A DNA stretch of 44,748 nt from a virus. The position numbers were made by a program, and so were the translations under genes. Positions 1 to 44,748 of the stretch are shown here, piece by piece. Every line of letters starts with the position of its first letter. Position 1 is the stretch's first letter. The notes under the pieces were generated by a model. The model had not been told where the DNA came from. It did no database searches and saw nothing but the letters and a program-made list of their open reading frames with translations. The DNA lies in the UHGV virus genome UHGV-0124463; one strand, 5' to 3'.

Positions 1-19
1 CAACCGATGCATTCAGTGA

Positions 20-73
20 CCAATCCTGAGCGTGCAGGCGCTGGAGGATGAGGTGTTCTTGTATATGCAAGGG
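20..73. repeat. 54-bp segment identical to the last 54 bp of the window (44695..44748); terminal redundancy / circular-permutation join
   Basis: Direct comparison: bases 20-73 and 44695-44748 are both ccaatcctgagcgtgcaggcgctggaggatgaggtgttcttgtatatgcaaggg; preceding base differs (a at 19, t at 44694). Confidence 0.85.
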
Positions 74-748
74 CCCAGTCCCAGCAACAAGCTTTTGATT
101 GTGTCTATGGACCCGCGTGAAGGTTATCAGCTGGGTTCGGAGTACCGCGAAGCCTACTCGGATTTGCAGAAGCAAGTTCAAGTGCAGGATGGGGTGTTTA
201 CTGTTCCGGCGGTACTGTGCCCCGTCGGGTGGGCTGACAACTACAAGGAAGAGCTTATCCTAACGTACTTGCCCAGCAACCCTATGGGGCCTACTGAGGT
301 TGGCATCAAGGAGATTGCCGGGGAGAACACCCTGCGGGTTGTGCGTGGTGTACCTGATGGCACCTACGTAATTGGGAGACGCTACCGCAGTACGTTCACT
401 CTAACTACGCCTATTCTACGGGACCAGAATGACAAGCTAGTGGGAAGTGGGCACGTGCGCCTGCTGCGCCTGGACGTAGCAGTACGTAACTCTGGGCACT
501 TCGATGTACAGGTACTAGACACCCCACGGGACGTCAACTGGGGTGGGGAACTAACCGGTATCTTGATGAACTCAAAGGAGCTAACGCTTGGGCAGGCCCT
601 GCGTATGGACTTGGCTACGATTACCGTGCCGTGCCGTACTAACGCAGACACAACCGAGGTGACGTTATTTACTGAGGGTTCTATGGAACTGAACGTGCTG
701 GATATCTCGTATATCCTGCGCTACAACCAACGCAGACGGAGAATTTAA
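32..748 (+). CDS. tail tubular protein B (T7 gp12-like), 3' portion; 5' portion is 43063..44748 across the permutation join
   Basis: Open frame at window end (43063..44748) continues in frame through the 54-bp repeat into this ORF; position after tail tubular A matches T7-like order. Confidence 0.7.
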   Translation: MQALEDEVFLYMQGPSPSNKLLIVSMDPREGYQLGSEYREAYSDLQKQVQVQDGVFTVPAVLCPVGWADNYKEELILTYLPSNPMGPTEVGIKEIAGENTLRVVRGVPDGTYVIGRRYRSTFTLTTPILRDQNDKLVGSGHVRLLRLDVAVRNSGHFDVQVLDTPRDVNWGGELTGILMNSKELTLGQALRMDLATITVPCRTNADTTEVTLFTEGSMELNVLDISYILRYNQRRRRI

Positions 749-749
749 T

Positions 750-1337
750 ATGTGGTGGATGGTTGCGGCCATGGCCGCTAAGGCCGTTCTGGGGCAGAGT
801 GCTCAGATTGAAGTGTCCAAGGCCAGGAACAAGACTGTGATTCAACAGACAGCCAAACAGTTAAACGATATAGCGCTGCAGCGTGCACAGTCCAGGGACA
901 GGACTGAGGTATCCCTGTTTAACATCCAGCAGCAGAAACTGCAGGCGCAGAGCCAAGTAGGACTGCAGGCAGCAGCCTCTGGCACTATGGGGGCCTCTGT
1001 TAAAGACGCCGTAGCCACCGTGAACACAGTAGCAGGGCGACAAGAGGCTAGCGTACGGGACCAGCAGGCAACCCAGGAAGAGGGCTTCCGGCTAATGACG
1101 GACAAGGCTGTGGATAGTGGTCTGGCTAACATGGACATGGAGGACCCGTACGATAACATGTTTAACTCGTTGCTAAGTGTTGGGGCATCTGCCGTTGGGC
1201 AGTACGCCGGTAACGCTGCGTCATCTTCTGACTCTGGCGGCTCATCCCCTGGTAGCGGTGCGTCGGCTACACAGAACACGGCATCCTCCTATGACTTATG
1301 GGGGAGTAAGGGTAACAGCTCAGTTCATACCTGGTAA
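750..1337 (+). CDS. internal virion protein (T7 gp14-like size class)
   Basis: 195 aa, Q/A-rich, Ser/Gly-rich C-terminus; position directly after tail tubular B. Confidence 0.45.
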   Translation: MWWMVAAMAAKAVLGQSAQIEVSKARNKTVIQQTAKQLNDIALQRAQSRDRTEVSLFNIQQQKLQAQSQVGLQAAASGTMGASVKDAVATVNTVAGRQEASVRDQQATQEEGFRLMTDKAVDSGLANMDMEDPYDNMFNSLLSVGASAVGQYAGNAASSSDSGGSSPGSGASATQNTASSYDLWGSKGNSSVHTW

Positions 1338-1354
1338 CTTAAGAGGAATATTAA

Positions 1355-4039
1355 ATGCCTGTGATTCAACCCAATAGACAGGGGCTAAATGTCGGTGGCG
1401 TACAATTGCAGGCCAACGATGTTAGCTTGCCGTCAACGGTGAGTGAGGTATCTGTTGATACCTCCAAAGCAAAACGTCTAGCCGCCCTGTCTGGGTTTGT
1501 GCAGGACTTCGGCGTAGGCTTTGACGAGGCAGTAAAAGAGAACGCCGCAGCCGCCACAGTGCGCGGCGCGATGGATGCTCAGGGTGCGGTGGACGCGATG
1601 GCCTCCAAGGACGAGGCTGTACAGAAGCAGAACATCTTCGTACGTGAAGCCTACCAGGATGGCTACGTATCCGCTGCTGCATACGACTCGCTAGCCAAGT
1701 GGCGCACAGACAGTATCGCCCGGGCTAAGAAAGCTGCCGAGTCCGGGTTGACTGACGAGGAGTTCCAGCAGCAGGAGCAAGAGCACGTCCAGTCTATGTC
1801 GGACAAGCTCGGTATGTATCTACCGGATATGTCCAAGCAGTCCGCTACCACCATACTGCAGCAGCTCCGTGCTACCAGCATGGCGAACTATACAGCCTTC
1901 CAGAAAGGTCGAGCTGCGTTTGCCCTGGCGCAGGCTGACCGTGCCCTAGACCGCGGCCTTAGCTCGTCCAGTGATGAGTTCTATCAGCGCCTACAAGCAG
2001 GGCAGGGTGCCGCTGCGCAGATGTCTATCAAGACCGGCTTAGACAGCATCCTGGCTGCTGAGCACCTGGATAAGAGCAAAAAGCTTGACCGGGCCAAGCA
2101 GTATTTGGTCAGCGTAGCGCAGCAGACGCAGGACCCGCTGGTAATCAACCAGCTGCAAGAAATGGCCACTAAGGAACTTGGTGTCAACTCCGTAGATGTC
2201 AACGCGGCGCTATATCAGGAGTTCAAGCGTGCTGGTGCTCAGATTGAGACCCAAGCCCGTTTCGAAATCTCTGATGCAATCCAGTCCCTTGAAGGGCAGA
2301 CCCCAGAGCAGCAGGAACAGACTATGGCGCATATTCGTAGTCGTGTCATTGAGCTGTCTGCATCTGATGTGCTCAGCGCTGGCACCAGTATGGAGTTCTG
2401 GAACAAGGCCCAGACCATCCGCGAGAAGGCAGCGGACACCCAGGCATTGCGCACAGCAATCACTGGGAATATGCCAAGCTCTACTTTAGCAGGCATGTTC
2501 AAAGGGGACTTAGATAAGGCGCGTACTCAGCTGCTCAAGAGCTTTCCGGACACCCCGGAAGGGAACCTGCAGTTGCTGGCATACGGGAGCAACAGCAAGG
2601 ATGCGTGGGCAGTCAACGAGGCGCACAAGCGTATGTCTTCGGACATGGCACGTACGCTGACTACGCTGGACCAGCTCGGTGAGGATGGCGAGGTTTCCCG
2701 CGAGAACGTCAACAGCATCAACTTGTGGGCACAGGCTTATAGCACCAGTACGGACTTAGGTAAGATGGCCCTGCTGTCTGAGGTCCCGTCCGAGTGGCAG
2801 GGGGTGGTGCAGAAAGCTATTGCACAAAACCCAAGCAATGCCAGCAATACTATCTTGGACGACCTGCGCCGCCAGGCGCGTAACAAGGCCAGTGGGCGCT
2901 ACAGCAATATCCAGAGTAACCCCACGGACAAGATGGTAGACCCTAGCGGTACCAGCAACTGGTTCAGTTTCTTTGGCGATGCCGACGCTCAGCGCCAGGA
3001 AGCGCGCGCTGCTATGGAGGAGGAGTACCGTTATACGTACAGCCGCAACCCAGAATCTCTGGTGGGTAAAGATGCCGAGGACATCAACACGATGCTAAAG
3101 GGTAACATCCAAGCCCGTAAGCTAGAGCTGGAAATTGCCGGTACGCCGAGGCACGTGTATCTGCCTGCCGGAACCTCTCTGCAGTCTATTATGGGTGACT
3201 ACAAGGGCGACCAGGAGCAGTTCAAGGCTACGCTGCAACAGCAGATTCAAAACCAAGTACAGGCTATCACTGACCCCAGCAACATGGAACGTGTAGTGGT
3301 GCAAGCCGCCACTGCGGGCAACGCAGGTCAGAACATGACCGTAACCGTGTTCGACAAGAAGGGCACATTCCAGACTATGTCTGTGAACCTTCGTGACGTT
3401 CAGGCTACTGCACAGGCTGCGTATGATTCAGCACTGGCGGGTGCTATGAAGATTGGTAGTGAGCAAGTAGGGGTACGTCCCGCCACCTTCTATGACCACG
3501 ATAATGGGCGCGCTGTCAGCGTGCAGGTCAACGGTCGTAACGCGGTGGGGCTGGAACCATCGCTGTTTAGTGACATCCTCGCCACCACTATGAAGTTCGA
3601 AGGGTTCCGAGAAGGCAAGGGCAAGGGTAGCGTAGGCTTCGGTCTGCACGTTAACTCGGGCATGCCTGTCCCTCAGAAAGTAACCATTGACGACGGTATC
3701 AGTATCCTTAAATCCTCTATGGAGAGGCAGTACGTTCCGAACGTGCAGAAGCAACTCAAGGGGCAGGGTTTGAATGCCTCCGATGAGGCGTTAAAGGTTA
3801 TGGTGGACCTGAACTATCACGGTGGTAACGGTAGCTCTGGTCCTGTAGCAGAGGCCATGGCACAGGTACGCAAGGCTGCTAAGTCCCCGGTGGGGGCGTA
3901 TCAGTATCCTGTATCTGAGGCCCAGGGTAGGGCTTGGCAAGCGCTGAGGAATACCCAGGCGTACAAGCAGGCCCAACCTGAGCGTAAGAAGTACCTGGAA
4001 CAAAACCTACGTGATTGGCTCTTTGAGGCAACGCACTAA
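1355..4039 (+). CDS. internal virion/core protein (T7 gp15-like position)
   Basis: 894 aa, RBS AAGAGGAA upstream; second of three large ORFs between tail tubular B and tail fiber, as in T7-like phages. Confidence 0.5.
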   Translation: MPVIQPNRQGLNVGGVQLQANDVSLPSTVSEVSVDTSKAKRLAALSGFVQDFGVGFDEAVKENAAAATVRGAMDAQGAVDAMASKDEAVQKQNIFVREAYQDGYVSAAAYDSLAKWRTDSIARAKKAAESGLTDEEFQQQEQEHVQSMSDKLGMYLPDMSKQSATTILQQLRATSMANYTAFQKGRAAFALAQADRALDRGLSSSSDEFYQRLQAGQGAAAQMSIKTGLDSILAAEHLDKSKKLDRAKQYLVSVAQQTQDPLVINQLQEMATKELGVNSVDVNAALYQEFKRAGAQIETQARFEISDAIQSLEGQTPEQQEQTMAHIRSRVIELSASDVLSAGTSMEFWNKAQTIREKAADTQALRTAITGNMPSSTLAGMFKGDLDKARTQLLKSFPDTPEGNLQLLAYGSNSKDAWAVNEAHKRMSSDMARTLTTLDQLGEDGEVSRENVNSINLWAQAYSTSTDLGKMALLSEVPSEWQGVVQKAIAQNPSNASNTILDDLRRQARNKASGRYSNIQSNPTDKMVDPSGTSNWFSFFGDADAQRQEARAAMEEEYRYTYSRNPESLVGKDAEDINTMLKGNIQARKLELEIAGTPRHVYLPAGTSLQSIMGDYKGDQEQFKATLQQQIQNQVQAITDPSNMERVVVQAATAGNAGQNMTVTVFDKKGTFQTMSVNLRDVQATAQAAYDSALAGAMKIGSEQVGVRPATFYDHDNGRAVSVQVNGRNAVGLEPSLFSDILATTMKFEGFREGKGKGSVGFGLHVNSGMPVPQKVTIDDGISILKSSMERQYVPNVQKQLKGQGLNASDEALKVMVDLNYHGGNGSSGPVAEAMAQVRKAAKSPVGAYQYPVSEAQGRAWQALRNTQAYKQAQPERKKYLEQNLRDWLFEATH

Positions 4040-4042
4040 CTA

Positions 4043-4060
4043 GAGGCCCTCCGGGGCCTC
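4043..4060 (+). terminator. GC-rich hairpin (7-bp stem gaggccc/gggcctc, loop tccg) followed by a T-rich stretch; weak terminator or RNA processing site
   Basis: Inverted repeat read directly from sequence between two core-protein genes; the T-run is imperfect. Confidence 0.3.
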
Positions 4061-4089
4061 CCCTTATCAAAATTCTTTTAGGAGATATT

Positions 4090-7000
4090 ATGGCTCAGTT
4101 TCTGAACCAAGAACCGAATCCACAGGAAAAGGATTCTGCTAAGGGCGCAACACTTAAACCTGCGCCTGAGCGCGTAGATTGGAACGATGCCGGGGACAAC
4201 GGCTTAAATGCACTGGAGCGAGCCTCCTTAATGGCGCAGGCCAAGACCCCAGCTACTACAGCCGGGGAGAGCTTTGCGTCGGGTATGGGCAACAGCATCA
4301 TCGCCGCAGCTATCCGCAAGGCCTCTGCCCCGGCATTTGACCGGGACCAGAACTTTAACGCCAAGCAGACTCTGAGCAGCGACACCCGAGCTAAGCTGTA
4401 TGCTCCAAATCAGGAAGAGATTGAGTACCTGCACGATTCCGTATCGGTCGAGGATTACAACTACCGCATGCAGCAGATGCTTGAGCAACGCGACCGTGAC
4501 CGCTTAATGGCTGACAACACGGTAGCCGGGTTCGCGGGTATGTTGGTGGGTGATTCTCCGTTCATCCTGGCCCCGATGTCTGCCGCTGGTATTGCTGGCC
4601 GCGCAGGCTTAGCTGCACGGACTGCTATCCGCGCTGCTGACGTAGGCTCCGCATTCTATGCGCAGGACCAACTGGGCCAGTCTGCTGCGGTAACTGCACT
4701 GGTAGCGGGCGTAGCTGGGTTGGACCAGCTCTGGGATATGTCTAGGGCTGCTAAAGCTGCTGCTAAGGCTCGTACTGGGCGTGAGCCTATGTTCGACCCA
4801 GAAGCGCCTACAACTCGTACAGCGAGGGACGCTAATGTTACAGGAGTAGGAGAGGGAGAGGAAATCCTTACTAAGACACTGGATGAAAGCATCCAAGTAT
4901 CTAGAAACAATACCGCCTCCGTGAACATGAAAGCACAGCACGTAGTTCAGTTCTTGAAGAAGTCCGAACACTTAACAGCAGGCCAGAAGGCTATTCTGGA
5001 CACGCTGGGCGATGCTGTAAATGACATTGATTTTAAACTGGTAGCAGGCTCCGCAAACCGCAGCCGCTACACTTACGCACAGCAAGATTTAGCTAAGCGT
5101 GGAGAGGTGTCTCTACGCGCACCTAAGCGAGCTAATGGCAGCACATGGACTACAGCAGGGGACGCACTGCGTGCTATGGATGCAGACACAAGCAGGGTAG
5201 CCGTGCACGAACTGATTCATGCCGCCACTGCGCGCGCCGTTGACAGTAACCCAGAGATTGCTAAGCGCCTGGATGAAGTGCGCGCTGTTATTGCAGCGGA
5301 CTCCACCTTGACGCCGCGTATGCGGTATTACGCTAGTAATGTGCACGAGATGCTGGCAGGCTTAGGTGACAGCCCTGAGTGGGTTGAGCATCTGGCGCGG
5401 ACGAAATCCCCAACCGGTAAGAGCATGCTCCGCCAACTGGGCGAGTACATCATGAATGCCCTGGGCATCAAGGCCAAAGGTTCTGCCTTGGAAGATGTCT
5501 TGGATGCGTACGAGGACGCCGTTAAGTGGACAGCTAAGGATTATGCAGACCAAGCCCAGAGCTTCCGTAGTGAAGCCTTCCAGGACCTGGCGGGCAGCAC
5601 TACCCTAAACGAGGCTAAGGGTGCCCAAGCTATGCTGGATGGCGCTAAGAAGAAGCTCTCTACTATGTTTGCCCTGTACGATAACATCGCTCAAGGCAAT
5701 GAAGACTTGGCTAAACTGCTAGTGTCGGATGCGTCCGCAGTAGGCGGCCGTCGCCCGTCTGTAGTGGACTTCAAGCGCAACCTCACTTTGGAGATGGACG
5801 CCAGCGCTAGCGTAGTGGAAGACGCTATCCTGGGCGCGTTGAAGGATAAGGGTGTAGGTTTCTCTGAGCGCTTCTTCCATCGTAGTAAGTTCCGCGCTGA
5901 GCGGGCTGCGCTGGAGGACCGCCTGAGCAAGTACCTGGATGCTGCCTATAGCGCTGACGTAAACGGTAGAGCTGTTCCTGTGCCGGATGCAGAGATTGCC
6001 ACACTGGTTGACGCCTACCGCCGCTCTGGCTGGGCTAGCAAGTGGCACGAGCATATGCTCAATGCCGGGCTAGTGGATGATGGTGCGTTGGTTAAATCCG
6101 ACTACTACTTCCCGCGTCAGTACAGCTACGACAAGATGCGTCAAGGTATCGCACAGGGTAACACTCTGGACGACTACCGCGCCCTGTTCCGGTCCGCCTT
6201 GCGGGACGTTTACCCGAGCATGGAGTCAGAGGTAGTGCAGCGTGTTGCCAAGGAGATGGTTGACGGCATCTACAATGGCCGTGCCGGACAGTCCGGCCCT
6301 ATGTGGAAGCAGCTGATTAACGGTATGGGTAACGATGAGGTCGTTATGGCTATGCGTAGCGCCGGTGTAGAGGAGTCTGCAATCCAGAGCTTCCTGGCTG
6401 GCAACGTACGCGAATCCGGCAGCACATCCCCTGCGCGGAACCTGCGTCAGCGTACTCGGTTCAACATGGACAAAGAGTATCTGGTGAACGGTAAGAGCAT
6501 GCGCATGCAGGACCTGATGGATACTGATGTAGCCAAGGTTATGCACGGGTACACTAACCGTATGTCTGGACGTGTAGGCATGGCCTATGCAGGCGTACAG
6601 GACCTGGGACAGCTCGCTAAGATGATTGATGAGTCCAAGCACGCACTGGCGGATTCCGCTAAGTGGGAGAAGACAATCAATGACACCATCGACTTTATCC
6701 TGGGTGGGGCTCCTGCTGACGCAGGGCAGCTTCCGGATTTGCTACGCGCAGCCGGGAACATGGCTAACGCCACCATGCTTAAGAACTCCGGGCTGTATCA
6801 GCTGACGGATACTGCGCTGGCTATGAAGGAGTTCGGCATGGCTAGAGTGCTGCGCAGTATGCGTGACCAGCCTTGGTTCAAGGAAGGTGCCGTAGCTATC
6901 AAGACTCCGGATATGGCTGCCCGTCTAGACACCGTGCTGCGTGGTAATATCCAGAAGGAGATGCGCTTCCGCTGGCTGAATACGTATGCTGACGATAACT

Positions 7001-7788
7001 TGGACCTGACCCGTCAGGCCTCTTGGTTCAACGTCACTCAGAACGTTGGGCAGGCTGCACGTCACGTCAACGGCATGAGTATGGTGCATCGGCTGCAGGT
7101 TAACCTGAACTCCGGTATTGTGGCAGATGAGCTTACGCAGATGTTCAAGGGCGATGCTGAGGCGTTTAAGCGTCTGGAGCGTTTCGGGCTTACCCGAGAC
7201 GTTGCGGACCGAGCTATCGCCGCCAACAAGGCTAACCCGGGAGCTATGTTCCAGCCGGACCTGCAAATGCAAGTTGAGGTTGTGGGGACGCGTATGATGG
7301 ACTACCTGGTACAGCAGGTTCGTACCGGTGAGACTTCACACTTTGCACAGTTCAACCCCATCGGCAAAGTCATTGTAGGGTACCAGAGCTTCGCACTGGC
7401 TGCCACTAACAAGATTCTGCGTAGGGAGCTGAACGATGCTGGGTGGATTGGTGTGGCCCATATTATGGCGTACCAGTTCCCATTGATGCTGCTGGCTACT
7501 ATGGCCAAGCACGGCATGGACGGGAAGGACGTAGACACCCAGAAACTCATCGGCGAGTCCGTGATGGGTATGAGTGCTATTGGCGGTGTATCCTTACTGC
7601 AGGATATCTTCCTGGGGGATTCTCCCCGCCACTCGTTGGCGTCTATGGGTTATGTCACAGGACTACTTGGGGCTGTGCAGGACCTAGCTACCGGTAATAT
7701 GGATATCAAGACCTTCACTAAGCAGGTACCGTTAATCCAGGAATTCGCACCTACGCGAGCTATCATCAATAACTTCGGAGACGATTAA
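4090..7788 (+). CDS. large internal virion/core protein (T7 gp16-like position)
   Basis: 1232 aa ORF with RBS GGAG upstream; position before tail fiber. Confidence 0.55.
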   Translation: MAQFLNQEPNPQEKDSAKGATLKPAPERVDWNDAGDNGLNALERASLMAQAKTPATTAGESFASGMGNSIIAAAIRKASAPAFDRDQNFNAKQTLSSDTRAKLYAPNQEEIEYLHDSVSVEDYNYRMQQMLEQRDRDRLMADNTVAGFAGMLVGDSPFILAPMSAAGIAGRAGLAARTAIRAADVGSAFYAQDQLGQSAAVTALVAGVAGLDQLWDMSRAAKAAAKARTGREPMFDPEAPTTRTARDANVTGVGEGEEILTKTLDESIQVSRNNTASVNMKAQHVVQFLKKSEHLTAGQKAILDTLGDAVNDIDFKLVAGSANRSRYTYAQQDLAKRGEVSLRAPKRANGSTWTTAGDALRAMDADTSRVAVHELIHAATARAVDSNPEIAKRLDEVRAVIAADSTLTPRMRYYASNVHEMLAGLGDSPEWVEHLARTKSPTGKSMLRQLGEYIMNALGIKAKGSALEDVLDAYEDAVKWTAKDYADQAQSFRSEAFQDLAGSTTLNEAKGAQAMLDGAKKKLSTMFALYDNIAQGNEDLAKLLVSDASAVGGRRPSVVDFKRNLTLEMDASASVVEDAILGALKDKGVGFSERFFHRSKFRAERAALEDRLSKYLDAAYSADVNGRAVPVPDAEIATLVDAYRRSGWASKWHEHMLNAGLVDDGALVKSDYYFPRQYSYDKMRQGIAQGNTLDDYRALFRSALRDVYPSMESEVVQRVAKEMVDGIYNGRAGQSGPMWKQLINGMGNDEVVMAMRSAGVEESAIQSFLAGNVRESGSTSPARNLRQRTRFNMDKEYLVNGKSMRMQDLMDTDVAKVMHGYTNRMSGRVGMAYAGVQDLGQLAKMIDESKHALADSAKWEKTINDTIDFILGGAPADAGQLPDLLRAAGNMANATMLKNSGLYQLTDTALAMKEFGMARVLRSMRDQPWFKEGAVAIKTPDMAARLDTVLRGNIQKEMRFRWLNTYADDNLDLTRQASWFNVTQNVGQAARHVNGMSMVHRLQVNLNSGIVADELTQMFKGDAEAFKRLERFGLTRDVADRAIAANKANPGAMFQPDLQMQVEVVGTRMMDYLVQQVRTGETSHFAQFNPIGKVIVGYQSFALAATNKILRRELNDAGWIGVAHIMAYQFPLMLLATMAKHGMDGKDVDTQKLIGESVMGMSAIGGVSLLQDIFLGDSPRHSLASMGYVTGLLGAVQDLATGNMDIKTFTKQVPLIQEFAPTRAIINNFGDD
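4834..4851 (+). promoter_or_regulatory. copy of 17-bp motif ATGTTACAGGAGTAGGA (candidate phage RNAP promoter), located inside the core-protein gene
   Basis: Exact match to the motif copies at 16426..16442 and 37985..38002. Confidence 0.3.
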
Positions 7789-7789
7789 T

Positions 7790-9415
7790 ATGGCATACAG
7801 CTGGCAAGAACAAATCAAGCCAGCTGGTACCCAGGATATCCAGTGTGATATTGAATATTTGGACAAGTCCTATATTCATGTATACCTAGACGGGGTGGAA
7901 ACTACTGGATACACCTGGACCAGCGCTACTAATATAAGACTGAACTCGGCCCTAACGACGAGCACCACTGTACTGCTAATCCGCAAGACTGAGCGCGAGT
8001 ATCTGTACATTGAATTTGCCAGCGGCTCCCCGTTCATTGAAGTGAATGTAGATTCCCAAAACACTCAGTTCTTGCACTTGGCGCAGGAGCTGGTGGAGGG
8101 GCGAGCTATACCTGGATTCTACGGTACCATTAGTATGAACGGGTACCGCATAGCTGACTTAGCCAACCCGATTAACAACCAAGACGCCGCTACCAAGTCT
8201 TATGTAGATGCCGCGGACACCTTACTGGGGCAACGCATTGACGCAGAGCATGCAGGGTGGGTGGATGCAGTAGCCGCCGAGGCAGCTACACGTAAAGCTG
8301 CAGACGACGCGCTAGATGTTCGTACTACCAACCTAGAGCAGACCTTTATCTCTGGGGAGCCTACTGTAAGCTATCCTTGGTATACTGTACTGGCTGAGGC
8401 TACTGACGAGGTAACGCCTGGATTGTCTTTCACAAAGGCTATAGTGTATGTGCAAGGCGTAAACCAGATTCCCGGCTATAGTTTTGAGGTGGTGGATAAT
8501 ACCCTACTGTTTGCAGAGGTACTTCCAGCAGGTACGTTGGTATCTGCCAGATTGGGTTATGACGCAGAGTTGTCGGAAACTTACGCCACAGCTACGGCAT
8601 TAGGGGAAGAGGCGTCAGCCAGGGCAAATGCCGATGCTCAGATAATTCTGGACTATCAAGCGGCAGTAGCGGCCAAGGCAGCCAAGGGTGCTAACTCCGA
8701 CATCACGAGCTTAAGTGGGCTGACTACTCCGCTGAGTAAAGCTCAAGGTGGTACTGGAAATACCTCTGGTGCCGCTGATTCGGCTGCAAAGCTAGCCACA
8801 GCAAGGGCCTTGGTGGTGGATTTGACGTCCACTACGCCCGCCAGTTTTGATGGTACGACCGACGCTACTCTGGGGGCAACCGGCAGTCTGCCGATTACAA
8901 AGGGGGGCACCGGGGCCGGTGACGCTGCTACTGCTAGGGCCAATCTGGGAGCAGCGGCGTCCGGTAGCAACGGCGACATCACGGCATTAACTGGGTTGAG
9001 CGGCGGTATATCCGGCTGCACTGACGGTGCAGCTGCAGCCGCCGGTGTAGTGGGGGAAGTCCTGAGTGCTGTAACTGCGGCAGCTGTAAGTGTTACTAGC
9101 GGCACCCCATTGAACGTTCTGTCCTTGAGCCTACCGGCGGGGGAGTACGAGCTTGAGAGTGCCCTGTTAGTCACTAATAGTGGCAACGTTACTGCTCTCA
9201 GTTTTGGAGTTAGTAGCACCAGCGCAGTGTTACCTAGCAACTGGTACGACTTATATTCCATAACCACCACGTTAGCGGCTGGGAATTCTTCGAGACAGGG
9301 CATGTCGCGCCGTCTACGGCTAAGTGCAACAACCACTGTGTACCTGGTAGCACAGGCCACCTTTACCGGGACCTGTACTGCCCAAGGTTATATTAGAGCG
9401 ATGAGGGTAAGATAA
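7790..9415 (+). CDS. tail fiber protein with T7 gp17-like N-terminal adaptor domain
   Basis: 541 aa; N-terminal ~150 aa resemble the T7 tail-fiber N-terminal pattern, Gly/Ala/Thr-rich distal region; position before terminase genes. Confidence 0.6.
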   Translation: MAYSWQEQIKPAGTQDIQCDIEYLDKSYIHVYLDGVETTGYTWTSATNIRLNSALTTSTTVLLIRKTEREYLYIEFASGSPFIEVNVDSQNTQFLHLAQELVEGRAIPGFYGTISMNGYRIADLANPINNQDAATKSYVDAADTLLGQRIDAEHAGWVDAVAAEAATRKAADDALDVRTTNLEQTFISGEPTVSYPWYTVLAEATDEVTPGLSFTKAIVYVQGVNQIPGYSFEVVDNTLLFAEVLPAGTLVSARLGYDAELSETYATATALGEEASARANADAQIILDYQAAVAAKAAKGANSDITSLSGLTTPLSKAQGGTGNTSGAADSAAKLATARALVVDLTSTTPASFDGTTDATLGATGSLPITKGGTGAGDAATARANLGAAASGSNGDITALTGLSGGISGCTDGAAAAAGVVGEVLSAVTAAAVSVTSGTPLNVLSLSLPAGEYELESALLVTNSGNVTALSFGVSSTSAVLPSNWYDLYSITTTLAAGNSSRQGMSRRLRLSATTTVYLVAQATFTGTCTAQGYIRAMRVR

Positions 9416-9717
9416 TGGCAGGGGCGGCTAAACGCAGTCGCCTCTCGGAGCTGCACCGCATGTTCACTGAGGCCTTGATTGAAGAAATCAAGCAGTCCAA
9501 GGAGGACGAGGTGCCGCTCCCCGCCGCAGATAAATCGGTTATCGCTAAGTTCTTGAAGGACAACGACATCACCGCGGACGCAGATTCCGAGGAGATGCAG
9601 GACCTTCGCGACGAGTTCGATGACGAACTAGCGGCGCGTAGAGAGGCGCGTAAGCAAGAGATTCTAAATAAAGTTGGTGGTTCAGACTCTGAGGACTTAC
9701 TAGAAGGAATTGTATAA
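9415..9717 (+). CDS. terminase small subunit (DNA maturase A) candidate
   Basis: 100-aa acidic protein immediately upstream of and overlapping the large terminase gene. Confidence 0.45.
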   Translation: MAGAAKRSRLSELHRMFTEALIEEIKQSKEDEVPLPAADKSVIAKFLKDNDITADADSEEMQDLRDEFDDELAARREARKQEILNKVGGSDSEDLLEGIV

Positions 9718-11573
9718 TGGTATCGGTGAAGACTGCGCGAAGACTGCGCATGCTCAACCAGAAACTTACTGGTTATAGTGCGAATCCGCGCAGTATTCCC
9801 AAAGAGGAGCGCGAGGACATCGCGATGATGATGGCCGCCGCGTTAAGTGACTTCCGGGAATTCGCGTACATCGGTATGCGATTCCTGGGTTTTACGCTGA
9901 CGGACATGCAGGCCGACATTGCAGAGTACATGCAGAAGGGCCCTAGGAAGCGCATGGTGGCTGCGCAGCGTGGTGAGGCTAAGTCTACACTAGCTGCGCT
10001 CTACGCCGTCTGGAGGCTCATACAGGACCAATCCTGCCGCATCCTGATTGTGTCCGGTGCAGAGAAGCAGGCGTCCGACGTTGCGAACCTTATCATCCGT
10101 ATGCTGGAAACCTGGCCGCTGCTGTGCTACTTGAAGGCTGACCCTACTCGTGGGGACCGTACTTCATTCGAAGGCTATGATGTCAACTGCGACCTGAAAC
10201 CGCTGGACAAATCCGCCAGCGTAGCCTGTGTAGGTATCACTGCATCCCTGCAGGGGAAGCGCGCGGACCTGCTGATTCCAGATGATATCGAGACCACCAA
10301 GAACGGTTTAACGCAAACCCAGCGTGAGCAGCTGCTGATGATTTCTAAAGACTTCGCAGCTATCTGTACGCACGGGGATACGCTGTACCTGGGCACACCG
10401 CAGACCAAGGACAGTATCTATAAAACCCTGCCGGGACGTGGCTTCGAGGTCCGCGTATGGCCCGGGCGCATTCCGTCTGTTGAAATGGAAGAGCGATATG
10501 GAAGTACACTTGCTCCTTATATCCTGGAGCTTATTGAGCGCGGCTATAAACGCACCGGCTTCGGCGTCGACGGGACGCTAGGCGAGAGCACGGACACCGG
10601 GCGCTATGACGAGGATGCGCTGATTGAGAAGGAGCTGGACTTTGGTCCAGAAGGCTTCCAGCTGCAGTACATGCTCGACACTACTCTGTCCGACCAGATG
10701 CGTACGCGCATCAAGCTTTCTGATATGCTGGTTTACTCCGGCAGCCAGGATTCCTCCCCGGAGACATTCTCCTACATTGCGGACCGCAGGTACCTGTACC
10801 AGCACGAGCATGAGGGGATTATGGGTCAGCAGATGTACTTCCCGGCATTCTACGGGGACATGCACCTGCCGTACCAGCATAAGGTACTGGTGGTGGACCC
10901 GGCTGGTTGTGGTGGGGACGAAGTGTCCTACGCTGCTGGAGGTGCTGCGAACTCGTACATTCACCTATTCTCCGTAGGCGGATTCCAAGGAGGTATCAGC
11001 GAAGAGAACATTGATAAACTGATTGACCTGTGTGTAGAGTTGGACATCCCGGATATGGTGGTGGAGAGCAATATGGGGCACGGTACCGTGTCTATGCTTA
11101 TCCTGAACCGATTACGTGAGCGGCGTCTCGCCGGTATCGGTGTAAGGGACCTGAATAACTCCACGCAGAAAGAGCGTCGTATCATCGACACAATCAGCCC
11201 AGTTACTCGTCGCCATCGCCTGGTAGTGCATGAGCGTGCTATTCACGACGATATCAGTACCTGTATGGCATATTCCCGCGATAGGCGTTGGCTGTACTCT
11301 GCGTTCGCGCAGTTGTCTGGTATCACGTACGACCGCGGTAGCCTTGCGAAGGATGACCGGGCAGACGCAATCGCCATGATGGTGGCTACGCTGAATGGGC
11401 ATCTGGTGGAAGATGAGAAAGTGGTGGCTGAGCGTGAGTCTGAGAAGATGGCTCGGGCCTTCATTGAGAACCCACTGGATTGGGCACAGAGCAAAGTGTC
11501 TAAGGGCCTTCGTGGTGTAGCTGCTCGGCTACATAACCGGGGCAGAGGTAAACAACATAGAGGAAGAAGATAA
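9717..11573 (+). CDS. terminase large subunit (DNA maturase B)
   Basis: 618 aa; Walker-A-like AAQRGEAKST, ATPase and nuclease acidic motifs; T7 gp19-like size and position. Confidence 0.8.
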   Translation: MVSVKTARRLRMLNQKLTGYSANPRSIPKEEREDIAMMMAAALSDFREFAYIGMRFLGFTLTDMQADIAEYMQKGPRKRMVAAQRGEAKSTLAALYAVWRLIQDQSCRILIVSGAEKQASDVANLIIRMLETWPLLCYLKADPTRGDRTSFEGYDVNCDLKPLDKSASVACVGITASLQGKRADLLIPDDIETTKNGLTQTQREQLLMISKDFAAICTHGDTLYLGTPQTKDSIYKTLPGRGFEVRVWPGRIPSVEMEERYGSTLAPYILELIERGYKRTGFGVDGTLGESTDTGRYDEDALIEKELDFGPEGFQLQYMLDTTLSDQMRTRIKLSDMLVYSGSQDSSPETFSYIADRRYLYQHEHEGIMGQQMYFPAFYGDMHLPYQHKVLVVDPAGCGGDEVSYAAGGAANSYIHLFSVGGFQGGISEENIDKLIDLCVELDIPDMVVESNMGHGTVSMLILNRLRERRLAGIGVRDLNNSTQKERRIIDTISPVTRRHRLVVHERAIHDDISTCMAYSRDRRWLYSAFAQLSGITYDRGSLAKDDRADAIAMMVATLNGHLVEDEKVVAERESEKMARAFIENPLDWAQSKVSKGLRGVAARLHNRGRGKQHRGRR

Positions 11574-11947
11574 TGGCATCAATCATCGCAGCTAAAACTG
11601 CGGACGTCCAGTACTCCATTGTAGGCACGTGCCAGAACCTGGAGAAGCAGGTGCAGCCGGACTACAACGTAGGCTTCGTAGGTACGACTGCCCTGACTAA
11701 GCTGAACGCGTTCTTCACGTACATGCAGTCCCAGGGCTATACGGCTACCCGTGCCGGTACAGCCTTTAAGGATGACGGTACGCTGCAGGCGCGCCTGTTC
11801 AGCATGCTGTCACAGCTCTCTAAGACCGGCTACGTTGCCCTTACAGGTACAGGTATGCCGCTCGGTGAGGGCTCCGGTACAGCGTTTGATGATTCGTTCA
11901 CTGCACTGCAGAGTGCATTCGTAGCCGCCACTGATGCGGCAGAATAA
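11573..11947 (+). CDS. hypothetical protein
   Basis: 124-aa ORF, start overlaps terminase stop (ATGA-type junction). Confidence 0.4.
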   Translation: MASIIAAKTADVQYSIVGTCQNLEKQVQPDYNVGFVGTTALTKLNAFFTYMQSQGYTATRAGTAFKDDGTLQARLFSMLSQLSKTGYVALTGTGMPLGEGSGTAFDDSFTALQSAFVAATDAAE

Positions 11948-11958
11948 GGAGAGTACAC

Positions 11959-12141
11959 ATGGCAATTGCAAAAGCAACCTCAGCGCAACAGCAGGAGCTG
12001 TTGCGTCAGCTGAACATTCTCGGTAAGGACCTGTATGCTATCCTTACGCAGCCGCAGAACGTGGCCCAGACTGGTGCTGCCTTCGATACCAAGATTGCTG
12101 CGCTTGAAGCCGCGGTGGCCGCAGTGAAGGCTGCTAGCTAA
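11959..12141 (+). CDS. hypothetical small protein
   Basis: 60-aa ORF with RBS GGAGAG upstream, Ala/Gln-rich helical-looking. Confidence 0.35.
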   Translation: MAIAKATSAQQQELLRQLNILGKDLYAILTQPQNVAQTGAAFDTKIAALEAAVAAVKAAS

Positions 12142-12545
12142 TGCGTAAACTGGTCGCTGGGTTGCTGCTCGCGGTTACTCTGACTGGTTGCTCGGCGACC
12201 TCTGCACTCACCGGCTTAGTTGGTTCTAAGCCGGATGTATCTGCTCAGGTTGGTGCCGAGAACACCAAACAAACCGTTGGCTTGAATAACAAGGTGGACT
12301 CCAGCACCACCAACAAAACTGATGTACAGGATTCTAACGTAGGCACTTTGGACACGTCCAGTAAGAAGCAGGTGCAAACTATTAGCACCGGGACAATCCA
12401 GGCAGAACGCCTGCAGGTGGTTAACAATGATAGTTACAGTCTTATCCTCGCCGGATTAGCTGGGGCCAGTATTCCTCTGGTCTTCCTAGTGGTCATTCTG
12501 GTGATTCGTAAGCTGTTCAGGAAGAAGGGGCAGCAGGATGATTAA
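12141..12545 (+). CDS. spanin-like lipoprotein with C-terminal transmembrane anchor (unimolecular spanin candidate)
   Basis: N-terminal signal plus lipobox LTGC, Ser/Thr-rich periplasmic region, C-terminal hydrophobic helix followed by RKLFRKK. Confidence 0.5.
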   Translation: MRKLVAGLLLAVTLTGCSATSALTGLVGSKPDVSAQVGAENTKQTVGLNNKVDSSTTNKTDVQDSNVGTLDTSSKKQVQTISTGTIQAERLQVVNNDSYSLILAGLAGASIPLVFLVVILVIRKLFRKKGQQDD

Positions 12546-12789
12546 GGTGGGAGACATGGTTGGAGCAGACCTCGCTACCCGGGCAGGTGCAGCAGTTACC
12601 GGCGCTACGGTATCAGGAGGTTGGTTGGCAGAGTTAATGAGCTGGAACTGGAGCACTATCAGCTTCATCACTGCGACTGTGTGCGCAGTGCTAACCCTGG
12701 CGTGGAATGCGTATTACAAGCGACGTACATTCAAGCTCCTAGAAGAGCAGGCGCGTAAGGGGACTATTAAATATGAGTTTAAGGACTAA
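12538..12789 (+). CDS. holin (pinholin-like) candidate
   Basis: 83 aa, weakly hydrophobic Gly/Ala-rich first segment and strongly hydrophobic second helix, charged C-terminus; sits immediately upstream of the SAR endolysin. Confidence 0.45.
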   Translation: MIKVGDMVGADLATRAGAAVTGATVSGGWLAELMSWNWSTISFITATVCAVLTLAWNAYYKRRTFKLLEEQARKGTIKYEFKD

Positions 12790-13381
12790 GGTTATTGCGG
12801 CCCTCACGGGGGCCACTATGCTGGGTGGTGCTATTACCGGGGTGGTTCAGCACAACGAGGGATTGAGCCTTACCGCCTATAAGGATAGTGCCGGTGTCCC
12901 TACAATCTGCTACGGGGAGACAAAGGGCGTCAAGATGGGCCAGAGAGCCACGCTGAGCGATTGTCAGAAGCAACTGATAGAATCAGCAGGGGCACATGCA
13001 AAGGCTCTTGACGGGCTTCCTATGCAGCTCTCTGACGTAGCTCTGGTTGGGTCTGTAGACTTCATTTATAACGTAGGCGTAGCTGGCTTCAACGGCAGTG
13101 CTGTGAAGCGGCACCTCAAAAGCCTGAATTACGCAGAAGCTGGAAAGGCCGTACTGGACTGGCGCTATATTAGCAAGTATCAGCAGAAATCCCCGGGCAT
13201 CGGTTGGGTGTACAAGGGCAGCAACCGCTGGACCTTCGACTGCTCTCAGTATATTAACGGGCAGCGCAATAAAGTGTGCTGGGGCCTATGGGAGCGCAGA
13301 CAGTGGCAGAGCAAGGCCATTGGGAATCAGTATAAGAATGTAAATGCTGCAGTGGCAGCTCTTACTAAGACCGGAGGATAA
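12773..13381 (+). CDS. SAR endolysin, T4-lysozyme-type muramidase
   Basis: N-terminal signal-anchor-release-like segment VIAALTGATMLGGAITGVV; catalytic E-8aa-D-5aa-T in NEGLSLTAYKDSAGVPT. Confidence 0.75.
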   Translation: MSLRTKVIAALTGATMLGGAITGVVQHNEGLSLTAYKDSAGVPTICYGETKGVKMGQRATLSDCQKQLIESAGAHAKALDGLPMQLSDVALVGSVDFIYNVGVAGFNGSAVKRHLKSLNYAEAGKAVLDWRYISKYQQKSPGIGWVYKGSNRWTFDCSQYINGQRNKVCWGLWERRQWQSKAIGNQYKNVNAAVAALTKTGG

Positions 13382-15337
13382 ATGGCGTTAATTAGATTAG
13401 TAGCTCCAGAGCGGGTATTCTCCGACTTGGCGAGCATGGTAGCATATCCAAACTTTCAGGTACAGGACAAGATTATCCTGCTGGGCAGCGCCGGTGGGGA
13501 CTTCACCTTTACTACTGCCGCGTCGGTAGTGGATAACGGAACTGTGTTTGCTGTACCTGGTGGGTATCTACTCCGTAAATTCGTGGGTCCGGCATACAGC
13601 TCCTGGTTCAGCAATTGGGCGGGCATAGTAACGTTCATGAGCGCACCTAATAGGCACCTGGTTGTGGACACAGTCCTGCAGGCCACGAGTGTGCTCAACA
13701 TCAAAAGCAACTCTACGCTGGAGTTTACTGATACCGGAAGAATCCTGCCGGATGCCTCGGTTGCACGTCAAGTGCTTAACATTATCGGCTCGGCACCCTC
13801 GGCATTCGTCCCGTTAGCGGCGGATGCCACAGCGGGCAGCAAAGTCATTACGGTGGCTGCCGGGGCTTTGTCTGCGGTAAAAGGTACGTACTTGTATCTT
13901 CGCTCTAACAAGCTGTGTGATGGTGGTCCTAACACCTACGGTGTAAAGATTTCCCAGATTAGGAAAGTGGTGGGGGTTAGCACCTCCGGTGGCGTCACCA
14001 GTATTCGGCTGGATAAAGCGCTGCACTATAACTACTACCTGTCTGATGCCGCGGAAGTAGGTATCCCGACAATGGTGGAGAACGTAACCTTAGTATCCCC
14101 GTACATCAACGAGTTCGGCTACGACGATTTGAACCGGTTCTTTACTATCGGTATCTCTGCCAACTTTGCCGCGGACTTGCACATCCAGGACGGGGTTATT
14201 ATTGGCAACAAACGCCCCGGGGCTTCTGATATAGAAGGGCGTAGTGCTATCAAGTTCAATAACTGCGTAGATAGTACCGTTAAGGGTACGTGCTTCTACA
14301 ACATCGGATGGTACGGGGTAGAGGTGCTCGGCTGCTCAGAGGACACGGAAGTACACGATATCCACGCCATGGACGTACGCCACGCAATCTCTCTGAACTG
14401 GCAGAGCACTGCAGACGGGGACAAGTGGGGAGAGCCTATCGAGTTCTTAGGCGTTAACTGCGAAGCCTACAGCACAACCCATGCCGGGTTTGATACTCAC
14501 GACATTGGTAAGCGTGTGAAGTTCGTTCGCTGCGTTTCATACGACAGTGCTGACGATGGGTTCCAAGCGCGCACTAACGGGGTAGAGTACTTGAACTGTC
14601 GAGCTTACCGCGCAGCATTTGATGGGTTCGCCTCCAACACCGGTGTAGGCTTCCCTATCTATAGAGAGTGCTTAGCTTATGACAACGTACGCTCTGGCTT
14701 TAACTGTTCGTACGGTGGTGGCTACGTTTATGACTGTGAGGCTCACGGTAGCCAGAACGGTGTCCGCACCAACGGAGGTTGTGTTAAAGGCGGTCGGTAC
14801 ACTCGCAACTCCAGCTCTCACATCTTCGTCACTAAGGATGTAGCTGAGACGGCGCAGACGTCCCTGGAGATTGATGGCGTGAGCATGCGCTACGACGGTA
14901 CCGGAAGAGCTGTGTACTTCCACGGGACTATGGGCATTAACCCTACCATGGTATCTATGTCCAATAATGACATGACCGGTCACGGCTTGTCCTGGGCATT
15001 ACTGAGTGGCTACACTGTTCAACCTACGCCTCCGCGCATGTCCAGGAACTTACTGGATGACACAGGTATCCGTGGAGTGGCAACGCTGGTTGCTGGCGAG
15101 GCTACAGTCAACGCCCGTGTACGCGGAAACTTTGGCAGCGTAGCTAACTCCTTCAAGTGGGTGTCTGAGGTTAAGTTGACGCGGTTAACCTTTCCTTCTA
15201 GTGCTGGGGCCTTGACGGTTACTGGCGTAGCACAGAACCAGGATGTACCTACACCTAATCCGGACCTAAACAGCTTCGTGATTAGGAGTAGTAACGCAGC
15301 GGATGTATCCCAGGTAGCCTGGGAGGTGTATCTCTAA
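13382..15337 (+). CDS. tailspike / polysaccharide depolymerase candidate
   Basis: 651 aa, rich in Gly/Asn/Thr/Val with periodic beta-strand-like repeats and scattered Cys; placed after the lysis cassette. Confidence 0.45.
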   Translation: MALIRLVAPERVFSDLASMVAYPNFQVQDKIILLGSAGGDFTFTTAASVVDNGTVFAVPGGYLLRKFVGPAYSSWFSNWAGIVTFMSAPNRHLVVDTVLQATSVLNIKSNSTLEFTDTGRILPDASVARQVLNIIGSAPSAFVPLAADATAGSKVITVAAGALSAVKGTYLYLRSNKLCDGGPNTYGVKISQIRKVVGVSTSGGVTSIRLDKALHYNYYLSDAAEVGIPTMVENVTLVSPYINEFGYDDLNRFFTIGISANFAADLHIQDGVIIGNKRPGASDIEGRSAIKFNNCVDSTVKGTCFYNIGWYGVEVLGCSEDTEVHDIHAMDVRHAISLNWQSTADGDKWGEPIEFLGVNCEAYSTTHAGFDTHDIGKRVKFVRCVSYDSADDGFQARTNGVEYLNCRAYRAAFDGFASNTGVGFPIYRECLAYDNVRSGFNCSYGGGYVYDCEAHGSQNGVRTNGGCVKGGRYTRNSSSHIFVTKDVAETAQTSLEIDGVSMRYDGTGRAVYFHGTMGINPTMVSMSNNDMTGHGLSWALLSGYTVQPTPPRMSRNLLDDTGIRGVATLVAGEATVNARVRGNFGSVANSFKWVSEVKLTRLTFPSSAGALTVTGVAQNQDVPTPNPDLNSFVIRSSNAADVSQVAWEVYL

Positions 15338-15433
15338 GTAGCTCCCTGGGGTATCTCTATGGTATCCCGGGGCACTACTTGGGGTGCACGTCTATACCTG
15401 GACCTGAAATTTATTAGACTTTAAAATGAGGAT

Positions 15434-15895
15434 ATGTCTATGAACATCAAATATGACACAACATCCCCTAGCTGCTTGGTGTGGCTCAAGGGTAGGCGCG
15501 CCGGTGCTCCAGCGGGTACCCGCAACACTCGTGGCTACTGGGTGGTACAGGTATCTGGTAGAAAGATACAGGCACACCGCCTCATCTGGGAACTACACAA
15601 CGGGCCTATTCCAGACGGATATGTGGTGGACCACATCAACCAAAACCCCAGTGACAACCGCCTAGAGAACCTGCGCTTGGCTACTCTCAGTGAGAATAAC
15701 TGCAATGCTCGCAGGGCTGAGCGCGAACACCCTAGAGGCGTATACTACACTGGCACTTGCTGGCGCGGGGAGTTCTGGAAGGACGGTAAGCGTTATATGA
15801 AGAAGCACAGCTCCTACGAGGTTATCTGCAAGTGGGTACAAGAGAAACGTCAAGAGCAACACAAGGCCTTCACCCCGGGGCAGGTGTATATCTGA
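15434..15895 (+). CDS. HNH homing endonuclease with AP2-like DNA-binding domain
   Basis: Motif VVDHINQNPSDNRLENLRLATLSEN followed by GVYYTGTCWRGEFWKDGKRY. Confidence 0.75.
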   Translation: MSMNIKYDTTSPSCLVWLKGRRAGAPAGTRNTRGYWVVQVSGRKIQAHRLIWELHNGPIPDGYVVDHINQNPSDNRLENLRLATLSENNCNARRAEREHPRGVYYTGTCWRGEFWKDGKRYMKKHSSYEVICKWVQEKRQEQHKAFTPGQVYI

Positions 15896-16425
15896 AACCA
15901 AAAATTATTATACTCGCCCTTGGGCCTCCCTCACCCTCAGCGCGAGCAATTGCCCCCATAGGGGGTGCCTAGCGCATAAACAGAGGGGGTGGGGCCACCT
16001 AGGGCGCACTAGTAGGCACCAGCGGGCCTCAGCGGGCCTGTGCTGCGTTCTAGTGCTATCGCTAGTGCTACCCTATGGCTATCCCTGTGCGTTCACTAGG
16101 GCGCTTCCTGTGCGCTCTCTGTGGGCCATAGGGGTGCGCTCTGCCTTACCTATTTTGTGCGCCTCAGTGTGGCACCTAGGGGCGTGTCCATTGCTTATTT
16201 TGCGCGTCCATAGTGGGCCCGCCTAGTGCGCTGTAGTGCGTCACGGTGCTATCCCTAGTATGCACTAGGCGATCCACTGGCTATCCCTAGTGCTTTACAT
16301 TGTGCCGATTATATGCTACGCTGCGCGCTCCCCCCTAGGGCGCACATCCTCACCCAACACTATCCCGGCGCTATCTCTTTGCTATCCTTTTGCTCTTACT
16401 TTCATTCGAAAGCTGTCATGAAATG
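15896..16425. repeat. repeat-rich non-coding region (short direct repeats and recurring 10-mer CTAGGGCGCA); probable genome-terminus region
   Basis: No credible ORF; CTAGGGCGCA at 15999 and 16335 (9/10 at 16096; also 17330), tandem cagcgggcct x2, repeated ctagtgcta and ctatccct. Confidence 0.5.
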
Positions 16426-16442
16426 ATGTTACAGGAGTAGGA
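16426..16442 (+). promoter_or_regulatory. copy of 17-bp motif ATGTTACAGGAGTAGGA (candidate phage RNAP promoter)
   Basis: Exact match to copies at 4834..4851 and 37985..38002; in non-coding DNA. Confidence 0.4.
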
Positions 16443-16633
16443 GGGTTTTAGGGCACTATATACACACTACTTACTACTACTCACTAGTAGTCACTAGTAT
16501 CCCCTAGTAATGCCCTGTATGACTGACCGTAGGGAGGGAAGCATTACCTAGAATCTTGTAACCTCCGCTCCTATCCCTCCGGGATATCGTCGCTATGGTT
16601 ACGCTACTAATCACTATGTAAGGAGATATTGTT

Positions 16634-17020
16634 GTGGCTAGAACATTTAAGATTGTGGTTGATAAGGAAGGTTATCCAGTGATTAATGGTGCTGGGCCTG
16701 AGTATGTGAATAAGCGAGGTAAGAGAGACTATAAGACTGTGGCGCTGCATAGGGCCGTGGTTATGGATGCTCTGGGAATCACTAGCTACGGTTCTGGCTA
16801 TCACGTACATCACTGTGACAGTAACCGCCTTAACTGTGACTTCAATAACCTGATACTGGTTAGCGCTGACACTCACCGGGCCATACACTTAGCACAGATT
16901 CAGGAAGGGAGATGCTTCACAAAGGATGAGTTATTGGCTAGTCCTGAGTACGATACTAACTGGCGAGAGTTCTACGTGACTTATGGGGACTACAATAGTT
17001 TACTGCACGCAGACCTTTAG
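16634..17020 (+). CDS. HNH endonuclease
   Basis: GTG start after RBS TAAGGAGA; motif HVHHCDSNRLNCDFNNLILVSADTHRAIH. Confidence 0.6.
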   Translation: MARTFKIVVDKEGYPVINGAGPEYVNKRGKRDYKTVALHRAVVMDALGITSYGSGYHVHHCDSNRLNCDFNNLILVSADTHRAIHLAQIQEGRCFTKDELLASPEYDTNWREFYVTYGDYNSLLHADL

Positions 17021-17070
17021 GGGTCTGCTTACTCTTTTTGCTCCCAGTGATAAAAAGTTTAAAAAAGTAC

Positions 17071-17100
17071 TTGCTTCTTTTGGTTCAATAGGGCTATAGT
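17071..17100 (+). promoter_or_regulatory. sigma70-like promoter candidate (TTGCTT-N18-TATAGT) with A-rich upstream element
   Basis: Read directly; preceded by gataaaaagtttaaaaaag. Confidence 0.35.
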
Positions 17101-17202
17101 TCAATCACCGGGAGGCACTGAGGCGCTAACCGGGGCAGAGTCGGGAGATTCAGCCGGATTAAAGCTAGATAGTGTGAAGGGTTAGACACTCAATAAAAAG
17201 AG

Positions 17203-17231
17203 TTGACACCGCGAAGAACATAAGCTAGATT
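17203..17231 (+). promoter_or_regulatory. sigma70-like promoter candidate (TTGACA-N17-TAGATT)
   Basis: Consensus -35 hexamer and 17-bp spacer read directly. Confidence 0.45.
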
Positions 17232-17271
17232 GAATCCCGAAGTAAGCAGTAAGGCAGTAAGAAATAAACGC

Positions 17272-17300
17272 TTGACAAGTTCTGATTCACTGAGTAACTT
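17272..17300 (+). promoter_or_regulatory. sigma70-like promoter candidate (TTGACA-N17-TAACTT)
   Basis: Consensus -35 hexamer and 17-bp spacer read directly. Confidence 0.4.
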
Positions 17301-17650
17301 AGATAGCGAACAAGGCAAGGATAACCACTCTAGGGCGCAAGGATGTGTGTCCCGTCGGATTAGGCTAGACGTTAAAAATGACCTCTTAAAGGTTTAGTAG
17401 TAAGCTGGTTTGCGGGGAGGCCCAGTACCTTGACTGGTACGTTGACGACCCACCCCTAGACAATCAGTTAAAGAGTAAACGTGCCGGACGTTATCACCGG
17501 GGTTCTGAGGCAAACCATACTGCCGAGGCGAGAGCAGCTCGCTCCTCTGAATCGAGGGAACAAGGCGCGGAGTGTATCCCGCAAAGAGCATATAACATAG
17601 CGCAGCAGTAACAAGGTTGCGCTAGATTATGTTCTCTGAGAGGTAAGAGT

Positions 17651-17848
17651 ATGCGCAAATCAAAGCGTTTAGCATTACGGCGGAATATGCAATTATCACT
17701 GAATCCCACCGACGACGTGCCGCTTACTGTGAAGCCTAGCAAACAAGGGTTGAGCAGTGAGCACAGGGTGAGGGGAAAGCAAAAACAAAAGGGCAGTAGC
17801 AGGCAGCCATCTGGATGGCCTACTGTTAACTCCCAATTTGGTCGATAA
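17651..17848 (+). CDS. small basic hypothetical protein (first early ORF)
   Basis: 65 aa, Lys/Arg-rich, strong RBS GAGAGGTAAGAG before ATG. Confidence 0.4.
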   Translation: MRKSKRLALRRNMQLSLNPTDDVPLTVKPSKQGLSSEHRVRGKQKQKGSSRQPSGWPTVNSQFGR

Positions 17849-17919
17849 TTACAGCCTATAGCATCCTACGGGGTGCTATGTGAAGTAATTACCTAAACAA
17901 CCAATCAAAGAGGTGCATT

Positions 17920-18519
17920 ATGACCCATTCAACTGGTAAAGTATTCAAGCTCACCGCTGCGGGCAGCATTCGTAAAGCGCTGGGCGACGTAGTGGAAGCA
18001 AAGCGCAACATCACTATTAGCGCGCTCTTCCACGGCCTGATTAGCAGCAACGTTTCCTGGGCTATGGATATGCAGCGCAGCGATGCCGCGGACTTTGATA
18101 TGGTGCTGCGTACGCTGCTGCCAATCAAGTTCAACAAAGAGTCCGGCAAGTACGAATTCAACGCTAAGAAGTGCTATGCGTCGGCTGAAAAGCTGGGTAT
18201 CGAACTGGACAGTATGCGTCTGGATTACAAGCAAGCTGACAAGCAAGGCCGCGAAGTAATCGTAGCCAGCTTCTATAGCTCCTGTATGGCCCTGTACGCT
18301 GCCGAAGCGGAGCGGGTGAAGAATGACGCGCTGGATGCCGATGCAGTGCGCTTGCAAGCGCTGGGGCGCGTTAAAAACGCCATCAAGAAGGCTAAAGAGA
18401 CTGGTGTAAGCGATGCTGACCTCGTGTCTATGCTGGTATCGCAAGGCGTGGACGTACGCGCTGTACTGGACGCCGTGAATCTTGGCATTATCACCGATTG
18501 GAGACAACTCTATGGTTAA
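17920..18519 (+). CDS. hypothetical early protein
   Basis: 199-aa ORF with balanced composition, RBS-like AAAGAGG upstream. Confidence 0.5.
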   Translation: MTHSTGKVFKLTAAGSIRKALGDVVEAKRNITISALFHGLISSNVSWAMDMQRSDAADFDMVLRTLLPIKFNKESGKYEFNAKKCYASAEKLGIELDSMRLDYKQADKQGREVIVASFYSSCMALYAAEAERVKNDALDADAVRLQALGRVKNAIKKAKETGVSDADLVSMLVSQGVDVRAVLDAVNLGIITDWRQLYG

Positions 18520-18775
18520 CGTATTCAACATCATTGTGACCAGCGCTATGCTGGTGCTGGGCAACGACATAAACAACCCAATCCCATACTGCACTGTGCA
18601 GTTGCAGCAACCGGCAACGCAGGAGCCGCAGCCGCGCCCTGAGTATGACCTCTTTGAAGACCCCGAGGGTGGTTGCAAAGAGCTGGGCGCACGTATCCTT
18701 GCGGCGGTGCAGGGGCAGTACCCGGACGCTGCGGTAACGCTCACGGTGGATGGTAAGAGCAATAACGAAATTTGA
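18512..18775 (+). CDS. hypothetical early protein (acidic, N-terminal hydrophobic segment)
   Basis: ATG at 18512 overlapping upstream stop; track ORF 18482..18775. Confidence 0.4.
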   Translation: MVNVFNIIVTSAMLVLGNDINNPIPYCTVQLQQPATQEPQPRPEYDLFEDPEGGCKELGARILAAVQGQYPDAAVTLTVDGKSNNEI

Positions 18776-18784
18776 GGTGGGGGC

Positions 18785-18964
18785 ATGCACGGAAAGAATC
18801 CTGAAACGCTGCTGATGCGTAAGCAGCAACCAACAATCGACAGGCTGGCGCGGGAGTACAACGCGAAGGCAGCGCTGCGCCAGCACTATGAGAAACAAGC
18901 AAAGCGCCTGGGTATGACCCTGCGCGGCTACTGCTTCCGGTTTAATGTGCGGGGTGTAGTATGA
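18785..18964 (+). CDS. hypothetical small early protein (59 aa)
   Basis: ATG preceded by GAGGTGGGGG; stop overlaps next ATG (ATGA); below the ORF-track length cutoff. Confidence 0.3.
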   Translation: MHGKNPETLLMRKQQPTIDRLAREYNAKAALRQHYEKQAKRLGMTLRGYCFRFNVRGVV

Positions 18965-19179
18965 GCAAGCAGGACATTTATGACGTATATAAGCGCCCTA
19001 ATGGGTTTCTTTACCGGGTACCTCTATGTAGTCCACTGCACGCCCTCGCAGAATTCTATGCAGAGGAGACTAGACTGTGGTTGCCGTCCAGTCACACAGT
19101 TGGCGGGGTGGTAATGCTAAGTTGTAGCACCCTTGTGGCCCGCAACGTGGTATTCAAGGATAGCGCATGCTCACAGTAG
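18961..19179 (+). CDS. hypothetical early protein
   Basis: 72-aa ORF in tight tandem with neighbours. Confidence 0.4.
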   Translation: MSKQDIYDVYKRPNGFLYRVPLCSPLHALAEFYAEETRLWLPSSHTVGGVVMLSCSTLVARNVVFKDSACSQ

Positions 19180-19511
19180 ACGAAACAGCGCTGCTGTGCT
19201 GGCGTCTGCTGGAAACGCAGGGCAAGTGCGGTTGCACTTGGGAAACATTCAAAGAGGTTCCTAATGAACTCAAGCAAATCGTGCCAGTTGAGCGTCGATT
19301 ACTCCGAGTTAGAAAAGAGGATATTGGCACTGTTCTCACAACCTATCGAGAGTACACTGAGTCTGCCGCGCGGAAGCTGCAAGAGCACATTGCATTCGAT
19401 GTGGTTGCAGCACTACGGCGGAATGGATACCGCGGAGCTTTTAAGCAATTTAGAGCCGCAGTCCGCGCCTATTATAAGCAGCAACAACTCTCCGCGTGGT
19501 ACGCACGCTGA
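19167..19511 (+). CDS. hypothetical early protein
   Basis: 114-aa ORF with protein-like balanced composition; overlaps upstream stop by 13 nt. Confidence 0.4.
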   Translation: MLTVDETALLCWRLLETQGKCGCTWETFKEVPNELKQIVPVERRLLRVRKEDIGTVLTTYREYTESAARKLQEHIAFDVVAALRRNGYRGAFKQFRAAVRAYYKQQQLSAWYAR

Positions 19512-19542
19512 ACTCTTAGTGCATGACGAAGTTCTATTAACT

Positions 19543-21234
19543 CGGGAGCAAATGAAAATGCAAGAAACTAACACAGCACCTATCGAATGGAAAGTAGTGT
19601 TACCGGAAGGTGCAAACGCACTGCCGATTAAAGAATCAATGTATTCCAGCGGTGATTACTGGACCCCGTTCCAGGACTTGCAAATGCAAGGGGAGGACCA
19701 TCCCCACACTGAGGGTCCGCTGCAGGTGCTTATGGGTCTCCGCACTGTCAGTGCGCACACTCCAGGCTTAGAGGTGACTATAGGCGGGGCACTGCACCCA
19801 GAGTATCGCGAATCAACGATGACGCTCGGCCCGTTGCAAAAGGTGGACCTGTACCGGTCCGGAACTTTCTGCGAACTCTTTGAACCGGTGCGAATCACCA
19901 TAGACAGCAAGTTCTGGGAACGCCGCCGCGACTTCTATGAGGGCGAGGATGTAGTGGTTGAGCGCGTAGTTGCTTGCGTCGAAGAATTCACAGGTTACAA
20001 GGTGCACAAGCAGGCCGTGCAGTTATTTGAGCGCATCATGCTTGCACCAGAAGAGCAGCAGCGCCGCTTATACACTGGCTACGATTACGGCCGCCACACC
20101 CGCGATGGCAACTTAGCTGCGCTGCTCATGAAGTTGCACGGCTTCGTAGTGTCTAGATTCGCCGTGCCTTTGGGCTTTGGTTTCCGCAACGGCGAACCTA
20201 TCGTGATGCTGGGGCAGCCGCGGATGCACAAGGACTTCGCAGCAGTTACTGAGTACCGCTGCGTAGAGATGCGCGTAGGTAAGTGGCTCGCTAACTACTA
20301 CGGAAATGGTGTGGACTTCCGCGATGCTATCGAAGACCTCAAGGCTATGAACGTAGACCCTACAACGTACCTGTGCAAGACCGAGCAGGAATGGTACGAC
20401 GCCTACGAGAATGGCCCGGGTAGCTGCATGAGCGGGTACTCATTTGAGCATAGCTCTGTGCGGACGTACGCTACCACCAGCCACGGGTTGCCGGATAATG
20501 GGCTGCGCCTGTTCATCCAGTACACCGGGGAGCTGTTCGGCGACGATTTCGAAGTGCAGGCACGGGCAATCGTTAACACAGAAACTAACGAGTACGTCCG
20601 CGCTTACGGCAACGCTGCGGATGCAATCCTGCGGGGGCATGGGTACACCAAAAACATTGAATGTCTCGAAGGGGTAATGCTGGCGCGAATACCGCACCCA
20701 ACATACAACGGCGCAGTGCTGATGCCATACCTAGATAGCAGCCAGTGCGGCGTAGATGAGTATGGGGATGATGCCTTTGTAATCCGTGATGCTTATGAGT
20801 ACGAGGCACAAGACTCAGAAGGATACATCTACGTAGGCACTGAGTCTGCTCGGTGCTGCTGCTGTGAATGTCGCCACTCTGTAGATGACATGCAGGAGAC
20901 CGCAGATGGTGATATGGTCTGCGACGGCTGCGTAGAAGAAGGGGATTTTGTGTACGTAGTTGGGCGTGATGGTCTGCATAATCGCTGGAGCTGCACCTGG
21001 TCTGATTACCACGACGCCTATGTATACGACGAGGACATAGAGCGCTGCGAAGTAGAGGGTGTAGTGCACGACCAAGAGGAACTGGTGTTTGCACAGGACC
21101 GGCAAGTGCTTATTGAGCACGCAGAAGAACACCCAGTGCACGGGTTAATTCTCACTGAGCATGCAGCTGATTGCTTGGGAGAGAAGTACCTGGGCAACGA
21201 TGAAGATGAAGAAGAAGCAGAGGAGGCAGCTTAA
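19543..21234 (+). CDS. large acidic early protein with cysteine cluster, unknown function
   Basis: Start chosen at ATG 19543 (RBS GGGAG); the track ORF extends to 19264 but that extension is Ser/Pro-rich and overlaps 19167..19511; CCCCECRH...CDGC cluster; acidic tail DEDEEEAEEAA. Confidence 0.5.
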   Translation, partial: REQMKMQETNTAPIEWKVVLPEGANALPIKESMYSSGDYWTPFQDLQMQGEDHPHTEGPLQVLMGLRTVSAHTPGLEVTIGGALHPEYRESTMTLGPLQKVDLYRSGTFCELFEPVRITIDSKFWERRRDFYEGEDVVVERVVACVEEFTGYKVHKQAVQLFERIMLAPEEQQRRLYTGYDYGRHTRDGNLAALLMKLHGFVVSRFAVPLGFGFRNGEPIVMLGQPRMHKDFAAVTEYRCVEMRVGKWLANYYGNGVDFRDAIEDLKAMNVDPTTYLCKTEQEWYDAYENGPGSCMSGYSFEHSSVRTYATTSHGLPDNGLRLFIQYTGELFGDDFEVQARAIVNTETNEYVRAYGNAADAILRGHGYTKNIECLEGVMLARIPHPTYNGAVLMPYLDSSQCGVDEYGDDAFVIRDAYEYEAQDSEGYIYVGTESARCCCCECRHSVDDMQETADGDMVCDGCVEEGDFVYVVGRDGLHNRWSCTWSDYHDAYVYDEDIERCEVEGVVHDQEELVFAQDRQVLIEHAEEHPVHGLILTEHAADCLGEKYLGNDEDEEEAEEAA

Positions 21235-22289
21235 TGTTCTTGAATCCGCACGGGATTGATATGCAGCTGCTCTTGCAGATACTGCAAACGCACCGGCCTA
21301 GCTGGGGTAGCACTAAGTGGTTCGAGCCGCTGCTTATGCAGTCGCTACAGGCACTTGGTAGCGGTGTGCACTACGTAAAGGATAAGCACGGGAACTACTT
21401 CGTGCTGGTGGGAGACTCAGAGCAAAGCGACGTAGCGTTTACATCGCACCTCGATACGGTGGCCCGTCCTGGTAGTGCAGCCCCGGACGTTGGTTGCACT
21501 AACAAGGGCATACTGTTCGTAAAGAATCCGCAACAAGCTGACTGCTTGGGGGCGGACTGCGGTGCTGGTATCTACCTGATGCTGGAGATGCTGCGGCGGG
21601 GTGTGCACGGACGCTACTGCTTCTTCGTGGATGAAGAGGTGGGCTGCGAAGGCAGCGCTGCATCGGTCAAGGATGACACTGGATTTTGGACTGGTGTCAA
21701 GGCGATGATTAGCTTTGACCGCCGCGGAGATGGTATCATTACGCACCAGCGGTACATGCGCTGCTGCTCTGATACCTTTGCCAAGACTCTGGCAGAGCGC
21801 CTAGGACGCACGGAGCAGCACTTACAAAAGGGTGTGTATACTGACTCAGCCGAGTTCGTCGGCATCATCCCTGAGTGCACCAACGTCGGTGTAGGGTACA
21901 TGCACGAGCACACTCCGGATGAGGTACTGGACCTGAACATCCTGGGGCAAGTGCTTGAGCGGGTACTGCAAGATGGTACGTTCTCGCACCTTCCGATTGA
22001 GCGGGACCCGAAGGTAGTAGAGACGGACCAATGGCTCTCTACATCTACTCTGAGTTTCCGGCAGCCGTGGGACATGCCCCCGGACGAGGACCCGCAATTG
22101 CTGGCTGCGTTCCGTGTAGTGTCACAGCTTTCTAAACAGCAACTGATTAGCTGGGTGCAGGAGAATCCAGAGAAGGCGGCGGAGTACATCATGGTGTTCT
22201 CCGATTATGGCTTCAAAGAGGAGCTGATTGAACTAGGCACCCGAGTCGTAGAAGACTGGGGCGGATACGATAATATTGTGGAGGGTTGA
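21234..22289 (+). CDS. metallopeptidase candidate (M20/M28-like zinc hydrolase motif set)
   Basis: Ordered motifs HLDTV, GADCGAG, DEEVGCEGS, and a later HEH; 351 aa. Confidence 0.4.
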   Translation: MFLNPHGIDMQLLLQILQTHRPSWGSTKWFEPLLMQSLQALGSGVHYVKDKHGNYFVLVGDSEQSDVAFTSHLDTVARPGSAAPDVGCTNKGILFVKNPQQADCLGADCGAGIYLMLEMLRRGVHGRYCFFVDEEVGCEGSAASVKDDTGFWTGVKAMISFDRRGDGIITHQRYMRCCSDTFAKTLAERLGRTEQHLQKGVYTDSAEFVGIIPECTNVGVGYMHEHTPDEVLDLNILGQVLERVLQDGTFSHLPIERDPKVVETDQWLSTSTLSFRQPWDMPPDEDPQLLAAFRVVSQLSKQQLISWVQENPEKAAEYIMVFSDYGFKEELIELGTRVVEDWGGYDNIVEG

Positions 22290-22738
22290 TTATGTCTAAA
22301 CTTTTTCAAGTGGGTGATAAGGTTCAGCGCATCAATAAGATTGAAGGTAAGACCATGCGCGGCGAGATAGTCACTAAGGGGCCTGGCCTCTGTATAGACA
22401 TCAAGCTAACCGAAGGAGCAGGGATTCGTTATGCCGGGGATATCTATGGCGGCTCTGCCGACTTCTGGCAGCTAATCGAGGAGGCGGACGAGCTGCCACC
22501 GGTTCCGTCTAGTGTAGCATATTTAAACACTAAACGAGACCCAGGAAACGACCAGCGGCTGGTATTAGAAAAGGACAGCGAGACTAACGAAGGACTACTA
22601 TACATCGGAATAGTGCCTAGAAAAGGCAGCACCCGGGCAGAGCGAGAGATTGGTATTAATATGAGCCCCGATTCAGCCCTGCAGTTGGCACATGACATTC
22701 GTCGAATGGCTATGAAAGTTAAGCGAGAGATTCAGTAA
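22286..22738 (+). CDS. hypothetical protein
   Basis: 150-aa ORF overlapping neighbours by 4 nt and 1 nt. Confidence 0.45.
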   Translation: MIMSKLFQVGDKVQRINKIEGKTMRGEIVTKGPGLCIDIKLTEGAGIRYAGDIYGGSADFWQLIEEADELPPVPSSVAYLNTKRDPGNDQRLVLEKDSETNEGLLYIGIVPRKGSTRAEREIGINMSPDSALQLAHDIRRMAMKVKREIQ

Positions 22739-23529
22739 TGGACCAGCCCTGGCTTAGAGCGTGCAAGCGCCTGGCCGTGGGGCAGAGGGCACGCTTTCGG
22801 TGCTGCGGCAGGGACGCCGCCGGGGTGCTCTACAATAACCCTGATGCCTGGGAATACTATTGCCACCGCTGTAAACAGGTGGGCAAGGAGCACAAGCAGT
22901 ACCAGCGCATACAGTTACAGGAAGAGCCGAGGGTGCAGCCCTCTGCACCTGCAGATGCAATTTGCATTAGCCAAGCGCCTGCGGAAACGCAGAGTTTTCT
23001 TTACGGATTCCTGACCACAAAGGGAATCATGCCTGAAATGGTGGAGGATGCAGAATGGAGCAAAGAGAAACAGCGGATAATATTCCGTGTCGGAAGCGCT
23101 GCTCTGGGCCGTGCAGTGCATGCCCGACAGCAACCGAAGTGGGTAATGTACGGCCAGCCAATGCCGTTCGCTGCCGCGGCACCTGCCGTAGCGCCGGATG
23201 TAGCTGCGGCCGCACCTCTAAAGGTCGTGCTCACCGAGGACTATCTATCAGCGATCAAATATCAGCACGCGATTACGAACTACTCTGCAATGAACGTGCA
23301 GGCTATAGCTATGCTGGGTACTCGCTTGCCCGTGCAGTTAAGGGCGTGGCTGATACAGAACAAACCGACAGTGATACTGTCCCTGGATAATGACCAAGCG
23401 GGACACTCCGGCGCGGCCATGATACGGCGCGCGCTACGTCCCTTTATGTCGTGCCACGAAATCTACTACGACGGGGACCCAAAAGAGGCAACAATACAGG
23501 AGTTATTAGATGGTATTAGGCGCGTGTAA
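22738..23529 (+). CDS. DNA primase (zinc-ribbon + TOPRIM)
   Basis: N-terminal CCGRD...YYCHRC zinc-binding motif; TOPRIM-like TEDYLSAIKYQH and LSLDNDQAG. Confidence 0.65.
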   Translation: MDQPWLRACKRLAVGQRARFRCCGRDAAGVLYNNPDAWEYYCHRCKQVGKEHKQYQRIQLQEEPRVQPSAPADAICISQAPAETQSFLYGFLTTKGIMPEMVEDAEWSKEKQRIIFRVGSAALGRAVHARQQPKWVMYGQPMPFAAAAPAVAPDVAAAAPLKVVLTEDYLSAIKYQHAITNYSAMNVQAIAMLGTRLPVQLRAWLIQNKPTVILSLDNDQAGHSGAAMIRRALRPFMSCHEIYYDGDPKEATIQELLDGIRRV

Positions 23530-23947
23530 AGAGCACAAACAGAAAGGCGGACCAAAGGGTTACGGAAATACCCCGTTCAAAGGGCGGAAGATACCCCTGC
23601 ATAGAGAGGTGTATTGCTCGGCGAACGATATATCTCCGGAGAGCATAGTGGGGCTAGTTGTGCGCCATAAGTGTGACAACCCGAGATGTATTAATCCCGA
23701 GCATTTAGAATTAGGTACGGTCAAGGATAACGTCCATGACTGTATTGCCCGGGGTAGGGCTAGACGTGGAGTTTCTAAAGGGGAGCAGAATGGGTACTCC
23801 AAGCTAACAGCGCAGCAGGTGGACTATATCAGGAAGACCTACAGGCGGTACAGCAGGGAACACGGCACACCGGCCATAGCTGCTAGCCTTGGTGTAAGTG
23901 TGTCAGCAGTGCACGATGTATTGAAAGCTAAAACTTGGAGGCTCTAA
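23510..23947 (+). CDS. HNH homing endonuclease (paralog 1 of 3)
   Basis: Motif LVVRHKCDNPRCINPEHLELGTVKDNVHD; overlaps primase 3' end. Confidence 0.7.
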   Translation: MVLGACKEHKQKGGPKGYGNTPFKGRKIPLHREVYCSANDISPESIVGLVVRHKCDNPRCINPEHLELGTVKDNVHDCIARGRARRGVSKGEQNGYSKLTAQQVDYIRKTYRRYSREHGTPAIAASLGVSVSAVHDVLKAKTWRL

Positions 23948-25228
23948 TTGGATCTAATAGTTGTTCGTGCGATGTGCACGCAGAAGGTTTGGAACCGACT
24001 GCGAGAGCAGATTCCTAAGTCGATGCTTGCGCCGGATACGTCGAACCTTCTGGACTGGGTGGGGCTGTACTGGAACACGTACCCGGAGCACCAGGAGGTT
24101 CAGTGGGATGCAATGCAGAGCATGCTCAATCTCCGGGCGGGACACCTATCCCGGGAAGAGCGGGTAATCATGGACGAGCTTATGCGGGGAGTACAAGCCG
24201 TACCGCAGGATTCTGTGGTGGGGATTGTCCAGACCCTGAATGAGCTGGCCTACAGCGGAGAGGTGGCGGCGCTGACGCAACGCTACCAAGACGGCGAGGA
24301 GATTGATTACCTCCTGGAGATGAAGCACCTACAGCGCAAGTACGGTGATGGCGCTGCGGTGCATGAGTCGCTGCTTGAATGGGAGAGCGGTAGTGTTGAC
24401 GAGATACTTGCCGCGACTGATGAGAGCGGCGGTCTTAAACTGGGCGTGTTCGAGCAACTCGCTAGCAACATCCGAGGTCTACGTGGCGGGGACTGTATCG
24501 CAGTGGCTGCTCCTGTGGACTCTGGTAAAACTAGTCTGCTTGCTGCTATTGCTGTGGATTTTGCTGAGCAAATGCAGCAGCAGCCGGAAGTGTACGGAGA
24601 CCGCCCGATTCTCTGGCTGGTTAACGAAGGTCCGGCGACGCGCACAGTGCCGCGGGTATATCAAGCGGCGCTGCACTGGACTCTGGCTGAGATTAAGGAC
24701 CGGCACAGTAAGCAAGAGTTCGTGCCAGCCTACCTCAAGAAAGTAGGCAGGGCTGACCGGATTCGTGTTAAGGCTGCGCATTCCTTGACTATGGCGCAGA
24801 TATCCACGCTCATGGAGGAGATGCGCCCTGCGGTAATCATCATCGACATGGTGGCGAACATCCGTGGCGGCACTATGGAGACCGAGCACCAGAACCTCGA
24901 GGCGAAATGGCAGGAGCTGCGCATACTTGGGTGCGAGAACGATTGCGCTATTGTAGGCACTATGCAGCTTTCACTCGAAGGTTACAACATGCTGTTCCCG
25001 CCACTCACCGCTATGAAGCAGAGCAAGATTGGTGTACAGGGTGCCTTGGACTTAGCTATTATGATGGGGTGCTTGGACAGAAACGAGCAGCCGCACATGC
25101 AAAACGTACGCGGTATCAGTACTCCGAAGAACAAGATGGCACTATCTGGTAAAGAATCGCTCCTGCAATTCGAGGTGGGATTCGAGCCGGGTCGTTGCCG
25201 CTTTGACGAAGGCCAGATTAACCGGTGA
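23948..25228 (+). CDS. replicative DNA helicase (DnaB / T7 gp4 helicase-domain-like)
   Basis: Walker A AAPVDSGKTSLL; RecA-fold helicase motifs; 426 aa. Confidence 0.75.
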   Translation: MDLIVVRAMCTQKVWNRLREQIPKSMLAPDTSNLLDWVGLYWNTYPEHQEVQWDAMQSMLNLRAGHLSREERVIMDELMRGVQAVPQDSVVGIVQTLNELAYSGEVAALTQRYQDGEEIDYLLEMKHLQRKYGDGAAVHESLLEWESGSVDEILAATDESGGLKLGVFEQLASNIRGLRGGDCIAVAAPVDSGKTSLLAAIAVDFAEQMQQQPEVYGDRPILWLVNEGPATRTVPRVYQAALHWTLAEIKDRHSKQEFVPAYLKKVGRADRIRVKAAHSLTMAQISTLMEEMRPAVIIIDMVANIRGGTMETEHQNLEAKWQELRILGCENDCAIVGTMQLSLEGYNMLFPPLTAMKQSKIGVQGALDLAIMMGCLDRNEQPHMQNVRGISTPKNKMALSGKESLLQFEVGFEPGRCRFDEGQINR

Positions 25229-25280
25229 CTTCCCTAGCGCCTTCTATGAGGGCGCTATGTAGGTACAATAGGAGGCTACT

Positions 25281-25436
25281 ATGCTTAAACCGTCAGACAT
25301 TAACTACCTCGATGAAGAGGTAATCAAGGCGTACGCTGCATCTGCAGGTACTTTCCGTAAACAGTTTGCACTGGACAGCAGCCAGCTGATTGTGCATCTG
25401 GCGATTAATAAGGCTCGGAGGGCTAATTGGAAATGA
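25281..25436 (+). CDS. hypothetical small protein (51 aa)
   Basis: ATG preceded by AGGAGG; stop overlaps the HNH ATG. Confidence 0.3.
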   Translation: MLKPSDINYLDEEVIKAYAASAGTFRKQFALDSSQLIVHLAINKARRANWK

Positions 25437-25882
25437 CAGGTTGTATTGACCACGGACAGAAGGGAAGCACTTGCCGAGGAAAGGGCGCTGGGTATGGCCG
25501 CTCCAGATTTGACGGGAAGACAACTGGCAGCCACCGCAAAGCATACTGTGTAGCTCACAACTTGAAGCTGAGCGATATCGCGGGACTTGTAGTCCGGCAT
25601 TCGTGCGACAATCCTCGGTGCATAAATCCGGAGCACCTGCTACTAGGGACTTCTAGCGATAATATGCAGGACCGAAATAAAGGTGCGCGTAATTTGCTGG
25701 GCAGCCGCAACCCTGCTGCCAGACTTACCCCAGAAGACGTGCACAGCATACGAGAAGCATACGCTGGCGGTGAGACCCAGGTATCTATAGCGAGACGCTT
25801 CGGGACAAGTCAAGGATACATATCTAATATCATAAAGGGGAGGGTATGGAATGAGCAGAAGCATCCTGATAACGGATTATGA
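25433..25882 (+). CDS. HNH homing endonuclease (paralog 2 of 3)
   Basis: Motif LVVRHSCDNPRCINPEHLLLGTSSDNMQD; track ORF 25427..25882, ATG at 25433 after GGAGGG. Confidence 0.7.
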   Translation: MTGCIDHGQKGSTCRGKGAGYGRSRFDGKTTGSHRKAYCVAHNLKLSDIAGLVVRHSCDNPRCINPEHLLLGTSSDNMQDRNKGARNLLGSRNPAARLTPEDVHSIREAYAGGETQVSIARRFGTSQGYISNIIKGRVWNEQKHPDNGL

Positions 25883-28229
25883 GACGCAAAACCACCCATA
25901 TTACGGTAGTGTTGCTTCCCCGTACTGTCCGGATAATTACATCGTAGAATCAGCGTGGCGTATTGACCGCACGCACGATGACGGTACGGTAGAAGTAGGC
26001 CCCGTAGAGAGTGTACGGTATAACAGTCGCGCGCACTTTGAAGCGGCACCTGTATCAGAATGGCTCCCAATACCAGCTGACTGTTGGCTGATTGTGGCTC
26101 ACAACGCCGCATATGAGATTAGCTGGTTCCTAACCTTTGCGCGCGCCGAGTTTGAGGCCTTCCTAAAGCGGGGAGGTCGCGTATTCTGTACGATGCATTC
26201 TGAGTACATCGCCTCGGACTTTCAGAGCATGTATCCGTCGCTGGACGAGACGGCTCCTAAGTACGGTGGTACGCACAAAGTAGACGGGGTTAAGATTCTA
26301 TGGGAGCAGGGTGTGTTAACCTCCCAGATTGACCCGATGCTGCTGCATGACTACCTGGTTAACGGGGACATCCCGAACACGGCTCTGTGCTTCTACGGTC
26401 AGTGCGCTACGTTCGCCCAGCGCAATCAGATGCAGTACGTGTGGGAGCGCATGGATGCTCTGCTAGCCTGGGCGTACTGCGAATGGTTCGGCCTGTTCGT
26501 TAATATGCCAATTGCGCGCAAGAACCAAGAGGAGCAGGAGCAGCGCATCCGCGAGATTAAGCAGGAGCTGCAGCAGTACATCCCTAAGGACTTGCCGGAG
26601 GCACTGGATTTCAACTTCGGTTCGGACTTTCATATGTCTGCACTGGTGTACGGTGGGCCTATCAAGTACCGCAAGAAGGTGCCCTATGACCCTCCTCAGT
26701 ACGTCAAGTACGATGCCTACTTAGCAGACGTCAATGGAACGTTGCAGTATATTGATGTGTCCGACTGGCAGCCAGAATGGACGTACCCGCGGACACTGTA
26801 TAAGTCCGGCAAGAACAAGGGGCTTCCCAAAGTGTTCCGCCTTGATACCGAGGAGGAGAAACTTAAGTGGGAGGATGACCTTTACTTCTGCCCGGGCCTA
26901 GTGAACATCCAGGAGCTGCCGGAAGTTATCCGGGAGAAGTACACAGAGCGCGGAGAGTTCCGGCAGGCGCGGAACCTGCAGGATGACACTCCTGTGTATA
27001 GTACCAGCACTGACGCAATGGAGGCACTGGCTCGCCAAGGTTTCGAGTTCTGTAAGTTGGTGAACGAGCTGGCGGCGCTGGAGAAGGACACTGGAACTTA
27101 CTACTTGCGTGAAGTTCTGGACGCAGAGGGTAAAGTCAAAGAGCGGAAGGGCATGTTACAGTACGTAATCCCTGAGCGTCCTGATGGTTCTGGCATCATA
27201 CACCACCGACTGAATACCTGCGCCACCGTAACCGGGCGCTTGAGTAGCTCTAACCCGAACCTGCAGAACCTACCCCGCCCGGATGAGGATGGGGATGGGG
27301 TAGCTAAATCCAAGGTGAAGCAGGTATTCACCAGCCGATTCGGGGATAACGGACGCATCACTGAGGTTGACTACTCGGCGCTGGAAGTGGTTATGTCCTG
27401 CGTGCATACGGGGGACACCAAACTACTGGGGCTGCTGCAGGGCGGCACGGATATGCACTGTTACCGCCTAGCTTTCCGCGAGGAACTGCCGTATGAAGAA
27501 GTGTATGAGCGCTGCCACAACAAGAAGCACGAGCTGCATCCGCTTTGGAAGGCAATGCGTACAGGTATTAAGGCTCCTAGCTTCGCAGCCCAGTATGGCG
27601 CTACGGCTAAGGGGATTGCGTTTGCTACTGGATGTACGGTGGAATTCGCACAGGCTTTCTTGGACAACGAGGCTGCGCTGTTCCCGCAAACAATTGGCTT
27701 CCGCGCTGTTATCAAGGAAGAAGTAGAGCGCACCGGGGCAGCCGGGCGCATGTACCGCGAGCAGGCTGACGATGGCAGCTACCGAGTCTACCGCATCGGG
27801 ACGTGGACTAGCCCAGCAGGTGCCCGCTATAGCTTCCGCCAGAAGGAGCAGTGGAAAGAGGTTGTGCCTGGGCAGCGTAAGCAGAAGGTAATGGACTACA
27901 AGGAAACAGAGATGGCTAACTACTGGTGCCAGGGGGAAGCATTCTTCCTGATGGCGGTAGCCGCCGGTATGGTTCTGCGTGCACTCCTGGCCCGTGACTG
28001 GTTCGACAATCAGGTGTGCCTGATTACGAACGTGCACGATGCGTTGTATCTGGACAGCGCCAACCCGGAGGTTGGACGTGAGGCGAGCCTGCTGGTTAAG
28101 CAGTGCATGGAGGATGCACCTAAGCGTATTCACCAGCTCTGGCCTAACTACGGCATCATTGGTGAGGTCCCGTTCCCGGCGGAATGTGAGATGGGGGTAA
28201 GCATGTATGCCAAAGAGAAAATTGAGTGA
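25851..28229 (+). CDS. DNA polymerase, family A, with 3'-5' exonuclease domain
   Basis: Exo motif ITDYET; pol motifs DYSALEVV, RTGIKAPSFAAQYG, NVHDALYLD; 792 aa. Confidence 0.85.
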   Translation: MSRSILITDYETQNHPYYGSVASPYCPDNYIVESAWRIDRTHDDGTVEVGPVESVRYNSRAHFEAAPVSEWLPIPADCWLIVAHNAAYEISWFLTFARAEFEAFLKRGGRVFCTMHSEYIASDFQSMYPSLDETAPKYGGTHKVDGVKILWEQGVLTSQIDPMLLHDYLVNGDIPNTALCFYGQCATFAQRNQMQYVWERMDALLAWAYCEWFGLFVNMPIARKNQEEQEQRIREIKQELQQYIPKDLPEALDFNFGSDFHMSALVYGGPIKYRKKVPYDPPQYVKYDAYLADVNGTLQYIDVSDWQPEWTYPRTLYKSGKNKGLPKVFRLDTEEEKLKWEDDLYFCPGLVNIQELPEVIREKYTERGEFRQARNLQDDTPVYSTSTDAMEALARQGFEFCKLVNELAALEKDTGTYYLREVLDAEGKVKERKGMLQYVIPERPDGSGIIHHRLNTCATVTGRLSSSNPNLQNLPRPDEDGDGVAKSKVKQVFTSRFGDNGRITEVDYSALEVVMSCVHTGDTKLLGLLQGGTDMHCYRLAFREELPYEEVYERCHNKKHELHPLWKAMRTGIKAPSFAAQYGATAKGIAFATGCTVEFAQAFLDNEAALFPQTIGFRAVIKEEVERTGAAGRMYREQADDGSYRVYRIGTWTSPAGARYSFRQKEQWKEVVPGQRKQKVMDYKETEMANYWCQGEAFFLMAVAAGMVLRALLARDWFDNQVCLITNVHDALYLDSANPEVGREASLLVKQCMEDAPKRIHQLWPNYGIIGEVPFPAECEMGVSMYAKEKIE

Positions 28230-28686
28230 GTGTATTAATCATCCCGGAGGTATGTTCCCTTCTGGGTACGGTGCTAAATGGTGGCTAGGAGCCACCAGAA
28301 AGGCCCACCGGGTGGCGTATTGCCAGGCGCACGGTCTGCTGCCGGAGGATATAGAGGGTATCATAATCCGACACAAGTGCGACAATAGGGCATGCGTAAA
28401 CCCAGACCACCTGGAGCCGGGAAGCCATGCCGACAATATGCGGGACATGGTTGAGCGAGGACGCTCGGCGATGGGCGTTCGTAACAGCAAGGCCAAACTA
28501 ACGCCTGAGCAAGTAGCCGAAATACGCCGAACGTTTGTACCCCAATCCACGGAGTACGGCTCAGTGGCTCTAGGCCGGTTGTATGGGGTGAGTAACAGCA
28601 CAATCAACCGCATAGTGCGTGGACTCTATTGGGTAGCAGAGGCTGAGATGGGTACGAGTATGTACAGTAAGGAGAAGGTAGAATGA
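28207..28686 (+). CDS. HNH homing endonuclease (paralog 3 of 3), ending in a polymerase-tail-like peptide
   Basis: Motif IIIRHKCDNRACVNPDHLEPGSHADNMRD; last 16 aa AEAEMGTSMYSKEKVE mirror the polymerase C-terminus AECEMGVSMYAKEKIE. Confidence 0.7.
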   Translation: MPKRKLSECINHPGGMFPSGYGAKWWLGATRKAHRVAYCQAHGLLPEDIEGIIIRHKCDNRACVNPDHLEPGSHADNMRDMVERGRSAMGVRNSKAKLTPEQVAEIRRTFVPQSTEYGSVALGRLYGVSNSTINRIVRGLYWVAEAEMGTSMYSKEKVE

Positions 28687-28904
28687 GTATAAAGTCTGGC
28701 AGTGTTGTGGAGTTGATGGACCTGGGGCCTGAGCCGATAGACCCGCGGTATGCAGCATACTTCACCCCGGGTACGAGGCACACGGTTATGTTCTTCGACC
28801 CGGTTACTGGGGAGATAGAACTAAGTTATCCTGGACTAGTAGTAAGTAGACCGGGGGATGGTGTTACCTTCTTCCCGGGGGAGTACAAGCTTATCGTGGA
28901 ATAG
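28683..28904 (+). CDS. hypothetical protein
   Basis: 73-aa ORF with strong RBS AAGGAGAAGG. Confidence 0.4.
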   Translation: MSIKSGSVVELMDLGPEPIDPRYAAYFTPGTRHTVMFFDPVTGEIELSYPGLVVSRPGDGVTFFPGEYKLIVE

Positions 28905-28961
28905 TGATAGGTGGACCCTTGGGTGGTGTAGGGGGTTAGGGTAGCATGGAAATACACTAGG

Positions 28962-28996
28962 GTCAACTAAATAATTAAATAAAATTATTTGTTGAC
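28962..28996. promoter_or_regulatory. AT-rich imperfect palindrome (GTCAAC-T-AAATAATT-aaataa-AATTATTT-GTTGAC); candidate operator or origin element
   Basis: Inverted repeat read directly; lies in a ~160-bp non-coding AT-rich gap. Confidence 0.35.
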
Positions 28997-29065
28997 TCTG
29001 GCTTGATTCTGTGATTCCCAGCAAATTAATGTGATACGAGTAGGAACAACACAAGAGAGGCAACC

Positions 29066-30109
29066 TTGGCCAAAGTAAGTCTAATAAAACTATTCACCAA
29101 AGAGCAGCACCAGGCAATCCTGGGCCAGTACTTGGATAACTCGACGGCTGCTAAAGCATATAACGTACTACTGGCTTACGGGGAGATACCGCAGTACAAG
29201 GAGAGTGCAGAATACTATGGCACCCTTGGTACCGCAGAGTGCGTGGTGTCTCGCCAGCTTGTACGCTACTGGCGCAGCATCTTCATGGATAACAAGGGCA
29301 GCAAGGCCAGCGCCAACCGCGGGCTGCAGGAAGCGCGCAAGCTAATCCAACCGAGCCCGACGGACGACATCGGGAATACACTGGTGCCGGATATGTGTCA
29401 CCGCATCCTGGTGGTTGGGGACTTGCACGCCCCATATACCCATGTAGACGCTATGCCGTTCCTTGAGAGTGTACGTGACGCCTACTGCCCGGACATGGTG
29501 GTGCAGGTAGGTGACGAAACCGACGGACACGCAATCAGCTTCCATGACTCTGACCCGAACCTAGATAGCGCCGGGGTGGAGCTGGAGAAAGCCAAGCTCG
29601 TACTGGAGGAGCTGCATGAACTATTCCCGAACCTACTGGTTTGCGATTCCAATCACGGCAGTCTGGTTTACCGCAGGGCGAAAGCTCACGGGCTACCAGT
29701 GCAATTCATCAAGAAGTACCGAGATATACTTTTCCCTGAGCATGGTGCCCCGGCGTGGTCTTGGGCTGACGCATGGGTACTCAATACCCCACTTGGCCAG
29801 GTTAGATTCCAGCATCAAGTGTCGGGCGATTTCATGCTCAATGCCAGCCACGAAAGAACCAGCCTTGTACTTGGCCACGAACATGGCCGCTTTGAGGTGC
29901 AATATGCAGCTAGCTCAACAGCTCTGTACTTTGGTGCGTACGCTGGGTGTCTGATTGACCGCAAGAGCATGGCCTTTGCTTACGGCAGGCTCACTCGCAA
30001 GAAACCAATCCTGGGTGTGATGGTAATCACCGAGGGTTGCCCGCAGTTAATTCCAATGCTGCTTGATGATTCCGGAAGGTGGTGTGCAAGAGATAAAACC
30101 AAAGACTGA
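29066..30109 (+). CDS. calcineurin-like metallophosphoesterase (phosphatase or Mre11/SbcD-like nuclease fold)
   Basis: Motifs VVGDLHAPY, VQVGDETDGH, CDSNHGS, LGHEHG in canonical order; TTG start after RBS AGAGAGG. Confidence 0.55.
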   Translation: MAKVSLIKLFTKEQHQAILGQYLDNSTAAKAYNVLLAYGEIPQYKESAEYYGTLGTAECVVSRQLVRYWRSIFMDNKGSKASANRGLQEARKLIQPSPTDDIGNTLVPDMCHRILVVGDLHAPYTHVDAMPFLESVRDAYCPDMVVQVGDETDGHAISFHDSDPNLDSAGVELEKAKLVLEELHELFPNLLVCDSNHGSLVYRRAKAHGLPVQFIKKYRDILFPEHGAPAWSWADAWVLNTPLGQVRFQHQVSGDFMLNASHERTSLVLGHEHGRFEVQYAASSTALYFGAYAGCLIDRKSMAFAYGRLTRKKPILGVMVITEGCPQLIPMLLDDSGRWCARDKTKD

Positions 30110-30131
30110 TACAGGAAAGAGATTCCGCGGT

Positions 30132-30635
30132 ATGGTTGTTTATACCTGGGACTGCCCTTACTGTGGCGAGGAGTTTGAGGCGATACGCACTAAGCTATTC
30201 AATACCAGTAAGCGCGGCGGCCTTGGTCACTGCGGATGTCAAACTAAACTCAGGCAAAGTGAGAAGAATACTGGACGAACTCCGCCTAATAAGCTGGACG
30301 ACTTAACAGTATCGGCGAATAAGGTATGGGCCTTTAGCACTAAGTTAGGTAGGAGTATTACTAAGGAAGACGCCAAGGCCTTAGTAAGCGCAGATTGTTA
30401 TTACTGCGGCGCGCCACCCAGTACCTACCGGGAACTCGGCAGTGGGAGATGGGCGCGTAAATCCACGGTACCCACTAACGGGATAGACCGGAAGGATTCA
30501 CGCATTGGGTACCATTTAGACAACTGTGTGCCATGCTGCCCTACCTGCAACTATATGAAGTCTGACATGCACCACGATGACTTCGTAGGACTGTGCAAAC
30601 GCATAGCCCTGCATCTGCACGTAAATATCATTTAA
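30132..30635 (+). CDS. zinc-ribbon protein with HNH-like nuclease motif
   Basis: CPYCGEEF...HCGC and NGIDRKDSRIGYHLDNCVPCCPTCNYMKSD; track ORF starts at 30063 and overlaps upstream gene, ATG 30132 has RBS AGGAAAGAG. Confidence 0.5.
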   Translation: MVVYTWDCPYCGEEFEAIRTKLFNTSKRGGLGHCGCQTKLRQSEKNTGRTPPNKLDDLTVSANKVWAFSTKLGRSITKEDAKALVSADCYYCGAPPSTYRELGSGRWARKSTVPTNGIDRKDSRIGYHLDNCVPCCPTCNYMKSDMHHDDFVGLCKRIALHLHVNII

Positions 30636-30656
30636 ACTAAACGAGGACGTAATTAT

Positions 30657-31490
30657 ATGACTACGAATGTATTGGCATCCCTGAACGCTCTGGTAGACGC
30701 AGCAATCGAAACCCAAGATGTAGATATGCGGGAAACCGCACAGGGCGGTGCGTATGAGGACGTGCTGCTGCCGAAGGGTGAGTACTACGGCTACTTCACC
30801 GAGTACGTGGAAATCGGTAAGCGCCTGCCAACTAAGGGCGGTAAGCCTACCGGTAAGCCTGCGGTGGCTAACGTACGAATCGGCATTGTAGTGTTCGGCC
30901 CTAACGGTGAGGTGAAGCGTATTCGCCCGTTCCCGATGGCTATCAGTAACTTTGAGCGCGCAGGTTTCAAGAAGTTCTTCGACAAGCTCAACTACGATAA
31001 CAGCATTAAGCATGCGGCACAGCGTCTGGGCCAGGCCTTCACCTTCCCGATTGATGAACACACCAGCGCCGCGGGCAAGAAGTCCAACATCGTGGACCTG
31101 TCCGGTATCCGCCCGATTCCTAAGTTCGACCCGAACACCGGCGAGCCTATCAAAATGCCTGCCCTGGACGCCTCCGAGATTAAGCTGTTCCTGTGGAACA
31201 ACCCAACCAAAGAGACCTGGGATAGCCTGCACATCGAAGGCACCTTCGACGACGGTAAGAGCAAGAACTGGATTCAGGAGGATATGTACAAGGCCGTAGA
31301 CTTCCCGGGCAGTGCTCTGGACATTCTGCTGAACGCTGGCTCGGTCCCGAGTCCGGCGGCTATGCAGGCACCAGCGGCACCGGCTGCTCCTGCGACCCCA
31401 GCTGCTCCGGTAGCCCCGGCTGCACCAGCAGCCCCTGTGGCTCCTGTGGCTCCTGTGGCGCCAACAGCACCTGCTGCACCACAAGCCTAA
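30657..31490 (+). CDS. hypothetical protein with Pro/Ala-rich low-complexity C-terminus (possible ssDNA-binding protein by position)
   Basis: 277 aa; C-terminal ~45 aa of PAAPA/PVAPA repeats. Confidence 0.45.
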   Translation: MTTNVLASLNALVDAAIETQDVDMRETAQGGAYEDVLLPKGEYYGYFTEYVEIGKRLPTKGGKPTGKPAVANVRIGIVVFGPNGEVKRIRPFPMAISNFERAGFKKFFDKLNYDNSIKHAAQRLGQAFTFPIDEHTSAAGKKSNIVDLSGIRPIPKFDPNTGEPIKMPALDASEIKLFLWNNPTKETWDSLHIEGTFDDGKSKNWIQEDMYKAVDFPGSALDILLNAGSVPSPAAMQAPAAPAAPATPAAPVAPAAPAAPVAPVAPVAPTAPAAPQA

Positions 31491-31781
31491 TTGGACATTG
31501 TTGGAGGGAACATGAAAGCTGTACGCTTGACTGTGAGTCTGTATGACATTGATGAACACGCTCAGAAATTTATGAGTCGGTTGGGGGTAGAGTACGGTTT
31601 GGCAGTCCCACAGAGTATTGCTGACTGTTGGCAATTTTATATGTGCGACTATGACCCGAATACGCTGCCGGGTTTCGTGGATGTAAGAAACGATATAGAC
31701 CCTATGCGGTTGGTGGGTTATGGTTTGAGTCAGGGGAATGCCATAAATATTGTCAAGTGGATGGAAGAAAATAATTTATAG
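31491..31781 (+). CDS. hypothetical protein
   Basis: 96-aa ORF; start may be the internal ATG after GGAGGGA. Confidence 0.35.
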   Translation: MDIVGGNMKAVRLTVSLYDIDEHAQKFMSRLGVEYGLAVPQSIADCWQFYMCDYDPNTLPGFVDVRNDIDPMRLVGYGLSQGNAINIVKWMEENNL

Positions 31782-31865
31782 GCAACTGCGTAAACCTCGT
31801 GCCACAAGCCTAATCAACCCTAACATAAACTAATACGGCCCCTCAGAGGGCCTTAGAGGAAGCTT

Positions 31866-32144
31866 ATGAACATCATCACATGGGTCAAAGAACAGTACGC
31901 TGTGTTTCTGCTTCTGCGTGCACAGCGTTTGCAGAAGCGAGCGAATGACTGGCACTGGGCGGCTAACTCTCACGCACACAGGGTGAGCCTCATGGGCAAC
32001 GAGATTAGTGCACACCGCTATCACCTGACTCGCCAGTGCGCCAAGTCCCGCCGCCGTGCATACGCCCTGGGCGCAGAGGCTACGGCCACTGAGACCAAAG
32101 CCCACAATTTCATTTCAAAACACAAACTGAAAGGATTTGACTAA
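31866..32144 (+). CDS. hypothetical protein
   Basis: 92-aa basic ORF with RBS AGAGGAAG. Confidence 0.4.
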   Translation: MNIITWVKEQYAVFLLLRAQRLQKRANDWHWAANSHAHRVSLMGNEISAHRYHLTRQCAKSRRRAYALGAEATATETKAHNFISKHKLKGFD

Positions 32145-32515
32145 TGGACAAAGTACTAGACGTATACAAGAAACTGGTTCTGGCTGTAGGTTACGTGAAC
32201 TGTAGCGCCGTTCAAGGTTTCGACAATGGTGACCAGCTCGGCGCTGTGTACGATGCTCTGGACAAGCTGGCGGCCCTGTACGGCATGGACCTGGAGTTGG
32301 CCGCTACCGCCTTCAAGGAGCACAACGACCTGGCGGCACATGCCGATAAGCTACGTGGCGACGACCTCGTGCTTATCCGTGTAGTGGGTACGCTAAGCAT
32401 CGGGCTGGCGGAGATTGGTTCCTGCATCTACGACGTAGACCAGAGCCTGCGTACTCCGGAAGTAATCGGGGACATGCTCGGCACCGTGCTGGTGCTATCT
32501 GAGCTGGAGGCTTGA
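32144..32515 (+). CDS. hypothetical protein
   Basis: 123-aa acidic ORF, ATGA-type overlap with neighbours. Confidence 0.45.
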   Translation: MDKVLDVYKKLVLAVGYVNCSAVQGFDNGDQLGAVYDALDKLAALYGMDLELAATAFKEHNDLAAHADKLRGDDLVLIRVVGTLSIGLAEIGSCIYDVDQSLRTPEVIGDMLGTVLVLSELEA

Positions 32516-32715
32516 GCATGGGCGTACGTGTAGAGGTGCACGCACCTAGGCACAGCTTTATGGCACCTTATGCTGAGCATGCCTGCAACCGCTGGTACGT
32601 AACCTTTATCCGGGAGGACGACCCTTGCACCATGTACGTGGTGCGCTGGGCCGCTAAACCTACCCGTAAGCAGGTGAAATCAGCTACTAAATCAGTAGCT
32701 AGACTGGAGATTTAA
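32512..32715 (+). CDS. hypothetical protein
   Basis: 67-aa ORF. Confidence 0.35.
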   Translation: MSMGVRVEVHAPRHSFMAPYAEHACNRWYVTFIREDDPCTMYVVRWAAKPTRKQVKSATKSVARLEI

Positions 32716-32717
32716 TA

Positions 32718-32879
32718 ATGCGAAATACCCTTGCCAGAGTATTTTATTTTATGCTAGTGGCCCCTCTAGTACCGGTAGCCATCTTGTGCTGGGTGTTTGA
32801 GAAGGTAGAGAACAGCAAGGCGCTGACCGCCTGGGAATCCTGGGCGCGTAAGTTGACCAAGAAGGTTACGGGGGTCTGA
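32718..32879 (+). CDS. small membrane protein candidate (53 aa)
   Basis: Hydrophobic helix FYFMLVAPLVPVAILCWVF; stop overlaps next ATG; below the ORF-track length cutoff. Confidence 0.3.
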   Translation: MRNTLARVFYFMLVAPLVPVAILCWVFEKVENSKALTAWESWARKLTKKVTGV

Positions 32880-33847
32880 TGATTATCAACGGGGTTGACT
32901 TGTCCCAGCTCGGGGAGCAGTTAGCTCCGCAGAACTCTGGGAAGATTCTGTTGTACGATGCGGATTTCACAGTTTATAAATCTGCCGCTACAGTGAAACG
33001 TTTGGATACCGCGATACGCCGCTTCTATCAGCTGGTGCTTGAGGACATGTTCCTGGTCGGCTGCTCAGAAGCAGTGGCGTATCTTACACCGACTGGGTGC
33101 GCTAAGTGCCTGCGCTGGCACTTGCCCACCGCTAAGCCCTACCAGGGGCAGCGGGCTAATCGGCAGGAGCTTCCGCTGAAAGCGCCTTTGAAGCGGCACC
33201 TGATTGAGAACCCGGACCAGTATTCTGAGCAGGGGATACAGGTGGTTAGCAGCAACTTCTTCGAGGCGGACGACATGTTCATCATGGACTCATACGCCTT
33301 CGGGGACCGTGGCATCCTAATGTCCCAGGATAAAGATTCCTGGCTCAGCCCTATGGCTCGGTTCGATATCCCGACCGGAACCGTGTGGCCTGCCTTGGAT
33401 AACCCCTTCGGCTGGATTAAGTGGGATGATACCCAGGCTATGCCGGTACGAGCGCACGGCTTAAAGTTCTTCTGGTGGCAGATGCTAGCAGGGGATGACG
33501 CAGACAACGTCAAAGGCATCACATTGCTTGATGGGAAGCTCTGTGGGAAGAGAACGGCCTTTGATGCTATCAACCCTATTACCTCAGAGCAGGACGCCGC
33601 AGAATTCGTTGTGGCGGCTTACGCTCGAAACAACCAAGATGTACTCGCAGAGGCAGAATGCCTGTTCCTGCGGCGCTCCCCGTCAGATTCAGCGTACCTG
33701 TATCTGATGTCACTGTTGACTACTCCCAGTCTACGTGACTGGGTGCATTCGCTGCACGAGTACCATAAACAGCACATACAGTGGATACAGGAGCACCCAG
33801 ACAATGGCGAAGATGACTGCAAAGGAAATGAGCCTGCGGGCGATTGA
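32879..33847 (+). CDS. 5'-3' exonuclease (T7 gp6-like, FEN family)
   Basis: N-terminal GKILLYDADFTVYKSAA resembles T7 gp6 GILVMDGDWLVFQAMSAA; acidic clusters; 322 aa. Confidence 0.6.
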   Translation: MIINGVDLSQLGEQLAPQNSGKILLYDADFTVYKSAATVKRLDTAIRRFYQLVLEDMFLVGCSEAVAYLTPTGCAKCLRWHLPTAKPYQGQRANRQELPLKAPLKRHLIENPDQYSEQGIQVVSSNFFEADDMFIMDSYAFGDRGILMSQDKDSWLSPMARFDIPTGTVWPALDNPFGWIKWDDTQAMPVRAHGLKFFWWQMLAGDDADNVKGITLLDGKLCGKRTAFDAINPITSEQDAAEFVVAAYARNNQDVLAEAECLFLRRSPSDSAYLYLMSLLTTPSLRDWVHSLHEYHKQHIQWIQEHPDNGEDDCKGNEPAGD

Positions 33848-34004
33848 GTTATACTACGAGGGGAAACACGATGAACTTGAAACTATTCTGGATGCGCTGC
33901 GTGAACGAGCACCCAAAACACATCGAAGAACGGTTGAGCATTTGGATTCTCTCATTCACGACAATGCTATGCTGGATGTAGTAGGGGAGATTCAGGTATG
34001 GTAG
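33804..34004 (+). CDS. hypothetical small protein
   Basis: Track ORF 33735..34004; trimmed to ATG 33804 because the upstream part overlaps the exonuclease gene; start uncertain. Confidence 0.3.
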   Translation: MAKMTAKEMSLRAIELYYEGKHDELETILDALRERAPKTHRRTVEHLDSLIHDNAMLDVVGEIQVW

Positions 34005-34420
34005 CGCGCCGTATAACACGGGGACAGGTCAGGGCCGTAACATTGAAACTGCTAAAAGAGCAGGATGGGTTGTGCTTAATCTGCGGTAAGCCCATAGAGT
34101 TAACGGCTAAAAGCACTTCCGGGGACGGTCCGGCACTTGACCATTCACACCGTACTGGGCGCATTCGCGGGGTGCTGCACCGCTCATGTAACGGGGGTAT
34201 TGGCCGAGCAGAGTCTGTGATAGGTCGGTGGGTTACAGGGTCCATGCAGGATGAGGTTGCTATTGTAGATGACATGCAGCGAATGGTAGACTATCTGCGC
34301 AAGCCTGAGACTGACTTGATTTATTATACACACAAATCCCCAGAAGAATTGGCGCAGGCACAGAAGCTCAAGGCCCGCAAAGCCAGAGCACGACGCAAAG
34401 CACGGGAGACTATTAAATGA
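33998..34420 (+). CDS. endonuclease VII-like Holliday junction resolvase
   Basis: CLICGKP...LDHSHRTGRIRGVLHRSCNGGIG matches the T4 endonuclease VII zinc/His-Cys motif pattern. Confidence 0.65.
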   Translation: MVARRITRGQVRAVTLKLLKEQDGLCLICGKPIELTAKSTSGDGPALDHSHRTGRIRGVLHRSCNGGIGRAESVIGRWVTGSMQDEVAIVDDMQRMVDYLRKPETDLIYYTHKSPEELAQAQKLKARKARARRKARETIK

Positions 34421-34875
34421 GTAAGTTCAAAGTTGGTGATGTAGTGGTACGTAAGCCCGAGTACCGCAATGAGAACTGGCGCAATCGGTTTAAAGAGCTT
34501 CCAGAAGGTGCCCCGCACGTGGTGGCTGCTGTCCGTTATAATGATATTATTGAGTTGGATCATTTACCTTGTGGTTGGGACTCAGACTTATTTGATTTGG
34601 TAAGTGCCCCCGGCATACCGGAAGAGCTGCCCGCACCGAAAGCGTCCGACGCAGTGAACTCCCCTAAGCACTACCAGTTCTTCCCGGACCTGGAGGCAAT
34701 CGAGGTGATTGCACGCAGTATGACCAAGGAACAATTCTATGGCTATTGTCTCGGGAACAGATTAAAATATAGGCTGCGCGCTGGGAACAAGGATAAGCTG
34801 GAGCAGGACATTGCTAAGTCTGATAAATACTTGGAGTTGTATGAGCAGCACAATGGAAAATGTATTGACGCCTAG
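34417..34875 (+). CDS. hypothetical protein
   Basis: 152-aa ORF, ATGA-type overlap with upstream gene. Confidence 0.45.
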   Translation: MSKFKVGDVVVRKPEYRNENWRNRFKELPEGAPHVVAAVRYNDIIELDHLPCGWDSDLFDLVSAPGIPEELPAPKASDAVNSPKHYQFFPDLEAIEVIARSMTKEQFYGYCLGNRLKYRLRAGNKDKLEQDIAKSDKYLELYEQHNGKCIDA

Positions 34876-35006
34876 CGCGTGGTGTCACGGGATGTGGCAG
34901 AAAGCAGTAGAGCGGGGCGATGCTACCGCCGCTAAAGACTACCTGGAGATGTACAATCTCTGGGTTAGCAGGAGCCTATAAGGACATAACCGAGGAGATT
35001 ACATTG

Positions 35007-35504
35007 ATGCCAAGTAAGCAGTCTCTATCAGAAGCTTTTAAGTATGACCCTTTAACTGGAACGTTAACTCGACGTGTAAAAAGAGGCAGTTCTAAACTAG
35101 ATGCTGCTAGAGAGCTTACTAATTCAGGATACCTTCGGACATGGTTCAAAGGGAAGCGATACTTTACACATCGATTAGTATACATCATGCATTGCGGAGA
35201 AATCCCAGATGGCATGGAAGTGGACCACATTAACCAGCTTCGTACTGATAATCGAATAGAGAATTTACGGTTGGCGAGCAGGGCGGATAACAGCAGAAAC
35301 CGCACTCGACACAGTAATAATATTAGCGGAACTACTGGGGTACATTGGTCTAAAGATAAAGGGAAGTGGCGCGCCGGGATTAGGGTTAACGGCGAGTATA
35401 AAAGCCTCGGATGCTTCACCGACTTAGAGGACGCAGTAGCTGCTCGTAAGGCGGCAGAAAATACATACGGATTCCACGAGAACCACGGTAGCGCAAAGAG
35501 ATAA
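35007..35504 (+). CDS. HNH homing endonuclease with AP2-like domain (paralog of 15434..15895)
   Basis: EVDHINQLRTDNRIENLRLASRADN plus GVHWSKDKGKWRAGIRVNGEY; ATG 35007 after GAGGAG (track ORF starts 34920). Confidence 0.7.
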   Translation: MPSKQSLSEAFKYDPLTGTLTRRVKRGSSKLDAARELTNSGYLRTWFKGKRYFTHRLVYIMHCGEIPDGMEVDHINQLRTDNRIENLRLASRADNSRNRTRHSNNISGTTGVHWSKDKGKWRAGIRVNGEYKSLGCFTDLEDAVAARKAAENTYGFHENHGSAKR

Positions 35505-35510
35505 GGGGCC

Positions 35511-37976
35511 TTGACAATGCTAACCTATGTACAGAACCCAGAAGCAGAGTTAGTACAGCGCCAGCTGGAGCTCGAAGAGACCTATAAGATTCGCGGAATC
35601 GAGCGGGCACGTAAGCTGATTACGGACGCATTGCAGAACGGTGGGATTATGAACCTGCCGATGACGCAGCGTATGCTCACCTCAGCATACGAGGTGGCTG
35701 CTGCTGCTATCGATGAGATGCGAAATGTCAAAGCCCCAGGCATTGGCGGCAAGTATCGCCGGTTCCTGCGCTTAATCCCCTTGGATGTCCTGACCACCCT
35801 GAGCCTGTGCACAATGTTTGAGGCGTTCAGCGTCGCCCCAGGTGAGTCCGCCAGTCGCCGCCAGACTGCACAAGCAGTAATGTCCGCATTGGGTAGGAAC
35901 GTGCAGTCAGAGCTACTGGCTCTGCAGTTACGTAACGTAGCCCCTGCGTACATGGACCGTGTGTACGAGTACCTCACTGAGCGCCGTACGAAGTCCCCTT
36001 CGCACATCCTGCGTACGCTCCGTGCCAGTGCCGAGAACGTGCACTATGGGCACGAGCCTTGGACCAATGCCCAGAACATCTCCGTAGGGCGTCTGCTGTG
36101 TGCCGCGGTGTTTGAGACGGGCCTGTTCCAGTGGAAGACAGGTAGCGGGAACCTGAGCATGCTCTACCCAGCTGATGACGTTATGGAGGCCTTCCAGAAA
36201 CTGGTGGAATCTGCCGACACTGTAACGATGAAGCCGCCTATGCTGGTCCCCCCGGTGCAGCACACCACTATGTGGGGTGGTGGGTACCTTACTCCTATCG
36301 ACAACCGCGGTACTTACCATAACTCGCACATCGACCGAGCCAGGCTGCGTGAAGTAGCGGAAGCATTTAAGTCCGCGGACGGCATCAAGAAGGCGCTTAA
36401 TAAGGCACAGGAAACCCCGTACCGTATTAATAAGCGCATACTGGAACTGGTGCAAGAAGCACGGGCCATGGGTATTGGGGTGGGTATGCCCCGCTCAGTT
36501 CCGGAGCCCAAGCCAGAGTGGTATCTGGACGGGGTGCCGAAAGAGAACTACACCGAAGAAGAACTGGACCGCTTCGGTGAGTGGAAGACGCGTATGTCCC
36601 TATGGTACAGCGCAGACCGTAAGCGCGTGTCTCAACTACGTAGCCTGTTGACCACGCTGGAAATGGCGGAGGAATTCAAAGATGAGAAAGCTCTGTACTT
36701 CCCAACCTGTGTGGATTGGCGGTACCGGTTGTACTTCAAGTCCTCGCTGCACCCTCAAGGTTCTGATTTGCAGAAAGCCCTTCTTGAGTTTGGTAGAGGA
36801 AAACCTCTGGGTGATCGCGGCTTATTCTGGCTCAAGGTGCATGTCGCCACATGCTTTGGTTATGACAAGACCCTATTCGAAGACCGCGCAGCTTGGGTTG
36901 ATGCGAACTTTGCAGAGATTGAGCAGCTTACAGTTTCACCGTTTGATTGCCCTGCTTTCACCTCCGCGGACAGCCCTTGGTGCCTGCTGGCCGCCGCTAT
37001 CGACTTGGTTAATGCGGTTCGTTCTGGATGCCCAGAAGAGCATATTAGCCGAATCCCAGTTGCTATGGACGCTACAAACTCAGGTGGACAGCATCTCTCA
37101 GCGCTCCTGAGAGACCCTGTGGGCGGACGCTTGACGAACCTGTACTGGGAGGGTAATGATAAGAAAGCGGACCTGTACATGGACGTGAAGCGCCGTACGG
37201 ACGAGAAGGTGATACTGGACCTGGACAAGGAGGATTTCGTTATCCAGAGCACGTACTGGAGAGAGAACGAAATCACCCGCAGCATGACCAAGCGCCCTAG
37301 TATGACCTACTTCTACAGCGCCACTGTGCGCAGCTGCAGCGACTACATCTTCGAAGGCGCTTGCGCTGAGGGGTACGAGGGTACTGAGACTAACAGTCTG
37401 TGGAACTTGTCATGCTACCTGGCTCCGCGTATGCGCACTGCTATCGAGGAGGCAAACCCAGCCGCAGCCGCAGTTATGGGGTACTTGCAGAACCTCGCTA
37501 GGCGTGTACCGGCAAGCCAGCATCTGCAGTGGTATACGCCGCTGGGTGGGCTCGTAATGAACCGCTACACGCAGCGTGAAGAAGTGCGCGTACGTATTGA
37601 CTGCATGAACCTGTCAGCGGTACTGGTACACAACCGGGACTTCAAAACTTGCAACAAGCGCAAGGCAGCCTCCGGGATTGCCCCGAACTTTGTGCATAGC
37701 CTGGACAGTACGCACTTGATGATGGTGCTCTGTGCTGCGGAGGGGTTGGACATTGTGCCTATTCACGACTCGCTGGCTACTCACGCAGCTGACGTTGACG
37801 CTATGCATAGGCACATCCGTGAGCAGTTTGTGCGCCTGTATGAAGAGAATGACCTGCTTGGCGACATTACTCGCGCGGCAGCAGCAGCCGGGGCAGACTT
37901 GACGGACCTGGACATGCCGGAAGTGGGCACTTTGGACATCCGGCAAGTGCTAGAATCCCCGTTCTTCTTCTGCTAA
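35511..37976 (+). CDS. single-subunit DNA-dependent RNA polymerase (T7 RNAP family)
   Basis: 821 aa; blocks matching T7 RNAP: FPTCVDWRYRLY, DATNSGGQHLSALLRD, ASGIAPNFVHSLDSTH, IHDSLATH, C-terminal LESPFFFC. Confidence 0.9.
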   Translation: MTMLTYVQNPEAELVQRQLELEETYKIRGIERARKLITDALQNGGIMNLPMTQRMLTSAYEVAAAAIDEMRNVKAPGIGGKYRRFLRLIPLDVLTTLSLCTMFEAFSVAPGESASRRQTAQAVMSALGRNVQSELLALQLRNVAPAYMDRVYEYLTERRTKSPSHILRTLRASAENVHYGHEPWTNAQNISVGRLLCAAVFETGLFQWKTGSGNLSMLYPADDVMEAFQKLVESADTVTMKPPMLVPPVQHTTMWGGGYLTPIDNRGTYHNSHIDRARLREVAEAFKSADGIKKALNKAQETPYRINKRILELVQEARAMGIGVGMPRSVPEPKPEWYLDGVPKENYTEEELDRFGEWKTRMSLWYSADRKRVSQLRSLLTTLEMAEEFKDEKALYFPTCVDWRYRLYFKSSLHPQGSDLQKALLEFGRGKPLGDRGLFWLKVHVATCFGYDKTLFEDRAAWVDANFAEIEQLTVSPFDCPAFTSADSPWCLLAAAIDLVNAVRSGCPEEHISRIPVAMDATNSGGQHLSALLRDPVGGRLTNLYWEGNDKKADLYMDVKRRTDEKVILDLDKEDFVIQSTYWRENEITRSMTKRPSMTYFYSATVRSCSDYIFEGACAEGYEGTETNSLWNLSCYLAPRMRTAIEEANPAAAAVMGYLQNLARRVPASQHLQWYTPLGGLVMNRYTQREEVRVRIDCMNLSAVLVHNRDFKTCNKRKAASGIAPNFVHSLDSTHLMMVLCAAEGLDIVPIHDSLATHAADVDAMHRHIREQFVRLYEENDLLGDITRAAAAAGADLTDLDMPEVGTLDIRQVLESPFFFC

Positions 37977-37984
37977 AAAATTTA

Positions 37985-38002
37985 ATGTTACAGGAGTAGG
38001 AA
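37985..38002 (+). promoter_or_regulatory. copy of motif AATGTTACAGGAGTAGGA directly downstream of the RNAP gene (candidate phage RNAP promoter; also overlaps the RBS of the next gene)
   Basis: Exact match to copies at 4834 and 16426; the ATG of 38002..38442 follows immediately. Confidence 0.4.
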
Positions 38003-38442
38003 TGAAGTTAAAACACACTAGTAAAACTTCCGACTACACTCTCAGAGTTCTGTATAAGTCTGACGACATTACGGACGCAGTGAAGCAACTGCATGAACTG
38101 GGCCACGGCATTAGTCGGGGCCTGGCTCCAGAGCAGCACTACTGGAGGGTGCTGGGAAGTATACTGGGTAAACAGTATATACTAGGAGTCTATGACTCCC
38201 AAGGCGACTTAGTCGGTGCTGTCAGCTACTACCCAGAGGCTGTAGAGGACTGTCATTACGTAGAGCCTGTGCTGTATACAGACTTCTTCGTATTGAAACC
38301 GGACAACGGCGCGGCAGTGTCTGTGATTATGCAAGGCCTGCGCGCAATAGCCAAATGCATGCGCGCTGGGCGTATAGCCATTAGCCGGAGTACATCGGAT
38401 AACACGTACAAGACAACTTATCATTTAGTGAGGTCAGAATGA
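38002..38442 (+). CDS. hypothetical protein
   Basis: 146-aa ORF. Confidence 0.5.
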   Translation: MKLKHTSKTSDYTLRVLYKSDDITDAVKQLHELGHGISRGLAPEQHYWRVLGSILGKQYILGVYDSQGDLVGAVSYYPEAVEDCHYVEPVLYTDFFVLKPDNGAAVSVIMQGLRAIAKCMRAGRIAISRSTSDNTYKTTYHLVRSE

Positions 38443-38705
38443 GTGGTGGTAATTTAGGTAAGCTGTTAGGTAAGGCCACGGACATGCTCGGCCTTACTGA
38501 CAACGCAGGATTAGAGGCGCAGCAGCGCTTGGCAGAGCAGCAGGCCAGCGCAGCTAAACAACAGGCTGCCTTAGAGGCTAATAGCGCCGCAGATAACATT
38601 GCTGAGATTGACCCCGCAGGGGCTGCCTCTGAATCTGCAGATGCAATTACGTCTGAGCAGAAGAAACGGCGACAAGCAGGGCAGAGCAATCCTCTGGGCC
38701 TGTAA
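38439..38705 (+). CDS. hypothetical protein (possible virion protein by position)
   Basis: 88-aa Ala/Gln-rich ORF upstream of portal. Confidence 0.4.
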   Translation: MSGGNLGKLLGKATDMLGLTDNAGLEAQQRLAEQQASAAKQQAALEANSAADNIAEIDPAGAASESADAITSEQKKRRQAGQSNPLGL

Positions 38706-38714
38706 GGGGGTAGC

Positions 38715-40310
38715 TTGGAACAAAAAGCAACATTAGCAGAACTCTTTAAGAAGGACCAGGACGCAGGTGTATTGGATGCCTCCGAGAAGTTCGCGCAGTG
38801 GACGCTCAGCACTATCTTTACCCGGGACGATTCCCTGGACGGTAGACGCAGACCGCTAGAGCGTGACTACCAGAGCACCGGCGCGCAGCTGGTCAACACT
38901 GCAGCCACTAAGATTGTAGGGGCACTGTTCCCTCAGGGCACTAGCTTCTTCCGGTTCTCCAAGAGTTCGGACCTGGACGAGTTCATTAGTTCTCTGGGCA
39001 GTGCAGCTACAGCAGAATCTAAGCTGGCTGAGGTAGAGAACACAGCGTCACAGAAAGTATTTGAGAAAGACGGTTATGCTGCGAAGTTGCAAGCTGTGAA
39101 GCTGCTGCTGGTTACAGGTAACGCGTTGGAGTATATTGATGAGAGGACAGGTAAATCCATCGTCTACTCAGTCCGTAACTTTACCGTTCGAAGGGATGGC
39201 AGCGGGAACGTCCTGCGACTCATTATCAGAGAGCGCGCAAGCGTCCAGGACCTGCCAGAAGATTTCCGCGGCACATTCTACCGTGACAAAGACCCATACG
39301 GCGACGTTGATATCTACACTGCCGCTTGTCGCAAGGTTAAGCGGACAGAGGACGGTGCAGAGGTAGTAAGCTACGAGGTGTACCAAGAAGCAGACGGGCA
39401 CCGCATCGGAGACAGTAGCACCTATCCGGAGCTGGAGCTTCCCTACAACGTGCTGGTGTGGAACCTTGTTAGCGGTGAGCATTACGGTCGCGGCTTGGTA
39501 GAGGACTACGCCGGGGACTTTGCTCGGTTGTCGGTACTATCGGAAGCATTAACTAACTACGAGGTTGAGTCTGCGCGGCTAATCCCGCTGATTGACGCAA
39601 GCTCTGGGTTAGACGTGGACGAGTTCTCAACGTCGGAGACTGGTGAGGCTGTGCAGGTGGGTGGTGGTGGTTCCAACGGGAACAGCAAATCCCCCGTCAC
39701 TGCTTACGAGGGTGGCTCTGCCCAGAAGATTCAGTGGATTGCCAGCAACATTCAGATGCTCGAACAGAAACTATCTCGTGCGTTTATGTACACCGGTAAC
39801 TCCCGGCAGGGTGAGCGTGTCACGGCTTACGAGATTCGCCAGAATGCCAAAGAGGCGGAAGCCGCTATGGGTGGTGGGTTCAGTATCCTGAGCGACACAT
39901 GGCTGCGTAAGCTGGCGTACCTGTACACTGCGCTGGTGTACCCTCGCTTTAAGCTGTACCTCAGTGAAGGCGTGGTGAATATCAACGTTACTGTGGGCAC
40001 CTCTGCACTCGCTAAAGCCGCGGCAGCGGACAAGCTGTTAGAGGCGGCACAGTCCATGCAGCTGGCTATCCCGGTGCTTGAGCAGATTACTCCGCGCTTC
40101 AACAAGGATGCGTGTGTAGACTGGTACTTCGACGCCTACGGTATCGTCAGCGAGCCGTTCATGTACACCGAAGAGCAGCTGCAGCAGAAGCAACAGGTTC
40201 AGGATGCATCTGCCGATACGTCAGCAGGTCTAGCGCAGGACCAACTCCAGGGCTTGACAGCAGCGGACCCAACAGTAGCAGGTAAGCAGCTGGGCTTATT
40301 ACCAAGTTAA
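38715..40310 (+). CDS. portal (head-tail connector) protein
   Basis: 531 aa, T7 gp8-like size and position upstream of scaffold and capsid; TTG start after GGGGG RBS. Confidence 0.65.
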   Translation: MEQKATLAELFKKDQDAGVLDASEKFAQWTLSTIFTRDDSLDGRRRPLERDYQSTGAQLVNTAATKIVGALFPQGTSFFRFSKSSDLDEFISSLGSAATAESKLAEVENTASQKVFEKDGYAAKLQAVKLLLVTGNALEYIDERTGKSIVYSVRNFTVRRDGSGNVLRLIIRERASVQDLPEDFRGTFYRDKDPYGDVDIYTAACRKVKRTEDGAEVVSYEVYQEADGHRIGDSSTYPELELPYNVLVWNLVSGEHYGRGLVEDYAGDFARLSVLSEALTNYEVESARLIPLIDASSGLDVDEFSTSETGEAVQVGGGGSNGNSKSPVTAYEGGSAQKIQWIASNIQMLEQKLSRAFMYTGNSRQGERVTAYEIRQNAKEAEAAMGGGFSILSDTWLRKLAYLYTALVYPRFKLYLSEGVVNINVTVGTSALAKAAAADKLLEAAQSMQLAIPVLEQITPRFNKDACVDWYFDAYGIVSEPFMYTEEQLQQKQQVQDASADTSAGLAQDQLQGLTAADPTVAGKQLGLLPS

Positions 40311-40324
40311 CAACAGAGGCATAG

Positions 40325-41167
40325 ATGGATAACGTAGAAAACGGTCAAAACGTAGAAACTACACAGGTAGAGAACCAGGGTGGCCCTAAGATTCCGGGCC
40401 TAGGTGCTCCCCTTAACGCCCCGAACAATCAAGGCGTGCAGGATGCACAGACCACTACCCAGCAGCAACAGGGCAAAGATTCCCCTGACCCTGCTAAGAT
40501 TCCTCTGGATATCGAAGCCTTAAAAGCGGCCCTGGATAAGGGTGGCGATAGCGCTAAAGAGCAGCCCCAGGAGCTAGCTAAGACAGGCAATCCGACGATT
40601 GACGCCGGGGTAGCCATGTTGCAGAAAGTCTCTGGGTTAACTGACTCTGATATGGTGCGGGCACTTGGCAAGGCCCTGGAGTATCAGGACCCTAACCTAA
40701 TCGATACGGCCTTCATTAAGGAACGTTTCGGAGAGCACGCTGCTTATGCAGAGTTGCTGGCTAAAGCGTATCTGGAAGACCAGGTTGGTCAAGCCACCAA
40801 AGCAGTACAGGAAGCTTACGATATCGTGGGCGGCAAGGAGAACTGGGAGGTAGCAGCGCAGCTGTTTAATTCCAAGGCCCCTGAACCTCTGCGTAACGCA
40901 GCTCGTGTACTCGCTAACTCGGGTGAGCTTAAGCAGGCCGCTGAGTTGGTGGCGAGCTTCTGCCGGGATATGGGTCTTATCAAGACACAGAACCCAATGG
41001 TACGCGGCGTAGCCAGCAACAATGCACTATCTGCTGCGGAATTCCGCGCAGAATATACCAAACTCCGTCAGGAAGCGGGCAACCGTAGCTTGGCGTCTCC
41101 ACAGTTCAGTAAACGTTATAACGATTTGCTCGCACGCCGCGAAGCTGGTAAGCGCGTAGGTCTTTAA
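40325..41167 (+). CDS. capsid assembly scaffolding protein
   Basis: 280 aa, acidic helical protein between portal and major capsid genes. Confidence 0.55.
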   Translation: MDNVENGQNVETTQVENQGGPKIPGLGAPLNAPNNQGVQDAQTTTQQQQGKDSPDPAKIPLDIEALKAALDKGGDSAKEQPQELAKTGNPTIDAGVAMLQKVSGLTDSDMVRALGKALEYQDPNLIDTAFIKERFGEHAAYAELLAKAYLEDQVGQATKAVQEAYDIVGGKENWEVAAQLFNSKAPEPLRNAARVLANSGELKQAAELVASFCRDMGLIKTQNPMVRGVASNNALSAAEFRAEYTKLRQEAGNRSLASPQFSKRYNDLLARREAGKRVGL

Positions 41168-41192
41168 TCTCATTTAAAAGGAAAAGTAAGAT

Positions 41193-42212
41193 ATGGCAGA
41201 TACTATCTATAAAAGCGCCCTGACCCGAGCCCATTGGGGCGGCGCGGCATCTGATGTAGACATTCACCTGGAAGTGTATCAGAATGAAGTAGACACCCGC
41301 TTCCAGTACCAGGCTCTGTTCCTGGGCCTATCCAGCCAGCGCTCTATCAGCGGTTCCAACACCTACCGTATTGACCGCCTGAACACCTCTTCGGTGAAGG
41401 GTCGTCGCTCCGGTGAGGCGCTGGATAGCACTCCGGTCCGTAACGATAAGATGATTATCGTGGTGGATACGGTGCTGTATATCCGTAACCCGATTGACTA
41501 CCAGGATGACTGGACCGGTCCGGACTTCCTGACTGAGATGGGCCAGAACAACGGCTCGGAGTTCGCGGAGACCTTCGACCAGGCGCACCTGATTCAGCTC
41601 ATCAAAGGCCGTTCCTGGGTTGCCCCGGCGCACCTGAAACCGGCGTTCAACGACGGTATCGAGGTAGGTGCGGCTATCCTTGTTCCGGGTACCGCCACCG
41701 CCACGCAGCTGACCCAGGCTGAGATGGAGGCTAACGCCATGAACATCAACCTGGCCCACAAGGCTGGTATTGATGAACTCATCAAGCGCAAGACCCCGCT
41801 GGCGGACATGATTACCCTGGTGGATGTCGATACCTATTCGCGTCTGCTGGAGCATCCGAAGCTCCTGAACCTGGACTTCGGTGCGTCCAACAACGACGGT
41901 TACAAAGACCGTCGTGTAGTGAAGATGAACGGCGTGCCTGTAGTAGAGTGCACCGAGTTCCCGACCTCGGCTGGTACGCACCCTCTGGGCTCTGCTTACA
42001 CCGTCACCGCTGACGACGCGCTGTGCCGTATGGTGACTTTCAGCAAGTCCAAGACCCTGGTGACTGTTGAAGCTAAGCCGTTCACCTCCCGTATCTGGGA
42101 TGATGAGCGCGAGTTCAGCAACGTTCTGGACTGCTACGCGATGTACAACATCGGCCTGCGTCGTCCGGACACCGCTGCAGTGACTAAGTTCACCTTCACC
42201 ACCAAGTCCTAA
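41193..42212 (+). CDS. major capsid protein
   Basis: 339 aa, T7 gp10A-like size; strong RBS AAAGGAAAAG; followed by a strong terminator as in T7. Confidence 0.7.
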   Translation: MADTIYKSALTRAHWGGAASDVDIHLEVYQNEVDTRFQYQALFLGLSSQRSISGSNTYRIDRLNTSSVKGRRSGEALDSTPVRNDKMIIVVDTVLYIRNPIDYQDDWTGPDFLTEMGQNNGSEFAETFDQAHLIQLIKGRSWVAPAHLKPAFNDGIEVGAAILVPGTATATQLTQAEMEANAMNINLAHKAGIDELIKRKTPLADMITLVDVDTYSRLLEHPKLLNLDFGASNNDGYKDRRVVKMNGVPVVECTEFPTSAGTHPLGSAYTVTADDALCRMVTFSKSKTLVTVEAKPFTSRIWDDEREFSNVLDCYAMYNIGLRRPDTAAVTKFTFTTKS

Positions 42213-42223
42213 TTGGAGGTTCG

Positions 42224-42406
42224 ATGGCAGTAATCGCTACGTTCGGTCTGGAGACTCTCCAGGCCAATGCAGCTCAGCGGGAGGCGGTTAAGGCCGCCAC
42301 CGATGTAGCTAAGAACATCCAGGTGGCCTCGGTCGAGTCTGGCCGCAAGGCTACCAAGAAAACCCGTAAGGCGGCGGATGCAGCTGCCGACACTGCGGAA
42401 GAGTAA
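42224..42406 (+). CDS. hypothetical small protein downstream of capsid gene
   Basis: 60-aa ORF with RBS GGAGG, inside the capsid transcription unit before the terminator. Confidence 0.35.
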   Translation: MAVIATFGLETLQANAAQREAVKAATDVAKNIQVASVESGRKATKKTRKAADAAADTAEE

Positions 42407-42411
42407 TACGC

Positions 42412-42447
42412 GCCCCTGGTGCCTTCGGGTGCCGGGGGCTTTTTTTT
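42412..42447 (+). terminator. rho-independent terminator (12-bp stem with UUCG tetraloop, then T8)
   Basis: gcccctggtgcc-ttcg-ggtgccgggggc followed by tttttttt, read directly. Confidence 0.8.
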
Positions 42448-42492
42448 GTCCCTGTCTTAAGGGTCCAAGGGGTCTTTAATAGAGGAACAAAT

Positions 42493-43053
42493 ATGAGAGA
42501 ATTAGACGCTGTGAACCTGACGCTGGAAGCCCTTGGGGAGTCTCGCGTTATGGACATCAACACCAGTAACCCTAGTGCTGGGTTAGCTCGCTCTGCACTC
42601 GCACGTAACCGTCGCGGGTTACTAAGCACGGGGTTCTGGTTTAACGTGGTCGAGCGCGAAGTTACCCCCACCACTGACGGCCTGATTAAGGTGCCGTGGA
42701 ACCAGCTGGCCGTGTACGATGCCTGCTCAGAATCCAAGTACGGGGTACGTGACGGGAACCTATACGACCTGGTAGAGCAGAACCAATACTTCGATGCACC
42801 TGTGCGTATTCGTGTGGTCCTGGATTTGGCCTTTGAGGACCTGCCGGAGCACGCCGCTATGTGGGTGGCTAACTACACCACTGCACAGGTGTATCTAAAC
42901 GACCTGGGCGGCGACAGTAACTACGCTAATTACGCACAGGAAGCTGAGCGCTACAAGAGCATGGTGCTGCGTGAGCATCTGCGCAACCAGAGATTCAGCA
43001 CCAGCAAGACCCGCTTTGCTCGTAGAATCCGCCGCGCTCGTTTTATGGTTTAA
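42493..43053 (+). CDS. tail tubular protein A (T7 gp11-like)
   Basis: 186 aa; T7 gp11-like size, followed by the gp12-like gene. Confidence 0.6.
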   Translation: MRELDAVNLTLEALGESRVMDINTSNPSAGLARSALARNRRGLLSTGFWFNVVEREVTPTTDGLIKVPWNQLAVYDACSESKYGVRDGNLYDLVEQNQYFDAPVRIRVVLDLAFEDLPEHAAMWVANYTTAQVYLNDLGGDSNYANYAQEAERYKSMVLREHLRNQRFSTSKTRFARRIRRARFMV

Positions 43054-43062
43054 GGAGAGGTT

Positions 43063-44748
43063 ATGGCGCAATCATTAGAAGGTACTATTCAGAGCTTGCT
43101 GCAGGGCGTTTCCCAGCAGGTTCCGAGAGAGCGCCAACCAGGACAACTGGGGGCGCAGCTGAACATGCTCAGCGACCCGGTTTCCGGTATCCGCCGCAGA
43201 CCCCCGGGTGAGATTGTCTGGGAAAGCACGATTGATAATCCAGGGCTTGATTCCCTGTTCACTGAATACGTAGAGCGTGGAACTGACGGCAGGCACCTGC
43301 TGATTAACACCAGCAACGGTAACTGGTGGTTACTGGCTAAGAATGGAAAGACCATCCTTAACTCCGGAAACGACCCGTACTTTATTACCACCGTGGGTCA
43401 GACCTCTTTGCAGACCGCGAGTATTGCTGGACTGACTTATATCCTGAATACGGAGATGGCCCCGAACACAACCGTGGACAATACGGGGCGTATTGACCCA
43501 GGCACCACTGGGTTCTTCTACGTTAAATCTGCAGCATTCCAGAAACGCTGGAACGTCACTGTTACATCTGCCGGGGTAGATTACTCCGGGGACTACACCG
43601 CCCCAGCTGCTGGCAGTACCAGTGGTAACGCTGAGGAGGTATCAGGTGCCTACGTTGCTCAGCAGCTGCGAGACTCTCTTGTAGCGAATGGATTGCCAGC
43701 TGGGAACGTTAGCGTACGCGGCGCATACTTGTTCTTCTATGGGTTGAGCAACTGTGTGGTATCCTCCGACGCTGGCGATACTTATGCTGGGGTATCCAAC
43801 CAGTCTCGTGTAGACCAGGAGCAGGACCTACCTGCACAGCTCCCAGCGCAAGCTGACGGGGCGATGTGTCGTGTAGGTACAGCCTCGTCTGAGACAGCGT
43901 GGTACCAGTTCAGCTACAGCACCCGCACCTGGTCTGAGGTGGGAGCGTACGGCAGCATCACCAAGATTACGAACATGCCCCGAGAGCTTGCTGCAGATGA
44001 CAACATTATTGCGCGGGATTGGGAGGGGCGTTTAGCTGGTAACGACGACAATAACAGCGACCCCGGATTCGTGGAGAATGGATACATCACCGGCATTGCA
44101 GCTTTCCAGGGCCGCTTGGTTCTGCTTAGTGGTAGCTCCGTGGATATGTCTGCCTCAGGTCTGTACCAGCGCTTCTACCGCTCCACTGTGACGTCTCTGC
44201 TGGATACGGACCGTATCAGCATTAGCTCTGCGTCTGCACAGGATTCTGTGTATCGTACCGCTGTGCAGTTCAACCGGGACTTGGTCCTGTTTGCTAACAG
44301 CATGCAGGCGGTTGTGCCGGGTTCAGCGGTACTCACCCCCACTAACGCAAGTATTAGCATCACCAGCACCTACGAGTGTGATAGCCGTGTGACTCCGGTA
44401 ATGGCGGGGCAGACGGTAATCTACCCGAATAAGCGCAACAACAGCTACGCGGGTATACTGGAGCTAATCCCATCACCATATACTGCGGCGCAGTACACTA
44501 CGCAGGACGCCACGGTGCACCTGCCGCGGTACATTCCCGGCAGGGTATTGCAGATGCAAAACTCCAGTGTCACCAATATGGCCTTCTCACGAATGTCCGG
44601 AGAGCGAAATAACCTGCTGGTCTATGAGTTTATGTGGGGTGGGAGTGATGGTGCTAAGATGCAAGCGTCGTGGCATAAATGGACGTTCCCATATCCAATC
44701 CTGAGCGTGCAGGCGCTGGAGGATGAGGTGTTCTTGTATATGCAAGGG
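43063..44748 (+). CDS. tail tubular protein B (T7 gp12-like), 5' portion; continues at window start
   Basis: ATG 43063 after AAGGAGAGG; frame stays open to the last base and continues in frame into 32..748 via the 54-bp repeat. Confidence 0.7.
   Translation, partial: MAQSLEGTIQSLLQGVSQQVPRERQPGQLGAQLNMLSDPVSGIRRRPPGEIVWESTIDNPGLDSLFTEYVERGTDGRHLLINTSNGNWWLLAKNGKTILNSGNDPYFITTVGQTSLQTASIAGLTYILNTEMAPNTTVDNTGRIDPGTTGFFYVKSAAFQKRWNVTVTSAGVDYSGDYTAPAAGSTSGNAEEVSGAYVAQQLRDSLVANGLPAGNVSVRGAYLFFYGLSNCVVSSDAGDTYAGVSNQSRVDQEQDLPAQLPAQADGAMCRVGTASSETAWYQFSYSTRTWSEVGAYGSITKITNMPRELAADDNIIARDWEGRLAGNDDNNSDPGFVENGYITGIAAFQGRLVLLSGSSVDMSASGLYQRFYRSTVTSLLDTDRISISSASAQDSVYRTAVQFNRDLVLFANSMQAVVPGSAVLTPTNASISITSTYECDSRVTPVMAGQTVIYPNKRNNSYAGILELIPSPYTAAQYTTQDATVHLPRYIPGRVLQMQNSSVTNMAFSRMSGERNNLLVYEFMWGGSDGAKMQASWHKWTFPYPILSVQALEDEVFLYMQG

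Follow-up and report, generated by a model that had tools for sequence, protein, structure and literature searches.

The intergenic gap that precedes the metallophosphoesterase gene of the virus genome UHGV-0124463 likely specifies a hairpin in the sense-strand RNA, with an A/T-rich palindrome at its apex, and a sequence just downstream of this hairpin is best read as a phage middle promoter. Hairpin and promoter together make up a regulatory module that is conserved yet dispensable; this combination of elements, one an intercistronic RNA hairpin, is of a familiar kind and apparently undescribed for the genus Drulisvirus. By analogy with the RNase III sites of bacteriophage T7, we tentatively favour, at somewhat under even odds, an intercistronic hairpin for RNA processing or 3′-end protection. 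Among therapeutic candidates against Klebsiella, Drulisvirus phages are some of the most used, and the KP34 RNA polymerase is under development for RNA synthesis; four promoters and one terminator have been described so far for KP34-like phages.

Genomic setting of the gap

The window (the whole stretch of DNA analysed, 44,748 nt) is, judging from its sequence, a circularly permuted genome of a Drulisvirus (KP34-like; Autographiviridae, Slopekvirinae). A megablast search with 28000-30200 matched 262 phage records, nearly all of which were Klebsiella podophages of this genus. Copies of the KP34 RNA polymerase (RNAP) promoter were found at 4833, at 37983, immediately behind the RNAP gene, and at 16424, with the spacing seen in KP34. 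This indicates a complete genome in circularly permuted form, its left end lying near 16 kb. The long ORFs are all on the + strand, and those surrounding the gap are as follows.

25851-28229, + strand: DNA polymerase gene, in the upstream transcription unit (ORF list; homologous ORF so annotated in relatives)
28207-28686, + strand: free-standing HNH_3 endonuclease ORF (Pfam HNH_3, E = 4.8e-11)
28683-28904, + strand: conserved 73-aa ORF, the last before the gap (ORF list; KpV74 gp19)
29054-29068, + strand: Shine-Dalgarno sequence AGAGAGG and TTG start of the metallophosphoesterase gene (start kept in relatives)
29066-30109, + strand: metallophosphoesterase gene, the first of the downstream unit (ORF list and relatives; weak Pfam Metallophos match)

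The HNH_3 ORF is variable among relatives, KpV48 having a homologue and KpV74 none, and a Pfam search with the 73-aa ORF gave no match. Between this ORF and the TTG start at 29066 lie 161 nt (28905-29065). A first-pass annotation of the window had described this as the largest intergenic gap of the replication module, in agreement with the annotation of KpV74, where no gap between about 2.4 and 26.4 kb exceeds the homologous one, also of 161 nt (runners-up of 142-144 nt). Its description of the gap as AT-rich is correct on average, the GC content being 41% against 54% for the genome, but needs qualifying, as the first 41 nt are G-rich (58.5% GC) and the AT is concentrated in 28968-28990.

The palindrome and its conservation

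The palindrome GTCAAC-T-AAATAATT-aaataa-AATTATTT-GTTGAC is present letter for letter as it had been reported, consisting of GTCAAC (28962-28967), a bulged T (28968), AAATAATT (28969-28976), an AAATAA loop (28977-28982), AATTATTT (28983-28990) and GTTGAC (28991-28996). An ungapped repeat search misses it because the bulge splits the arms, and this search was replaced by a bulge-tolerant scan for Watson-Crick hairpins (one 1-nt bulge permitted, loop of 3-8). Here the palindrome was the longest hairpin in the 44.7-kb window, and a length of 14 bp was reached in one of 30 dinucleotide shuffles. Folded as RNA, a 61-nt segment gave -20.2 kcal/mol (z = -7.7), and none of 200 shuffles was equally good. 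An exact match to the palindrome was sought among 185,579 bacterial and archaeal genomes and none was found, indicating that it was not copied from a host element.

The first-pass annotation had staked its reading on conservation among relatives, and this is borne out, the element being kept in 245 phage records, which conserve the gap at 85-97% identity, and in 57 distinct versions. The latter make up the alignment used throughout (A1) and were drawn from IMG/VR loci reached through the phosphoesterase protein and from metagenome contigs reached through the downstream box. Nearly invariant in A1 are the core palindrome, its 3′ flank CTCTGGCTTGATTCTGTGATT and the box TTAATGTGATACGAGTAGGAACAA; for the metagenome set the invariance of the box is partly ascertainment, the box having been the query, and it is also invariant in the protein-anchored set. 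By contrast with these blocks, free variation is seen in a spacer of 6-7 nt and in the 17 nt that precede the palindrome on its 5′ side. Conservation this high indicates that the element is functional or at least constrained. To that extent the earlier suggestion of an operator, a replication-origin element or a nuclease site has at best partial support, while the evidence presented below points away from an essential site acting at the DNA level. The features of the gap are listed here.

28905-28944, + strand: G-rich, nearly invariant non-coding tract, Drulisvirus-specific (alignment A1)
28945-29013, + strand: extended imperfect hairpin predicted in the sense-strand RNA (folds, pairing on 57 sequences, left-arm shuffle test)
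28947-28989, both strands: segment replaced in some relatives by an HNH endonuclease gene cassette of ~376 nt (BLAST junctions; Pfam HNH_3, 1.2e-20)
28962-28996, both strands: palindrome, the apex of the hairpin, with 14 Watson-Crick pairs, one bulge and a 6-nt loop
28968-28990, both strands: pure A/T run of 23 nt, the longest in the window (second longest, 13 nt; base-composition scan)
28992-29017, + strand: TTGACT-N14-TGATTC block, kept in position across Slopekvirinae genera and here forming the 3′ arm of the hairpin
29017-29023, both strands: hypervariable spacer between two invariant blocks (A1 columns 93-100)
29027-29045, + strand: probable KP34-type phage-RNAP promoter TAATGTGATACGAGTA-GGA with predicted start G29043 (match to the KP34 promoter)

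The predicted hairpin in the sense-strand RNA

In single-sequence folds the pairing extended outward from the palindrome, CAUGGAA.UA..CUAGGGUCAAC pairing with GUUGACUCUGG..UG.UUCUGUG by way of several G·U pairs. The predicted hairpin is built from a 7-bp lower stem, a zone of internal loops and bulges, an 11-bp stem, a bulged U, an 8-bp A-U stem and the 6-nt loop; five pairs of the 11-bp stem belong to the outward extension, and three of these five are G·U. An 81-nt segment folded at -26.4 kcal/mol on the + strand (z = -5.5) and at -19.5 kcal/mol on the - strand (z = -3.7), the centroid of the latter retaining the core alone.

When an ungapped structure of 31 pairs was laid on A1, 89% of the cells were paired, compared with 32-48% when the 3′ partner was slid by 1-3 columns. 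Changes on both sides of a pair were observed in twelve cells, falling in 4 pairs, against 3.0±1.5 in shuffles (0/500 reached twelve), the structure having been derived from the same 57 sequences, which are related. They include A-U or G-U to C-G and G-C to A-U, in the L049, L105, L108 and L118 lineages. Ten pairs vary solely as A-U/G-U or U-G/C-G. Across the 57 sequences G·U cells outnumbered A·C cells by 276 to 41, with the right arm being G/U-rich, such that many transitions are tolerated, even neutral ones, and with columns 23 and 30, opposite C, often unpaired. Because A·C cells correspond to wobble pairs of the opposite strand, the excess of G·U indicates that substitutions preserve pairing in the sense-strand RNA only. 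Recurrent changes within the core (A45G, C42G with T43C, which moves the bulge, A42 with T43·G67, and A60G) all retain pairing in the + strand RNA. Both arms of the core are otherwise almost invariant, a pattern that is also compatible with sequence-specific recognition of the DNA.

The outer stem was assessed separately by shuffling the left outer arm alone in each of 43 haplotypes. On the + strand the z-score was below zero in all 43 (mean -2.2; 53% below -2), and on the - strand its mean was -0.5. The stem is heterogeneous, a few relatives having essentially none (z about 0), and that of the window itself is marginal (z = -1.7, with 9 of 150 shuffles equally good). Taken together, these observations make it likely that the palindrome region forms a hairpin in the sense-strand RNA.

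RNAalifold applied to A1 also proposed a second hairpin (29003-29018 with 29024-29041), which showed no covariation and was dropped. Rfam searches of the whole window at the gathering threshold, and of 28700-29200 at an E-value threshold, returned only sub-threshold miRNA-precursor models, which amount to a long hairpin. Ranking 80-nt windows by minimum free energy was dominated by GC content and uninformative for a hairpin this rich in A/T.

A candidate phage promoter downstream of the hairpin

Thirteen nucleotides after the end of the hairpin lies the box 29027-29042, which is best read from its sequence as a phage middle promoter before the metallophosphoesterase gene. For KP34 RNAP, 5′-RACE and in vitro transcription established the promoter T(A/G)ATGTTACAGGAGTA (Lu et al. 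2019, PMC6834552). The box agrees with it at 13 of 16 positions and is followed by the GGA start common to all three strong copies. Allowing up to 3 mismatches, 5 hits were found in the window where 0.36 would be expected by chance. The copy at 16424 has the TGATG form of the KP34 promoter and the box of one relative reads TGATGTG..., an A/G variation that is tolerated in genuine promoters.

The mismatches of the box to the KP34 promoter are at -10, -8 and -6. In T7-type promoters the -10 to -6 region determines specificity, and the activity of the 29027 box could therefore be weak. It is not one of the four promoters reported for KP34; like them, it is on the + strand and intergenic, with a short leader to a Shine-Dalgarno sequence (22 nt to AGAGAGG-N5-TTG).

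Decisive for the promoter reading are related genera, which carry a box of their own in the corresponding gap. In phiKDA1 (an Enterobacter phage, Koutsourovirus) exactly three sites, all on the + strand, carry the motif TAGA-N5-CACG[AT]ATAG[AG]A: two are intergenic after the RNAP gene and one is in the homologous gap between the DNA polymerase and phosphoesterase genes. In PAS7 (an Escherichia phage) the gap box GTATCACTATAAGATA and the sequence GTATGACTATAAGATA just after the RNAP gene differ at one of 16 positions. Phage-specific promoters map to the post-RNAP region in KP34 (PMC6834552) and in LUZ19 (PMC10914365). The match of the gap box to the phage's own post-RNAP motif in both phiKDA1 and PAS7 suggests that the box tracks the specificity of each genus's polymerase.

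A sequence block shared across genera

The TTGACT-N14-TGATTC block is unique in the window. Across genera the invariant elements are TTGAC[AT], then TGA[AT][AT]C 14 nt on, then the promoter about 51 nt from TTGAC, and the analysis marks out a cross-genus motif, TTGAC-N14-TGAWWC. Other genera retain the TTGAC motif and the promoter box without the palindrome, and the G-rich tract at 28905-28944 is likewise missing in phiKDA1 and PAS7. The block that follows TTGAC has its pairing partner downstream in these two phages and in the relatives L063 and L069, and the resulting hairpin of 9-12 bp abuts the promoter (z = -4.5 to -5.5). For the homologous block of Drulisvirus the partner lies upstream, in an insert of about 85 nt that is specific to this genus. 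The partners thus differ between Drulisvirus and the other genera, and a hairpin before the promoter is nonetheless maintained.

The block TTGAC…TGTGATTC was also compared by eye with the layouts of CRP, IHF, sigma-32, sigma-E, sigma-54 and T4 MotA-box sites, none of which fits across genera; the KP34 'weak' promoter and the phiKMV nick consensus (CGAC-N5-CCTACTCCGG) were misfits in the same comparison. The hairpin loops seen in other genera contain a mini-ORF of 5 aa (ATGAAAC…TAG), which lacks a Shine-Dalgarno sequence, is not kept in Drulisvirus and was set aside as coincidence.

Natural alleles lacking the palindrome

Replacement of 28947-28989 by the HNH gene was seen in metagenomic or viral contigs (L011, L030, L042, L058, L085 and L101) and in the isolated phage KMI3. 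By its BLAST match alone, IME308 resembles KMI3, matching in two pieces that flank an annotated HNH gene. The replacement removes the left arm and the loop together with the A/T half of the right arm. The G-rich tract upstream is still present, as is all of the sequence from TTGAC on, and the TGA stop of the inserted gene falls within GTTGAC. The HNH-insert alleles showed no significant substitute hairpin (z = -0.24). That isolated phages carry the HNH gene in place of the palindrome indicates that the palindrome is not essential for plaque formation, and this makes a unique origin, or an operator that the phage cannot do without, less likely.

The portion of the right arm whose pairing partner was lost with the left arm reads CTTAGAC in KMI3 in place of CTCTGGC, a drift not shared by TTGAC and CTTGATTCTGTGATTC, which are unchanged. 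As a single case, this drift after loss of the left arm is suggestive. Retention of the right arm where the left arm has been lost suggests that the right arm has a second role, beyond that given to it by the hairpin model.

A possible RNA processing or 3′-protection hairpin

The reading that we tentatively prefer, with a probability a little below one half, is that of an intercistronic hairpin of the T7 RNase III-site type, placed before a phage middle promoter and serving in RNA processing or 3′-end protection. Under this proposal, read-through polycistronic RNA would fold where the DNA-polymerase gene cluster ends on its 3′ side, the palindrome supplying an A-U-rich apical helix. The helix, more than two turns long and interrupted by a bulge and an internal loop, would be cut by host RNase III; alternatively, the hairpin may merely block 3′-to-5′ exonucleases. 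By either route the upstream message would retain a protective 3′ hairpin and become uncoupled from the downstream message, for which the adjacent promoter would provide a second, de novo source starting at G29043. We infer for this scheme read-through transcription from upstream, the action of RNase III or another host RNase, and activity of the box with the phage RNAP.

The analogy with T7 lies in the layout. Folds of T7 DNA placed two-stem hairpins, the well-established RNase III sites R1.1 and R4.7, directly upstream of phi1.1B and phi4.7, and the same arrangement is found here. Shared with the T7 sites are the intercistronic position in an early or DNA-metabolism region, the sense-strand orientation and the imperfect two-segment hairpin with an internal loop. 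There is, however, no sequence similarity, the Drulisvirus hairpin is longer (69 nt), and its upper stem is pure A-U where the T7 sites have the GC-rich AAGGUC/GGCCUU. A stem of this composition would be expected to hold few RNase III antideterminants.

RNase III substrates span about two helical turns with internal loops or bulges and leave a protective 3′ hairpin, R1.1 of T7 being a described example (PMC1540722). The Drulisvirus hairpin has the length of such a substrate, with an upper helix of 19 pairs containing one bulge plus lower segments of 2 bp and 7 bp, and it has the interruptions as well, namely the bulged U at 28968 and an internal-loop zone (A1 columns 26-30 and 78-82). The 9-12-bp hairpins of the other genera are below the canonical substrate length. 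A literature search for Drulisvirus transcriptomes or transcript ends, and for RNase III in phiKMV-like phages, returned nothing relevant. If the proposal is true, Drulisvirus has one more conserved middle promoter, from which the metallophosphoesterase gene and those after it are expressed and which is paired with a processing or stability hairpin, bringing the expression logic of Drulisvirus nearer to the T7 class II scheme than it is currently drawn.

Alternative explanations

Foremost among the alternatives, though unlikely, is a remnant or variant of a host sigma-70 promoter, with the A/T tract as UP element and TTGACT (28992-28997) as -35, from which the middle genes would be transcribed before phage polymerase accumulates; the palindromic symmetry would then be secondary. 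Every genus examined has TTGAC[AT], unvaried, at about -51 relative to the start of the phage promoter, and in most an A/T tract precedes it; L063, which has no palindrome, has the 12-mer AATAATTAAATAAA in common with the window; and the right arm is still conserved in HNH-insert variants without the left arm. An A/T tract directly upstream of a near-consensus TTGACT, a pairing kept across genera, also recalls promoters of the rrnB P1 type. Unlike those promoters, however, the region offers no -10 hexamer at a usable spacing, inspection having found TAnnnT 16-18 nt past TTGAC in no genus, and a consensus scan of 28000-30000 gave one weak match, TGGAAA-17-AATAAT, no commoner than in shuffles. 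GenBank 'promoter' features are annotated here in KpV74 and KpV48 but are mutually inconsistent. Such a promoter would, moreover, leave the complementary left arm and the G·U pattern unaccounted for.

Next in rank, and again unlikely, is a transcription stop or pause signal, in which the RNA hairpin would terminate or attenuate read-through before the promoter and so insulate the two units. A terminator followed by a promoter is a common arrangement and the sense-strand hairpin does stand immediately before the promoter. The right arm also holds ATTCTGTG, which loosely, and weakly, resembles the T7 class II termination signal ATCTGTT. The hairpin nevertheless lacks the form of an intrinsic terminator, there being no U-tract after the stem (the tail is CUUGAUUCUGUGAUUC) and an upper stem that is all A-U, and a + strand scan of 28000-30000 gave no terminator-like site. 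Host polymerase must, in addition, reach the downstream genes early, the RNAP gene included. The terminator after the capsid gene of KP34-like phages is a GC-rich hairpin with a T9-10 tail (PMC4411677); both it and the gap hairpin are sense-RNA hairpins that end a gene cluster, but the latter is A-U-rich and has no U tract.

A replication-origin element comes third and is improbable. Here the A/T run would be a DNA-unwinding element that transcription from the neighbouring phage promoter switches on, and GGGTC (28960-28964), a preferred site of T7 primase, would prime the opposite strand. The first-pass annotation had raised an origin, and what remains of that proposal is that a 23-nt A/T run, unmatched in length by a wide margin in a genome of 54% GC, adjoins the probable phage promoter (37 nt away) within the replication module; an AT-centred palindrome could also extrude as a cruciform. 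As at the T7 primary origin, a phage promoter and the most A/T-rich segment of the genome lie within 80 bp of each other in the early or replication region. In T7, however, the A/T region is downstream of promoters phi1.1A/B, whereas here the order is reversed, with the run upstream of the 29027 box and only 23 bp long. The run and the left arm are replaced by the HNH gene in viable isolated phages and are missing in phiKDA1, the substitutions keep RNA-type rather than DNA pairing, and the hairpin is weak as DNA (-10 to -11 kcal/mol). The searched literature contained no mapped origin for any phiKMV/KP34-like phage or for Autographiviridae. A more elaborate version, in which palindrome, promoter and GGGTC together make up a transcription-activated KP34-like origin, the A/T palindrome being its unwinding or cruciform element and the origin hairpin the target of HNH homing endonucleases, is more improbable again.

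Least probable of all is a palindromic protein-binding site in the DNA, either an operator for a dimeric phage or host regulator or the target of an HNH homing endonuclease: the GTCAAC/GTTGAC half-sites and the A/T stem hardly vary on either arm, but the recurrent substitutions are asymmetric and compensated in the RNA sense alone, the left half-site is missing in other genera and in HNH variants where TTGAC is kept, and no candidate regulator was identified. As to the nuclease site proposed at first pass, which is now no more than speculation, what the HNH-carrying alleles lack is precisely the intact palindrome, in keeping with cleavage of the intact site and immunity through insertion, and the region is a hotspot for HNH genes, although free-standing HNH enzymes usually cut near, not at, a palindromic site.

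In practical terms, the natural dispensable insertion site at 28947-28989 could carry cargo in engineered phages, and the 29027 box would provide a defined promoter variant for the KP34 RNAP.

A conserved TTGAC block upstream of a probable phage promoter

Across several Slopekvirinae genera, a TTGAC[AT]-N14-TGA[AT][AT]C block was found at a constant position, ~51 nt 5′ of the start of the candidate phage promoter, and an A/T tract usually directly precedes it. The block occurs once in the window (28992-29017), and homologous positions were identified in loci from relatives, namely L122 (11605-11630), L124, L029, L063 and L069. Judged by sequence, the A/T tract followed by TTGAC[AT] looks like an UP element with a -35 box. 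No -10 element to accompany it was found, either in the window or in the relatives sharing the block.

Non-coding sequences flanking the hairpin

Two further non-coding features were delineated:
28905-28944: G-rich tract, GGTGGACCCTTGGGTGGTGTAGGGGGTTAGGGTAG, nearly invariant
29017-29023: hypervariable spacer of 6-7 nt, between two invariant non-coding blocks

The G-rich tract was found in Drulisvirus only, being missing from other genera, and it is still present in the HNH-insert alleles, where an HNH endonuclease gene replaces 28947-28989 (left arm, loop and A/T half of the right arm of the hairpin). For the spacer, ~20 versions were counted among 57 distinct gap sequences.

In one HNH-insert phage, Klebsiella phage KMI3 (L126, 745-760), CTTAGAC replaces CTCTGGC within the right arm. 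This segment would have been the pairing partner of the lost left arm, and the motifs flanking it are unaltered. The substitution, a single case, may reflect a relaxed pairing constraint.

Mobile endonuclease genes around the gap

One ORF of this kind lies upstream of the gap:
28207-28686: free-standing HNH_3 endonuclease ORF, whose start overlaps the DNA polymerase gene at its 3′ end

This ORF varies among relatives, being present in KpV48 and absent from KpV74. Some relatives have HNH genes inserted at 28947-28989, and in others additional genes follow the promoter box; together with this ORF, they mark the 1-kb stretch as a hotspot for mobile endonuclease genes. The ends of inserted genes recur inside the TTGAC block, as seen for the HNH ORF that replaces 28947-28989 and for a small ORF in L029. 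The latter (~1406-1503) encodes a hydrophobic product (…MALLTYA*), spans TTGACA and has its stop in GCTTGA.

Other promoter-like and hairpin elements

A copy of the KP34 promoter with three mismatches, TTATGTCACAGGACTA, was located at 7650-7665; it is also similar to the LUZ19 promoter motif GgtTATGTCACacACA. Its position is internal to a 1232-aa ORF, near the 3′ end, and the next bases are CTT in place of GG, so efficient promoter activity is unlikely.

One copy of a 32-nt motif is present at 17853-17884; it folds into a hairpin whose 9-bp stem is capped by a UACG loop. This motif was proposed to be a phage promoter (Eriksson et al. 2015); KP34 RNAP does not use it (Lu et al. 2019, PMC6834552), and it may therefore be another RNA-level element of the early region.

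The most stable 80-nt fold of the window (15316-15395, -47.6 kcal/mol) is one long hairpin, situated directly 3′ of the last long ORF and ahead of the genome end and early region.

Follow-up and report, generated by a model that had tools for sequence, protein, structure and literature searches.

The window that we analyzed, a viral genome of 44,748 nucleotides (UHGV-0124463), is the genome of a Klebsiella Drulisvirus, a KP34-like podophage. Its replication module carries, one behind the other on the plus strand, a gene for a metallophosphoesterase (MPE; 29066 to 30109) and a gene for a zinc-ribbon HNH-like protein (ORF2; 30084 to 30635). On balance, we favor the view that the MPE is a probable replication DNase and that ORF2 is an unrelated homing endonuclease inserted into the last codons of the MPE gene. 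An earlier sequence-only reading had likewise assigned both genes to the replication module, but it had also treated them as a functional pair, which the results below do not bear out. Of the three activities that it had offered for the MPE, namely a nuclease, a protein phosphatase, or a cyclic-nucleotide phosphodiesterase directed against host signaling, the nuclease fits best.

Metal site, domains, and distribution of the MPE

The MPE gene encodes 347 aa from a TTG start, with a Shine-Dalgarno-like AGAGAGG 5 nt upstream, and its homologues share the N-terminal residues MAKVSLIK. Residues 1 to 344 match phrog_221 (“metallo-phosphoesterase”; E = 3.3e-111), and since the protein finds matches in 643 phage records (tblastn) and in 1555 clusters at 50% identity (phmmer), a chance ORF can be dismissed; the MPE belongs to a large, phage-specific clade. 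The full metallophosphoesterase motif series that had been read from the letters is indeed present within a catalytic calcineurin-fold core at aa 112 to 339 (29399 to 30082). It comprises GDLH as motif I (aa 118 to 121; 29417 to 29428), GDETD as motif II with D150 as the bridging ligand (aa 149 to 153; 29510 to 29524), SNHG as motif III (29648 to 29659), the motif IV histidine H250 (29813 to 29815), and GHEH as motif V (aa 270 to 273; 29873 to 29884). Across an alignment of 30 sequences with identities as low as 36%, D119, H121, D150, N196, H197, H250, H271, and H273 are all invariant, and the seven metal ligands, H250 among them, and H197 are so across two alignments. A clade-specific loop, SFHDSDP (29537 to 29557), keeps S158, H160, and D161 invariant in the alignment. 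Judged by these residues, the MPE is a catalytically intact two-metal phosphoesterase. The Pfam model PF00149 scores the window protein at 19.0 bits, below its gathering cutoff of 21.5 and over aa 113 to 170 only, and its threshold is passed by some of the homologues.

The protein has the β-sandwich α/β phosphoesterase fold. Because the full-length AF2 model is mediocre (pLDDT 77), we relied on a model of the core alone (pLDDT 93.5). Foldseek searches of the PDB with both models returned weak generic metallophosphoesterase matches only (E of 1e-5 to 1e-6, TM about 0.45), and no subfamily could be assigned from them. A PDB sequence search with the single MPE sequence gave nothing but noise, the family profile found no PDB chain at E ≤ 1, and NCBIfam and PADLOC hold no family for the MPE. 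The C terminus lies 8 residues past the last core strand, and what the protein has beyond the core is a helical domain at its N terminus (aa 1 to 112; 29066 to 29401), with helices predicted by AF2 at residues 4 to 9, 12 to 21, 25 to 38, 51 to 56, 63 to 75, and 80 to 91. This domain is variable among relatives, in which a core-only form of about 235 aa is common and in which N-terminal extensions match HTH_23 (11 of 40) and also HTH_29, HTH_28, HTH_psq, and others. The window's own domain is possibly a degenerate HTH; a Pfam search with it gave no significant HTH match and no hit at all, so that this assignment derives from the relatives.

Members of phrog_221 always lie among replication and recombination genes, in podophages like KP34, SP6, phiKT, and Phimunavirus, with helicase, polymerase, exonuclease, endonuclease VII, and RNA polymerase genes as neighbors in three different arrangements. 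The core is better conserved than its neighbors, being 91.5% identical to that of PGT2, for which the exonuclease reaches 25%, and in a single comparison it also exceeded the DNA polymerase in conservation. Some homologues carry inteins at motifs I, II, and V, with motif II interrupted in P0245, P0246, P0295, and P0366 and motif V in P0334. A search of the literature on the MPE of Autographiviridae retrieved annotations only and no functional study.

Candidate activities of the MPE

The nuclease assignment builds on the nearest characterized relative of the MPE, the mycobacteriophage protein Bxb1 gp47. Aligned with hhalign, the MPE family profile matches it at 97.3% probability (E = 2.6e-11) over 199 columns and thus full length, profile columns 9 to 220 covering residues 2 to 231 of 255 and including the region past motif V; with hmmsearch, the profile scores 40.7 bits (E = 2.2e-9 at PDB search-space size). 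The hhalign controls were much weaker, with λ NinI at 70% over 74 columns and T4 gp47 at 17.7% over 25 columns. A related protein, A10ZJ24 Gp48, has phosphodiesterase activity and in vitro degrades linear DNA, plasmid DNA, and the genomic DNA of mycobacteria; its expression in cells lowers the amount of intact host genomic DNA (PMC12287305). Nuclease and replication roles have been demonstrated for the mycobacteriophage proteins only (PMC11795197, PMC12287305). We propose that the MPE most likely hydrolyzes DNA phosphodiester bonds and would act as an exo- or endonuclease in phage DNA replication or recombination, with host-DNA breakdown as a possible further role, as in its distant relatives Bxb1 gp47 and A10ZJ24 Gp48. 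Among relatives, the core has often and independently been joined to HTH DNA-binding domains, which lends indirect support to a role on DNA, and the N-terminal helical domain may aid the binding of DNA or of a partner.

However, the window MPE shares only about 22% identity with the cluster A proteins Bxb1 gp47, L5 gp54, and A10ZJ24 Gp48, and at this distance its function may differ. It also has an additional N-terminal domain of 110 aa and the SFHDSDP loop, which is not conserved in Bxb1 gp47. Bxb1 gp47 has a second job, in which it sets the recombination directionality of a serine integrase; the larger window ORFs that were scanned include no integrase. Moreover, the need for another nuclease in this phage is not obvious, since the genome also encodes a 5′-3′ exonuclease and the real endonuclease VII (33998 to 34420; phrog_423, E = 4.6e-39), and since the N terminus of its family A polymerase, as read from the translation, bears what appears to be a DxE exonuclease motif of its own.

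It is tempting to speculate further that the MPE is an essential replication nuclease of KP34/SP6-type podophages and the bacterial-virus counterpart of the phosphodiesterase found in DP1 and the B-subunits, although we regard this extension as tentative and hold it at roughly one chance in four. Such a protein would work with a T7-type replisome, where it could, for instance, process primers or ends or take part in the maturation of concatemers; by degrading host DNA, it might also weaken host defenses, as is reported for mycobacteriophage Gp48. DP1 is the 3′-5′ proofreading exonuclease of archaeal PolD, but no sequence-profile similarity between the MPE and DP1 or the eukaryotic polymerase B-subunits was detected. 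The OB-fold domain and the DP2 partner of DP1 are absent in the window, and the phage polymerase is of family A, with its apparent DxE motif.

The nuclease that had been suggested at the outset was one of the Mre11/SbcD type, and here only the activity class fits, not the orthology. Given the T4 gp47 control, we rejected an Mre11/SbcD orthologue, and the family profile found no Mre11 or SbcD chain in the PDB at E ≤ 1. The core ends the MPE protein, which lacks the capping domain of Mre11 and SbcD (T4 gp47, T5 D13). Nor is there a Rad50/SbcC-like ATPase among the scanned ORFs of at least 500 aa, a scan that left out the already named 651-aa class; these ORFs encode internal virion proteins, tail fibers, terminase, portal, polymerase, RNA polymerase, and a 656-aa phrog_6980 protein.

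Protein phosphatase activity on Ser, Thr, or Tyr, in the manner of λ NinI, is the second of the functions that had been put forward, and we consider it hardly credible. The superfamily and motifs I to III are shared, as captured by the NinI alignment, and some SP6-like phage records name the MPE “protein phosphatase 2a-like.” However, hhalign aligns NinI to motifs I to III of the MPE only, and the PPP signatures GDxxDRG and GNH[ED] are absent, the MPE having GDETDGH and SNHG in their place, for which reason a λ-phosphatase identity was rejected. The same missing signatures (GDxxDRG, GNHE) tell against a role in healing nucleic-acid ends or trimming nucleotides, as a 2′,3′-cyclic phosphodiesterase/3′-phosphatase or a nucleotide-pool hydrolase. 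In such a role, the MPE would work with the nucleotide or polynucleotide kinase encoded nearby and, in SP6-like phages, with the ligase. We judge this unlikely: the adjacency of the kinase is not conserved, the neighbors in a comparison of Drulisvirus loci being the polymerase and an SSB-like gene, the Pnkp/λ-phosphatase branch is found among the weaker structural matches, and HTH fusions would be unexpected for an enzyme of the nucleotide pool.

Finally, the MPE had been proposed to act against host signaling as a cyclic-nucleotide phosphodiesterase. In its broader form, this would make it a counter-defense enzyme, a phosphodiesterase that breaks down small-molecule immune signals of the host such as the cyclic oligo- or mononucleotides of CBASS, Pycsar, and type III CRISPR, or related nucleotides. 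We found no positive evidence for the proposal, no similarity to known anti-signaling enzymes, and no PADLOC or NCBIfam match. The recurrent HTH fusions, the inteins, and the strict placement among replication genes point to DNA instead, and the counter-defense effect of Gp48 is itself ascribed to DNA degradation (PMC12287305), so that we regard signal destruction as improbable.

ORF2 and its cassette

The second gene of the sequence-only reading, an overlapping ORF with a zinc ribbon and an HNH-like core, is real: both elements are invariant or nearly so in 28 homologues. It matches phrog_1035 (E = 1.5e-26) and several HNH PHROGs. The open frame as mechanically called runs from 30063 to 30635 and overlaps the MPE gene by 47 nt, with possible starts at 30063 or 30066, at GTG 30084, and at ATG 30132, the last of which would abolish the overlap. 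The true start is probably GTG 30084, giving 183 aa and an overlap of 26 nt. We prefer it to ATG 30132, at which the zinc-ribbon profile match begins, because it is the first start codon within the inserted cassette described below and because the 22 nt that separate the MPE stop from ATG 30132 show, on inspection by eye, almost exclusively synonymous variation in the frame of ORF2. The VLCpiA1j homologue is annotated at the same 183 aa, with a start that corresponds to GTG 30084. Four nucleotides upstream of this codon lies a Shine-Dalgarno-like GGAAGG (30074 to 30079) made of recoded MPE Gly-Arg codons, which would serve as the ribosome-binding site of ORF2: alleles with the homing-endonuclease gene (HEG+) read GGA/GGG AGG TGG, whereas those lacking it (HEG−) read GGT CGT TGG. 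A scan for promoters and terminators between 28 and 32 kb gave no signal above shuffled expectation.

To the N-terminal side, ORF2 carries a zinc ribbon, CPYC...CGC (30153 to 30239; near-invariant C8, C11, C34, and C36, counted from the M at 30132), whose matches to Zn_ribbon_8 and FmdB are weak. It is followed by a ββα-metal core, CYYCG...GIDR...GY...DN...CCPTCN..K (30396 to 30560), that aligns to PacI residues 61 to 120 and in which C89, Y91, C92, G117-I-D-R120, Y127, N131, C135, C136, C139, N140, and K143 are invariant; the family thus keeps eight cysteines and a D-R...Y...N catalytic set. In the PDB, the family profile matches PacI best (E = 3.6e-7, 33.3 bits, PacI residues 4 to 119 of 142), and the second match, to a generic HNH protein, has an E value of only 0.044; searches against NCBIfam and PADLOC yielded noise only. 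PacI, a member of His-Me finger group 20, and ORF2 share the pattern CxxC...G(I/V)DRxDSxxGY...N...CxxCNxxKS. The group is defined by the absence of the catalytic His and a conserved Tyr in the omega-loop (PMC5714182), and an Asn is expected as metal ligand; in the ORF2 family, GIDR, Y127, N131, and N140 never vary, and the HNH position holds no His. The enzyme would accordingly have a tyrosine in place of the histidine as its catalytic residue. Unlike PacI, a bacterial restriction enzyme, ORF2 has the extra zinc ribbon and belongs to a mobile cassette inside the 3′ end of a phage gene. The T4 endonuclease VII identity given by PHROGs and some GenBank labels was rejected, as ORF2 has no Pfam Endonuclease_7 match.

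The cassette (30083 to 30604) follows MPE codon W339 directly, and the close relative Ou2 lacks it: blastn similarity is lost over 30070 to 30604, and the flanks are 92 to 94% identical. The same insertion separates PGT2 from phiKT, where 541 bp replace 6 bp, and in all HEG+ phages the junction lies behind the Gly-Arg-Trp (GRW) codons of the MPE gene. HEG− alleles end in ...GRWVGR(SK), whereas HEG+ alleles end in ...GRWC(A/N)RD..., the cassette supplying in the window the substitute tail CARDKTKD* (30083 to 30109). The exchange is reciprocal in that the MPE gene receives the new tail and the endonuclease the old tail with its stop codon. The ancestral MPE tail forms the end of the HNH ORF in relatives, and in the window a deletion makes ORF2 end in the downstream spacer. 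The cassette is inserted in frame a few codons before the original MPE stop and brings a replacement tail and stop codon for the MPE; in a mixed infection, the enzyme presumably cuts cassette-less MPE alleles, and repair then copies the cassette in. By its architecture and distribution, ORF2 is a selfish, free-standing homing-endonuclease gene with the MPE gene as its presumed target.

This insertion pattern also bears on the idea of a single nuclease or processing unit that would be built from the MPE and the HNH protein and encoded by translationally coupled, overlapping genes. Besides the overlap, such a unit would account for the position of ORF2, whose close relatives always lie directly 3′ of the MPE gene, whatever is further downstream, in the gene orders of Drulisvirus, Ermolevavirus, Stompvirus, and Kakivirus; this strict position could in principle reflect a functional link, and the identities of the two proteins broadly covary between phages. 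Nevertheless, ORF2 is found in 41 phage records (only about 17 of them close relatives), compared with the 643 for the MPE, and in 4 of 80 IMG/VR loci. It is hence missing from over 90% of MPE-encoding phages, including relatives with a 97% identical MPE core. In Providencia phage PS3, a 63-aa stump is left of ORF2 and the MPE is intact; in other phages, the slot behind the MPE gene holds unrelated HNH genes or nothing (a 51-bp gap). Distant ORF2 homologues occur in phages of unrelated groups, one of them annotated as a helicase. These observations leave the one-unit proposal very improbable.

Free-standing homing endonucleases of phages, such as seg and mob of T4 and mobE of Aeh1, which splits nrdA, land in or near conserved genes. 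ORF2 resembles them in its sporadic distribution, its precise insertion with the host gene kept functional, the coconverted or mosaic neighboring sequence, and the occurrence of degenerate copies. In contrast to these cases, the ORF2 cassette sits in frame within the last few codons and comes with a tail swap. The replacement of gene ends is not confined to ORF2 in this genome: the replication module contains four further HNH ORFs, one of which is inserted at the 3′ end of the polymerase gene with the same tail-swap design.

Annotation and genome mosaicism

Both the MPE and ORF2 are ordinary kinds of phage gene. Many records of Klebsiella phages label ORF2 “hypothetical” or “endonuclease VII”; “PacI-like HNH homing endonuclease” would be the better name, and ORF2 should not be annotated as a partner of the MPE. 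Among the proteins of therapeutic podophages of Klebsiella, E. coli, and Pectobacterium, the MPE ranks with the most conserved, yet it has been left without a role; its relationship to Bxb1 gp47 and Gp48 now gives a concrete hypothesis, that of a replication-linked DNase. Two unrelated endonuclease genes that made the same in-frame tail swap in one genome illustrate how a selfish nuclease can settle in an essential gene and leave it working, and insertion by tail swap accounts for local mosaicism in comparisons of phage genomes.

Genome setting

The window spans all, or nearly all, of the genome of a Klebsiella Drulisvirus (KP34-like; Autographiviridae, Slopekvirinae), and its positions 28000-31000 match 264 phage records, mostly of Klebsiella phages, at 80-95% identity (megablast). 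Around the two genes in question, the order runs from a primase, an HNH ORF, a helicase and a further HNH ORF to a family-A DNA polymerase (25851..28229), an HNH_3 ORF (28207..28686), a 73-aa ORF, the calcineurin-fold metallophosphoesterase (MPE; 29066..30109, + strand), the zinc-ribbon and HNH ORF that follows it (ORF2), an SSB-like protein (30657..31490), several small ORFs, a 5'-3' exonuclease (32879..33847), endonuclease VII (33998..34420), a nucleotide kinase, another HNH ORF and the RNA polymerase. With five HNH-type ORFs among the replication genes of one 44.7-kb genome (23510..23947, 25427..25882, 28207..28686, 30084..30635 and 34920..35504), four of them HNH_3 or phrog_59-, 6254- or 99-like and one PacI-like, the selfish-nuclease load is unusually heavy. 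The SSB-like product (277 aa; phrog_862, unknown function) carries a C-terminal Pro/Ala-rich repeat (PAAPA...); its GenBank names range from "large tegument protein" and "single strand DNA binding protein" to hypothetical, the first of them apparently transferred from a low-complexity match.

ORF2 and its insertion at the 3' end of the MPE gene

The length of the overlap between MPE and ORF2 depends on the start codon chosen. Called mechanically, ORF2 begins at TTG 30063; we favour GTG 30084, which would give 183 aa and a 26-nt overlap, because the homologue in phage VLCpiA1j is annotated as 183 aa with a start corresponding to this GTG, because the inserted DNA holds no earlier start codon, because GGAAGG precedes the GTG, and because the 22 nt before the next ATG (30132) change synonymously in the ORF2 frame (GGA/GGT/GGG, TTC/TTT, CGC/AGG/CGG), with only one amino-acid-altering change among the window, VLCpiA1j and phage PGT2. 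The sequence-only reading of the product as a zinc ribbon plus an HNH-type domain held: a CxxC...CxC ribbon is followed by a C-terminal module, CxYCG...GIDR...GY...N...CCxxCN..K, with residues that show little or no variation across 28 homologues. A single-sequence search pointed to PacI (E 0.015), and a profile of these 28 diverse homologues matched PacI in the PDB with E 3.6e-7 over residues 4-119 of 142, the second-best match being a generic HNH protein (E 0.044). The defining member of His-Me finger group 20 is PacI; enzymes of this group lack the catalytic histidine, and an omega-loop tyrosine acts in its place (PMC5714182). In agreement, D119-R120, Y127, N131 and N140 of ORF2 are invariant and the catalytic position holds no histidine. 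The "endonuclease VII" PHROG label of ORF2 is a name only, the true resolvase being encoded at 33998..34420.

The same reading had raised the possibility that MPE and the HNH protein work as a pair; a true complex of the two is an unlikely rival reading. MPE occurs in 643 phage records (tblastn), with Klebsiella, Escherichia, Pectobacterium, Pseudomonas, Aeromonas, Vibrio and Proteus as hosts and SP6/K1E-like phages and pelagiphages included, and ORF2 in only 41, of which only about 17 are close relatives; among 80 MPE-carrying IMG/VR loci, three hold a full ORF2 and one a stump. Phage Ou2, a near relative with 97% identity in the MPE core, lacks a counterpart of window 30070-30604, although both flanks match at 92-94%; likewise, in a different genus, PGT2 has 541 bp where phage phiKT has 6 bp. 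In every cassette-bearing phage the junction lies directly after the Gly-Arg-Trp codons of MPE (W339 in the window), so precise an insertion that, with the sporadic ORF2, it leaves the functional pair without support. MPE ends in ...GRWVGR(SK) without the cassette and in ...GRWC(A/N)RD... with it, and the old tail is carried at the C-terminus of ORF2 (...AGRWVGRSK in VLCpiA1j, ...ADRWAGR in PGT2, ...AGRWTSRS in RCIP0099). At the end of the window's ORF2 (30585..30635), about 57 bp are deleted relative to VLCpiA1j, including the ancestral GRWVGRSK tail, and the frame therefore reads into the conserved spacer, ending in ...ALHLHVNII. Homologue cluster P0391 shares this ending, and the spacer likewise supplies the ending ...HLHVN(I/N)I of decayed HNH remnants in loci L045 and L074. 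ORF2 follows MPE in four gene orders (Drulisvirus, Ermolevavirus PGT2, Stompvirus BF25/12 and Kakivirus PS3); in PS3, a further argument against the pair, a 63-aa zinc-ribbon stump of ORF2 remains beside an MPE that keeps the cassette-type tail.

The slot between MPE and the SSB-like gene (30110..30656) is a landing pad. Its size ranges from 51 bp to ~760 bp (IMG/VR loci L014-L081), and some loci have nothing in it, others a small membrane ORF rich in Trp (54-65 aa) or an HNH gene of one of two further types: a 153-aa ORF (MHATSLPQYLRYDP...), or an often frameshifted one (...VVDHINRNTLDN...) that accompanies a third MPE tail type, GRWCSRVQP. In two loci (L019 and L021), whose MPE tail reads ...GRWVGRWVGRWVGRTK, the 12-bp GRWV unit stands three times in tandem precisely where the endonuclease inserts, perhaps as the scar of a repair event or through replication slippage. 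Taken together, distribution, insertion site, tail exchange, PS3 stump and landing pad are hallmarks of a free-standing homing endonuclease gene, and ORF2 is very probably one that targets the MPE 3' end, with cleavage and homing as we infer them from sequence.

The same in-frame tail-swap recurs in a second homing-endonuclease cassette (28179..28686), comprising the polymerase 3' end and the HNH_3 ORF. Polymerases without it end in AEAEMGTSMYSKEKVE; in the window's polymerase a recoded version, AECEMGVSMYAKEKIE, takes that place, with 34 of 51 nt as in the ancestral tail, and the ancestral tail itself terminates the HNH_3 ORF (50/51 nt identical to Ou2).

Relatives and predicted role of MPE

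A phmmer search of 1.84 billion representative proteins gave 1555 MPE clusters at E<=1e-3; conservation covers aa 112-341, and many family proteins have just this core (~235 aa). The family profile found no match by sequence among solved structures. By structure comparison, the highest score fell to the PolD DP1 exonuclease (15.6, 185 residues aligned), followed by MJ0936 (14.7), YfcE (14.6), Vps29 (~13.7-13.9), the Pol delta B-subunit (13.0), SbcD (12.8), LpxH (12.7), Mre11 (12.6) and PPP phosphatases (10-11). In profile comparison, the closest characterised relative is mycobacteriophage Bxb1 gp47 (hhalign 97.3%, E 2.6e-11, full length; hmmsearch 40.7 bits, E 2.2e-9 at PDB search-space size). 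Controls were far weaker. T4 gp47 reached 17.7%, and lambda NinI 70% over motifs I-III only. We exclude MPE from the Mre11/SbcD and lambda-phosphatase groups, both of them offered by the sequence-only reading; a protein phosphatase is an improbable rival.

Four observations point to a DNA substrate and an important role. First, N-terminal extensions in the family are frequently genuine HTH domains (HTH_23 in 11/40, and also HTH_29, HTH_28, HTH_psq and HNH_repeat); the corresponding domain of the window's MPE is helical, yet without a significant match. Second, inteins of Cys1 ... GN|C/S architecture split motif I, II or V in some homologues. They measure ~290-330 aa and sit exactly at catalytic motifs (II in P0245, P0246, P0295 and P0366, I in P0296, V in P0334), with junctions GDE|C...GN|C, DLH|C...GN|C and GHLH|C...GN|S and LAGLIDADG_3 matches in P0296 and P0366: three independent insertion sites within one small enzyme. 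Third, in three different arrangements, the MPE gene is always placed among genes for helicase, polymerase, exonuclease, endonuclease VII and RNA polymerase. Fourth, across genera the core is much better conserved than the neighbouring genes: relative to window 29396..30106, it is 91.5% identical in PGT2 (exonuclease 25%), 89.7% in BF25/12 (neighbours 44-45%) and 78% in PS3 (polymerase C-terminus 66%). Conversely, in the near relative RCIP0099 both MPE and ORF2 (79% each) have diverged further than the genes on either side (90-96%). This suggests horizontal exchange of MPE as a unit, either alone or together with the endonuclease, and part of the core conservation may reflect exchange driven by the endonuclease. 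In Escherichia phage K1E (KY435490.1, 4869..5875) the homologue is annotated as two overlapping CDS and aligns in two pieces by tblastn, either a frameshift or a sequencing error.

On these grounds, we give an even or slightly better chance to MPE being a nuclease. It would be a two-metal DNA phosphodiesterase, exo- or endonucleolytic, serving the replication or recombination of phage DNA and perhaps also the degradation of host DNA; the competing readings would make it a small-molecule signal phosphodiesterase or an end-healing or nucleotide-pool enzyme. The annotation "metallo-phosphoesterase" is already present in hundreds of records. The analysis adds the link to the gp47/Gp48 family, the exclusion from the Mre11/SbcD and lambda-phosphatase groups, the re-reading of ORF2 as a putative PacI-like homing endonuclease with the MPE gene as its target, and a tail-swap insertion design that is repeated at the polymerase gene.

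Follow-up and report, generated by a model that had tools for sequence, protein, structure and literature searches.

The thrice-repeated motif of a Klebsiella Drulisvirus genome is very probably the KP34-type strong promoter of the phage-encoded RNA polymerase

Introduction

The promoter read by the RNA polymerase (RNAP) of phage KP34 was defined by Lu et al. (2019, Front Microbiol 10:2487, PMC6834552), who used in vitro transcription and 5'-RACE and described 5'-T(A/G)ATGTTACAGGAGTA-3' as the KP34 strong promoter. On a template carrying the RNAP gene plus the downstream gap, purified KP34 RNAP started mostly at KP34 nt 22213 (PMC6834552). The 16-mer TAATGTTACAGGAGTA (S1) lies at KP34 22197-22212, just 5' of this start, and again at 33721-33736, and the 16-mer TGATGTTACAGGAGTA (S2) lies at KP34 475-490 (PMC6834552). 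KP34 RNAP alone initiated on the bare 16-mer in vitro; both 16-mers were about equally efficient in KP34, and the 14-mer common to them was much weaker (PMC6834552). According to these authors, KP34 carries three strong sites and one weak site only, the weak promoter, W, being regarded as a 'relic', and a 32-mer 'phage promoter' predicted with MEME (Eriksson et al. 2015) was inactive with KP34 RNAP (PMC6834552). It should be noted that the KP34 evidence is in vitro only and consists of run-off transcription and of 5'-RACE performed with products made in vitro (PMC6834552). More recently, PhageProm (NAR 2025, PMC11880802) mined 467 KP34-like promoters in 135 genomes, with a protein-DNA co-variation analysis limited to T7-like RNAPs. 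The promoter is therefore already known: its biochemical definition dates from 2019 and its mining across genomes from 2025.

A second described system is that of LUZ19 and Phikmvvirus, whose phage-specific promoters read 5'-GgtTATGTCACacACAnnGG-3' (Putzeys et al. 2024, PMC10914365). Their placement in LUZ19 was obtained by mapping start sites in vivo, and the authors noted its agreement with KP34 (PMC10914365). For genomes of this layout, expression of the early and middle genes by the host RNAP first is the established logic (PMC6834552, PMC10914365).

Here we analyse a stretch of 44,748 nucleotides of viral DNA (UHGV virus genome UHGV-0124463), called the window throughout and taken at its full length. 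A preliminary description of this DNA had proposed that a 17-bp motif present three times is a promoter for the RNAP encoded by the phage. We report how this motif compares with the KP34 promoter, how it is conserved among relatives and how it varies together with the RNAP.

Results

On its sequence, the window is placed among the KP34-like Klebsiella podoviruses of the genus Drulisvirus (Autographiviridae/Slopekvirinae); its RNAP region shares 93-97% DNA identity with some 250 Klebsiella phage records of this genus. It is a circular permutation in which KP34 nt 1 aligns to about 15928. The physical gene order runs from the left end at about 15928 through the early and DNA-metabolism genes to the RNAP gene (35511-37976) and then to the structural, packaging and lysis block, which wraps through the window ends to about 15900. 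All long open reading frames (ORFs) lie on the + strand, and the three promoter copies are co-directional with the genes (Table 1). The RNAP of the window matched T7 RNAP structures with an E value of 2.8e-67 (HMMER). The terminator past the capsid block has a predicted fold of -25.8 kcal/mol (z = -3.05), and a terminator is annotated at the same place in KP34 and SU552A. As to the assembly itself, positions 20-73 exactly repeat the final 54 bases (44695-44748), as in a circularised assembly with a terminal overlap and a unique length of about 44675 bp; the first 19 bases differ from the sequence preceding the overlap at the other end, and the gene of tail tubular protein B appears to span the junction of the window ends.

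Table 1. Positions of the promoter copies, related sites and genes in the window
Feature	Position	Strand	Remarks
Internal core protein gene (gp48 homologue, internal virion protein), 1232 aa	4090-7788	+	
Strong promoter copy S1, in the core-protein gene	4833-4848	+	Exact match; orthologous to KP34 33721-33736 in gp48
Tail fibre	7790-9415	+	Name transferred from KP34 annotation
Terminase	9415-11573	+	Name transferred from KP34 annotation
Tail protein, 651 aa	13382-15337	+	Name transferred from KP34 annotation
Strong promoter copy S2 TGATGTTACAGGAGTA, non-coding	16424-16439	+	Exact match; orthologous to KP34 475-490
HNH endonuclease ORF	16634-17020	+	Pfam HNH_3, E 1.5e-07
Variant site TAATGTGATACGAGTA, then GGAAC	29027-29042	+	13/16 match to strong promoter plus GGA
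Single-subunit (T7-type) RNAP gene	35511-37976	+	801/821 residues identical to KP34 RNAP (98%)
Codons for RNAP residues 702-705 (S-A-V-L)	37614-37625	+	Co-vary with promoter -7
Orthologue of KP34 weak promoter W ACTTTGGACATCCGGCAAGT, 1 mismatch	37929-37948	+	Within 3' end of RNAP gene
Strong promoter copy S1 TAATGTTACAGGAGTA	37983-37998	+	Exact match; orthologous to KP34 22197-22212
gp38 homologue, first gene 3' of the post-RNAP promoter, 146 aa	38002-38442	+	No Pfam match
Portal	38715-40310	+	Name transferred from KP34 annotation
Scaffold	40325-41167	+	Name transferred from KP34 annotation
Capsid	41193-42212	+	Name transferred from KP34 annotation
Intrinsic terminator past the capsid block	42412-42439	+	12-bp stem, then T8

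The 17-mer ATGTTACAGGAGTAGGA has exactly three exact matches in the window, at 4835-4851, 16426-16442 and 37985-38001, all on the + strand. The three identical copies of the preliminary description were thus recovered, two of its ranges (4834..4851 and 37985..38002) being one base too long each. None of 100 dinucleotide-preserving shuffles equalled the observed count of matches within 3 mismatches (shuffle mean 0.12). An independent, unsupervised repeat search returned the same motif family together with a fourth copy at 29027-29045 (84% identity) and, apart from the assembly overlap at the window ends, no further multi-copy motif of such length. Beyond the 17-mer, the copies share two more 5' bases, to give TAATG at 4833 and 37983 and TGATG at 16424, and, as regards sequence context, GGA stands directly 3' of all three copies with a G at +1 right after ...GAGTA. 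Aligned in this way with the KP34 promoter, the functional unit would be the 16-mer (-16 to -1) at 4833-4848, 16424-16439 and 37983-37998. The 17-mer of the preliminary description is out of register, as it lacks two 5' bases and its trailing GGA corresponds to +1 to +3.

The KP34 record was checked and the three strong sites were confirmed: one follows the RNAP gene, one lies within gp48 and one comes just beyond the left terminal repeat. Both phages carry two TAATG copies and one TGATG copy, identical in sequence, at three orthologous positions; in both, the promoter is followed by GGA, and the RNAPs are 98% identical. The ORF coordinates and the KP34 alignment bear out the placements given earlier, one copy lying in the core-protein gene, one in non-coding terminal DNA and one right after the RNAP gene. 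Transferred from the KP34 5'-RACE, transcription in the window phage would start at G4849, G16440 and G37999. In KP34 the start is at 22213 and the gp38 ATG at 22216, and in the window the predicted start is at 37999 and the ATG at 38002, i.e. the same 3-nt distance. The window differs in nothing of substance from KP34 and represents another isolate of one genus; 3' of the left-end copy, where KP34 differs, it has the HNH endonuclease ORF.

Given an RNAP 98% identical to that of KP34 and three orthologous copies of the KP34 strong promoter, we conclude that the proposal of a promoter for the phage-encoded RNAP was correct, and that the checks suggested along with it had already been carried out on the near-identical phage KP34. 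The motif is almost certainly the KP34-type strong promoter read by the phage's own T7-type single-subunit RNAP. All the sequence-level attributes of this promoter were found in the window, namely the 16-mer, the cognate RNAP, the positions and orientation of the copies, the G at +1 and, as described below, co-evolution with a loop of the RNAP. Initiation by the RNAP at these sites has been observed biochemically for KP34 in vitro and, by transfer, would be expected for the window phage.

The motif was compared with the promoters of LUZ19 and T7. LUZ19 shares with the window the genome layout and the sparse promoters, which lie just 3' of the RNAP gene, in the structural region and close to the early end. 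The LUZ19 and KP34-type motifs have a common ATGT(T/C)AC core but otherwise a different consensus; moreover, in LUZ19 the RNAP gene is followed by two copies, the copy at the early end is antisense and the RNAP is only about 33% identical to that of the window. Like the T7 class III promoter (TAATACGACTCACTATA followed by GGGAGA), the KP34-type promoter is a compact duplex with a TAAT start, a TA end and initiation at GG, but it comprises 16 upstream bases versus 17 in T7 and its central recognition block is unrelated. There are 3-4 promoters per genome here versus 18 in T7 (T7 count from PMC11880802), and the RNAP gene closes the middle region in the window but lies in the early region in T7. 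The motif does not match the 23-bp T7/T3-type consensus TAATACGACTCACTATAGGGAGA, with which it shares only the 5' TAAT and, at the start, TA followed by GG. From these sequence features, the KP34-type promoter would work like a T7 promoter while lying outside the T7 consensus group.

To follow the motif across the genus, relatives (IMG/VR contigs) were fetched without the motif, by means of the RNAP C-terminus, the gp23 homologue, a gp48 fragment and the conserved flank 5' of the left-end copy; loci fetched through flanks were joined by contig, and conserved blocks were profiled by motif-anchored ungapped profiles. Upstream of the gp23 homologue, an additional gene is inserted in some genomes. 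A promoter-like 16-mer was present at each recovered position in all Drulisvirus genomes examined. Positional conservation in related phages, one of the checks proposed in the preliminary description, was thereby observed, all three sites being orthologous in KP34 and dozens of Drulisvirus contigs, and the three positions were conserved although their flanks are only 70-80% identical. In distant RNAP relatives (about 60% identity; loci L181 and L182), nothing closer than 5-6 mismatches was found 3' of the RNAP gene, and the motif therefore appears to be specific to the Drulisvirus cluster of 93-98.5% RNAP identity.

Position 10 of the 16-mer (-7) divides these genomes into two types. It was A at every recovered copy in 32 of the 66 genomes and C at every recovered copy in 34, none being mixed (0/66); this association may trace to a single evolutionary event, so that the 66 genomes cannot be counted as so many independent observations. 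The A form, ...TTACAGGAGTA, is found in the window and KP34, and the C form reads ...T(T/A)ACCGGAGTA; the ending of class A is also written ...ACAGGAGTA, versus ...ACCGGAGTA for class C. In the complete genome of SU552A (NC_028870), the three copies, at 443, 20955 and 32481, are of the C type. Alleles of the gp23 homologue (about 88, 83 and 71% identical to the window in nucleotides) occur in both the A and C types, and so do alleles of gp48 (about 93, 87 and 82%). Since these unlinked alleles are found in both types, the three sites, spread over 44 kb, are completely linked in mosaic genomes, and the types are not two clonal clades.

The RNAP, the sole protein scanned, was then searched column by column over residues 173-821 and 1-250, i.e. 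over the whole of 1-821. The only columns disjoint between the A and C types were 702 (S/T), 703 (A/I) and 705 (L/R), and column 704 (V/M) was nearly so. The loop of type A reads N-L-S-A-V-L-V-H and that of type C reads N-L-T-I-M-R-V-H; the window has SAVL, like KP34, and SU552A has T-I-M-R. In an HMMER alignment, residues 702-705 of the window pair with T7 RNAP 758-761, in the specificity loop, and R693, R695, N700 and S702 pair with T7 R746, N748, R756 and Q758, the gap placement across the loop hairpin in this alignment being uncertain by about 3 residues. For this reason, the assignment of residues to bases is inferred. An Arg together with a template-strand G at -7 resembles the contacts made by T7 through R746 and R756, and Arg705 of class C would recognise the G that arises on the template strand at -7. 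From these sequences, the dimorphism of -7 and the loop looks like a natural specificity switch.

This co-variation bears on whether the motif might be the binding site of some other phage or host protein (of the replication-origin, packaging or repressor type) and not of the RNAP. In favour of such a site, one copy lies near the genome end, beside a second highly conserved block at 16396, and end-proximal promoters of T7 are also linked to replication. Against it, the co-varying positions were found only in the RNAP loop (in a scan confined to the RNAP), and the placement right after the RNAP gene fits the logic of T7, SP6 and LUZ19. In addition, initiation on the bare 16-mer in vitro requires no protein other than the KP34 RNAP (PMC6834552). 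We consider it very unlikely that the motif serves another protein in place of the RNAP.

The copy that follows the RNAP gene raises a second alternative, namely that the motif is mainly a translation signal, a strong Shine-Dalgarno sequence (GGAG ... GGA) reused before genes. This copy (37983-37998) lies 7 nt past the RNAP stop codon, the ATG of the next gene being at 38002, and the promoter adjoined the gp38 homologue in 60/60 unbiased Drulisvirus loci. The sequence GGAG at 37993-37996 corresponds to -6 to -3 of the promoter, 5' of the predicted start at 37999 and 5 nt before the ATG at 38002, an arrangement that is conserved in all relatives and that speaks for a translation signal. However, such spacing, like that of a ribosome-binding site, is true at 38002 alone among the three copies; no start codon follows the copies at 4833 and 16424, of which one lies in frame within the gene at 4090-7788 and one is non-coding. 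GGAG was thus not found 5-9 nt before a start codon in the mRNA at every copy. By analogy with the mapped KP34 start, the promoter-initiated RNA of the gp38 homologue would begin GGA-AUG, with a 3-nt leader devoid of a Shine-Dalgarno sequence and hence of GGAG. Furthermore, a ribosome-binding site would not be expected to co-vary with a loop of the RNAP. As GGAG lies 5' of the start point, a Shine-Dalgarno role could therefore be played on read-through transcripts only. The suggestion that the motif doubles as a ribosome-binding site at 38002 is accordingly retained as a possibility for read-through transcripts and set aside for RNA initiated at the promoter, from which GGAG is absent judging by the KP34-mapped start. 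GGAG belongs to the promoter consensus and does not account for the repeat, and a translation signal as the explanation of the repeat is effectively refuted.

The spacing between start and ATG at the gp38 homologue was conserved in every relative examined. In some relatives (loci L134, L136, L137, L139 and others), an insert of about 350-480 bp separates the RNAP stop codon from the promoter; in NTUH-K2044-K1-1 (L001 20851-21327), the insert is annotated as an HNH endonuclease gene. The promoter stays directly before the gp38 ATG despite these inserts, and the two therefore behave as a unit.

The copy within gp48 encodes (A)NVTGV. Its sole common change is ACA to ACC or the reverse, both coding for Thr, a synonymous change that is the A/C switch of the promoter. 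The other fourfold-degenerate third positions of this copy were invariant in 36 distinct sequences and nearby ones vary, with the caveat that neighbouring stretches are also invariant; this synonymous-site invariance is moderately strong evidence and suggests that selection acts on the DNA and not on the protein. That the repeat arose by chance or was inherited neutrally without function has nothing but the short length of the motif to recommend it, and it is already refuted by the conservation of three orthologous positions amid flanks of 70-80% identity and by the concerted change of the three copies, in addition to the shuffles, 0/100 of which reached the observed count.

The left-end copy lies about 497 nt (about 0.5 kb) from the physical left end. 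Beside it, at 16396-16414, stands a second conserved non-coding element, TTACTTTCATTCGAAAGCT, which ends 9 nt 5' of the promoter and has exact matches in 51 IMG/VR stretches. From about 16560 on, alignment to KP34 is lost, which, with the HNH ORF at 16634-17020, suggests an inserted homing endonuclease.

The variant site at 29027 is intergenic, in the DNA-metabolism region, 23 nt 5' of the ORF 29066-30109. It is identical in KP34 (12983-12998) and SU552A (12375-12392), and was exact in all but one recovered Drulisvirus genome (the exception reading TGATG...), in both promoter types. It is part of a sharply bounded conserved block, TTAATGTGATACGAGTAGGAACAACA, 5' of which come about 10 variable bases and, before them, a second conserved AT-rich block containing TTGACT; the site keeps its AAGAGAG, which resembles a ribosome-binding site, also in genomes with a different downstream gene. 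The four promoters reported for KP34 do not include it. Its mismatches, at -10, -8 and -6, fall in the presumed footprint of the specificity loop, and it does not switch with the -7 A/C types; both features count against a simple reading as a fourth strong promoter. This site could be a phage promoter of a weak, class II-like kind, could belong to a host promoter or could be an element of a 5'-UTR. With regard to a host promoter, a weak TTGATT-N18-TAATGT arrangement is possible by eye at 29003-29032; consensus scans for host sigma-70 promoters gave no site at 4833, 16424, 29027 or 37983, with counts not above those of shuffles. As a candidate phage promoter, the site is possible but rather doubtful.

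The orthologue of the weak promoter W showed 15 variants in 58 loci, nearly all of them synonymous within the peptide GTLDIRQV, and matched exactly in KP34 only. It appears to evolve like ordinary coding sequence, and owing to this free drift at synonymous sites, a relic or an in vitro side activity fits better than a maintained promoter.

Several other candidates were rejected. The MEME-predicted 32-mer has a single copy in the window, at 17853-17884 with 2 mismatches, and none other within 3. A 3-mismatch match, TTATGTCACAGGACTA at 7650-7665, has no KP34 counterpart and was treated as chance, as were the TGATGTTACAGGAGTA-GGTACTGC matches of a degenerate IMG/VR scan, which lie in conserved coding context of unrelated contigs. 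Lastly, TAATGTTACA(C/G)GAGTA followed by GGAA was found in isolate-genome contigs of about 46-53 kb (L015, L038, L046, L061, L064 and L080). These contigs share the context of the motif and have no protein homology to the window, and in L064 the motif lies between minus-strand genes; the match was judged coincidental, in an unrelated prophage family.

Discussion

The position of the RNAP gene at the end of the DNA-metabolism block implies that the host RNA polymerase must express it first. For the subsequent steps, we infer the use of each copy in vivo, the extents of the transcription units and the contacts between residues and bases in the window phage largely from KP34 and T7. By analogy with T7, the phage RNAP would bind the 16-bp duplex T(A/G)ATGTTACAGGAGTA (-16 to -1), the hairpin of the specificity loop reading roughly -11 to -7 and the DNA being opened at the junction of TA and GG. 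RNA would then start at the following G, at 37999, 4849 and 16440. The post-RNAP copy would drive gp38, gp39, portal, scaffold and capsid as far as the terminator at 42412-42439, which may bound or attenuate the unit starting at 37999. About 7 kb beyond that terminator on the genome map, the copy inside gp48 would re-boost the distal late genes, i.e. tail fibre, terminase, the lysis cassette and the tailspike. The left-end copy, close to the genome end, would face the early region, whose first ORF is the HNH endonuclease; it could re-transcribe early genes, aid genome entry or prime replication, as discussed for end-proximal T7 promoters. In terms of use, these assignments would allow the genome to be annotated with three phage-RNAP promoters, predicted starts and late transcription units.

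Two leads, the dimorphism of -7 A/C with SAVL/TIMR and the invariant variant site TAATGTGATACGAGTA at 29027, were not found in the searchable literature, the site lists of PhageProm lying outside this search. Class A (the window, KP34 and NTUH-K2044-K1-1), with the loop NLSAVLVH, may read ...TTACAGGAGTA, and class C (e.g. SU552A), with the loop NLTIMRVH, may read ...T(T/A)ACCGGAGTA. That Drulisvirus holds two such natural RNAP-promoter specificity classes, plus the site at 29027 as a weaker, class II-like promoter usable by both, is a plausible reading that we would place a little short of probable. The two classes would form a naturally evolved, possibly orthogonal RNAP-promoter pair, completely linked across mosaic genomes, and the swap of four loop residues from SAVL to TIMR, tied to a single base change at -7, may matter for the engineering of single-subunit RNAPs. 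As a promoter upstream of the genes for DNA metabolism and of the RNAP gene, the site at 29027 could give positive feedback, and it could illustrate how expression is graded in a phage that has only 3-4 promoters.
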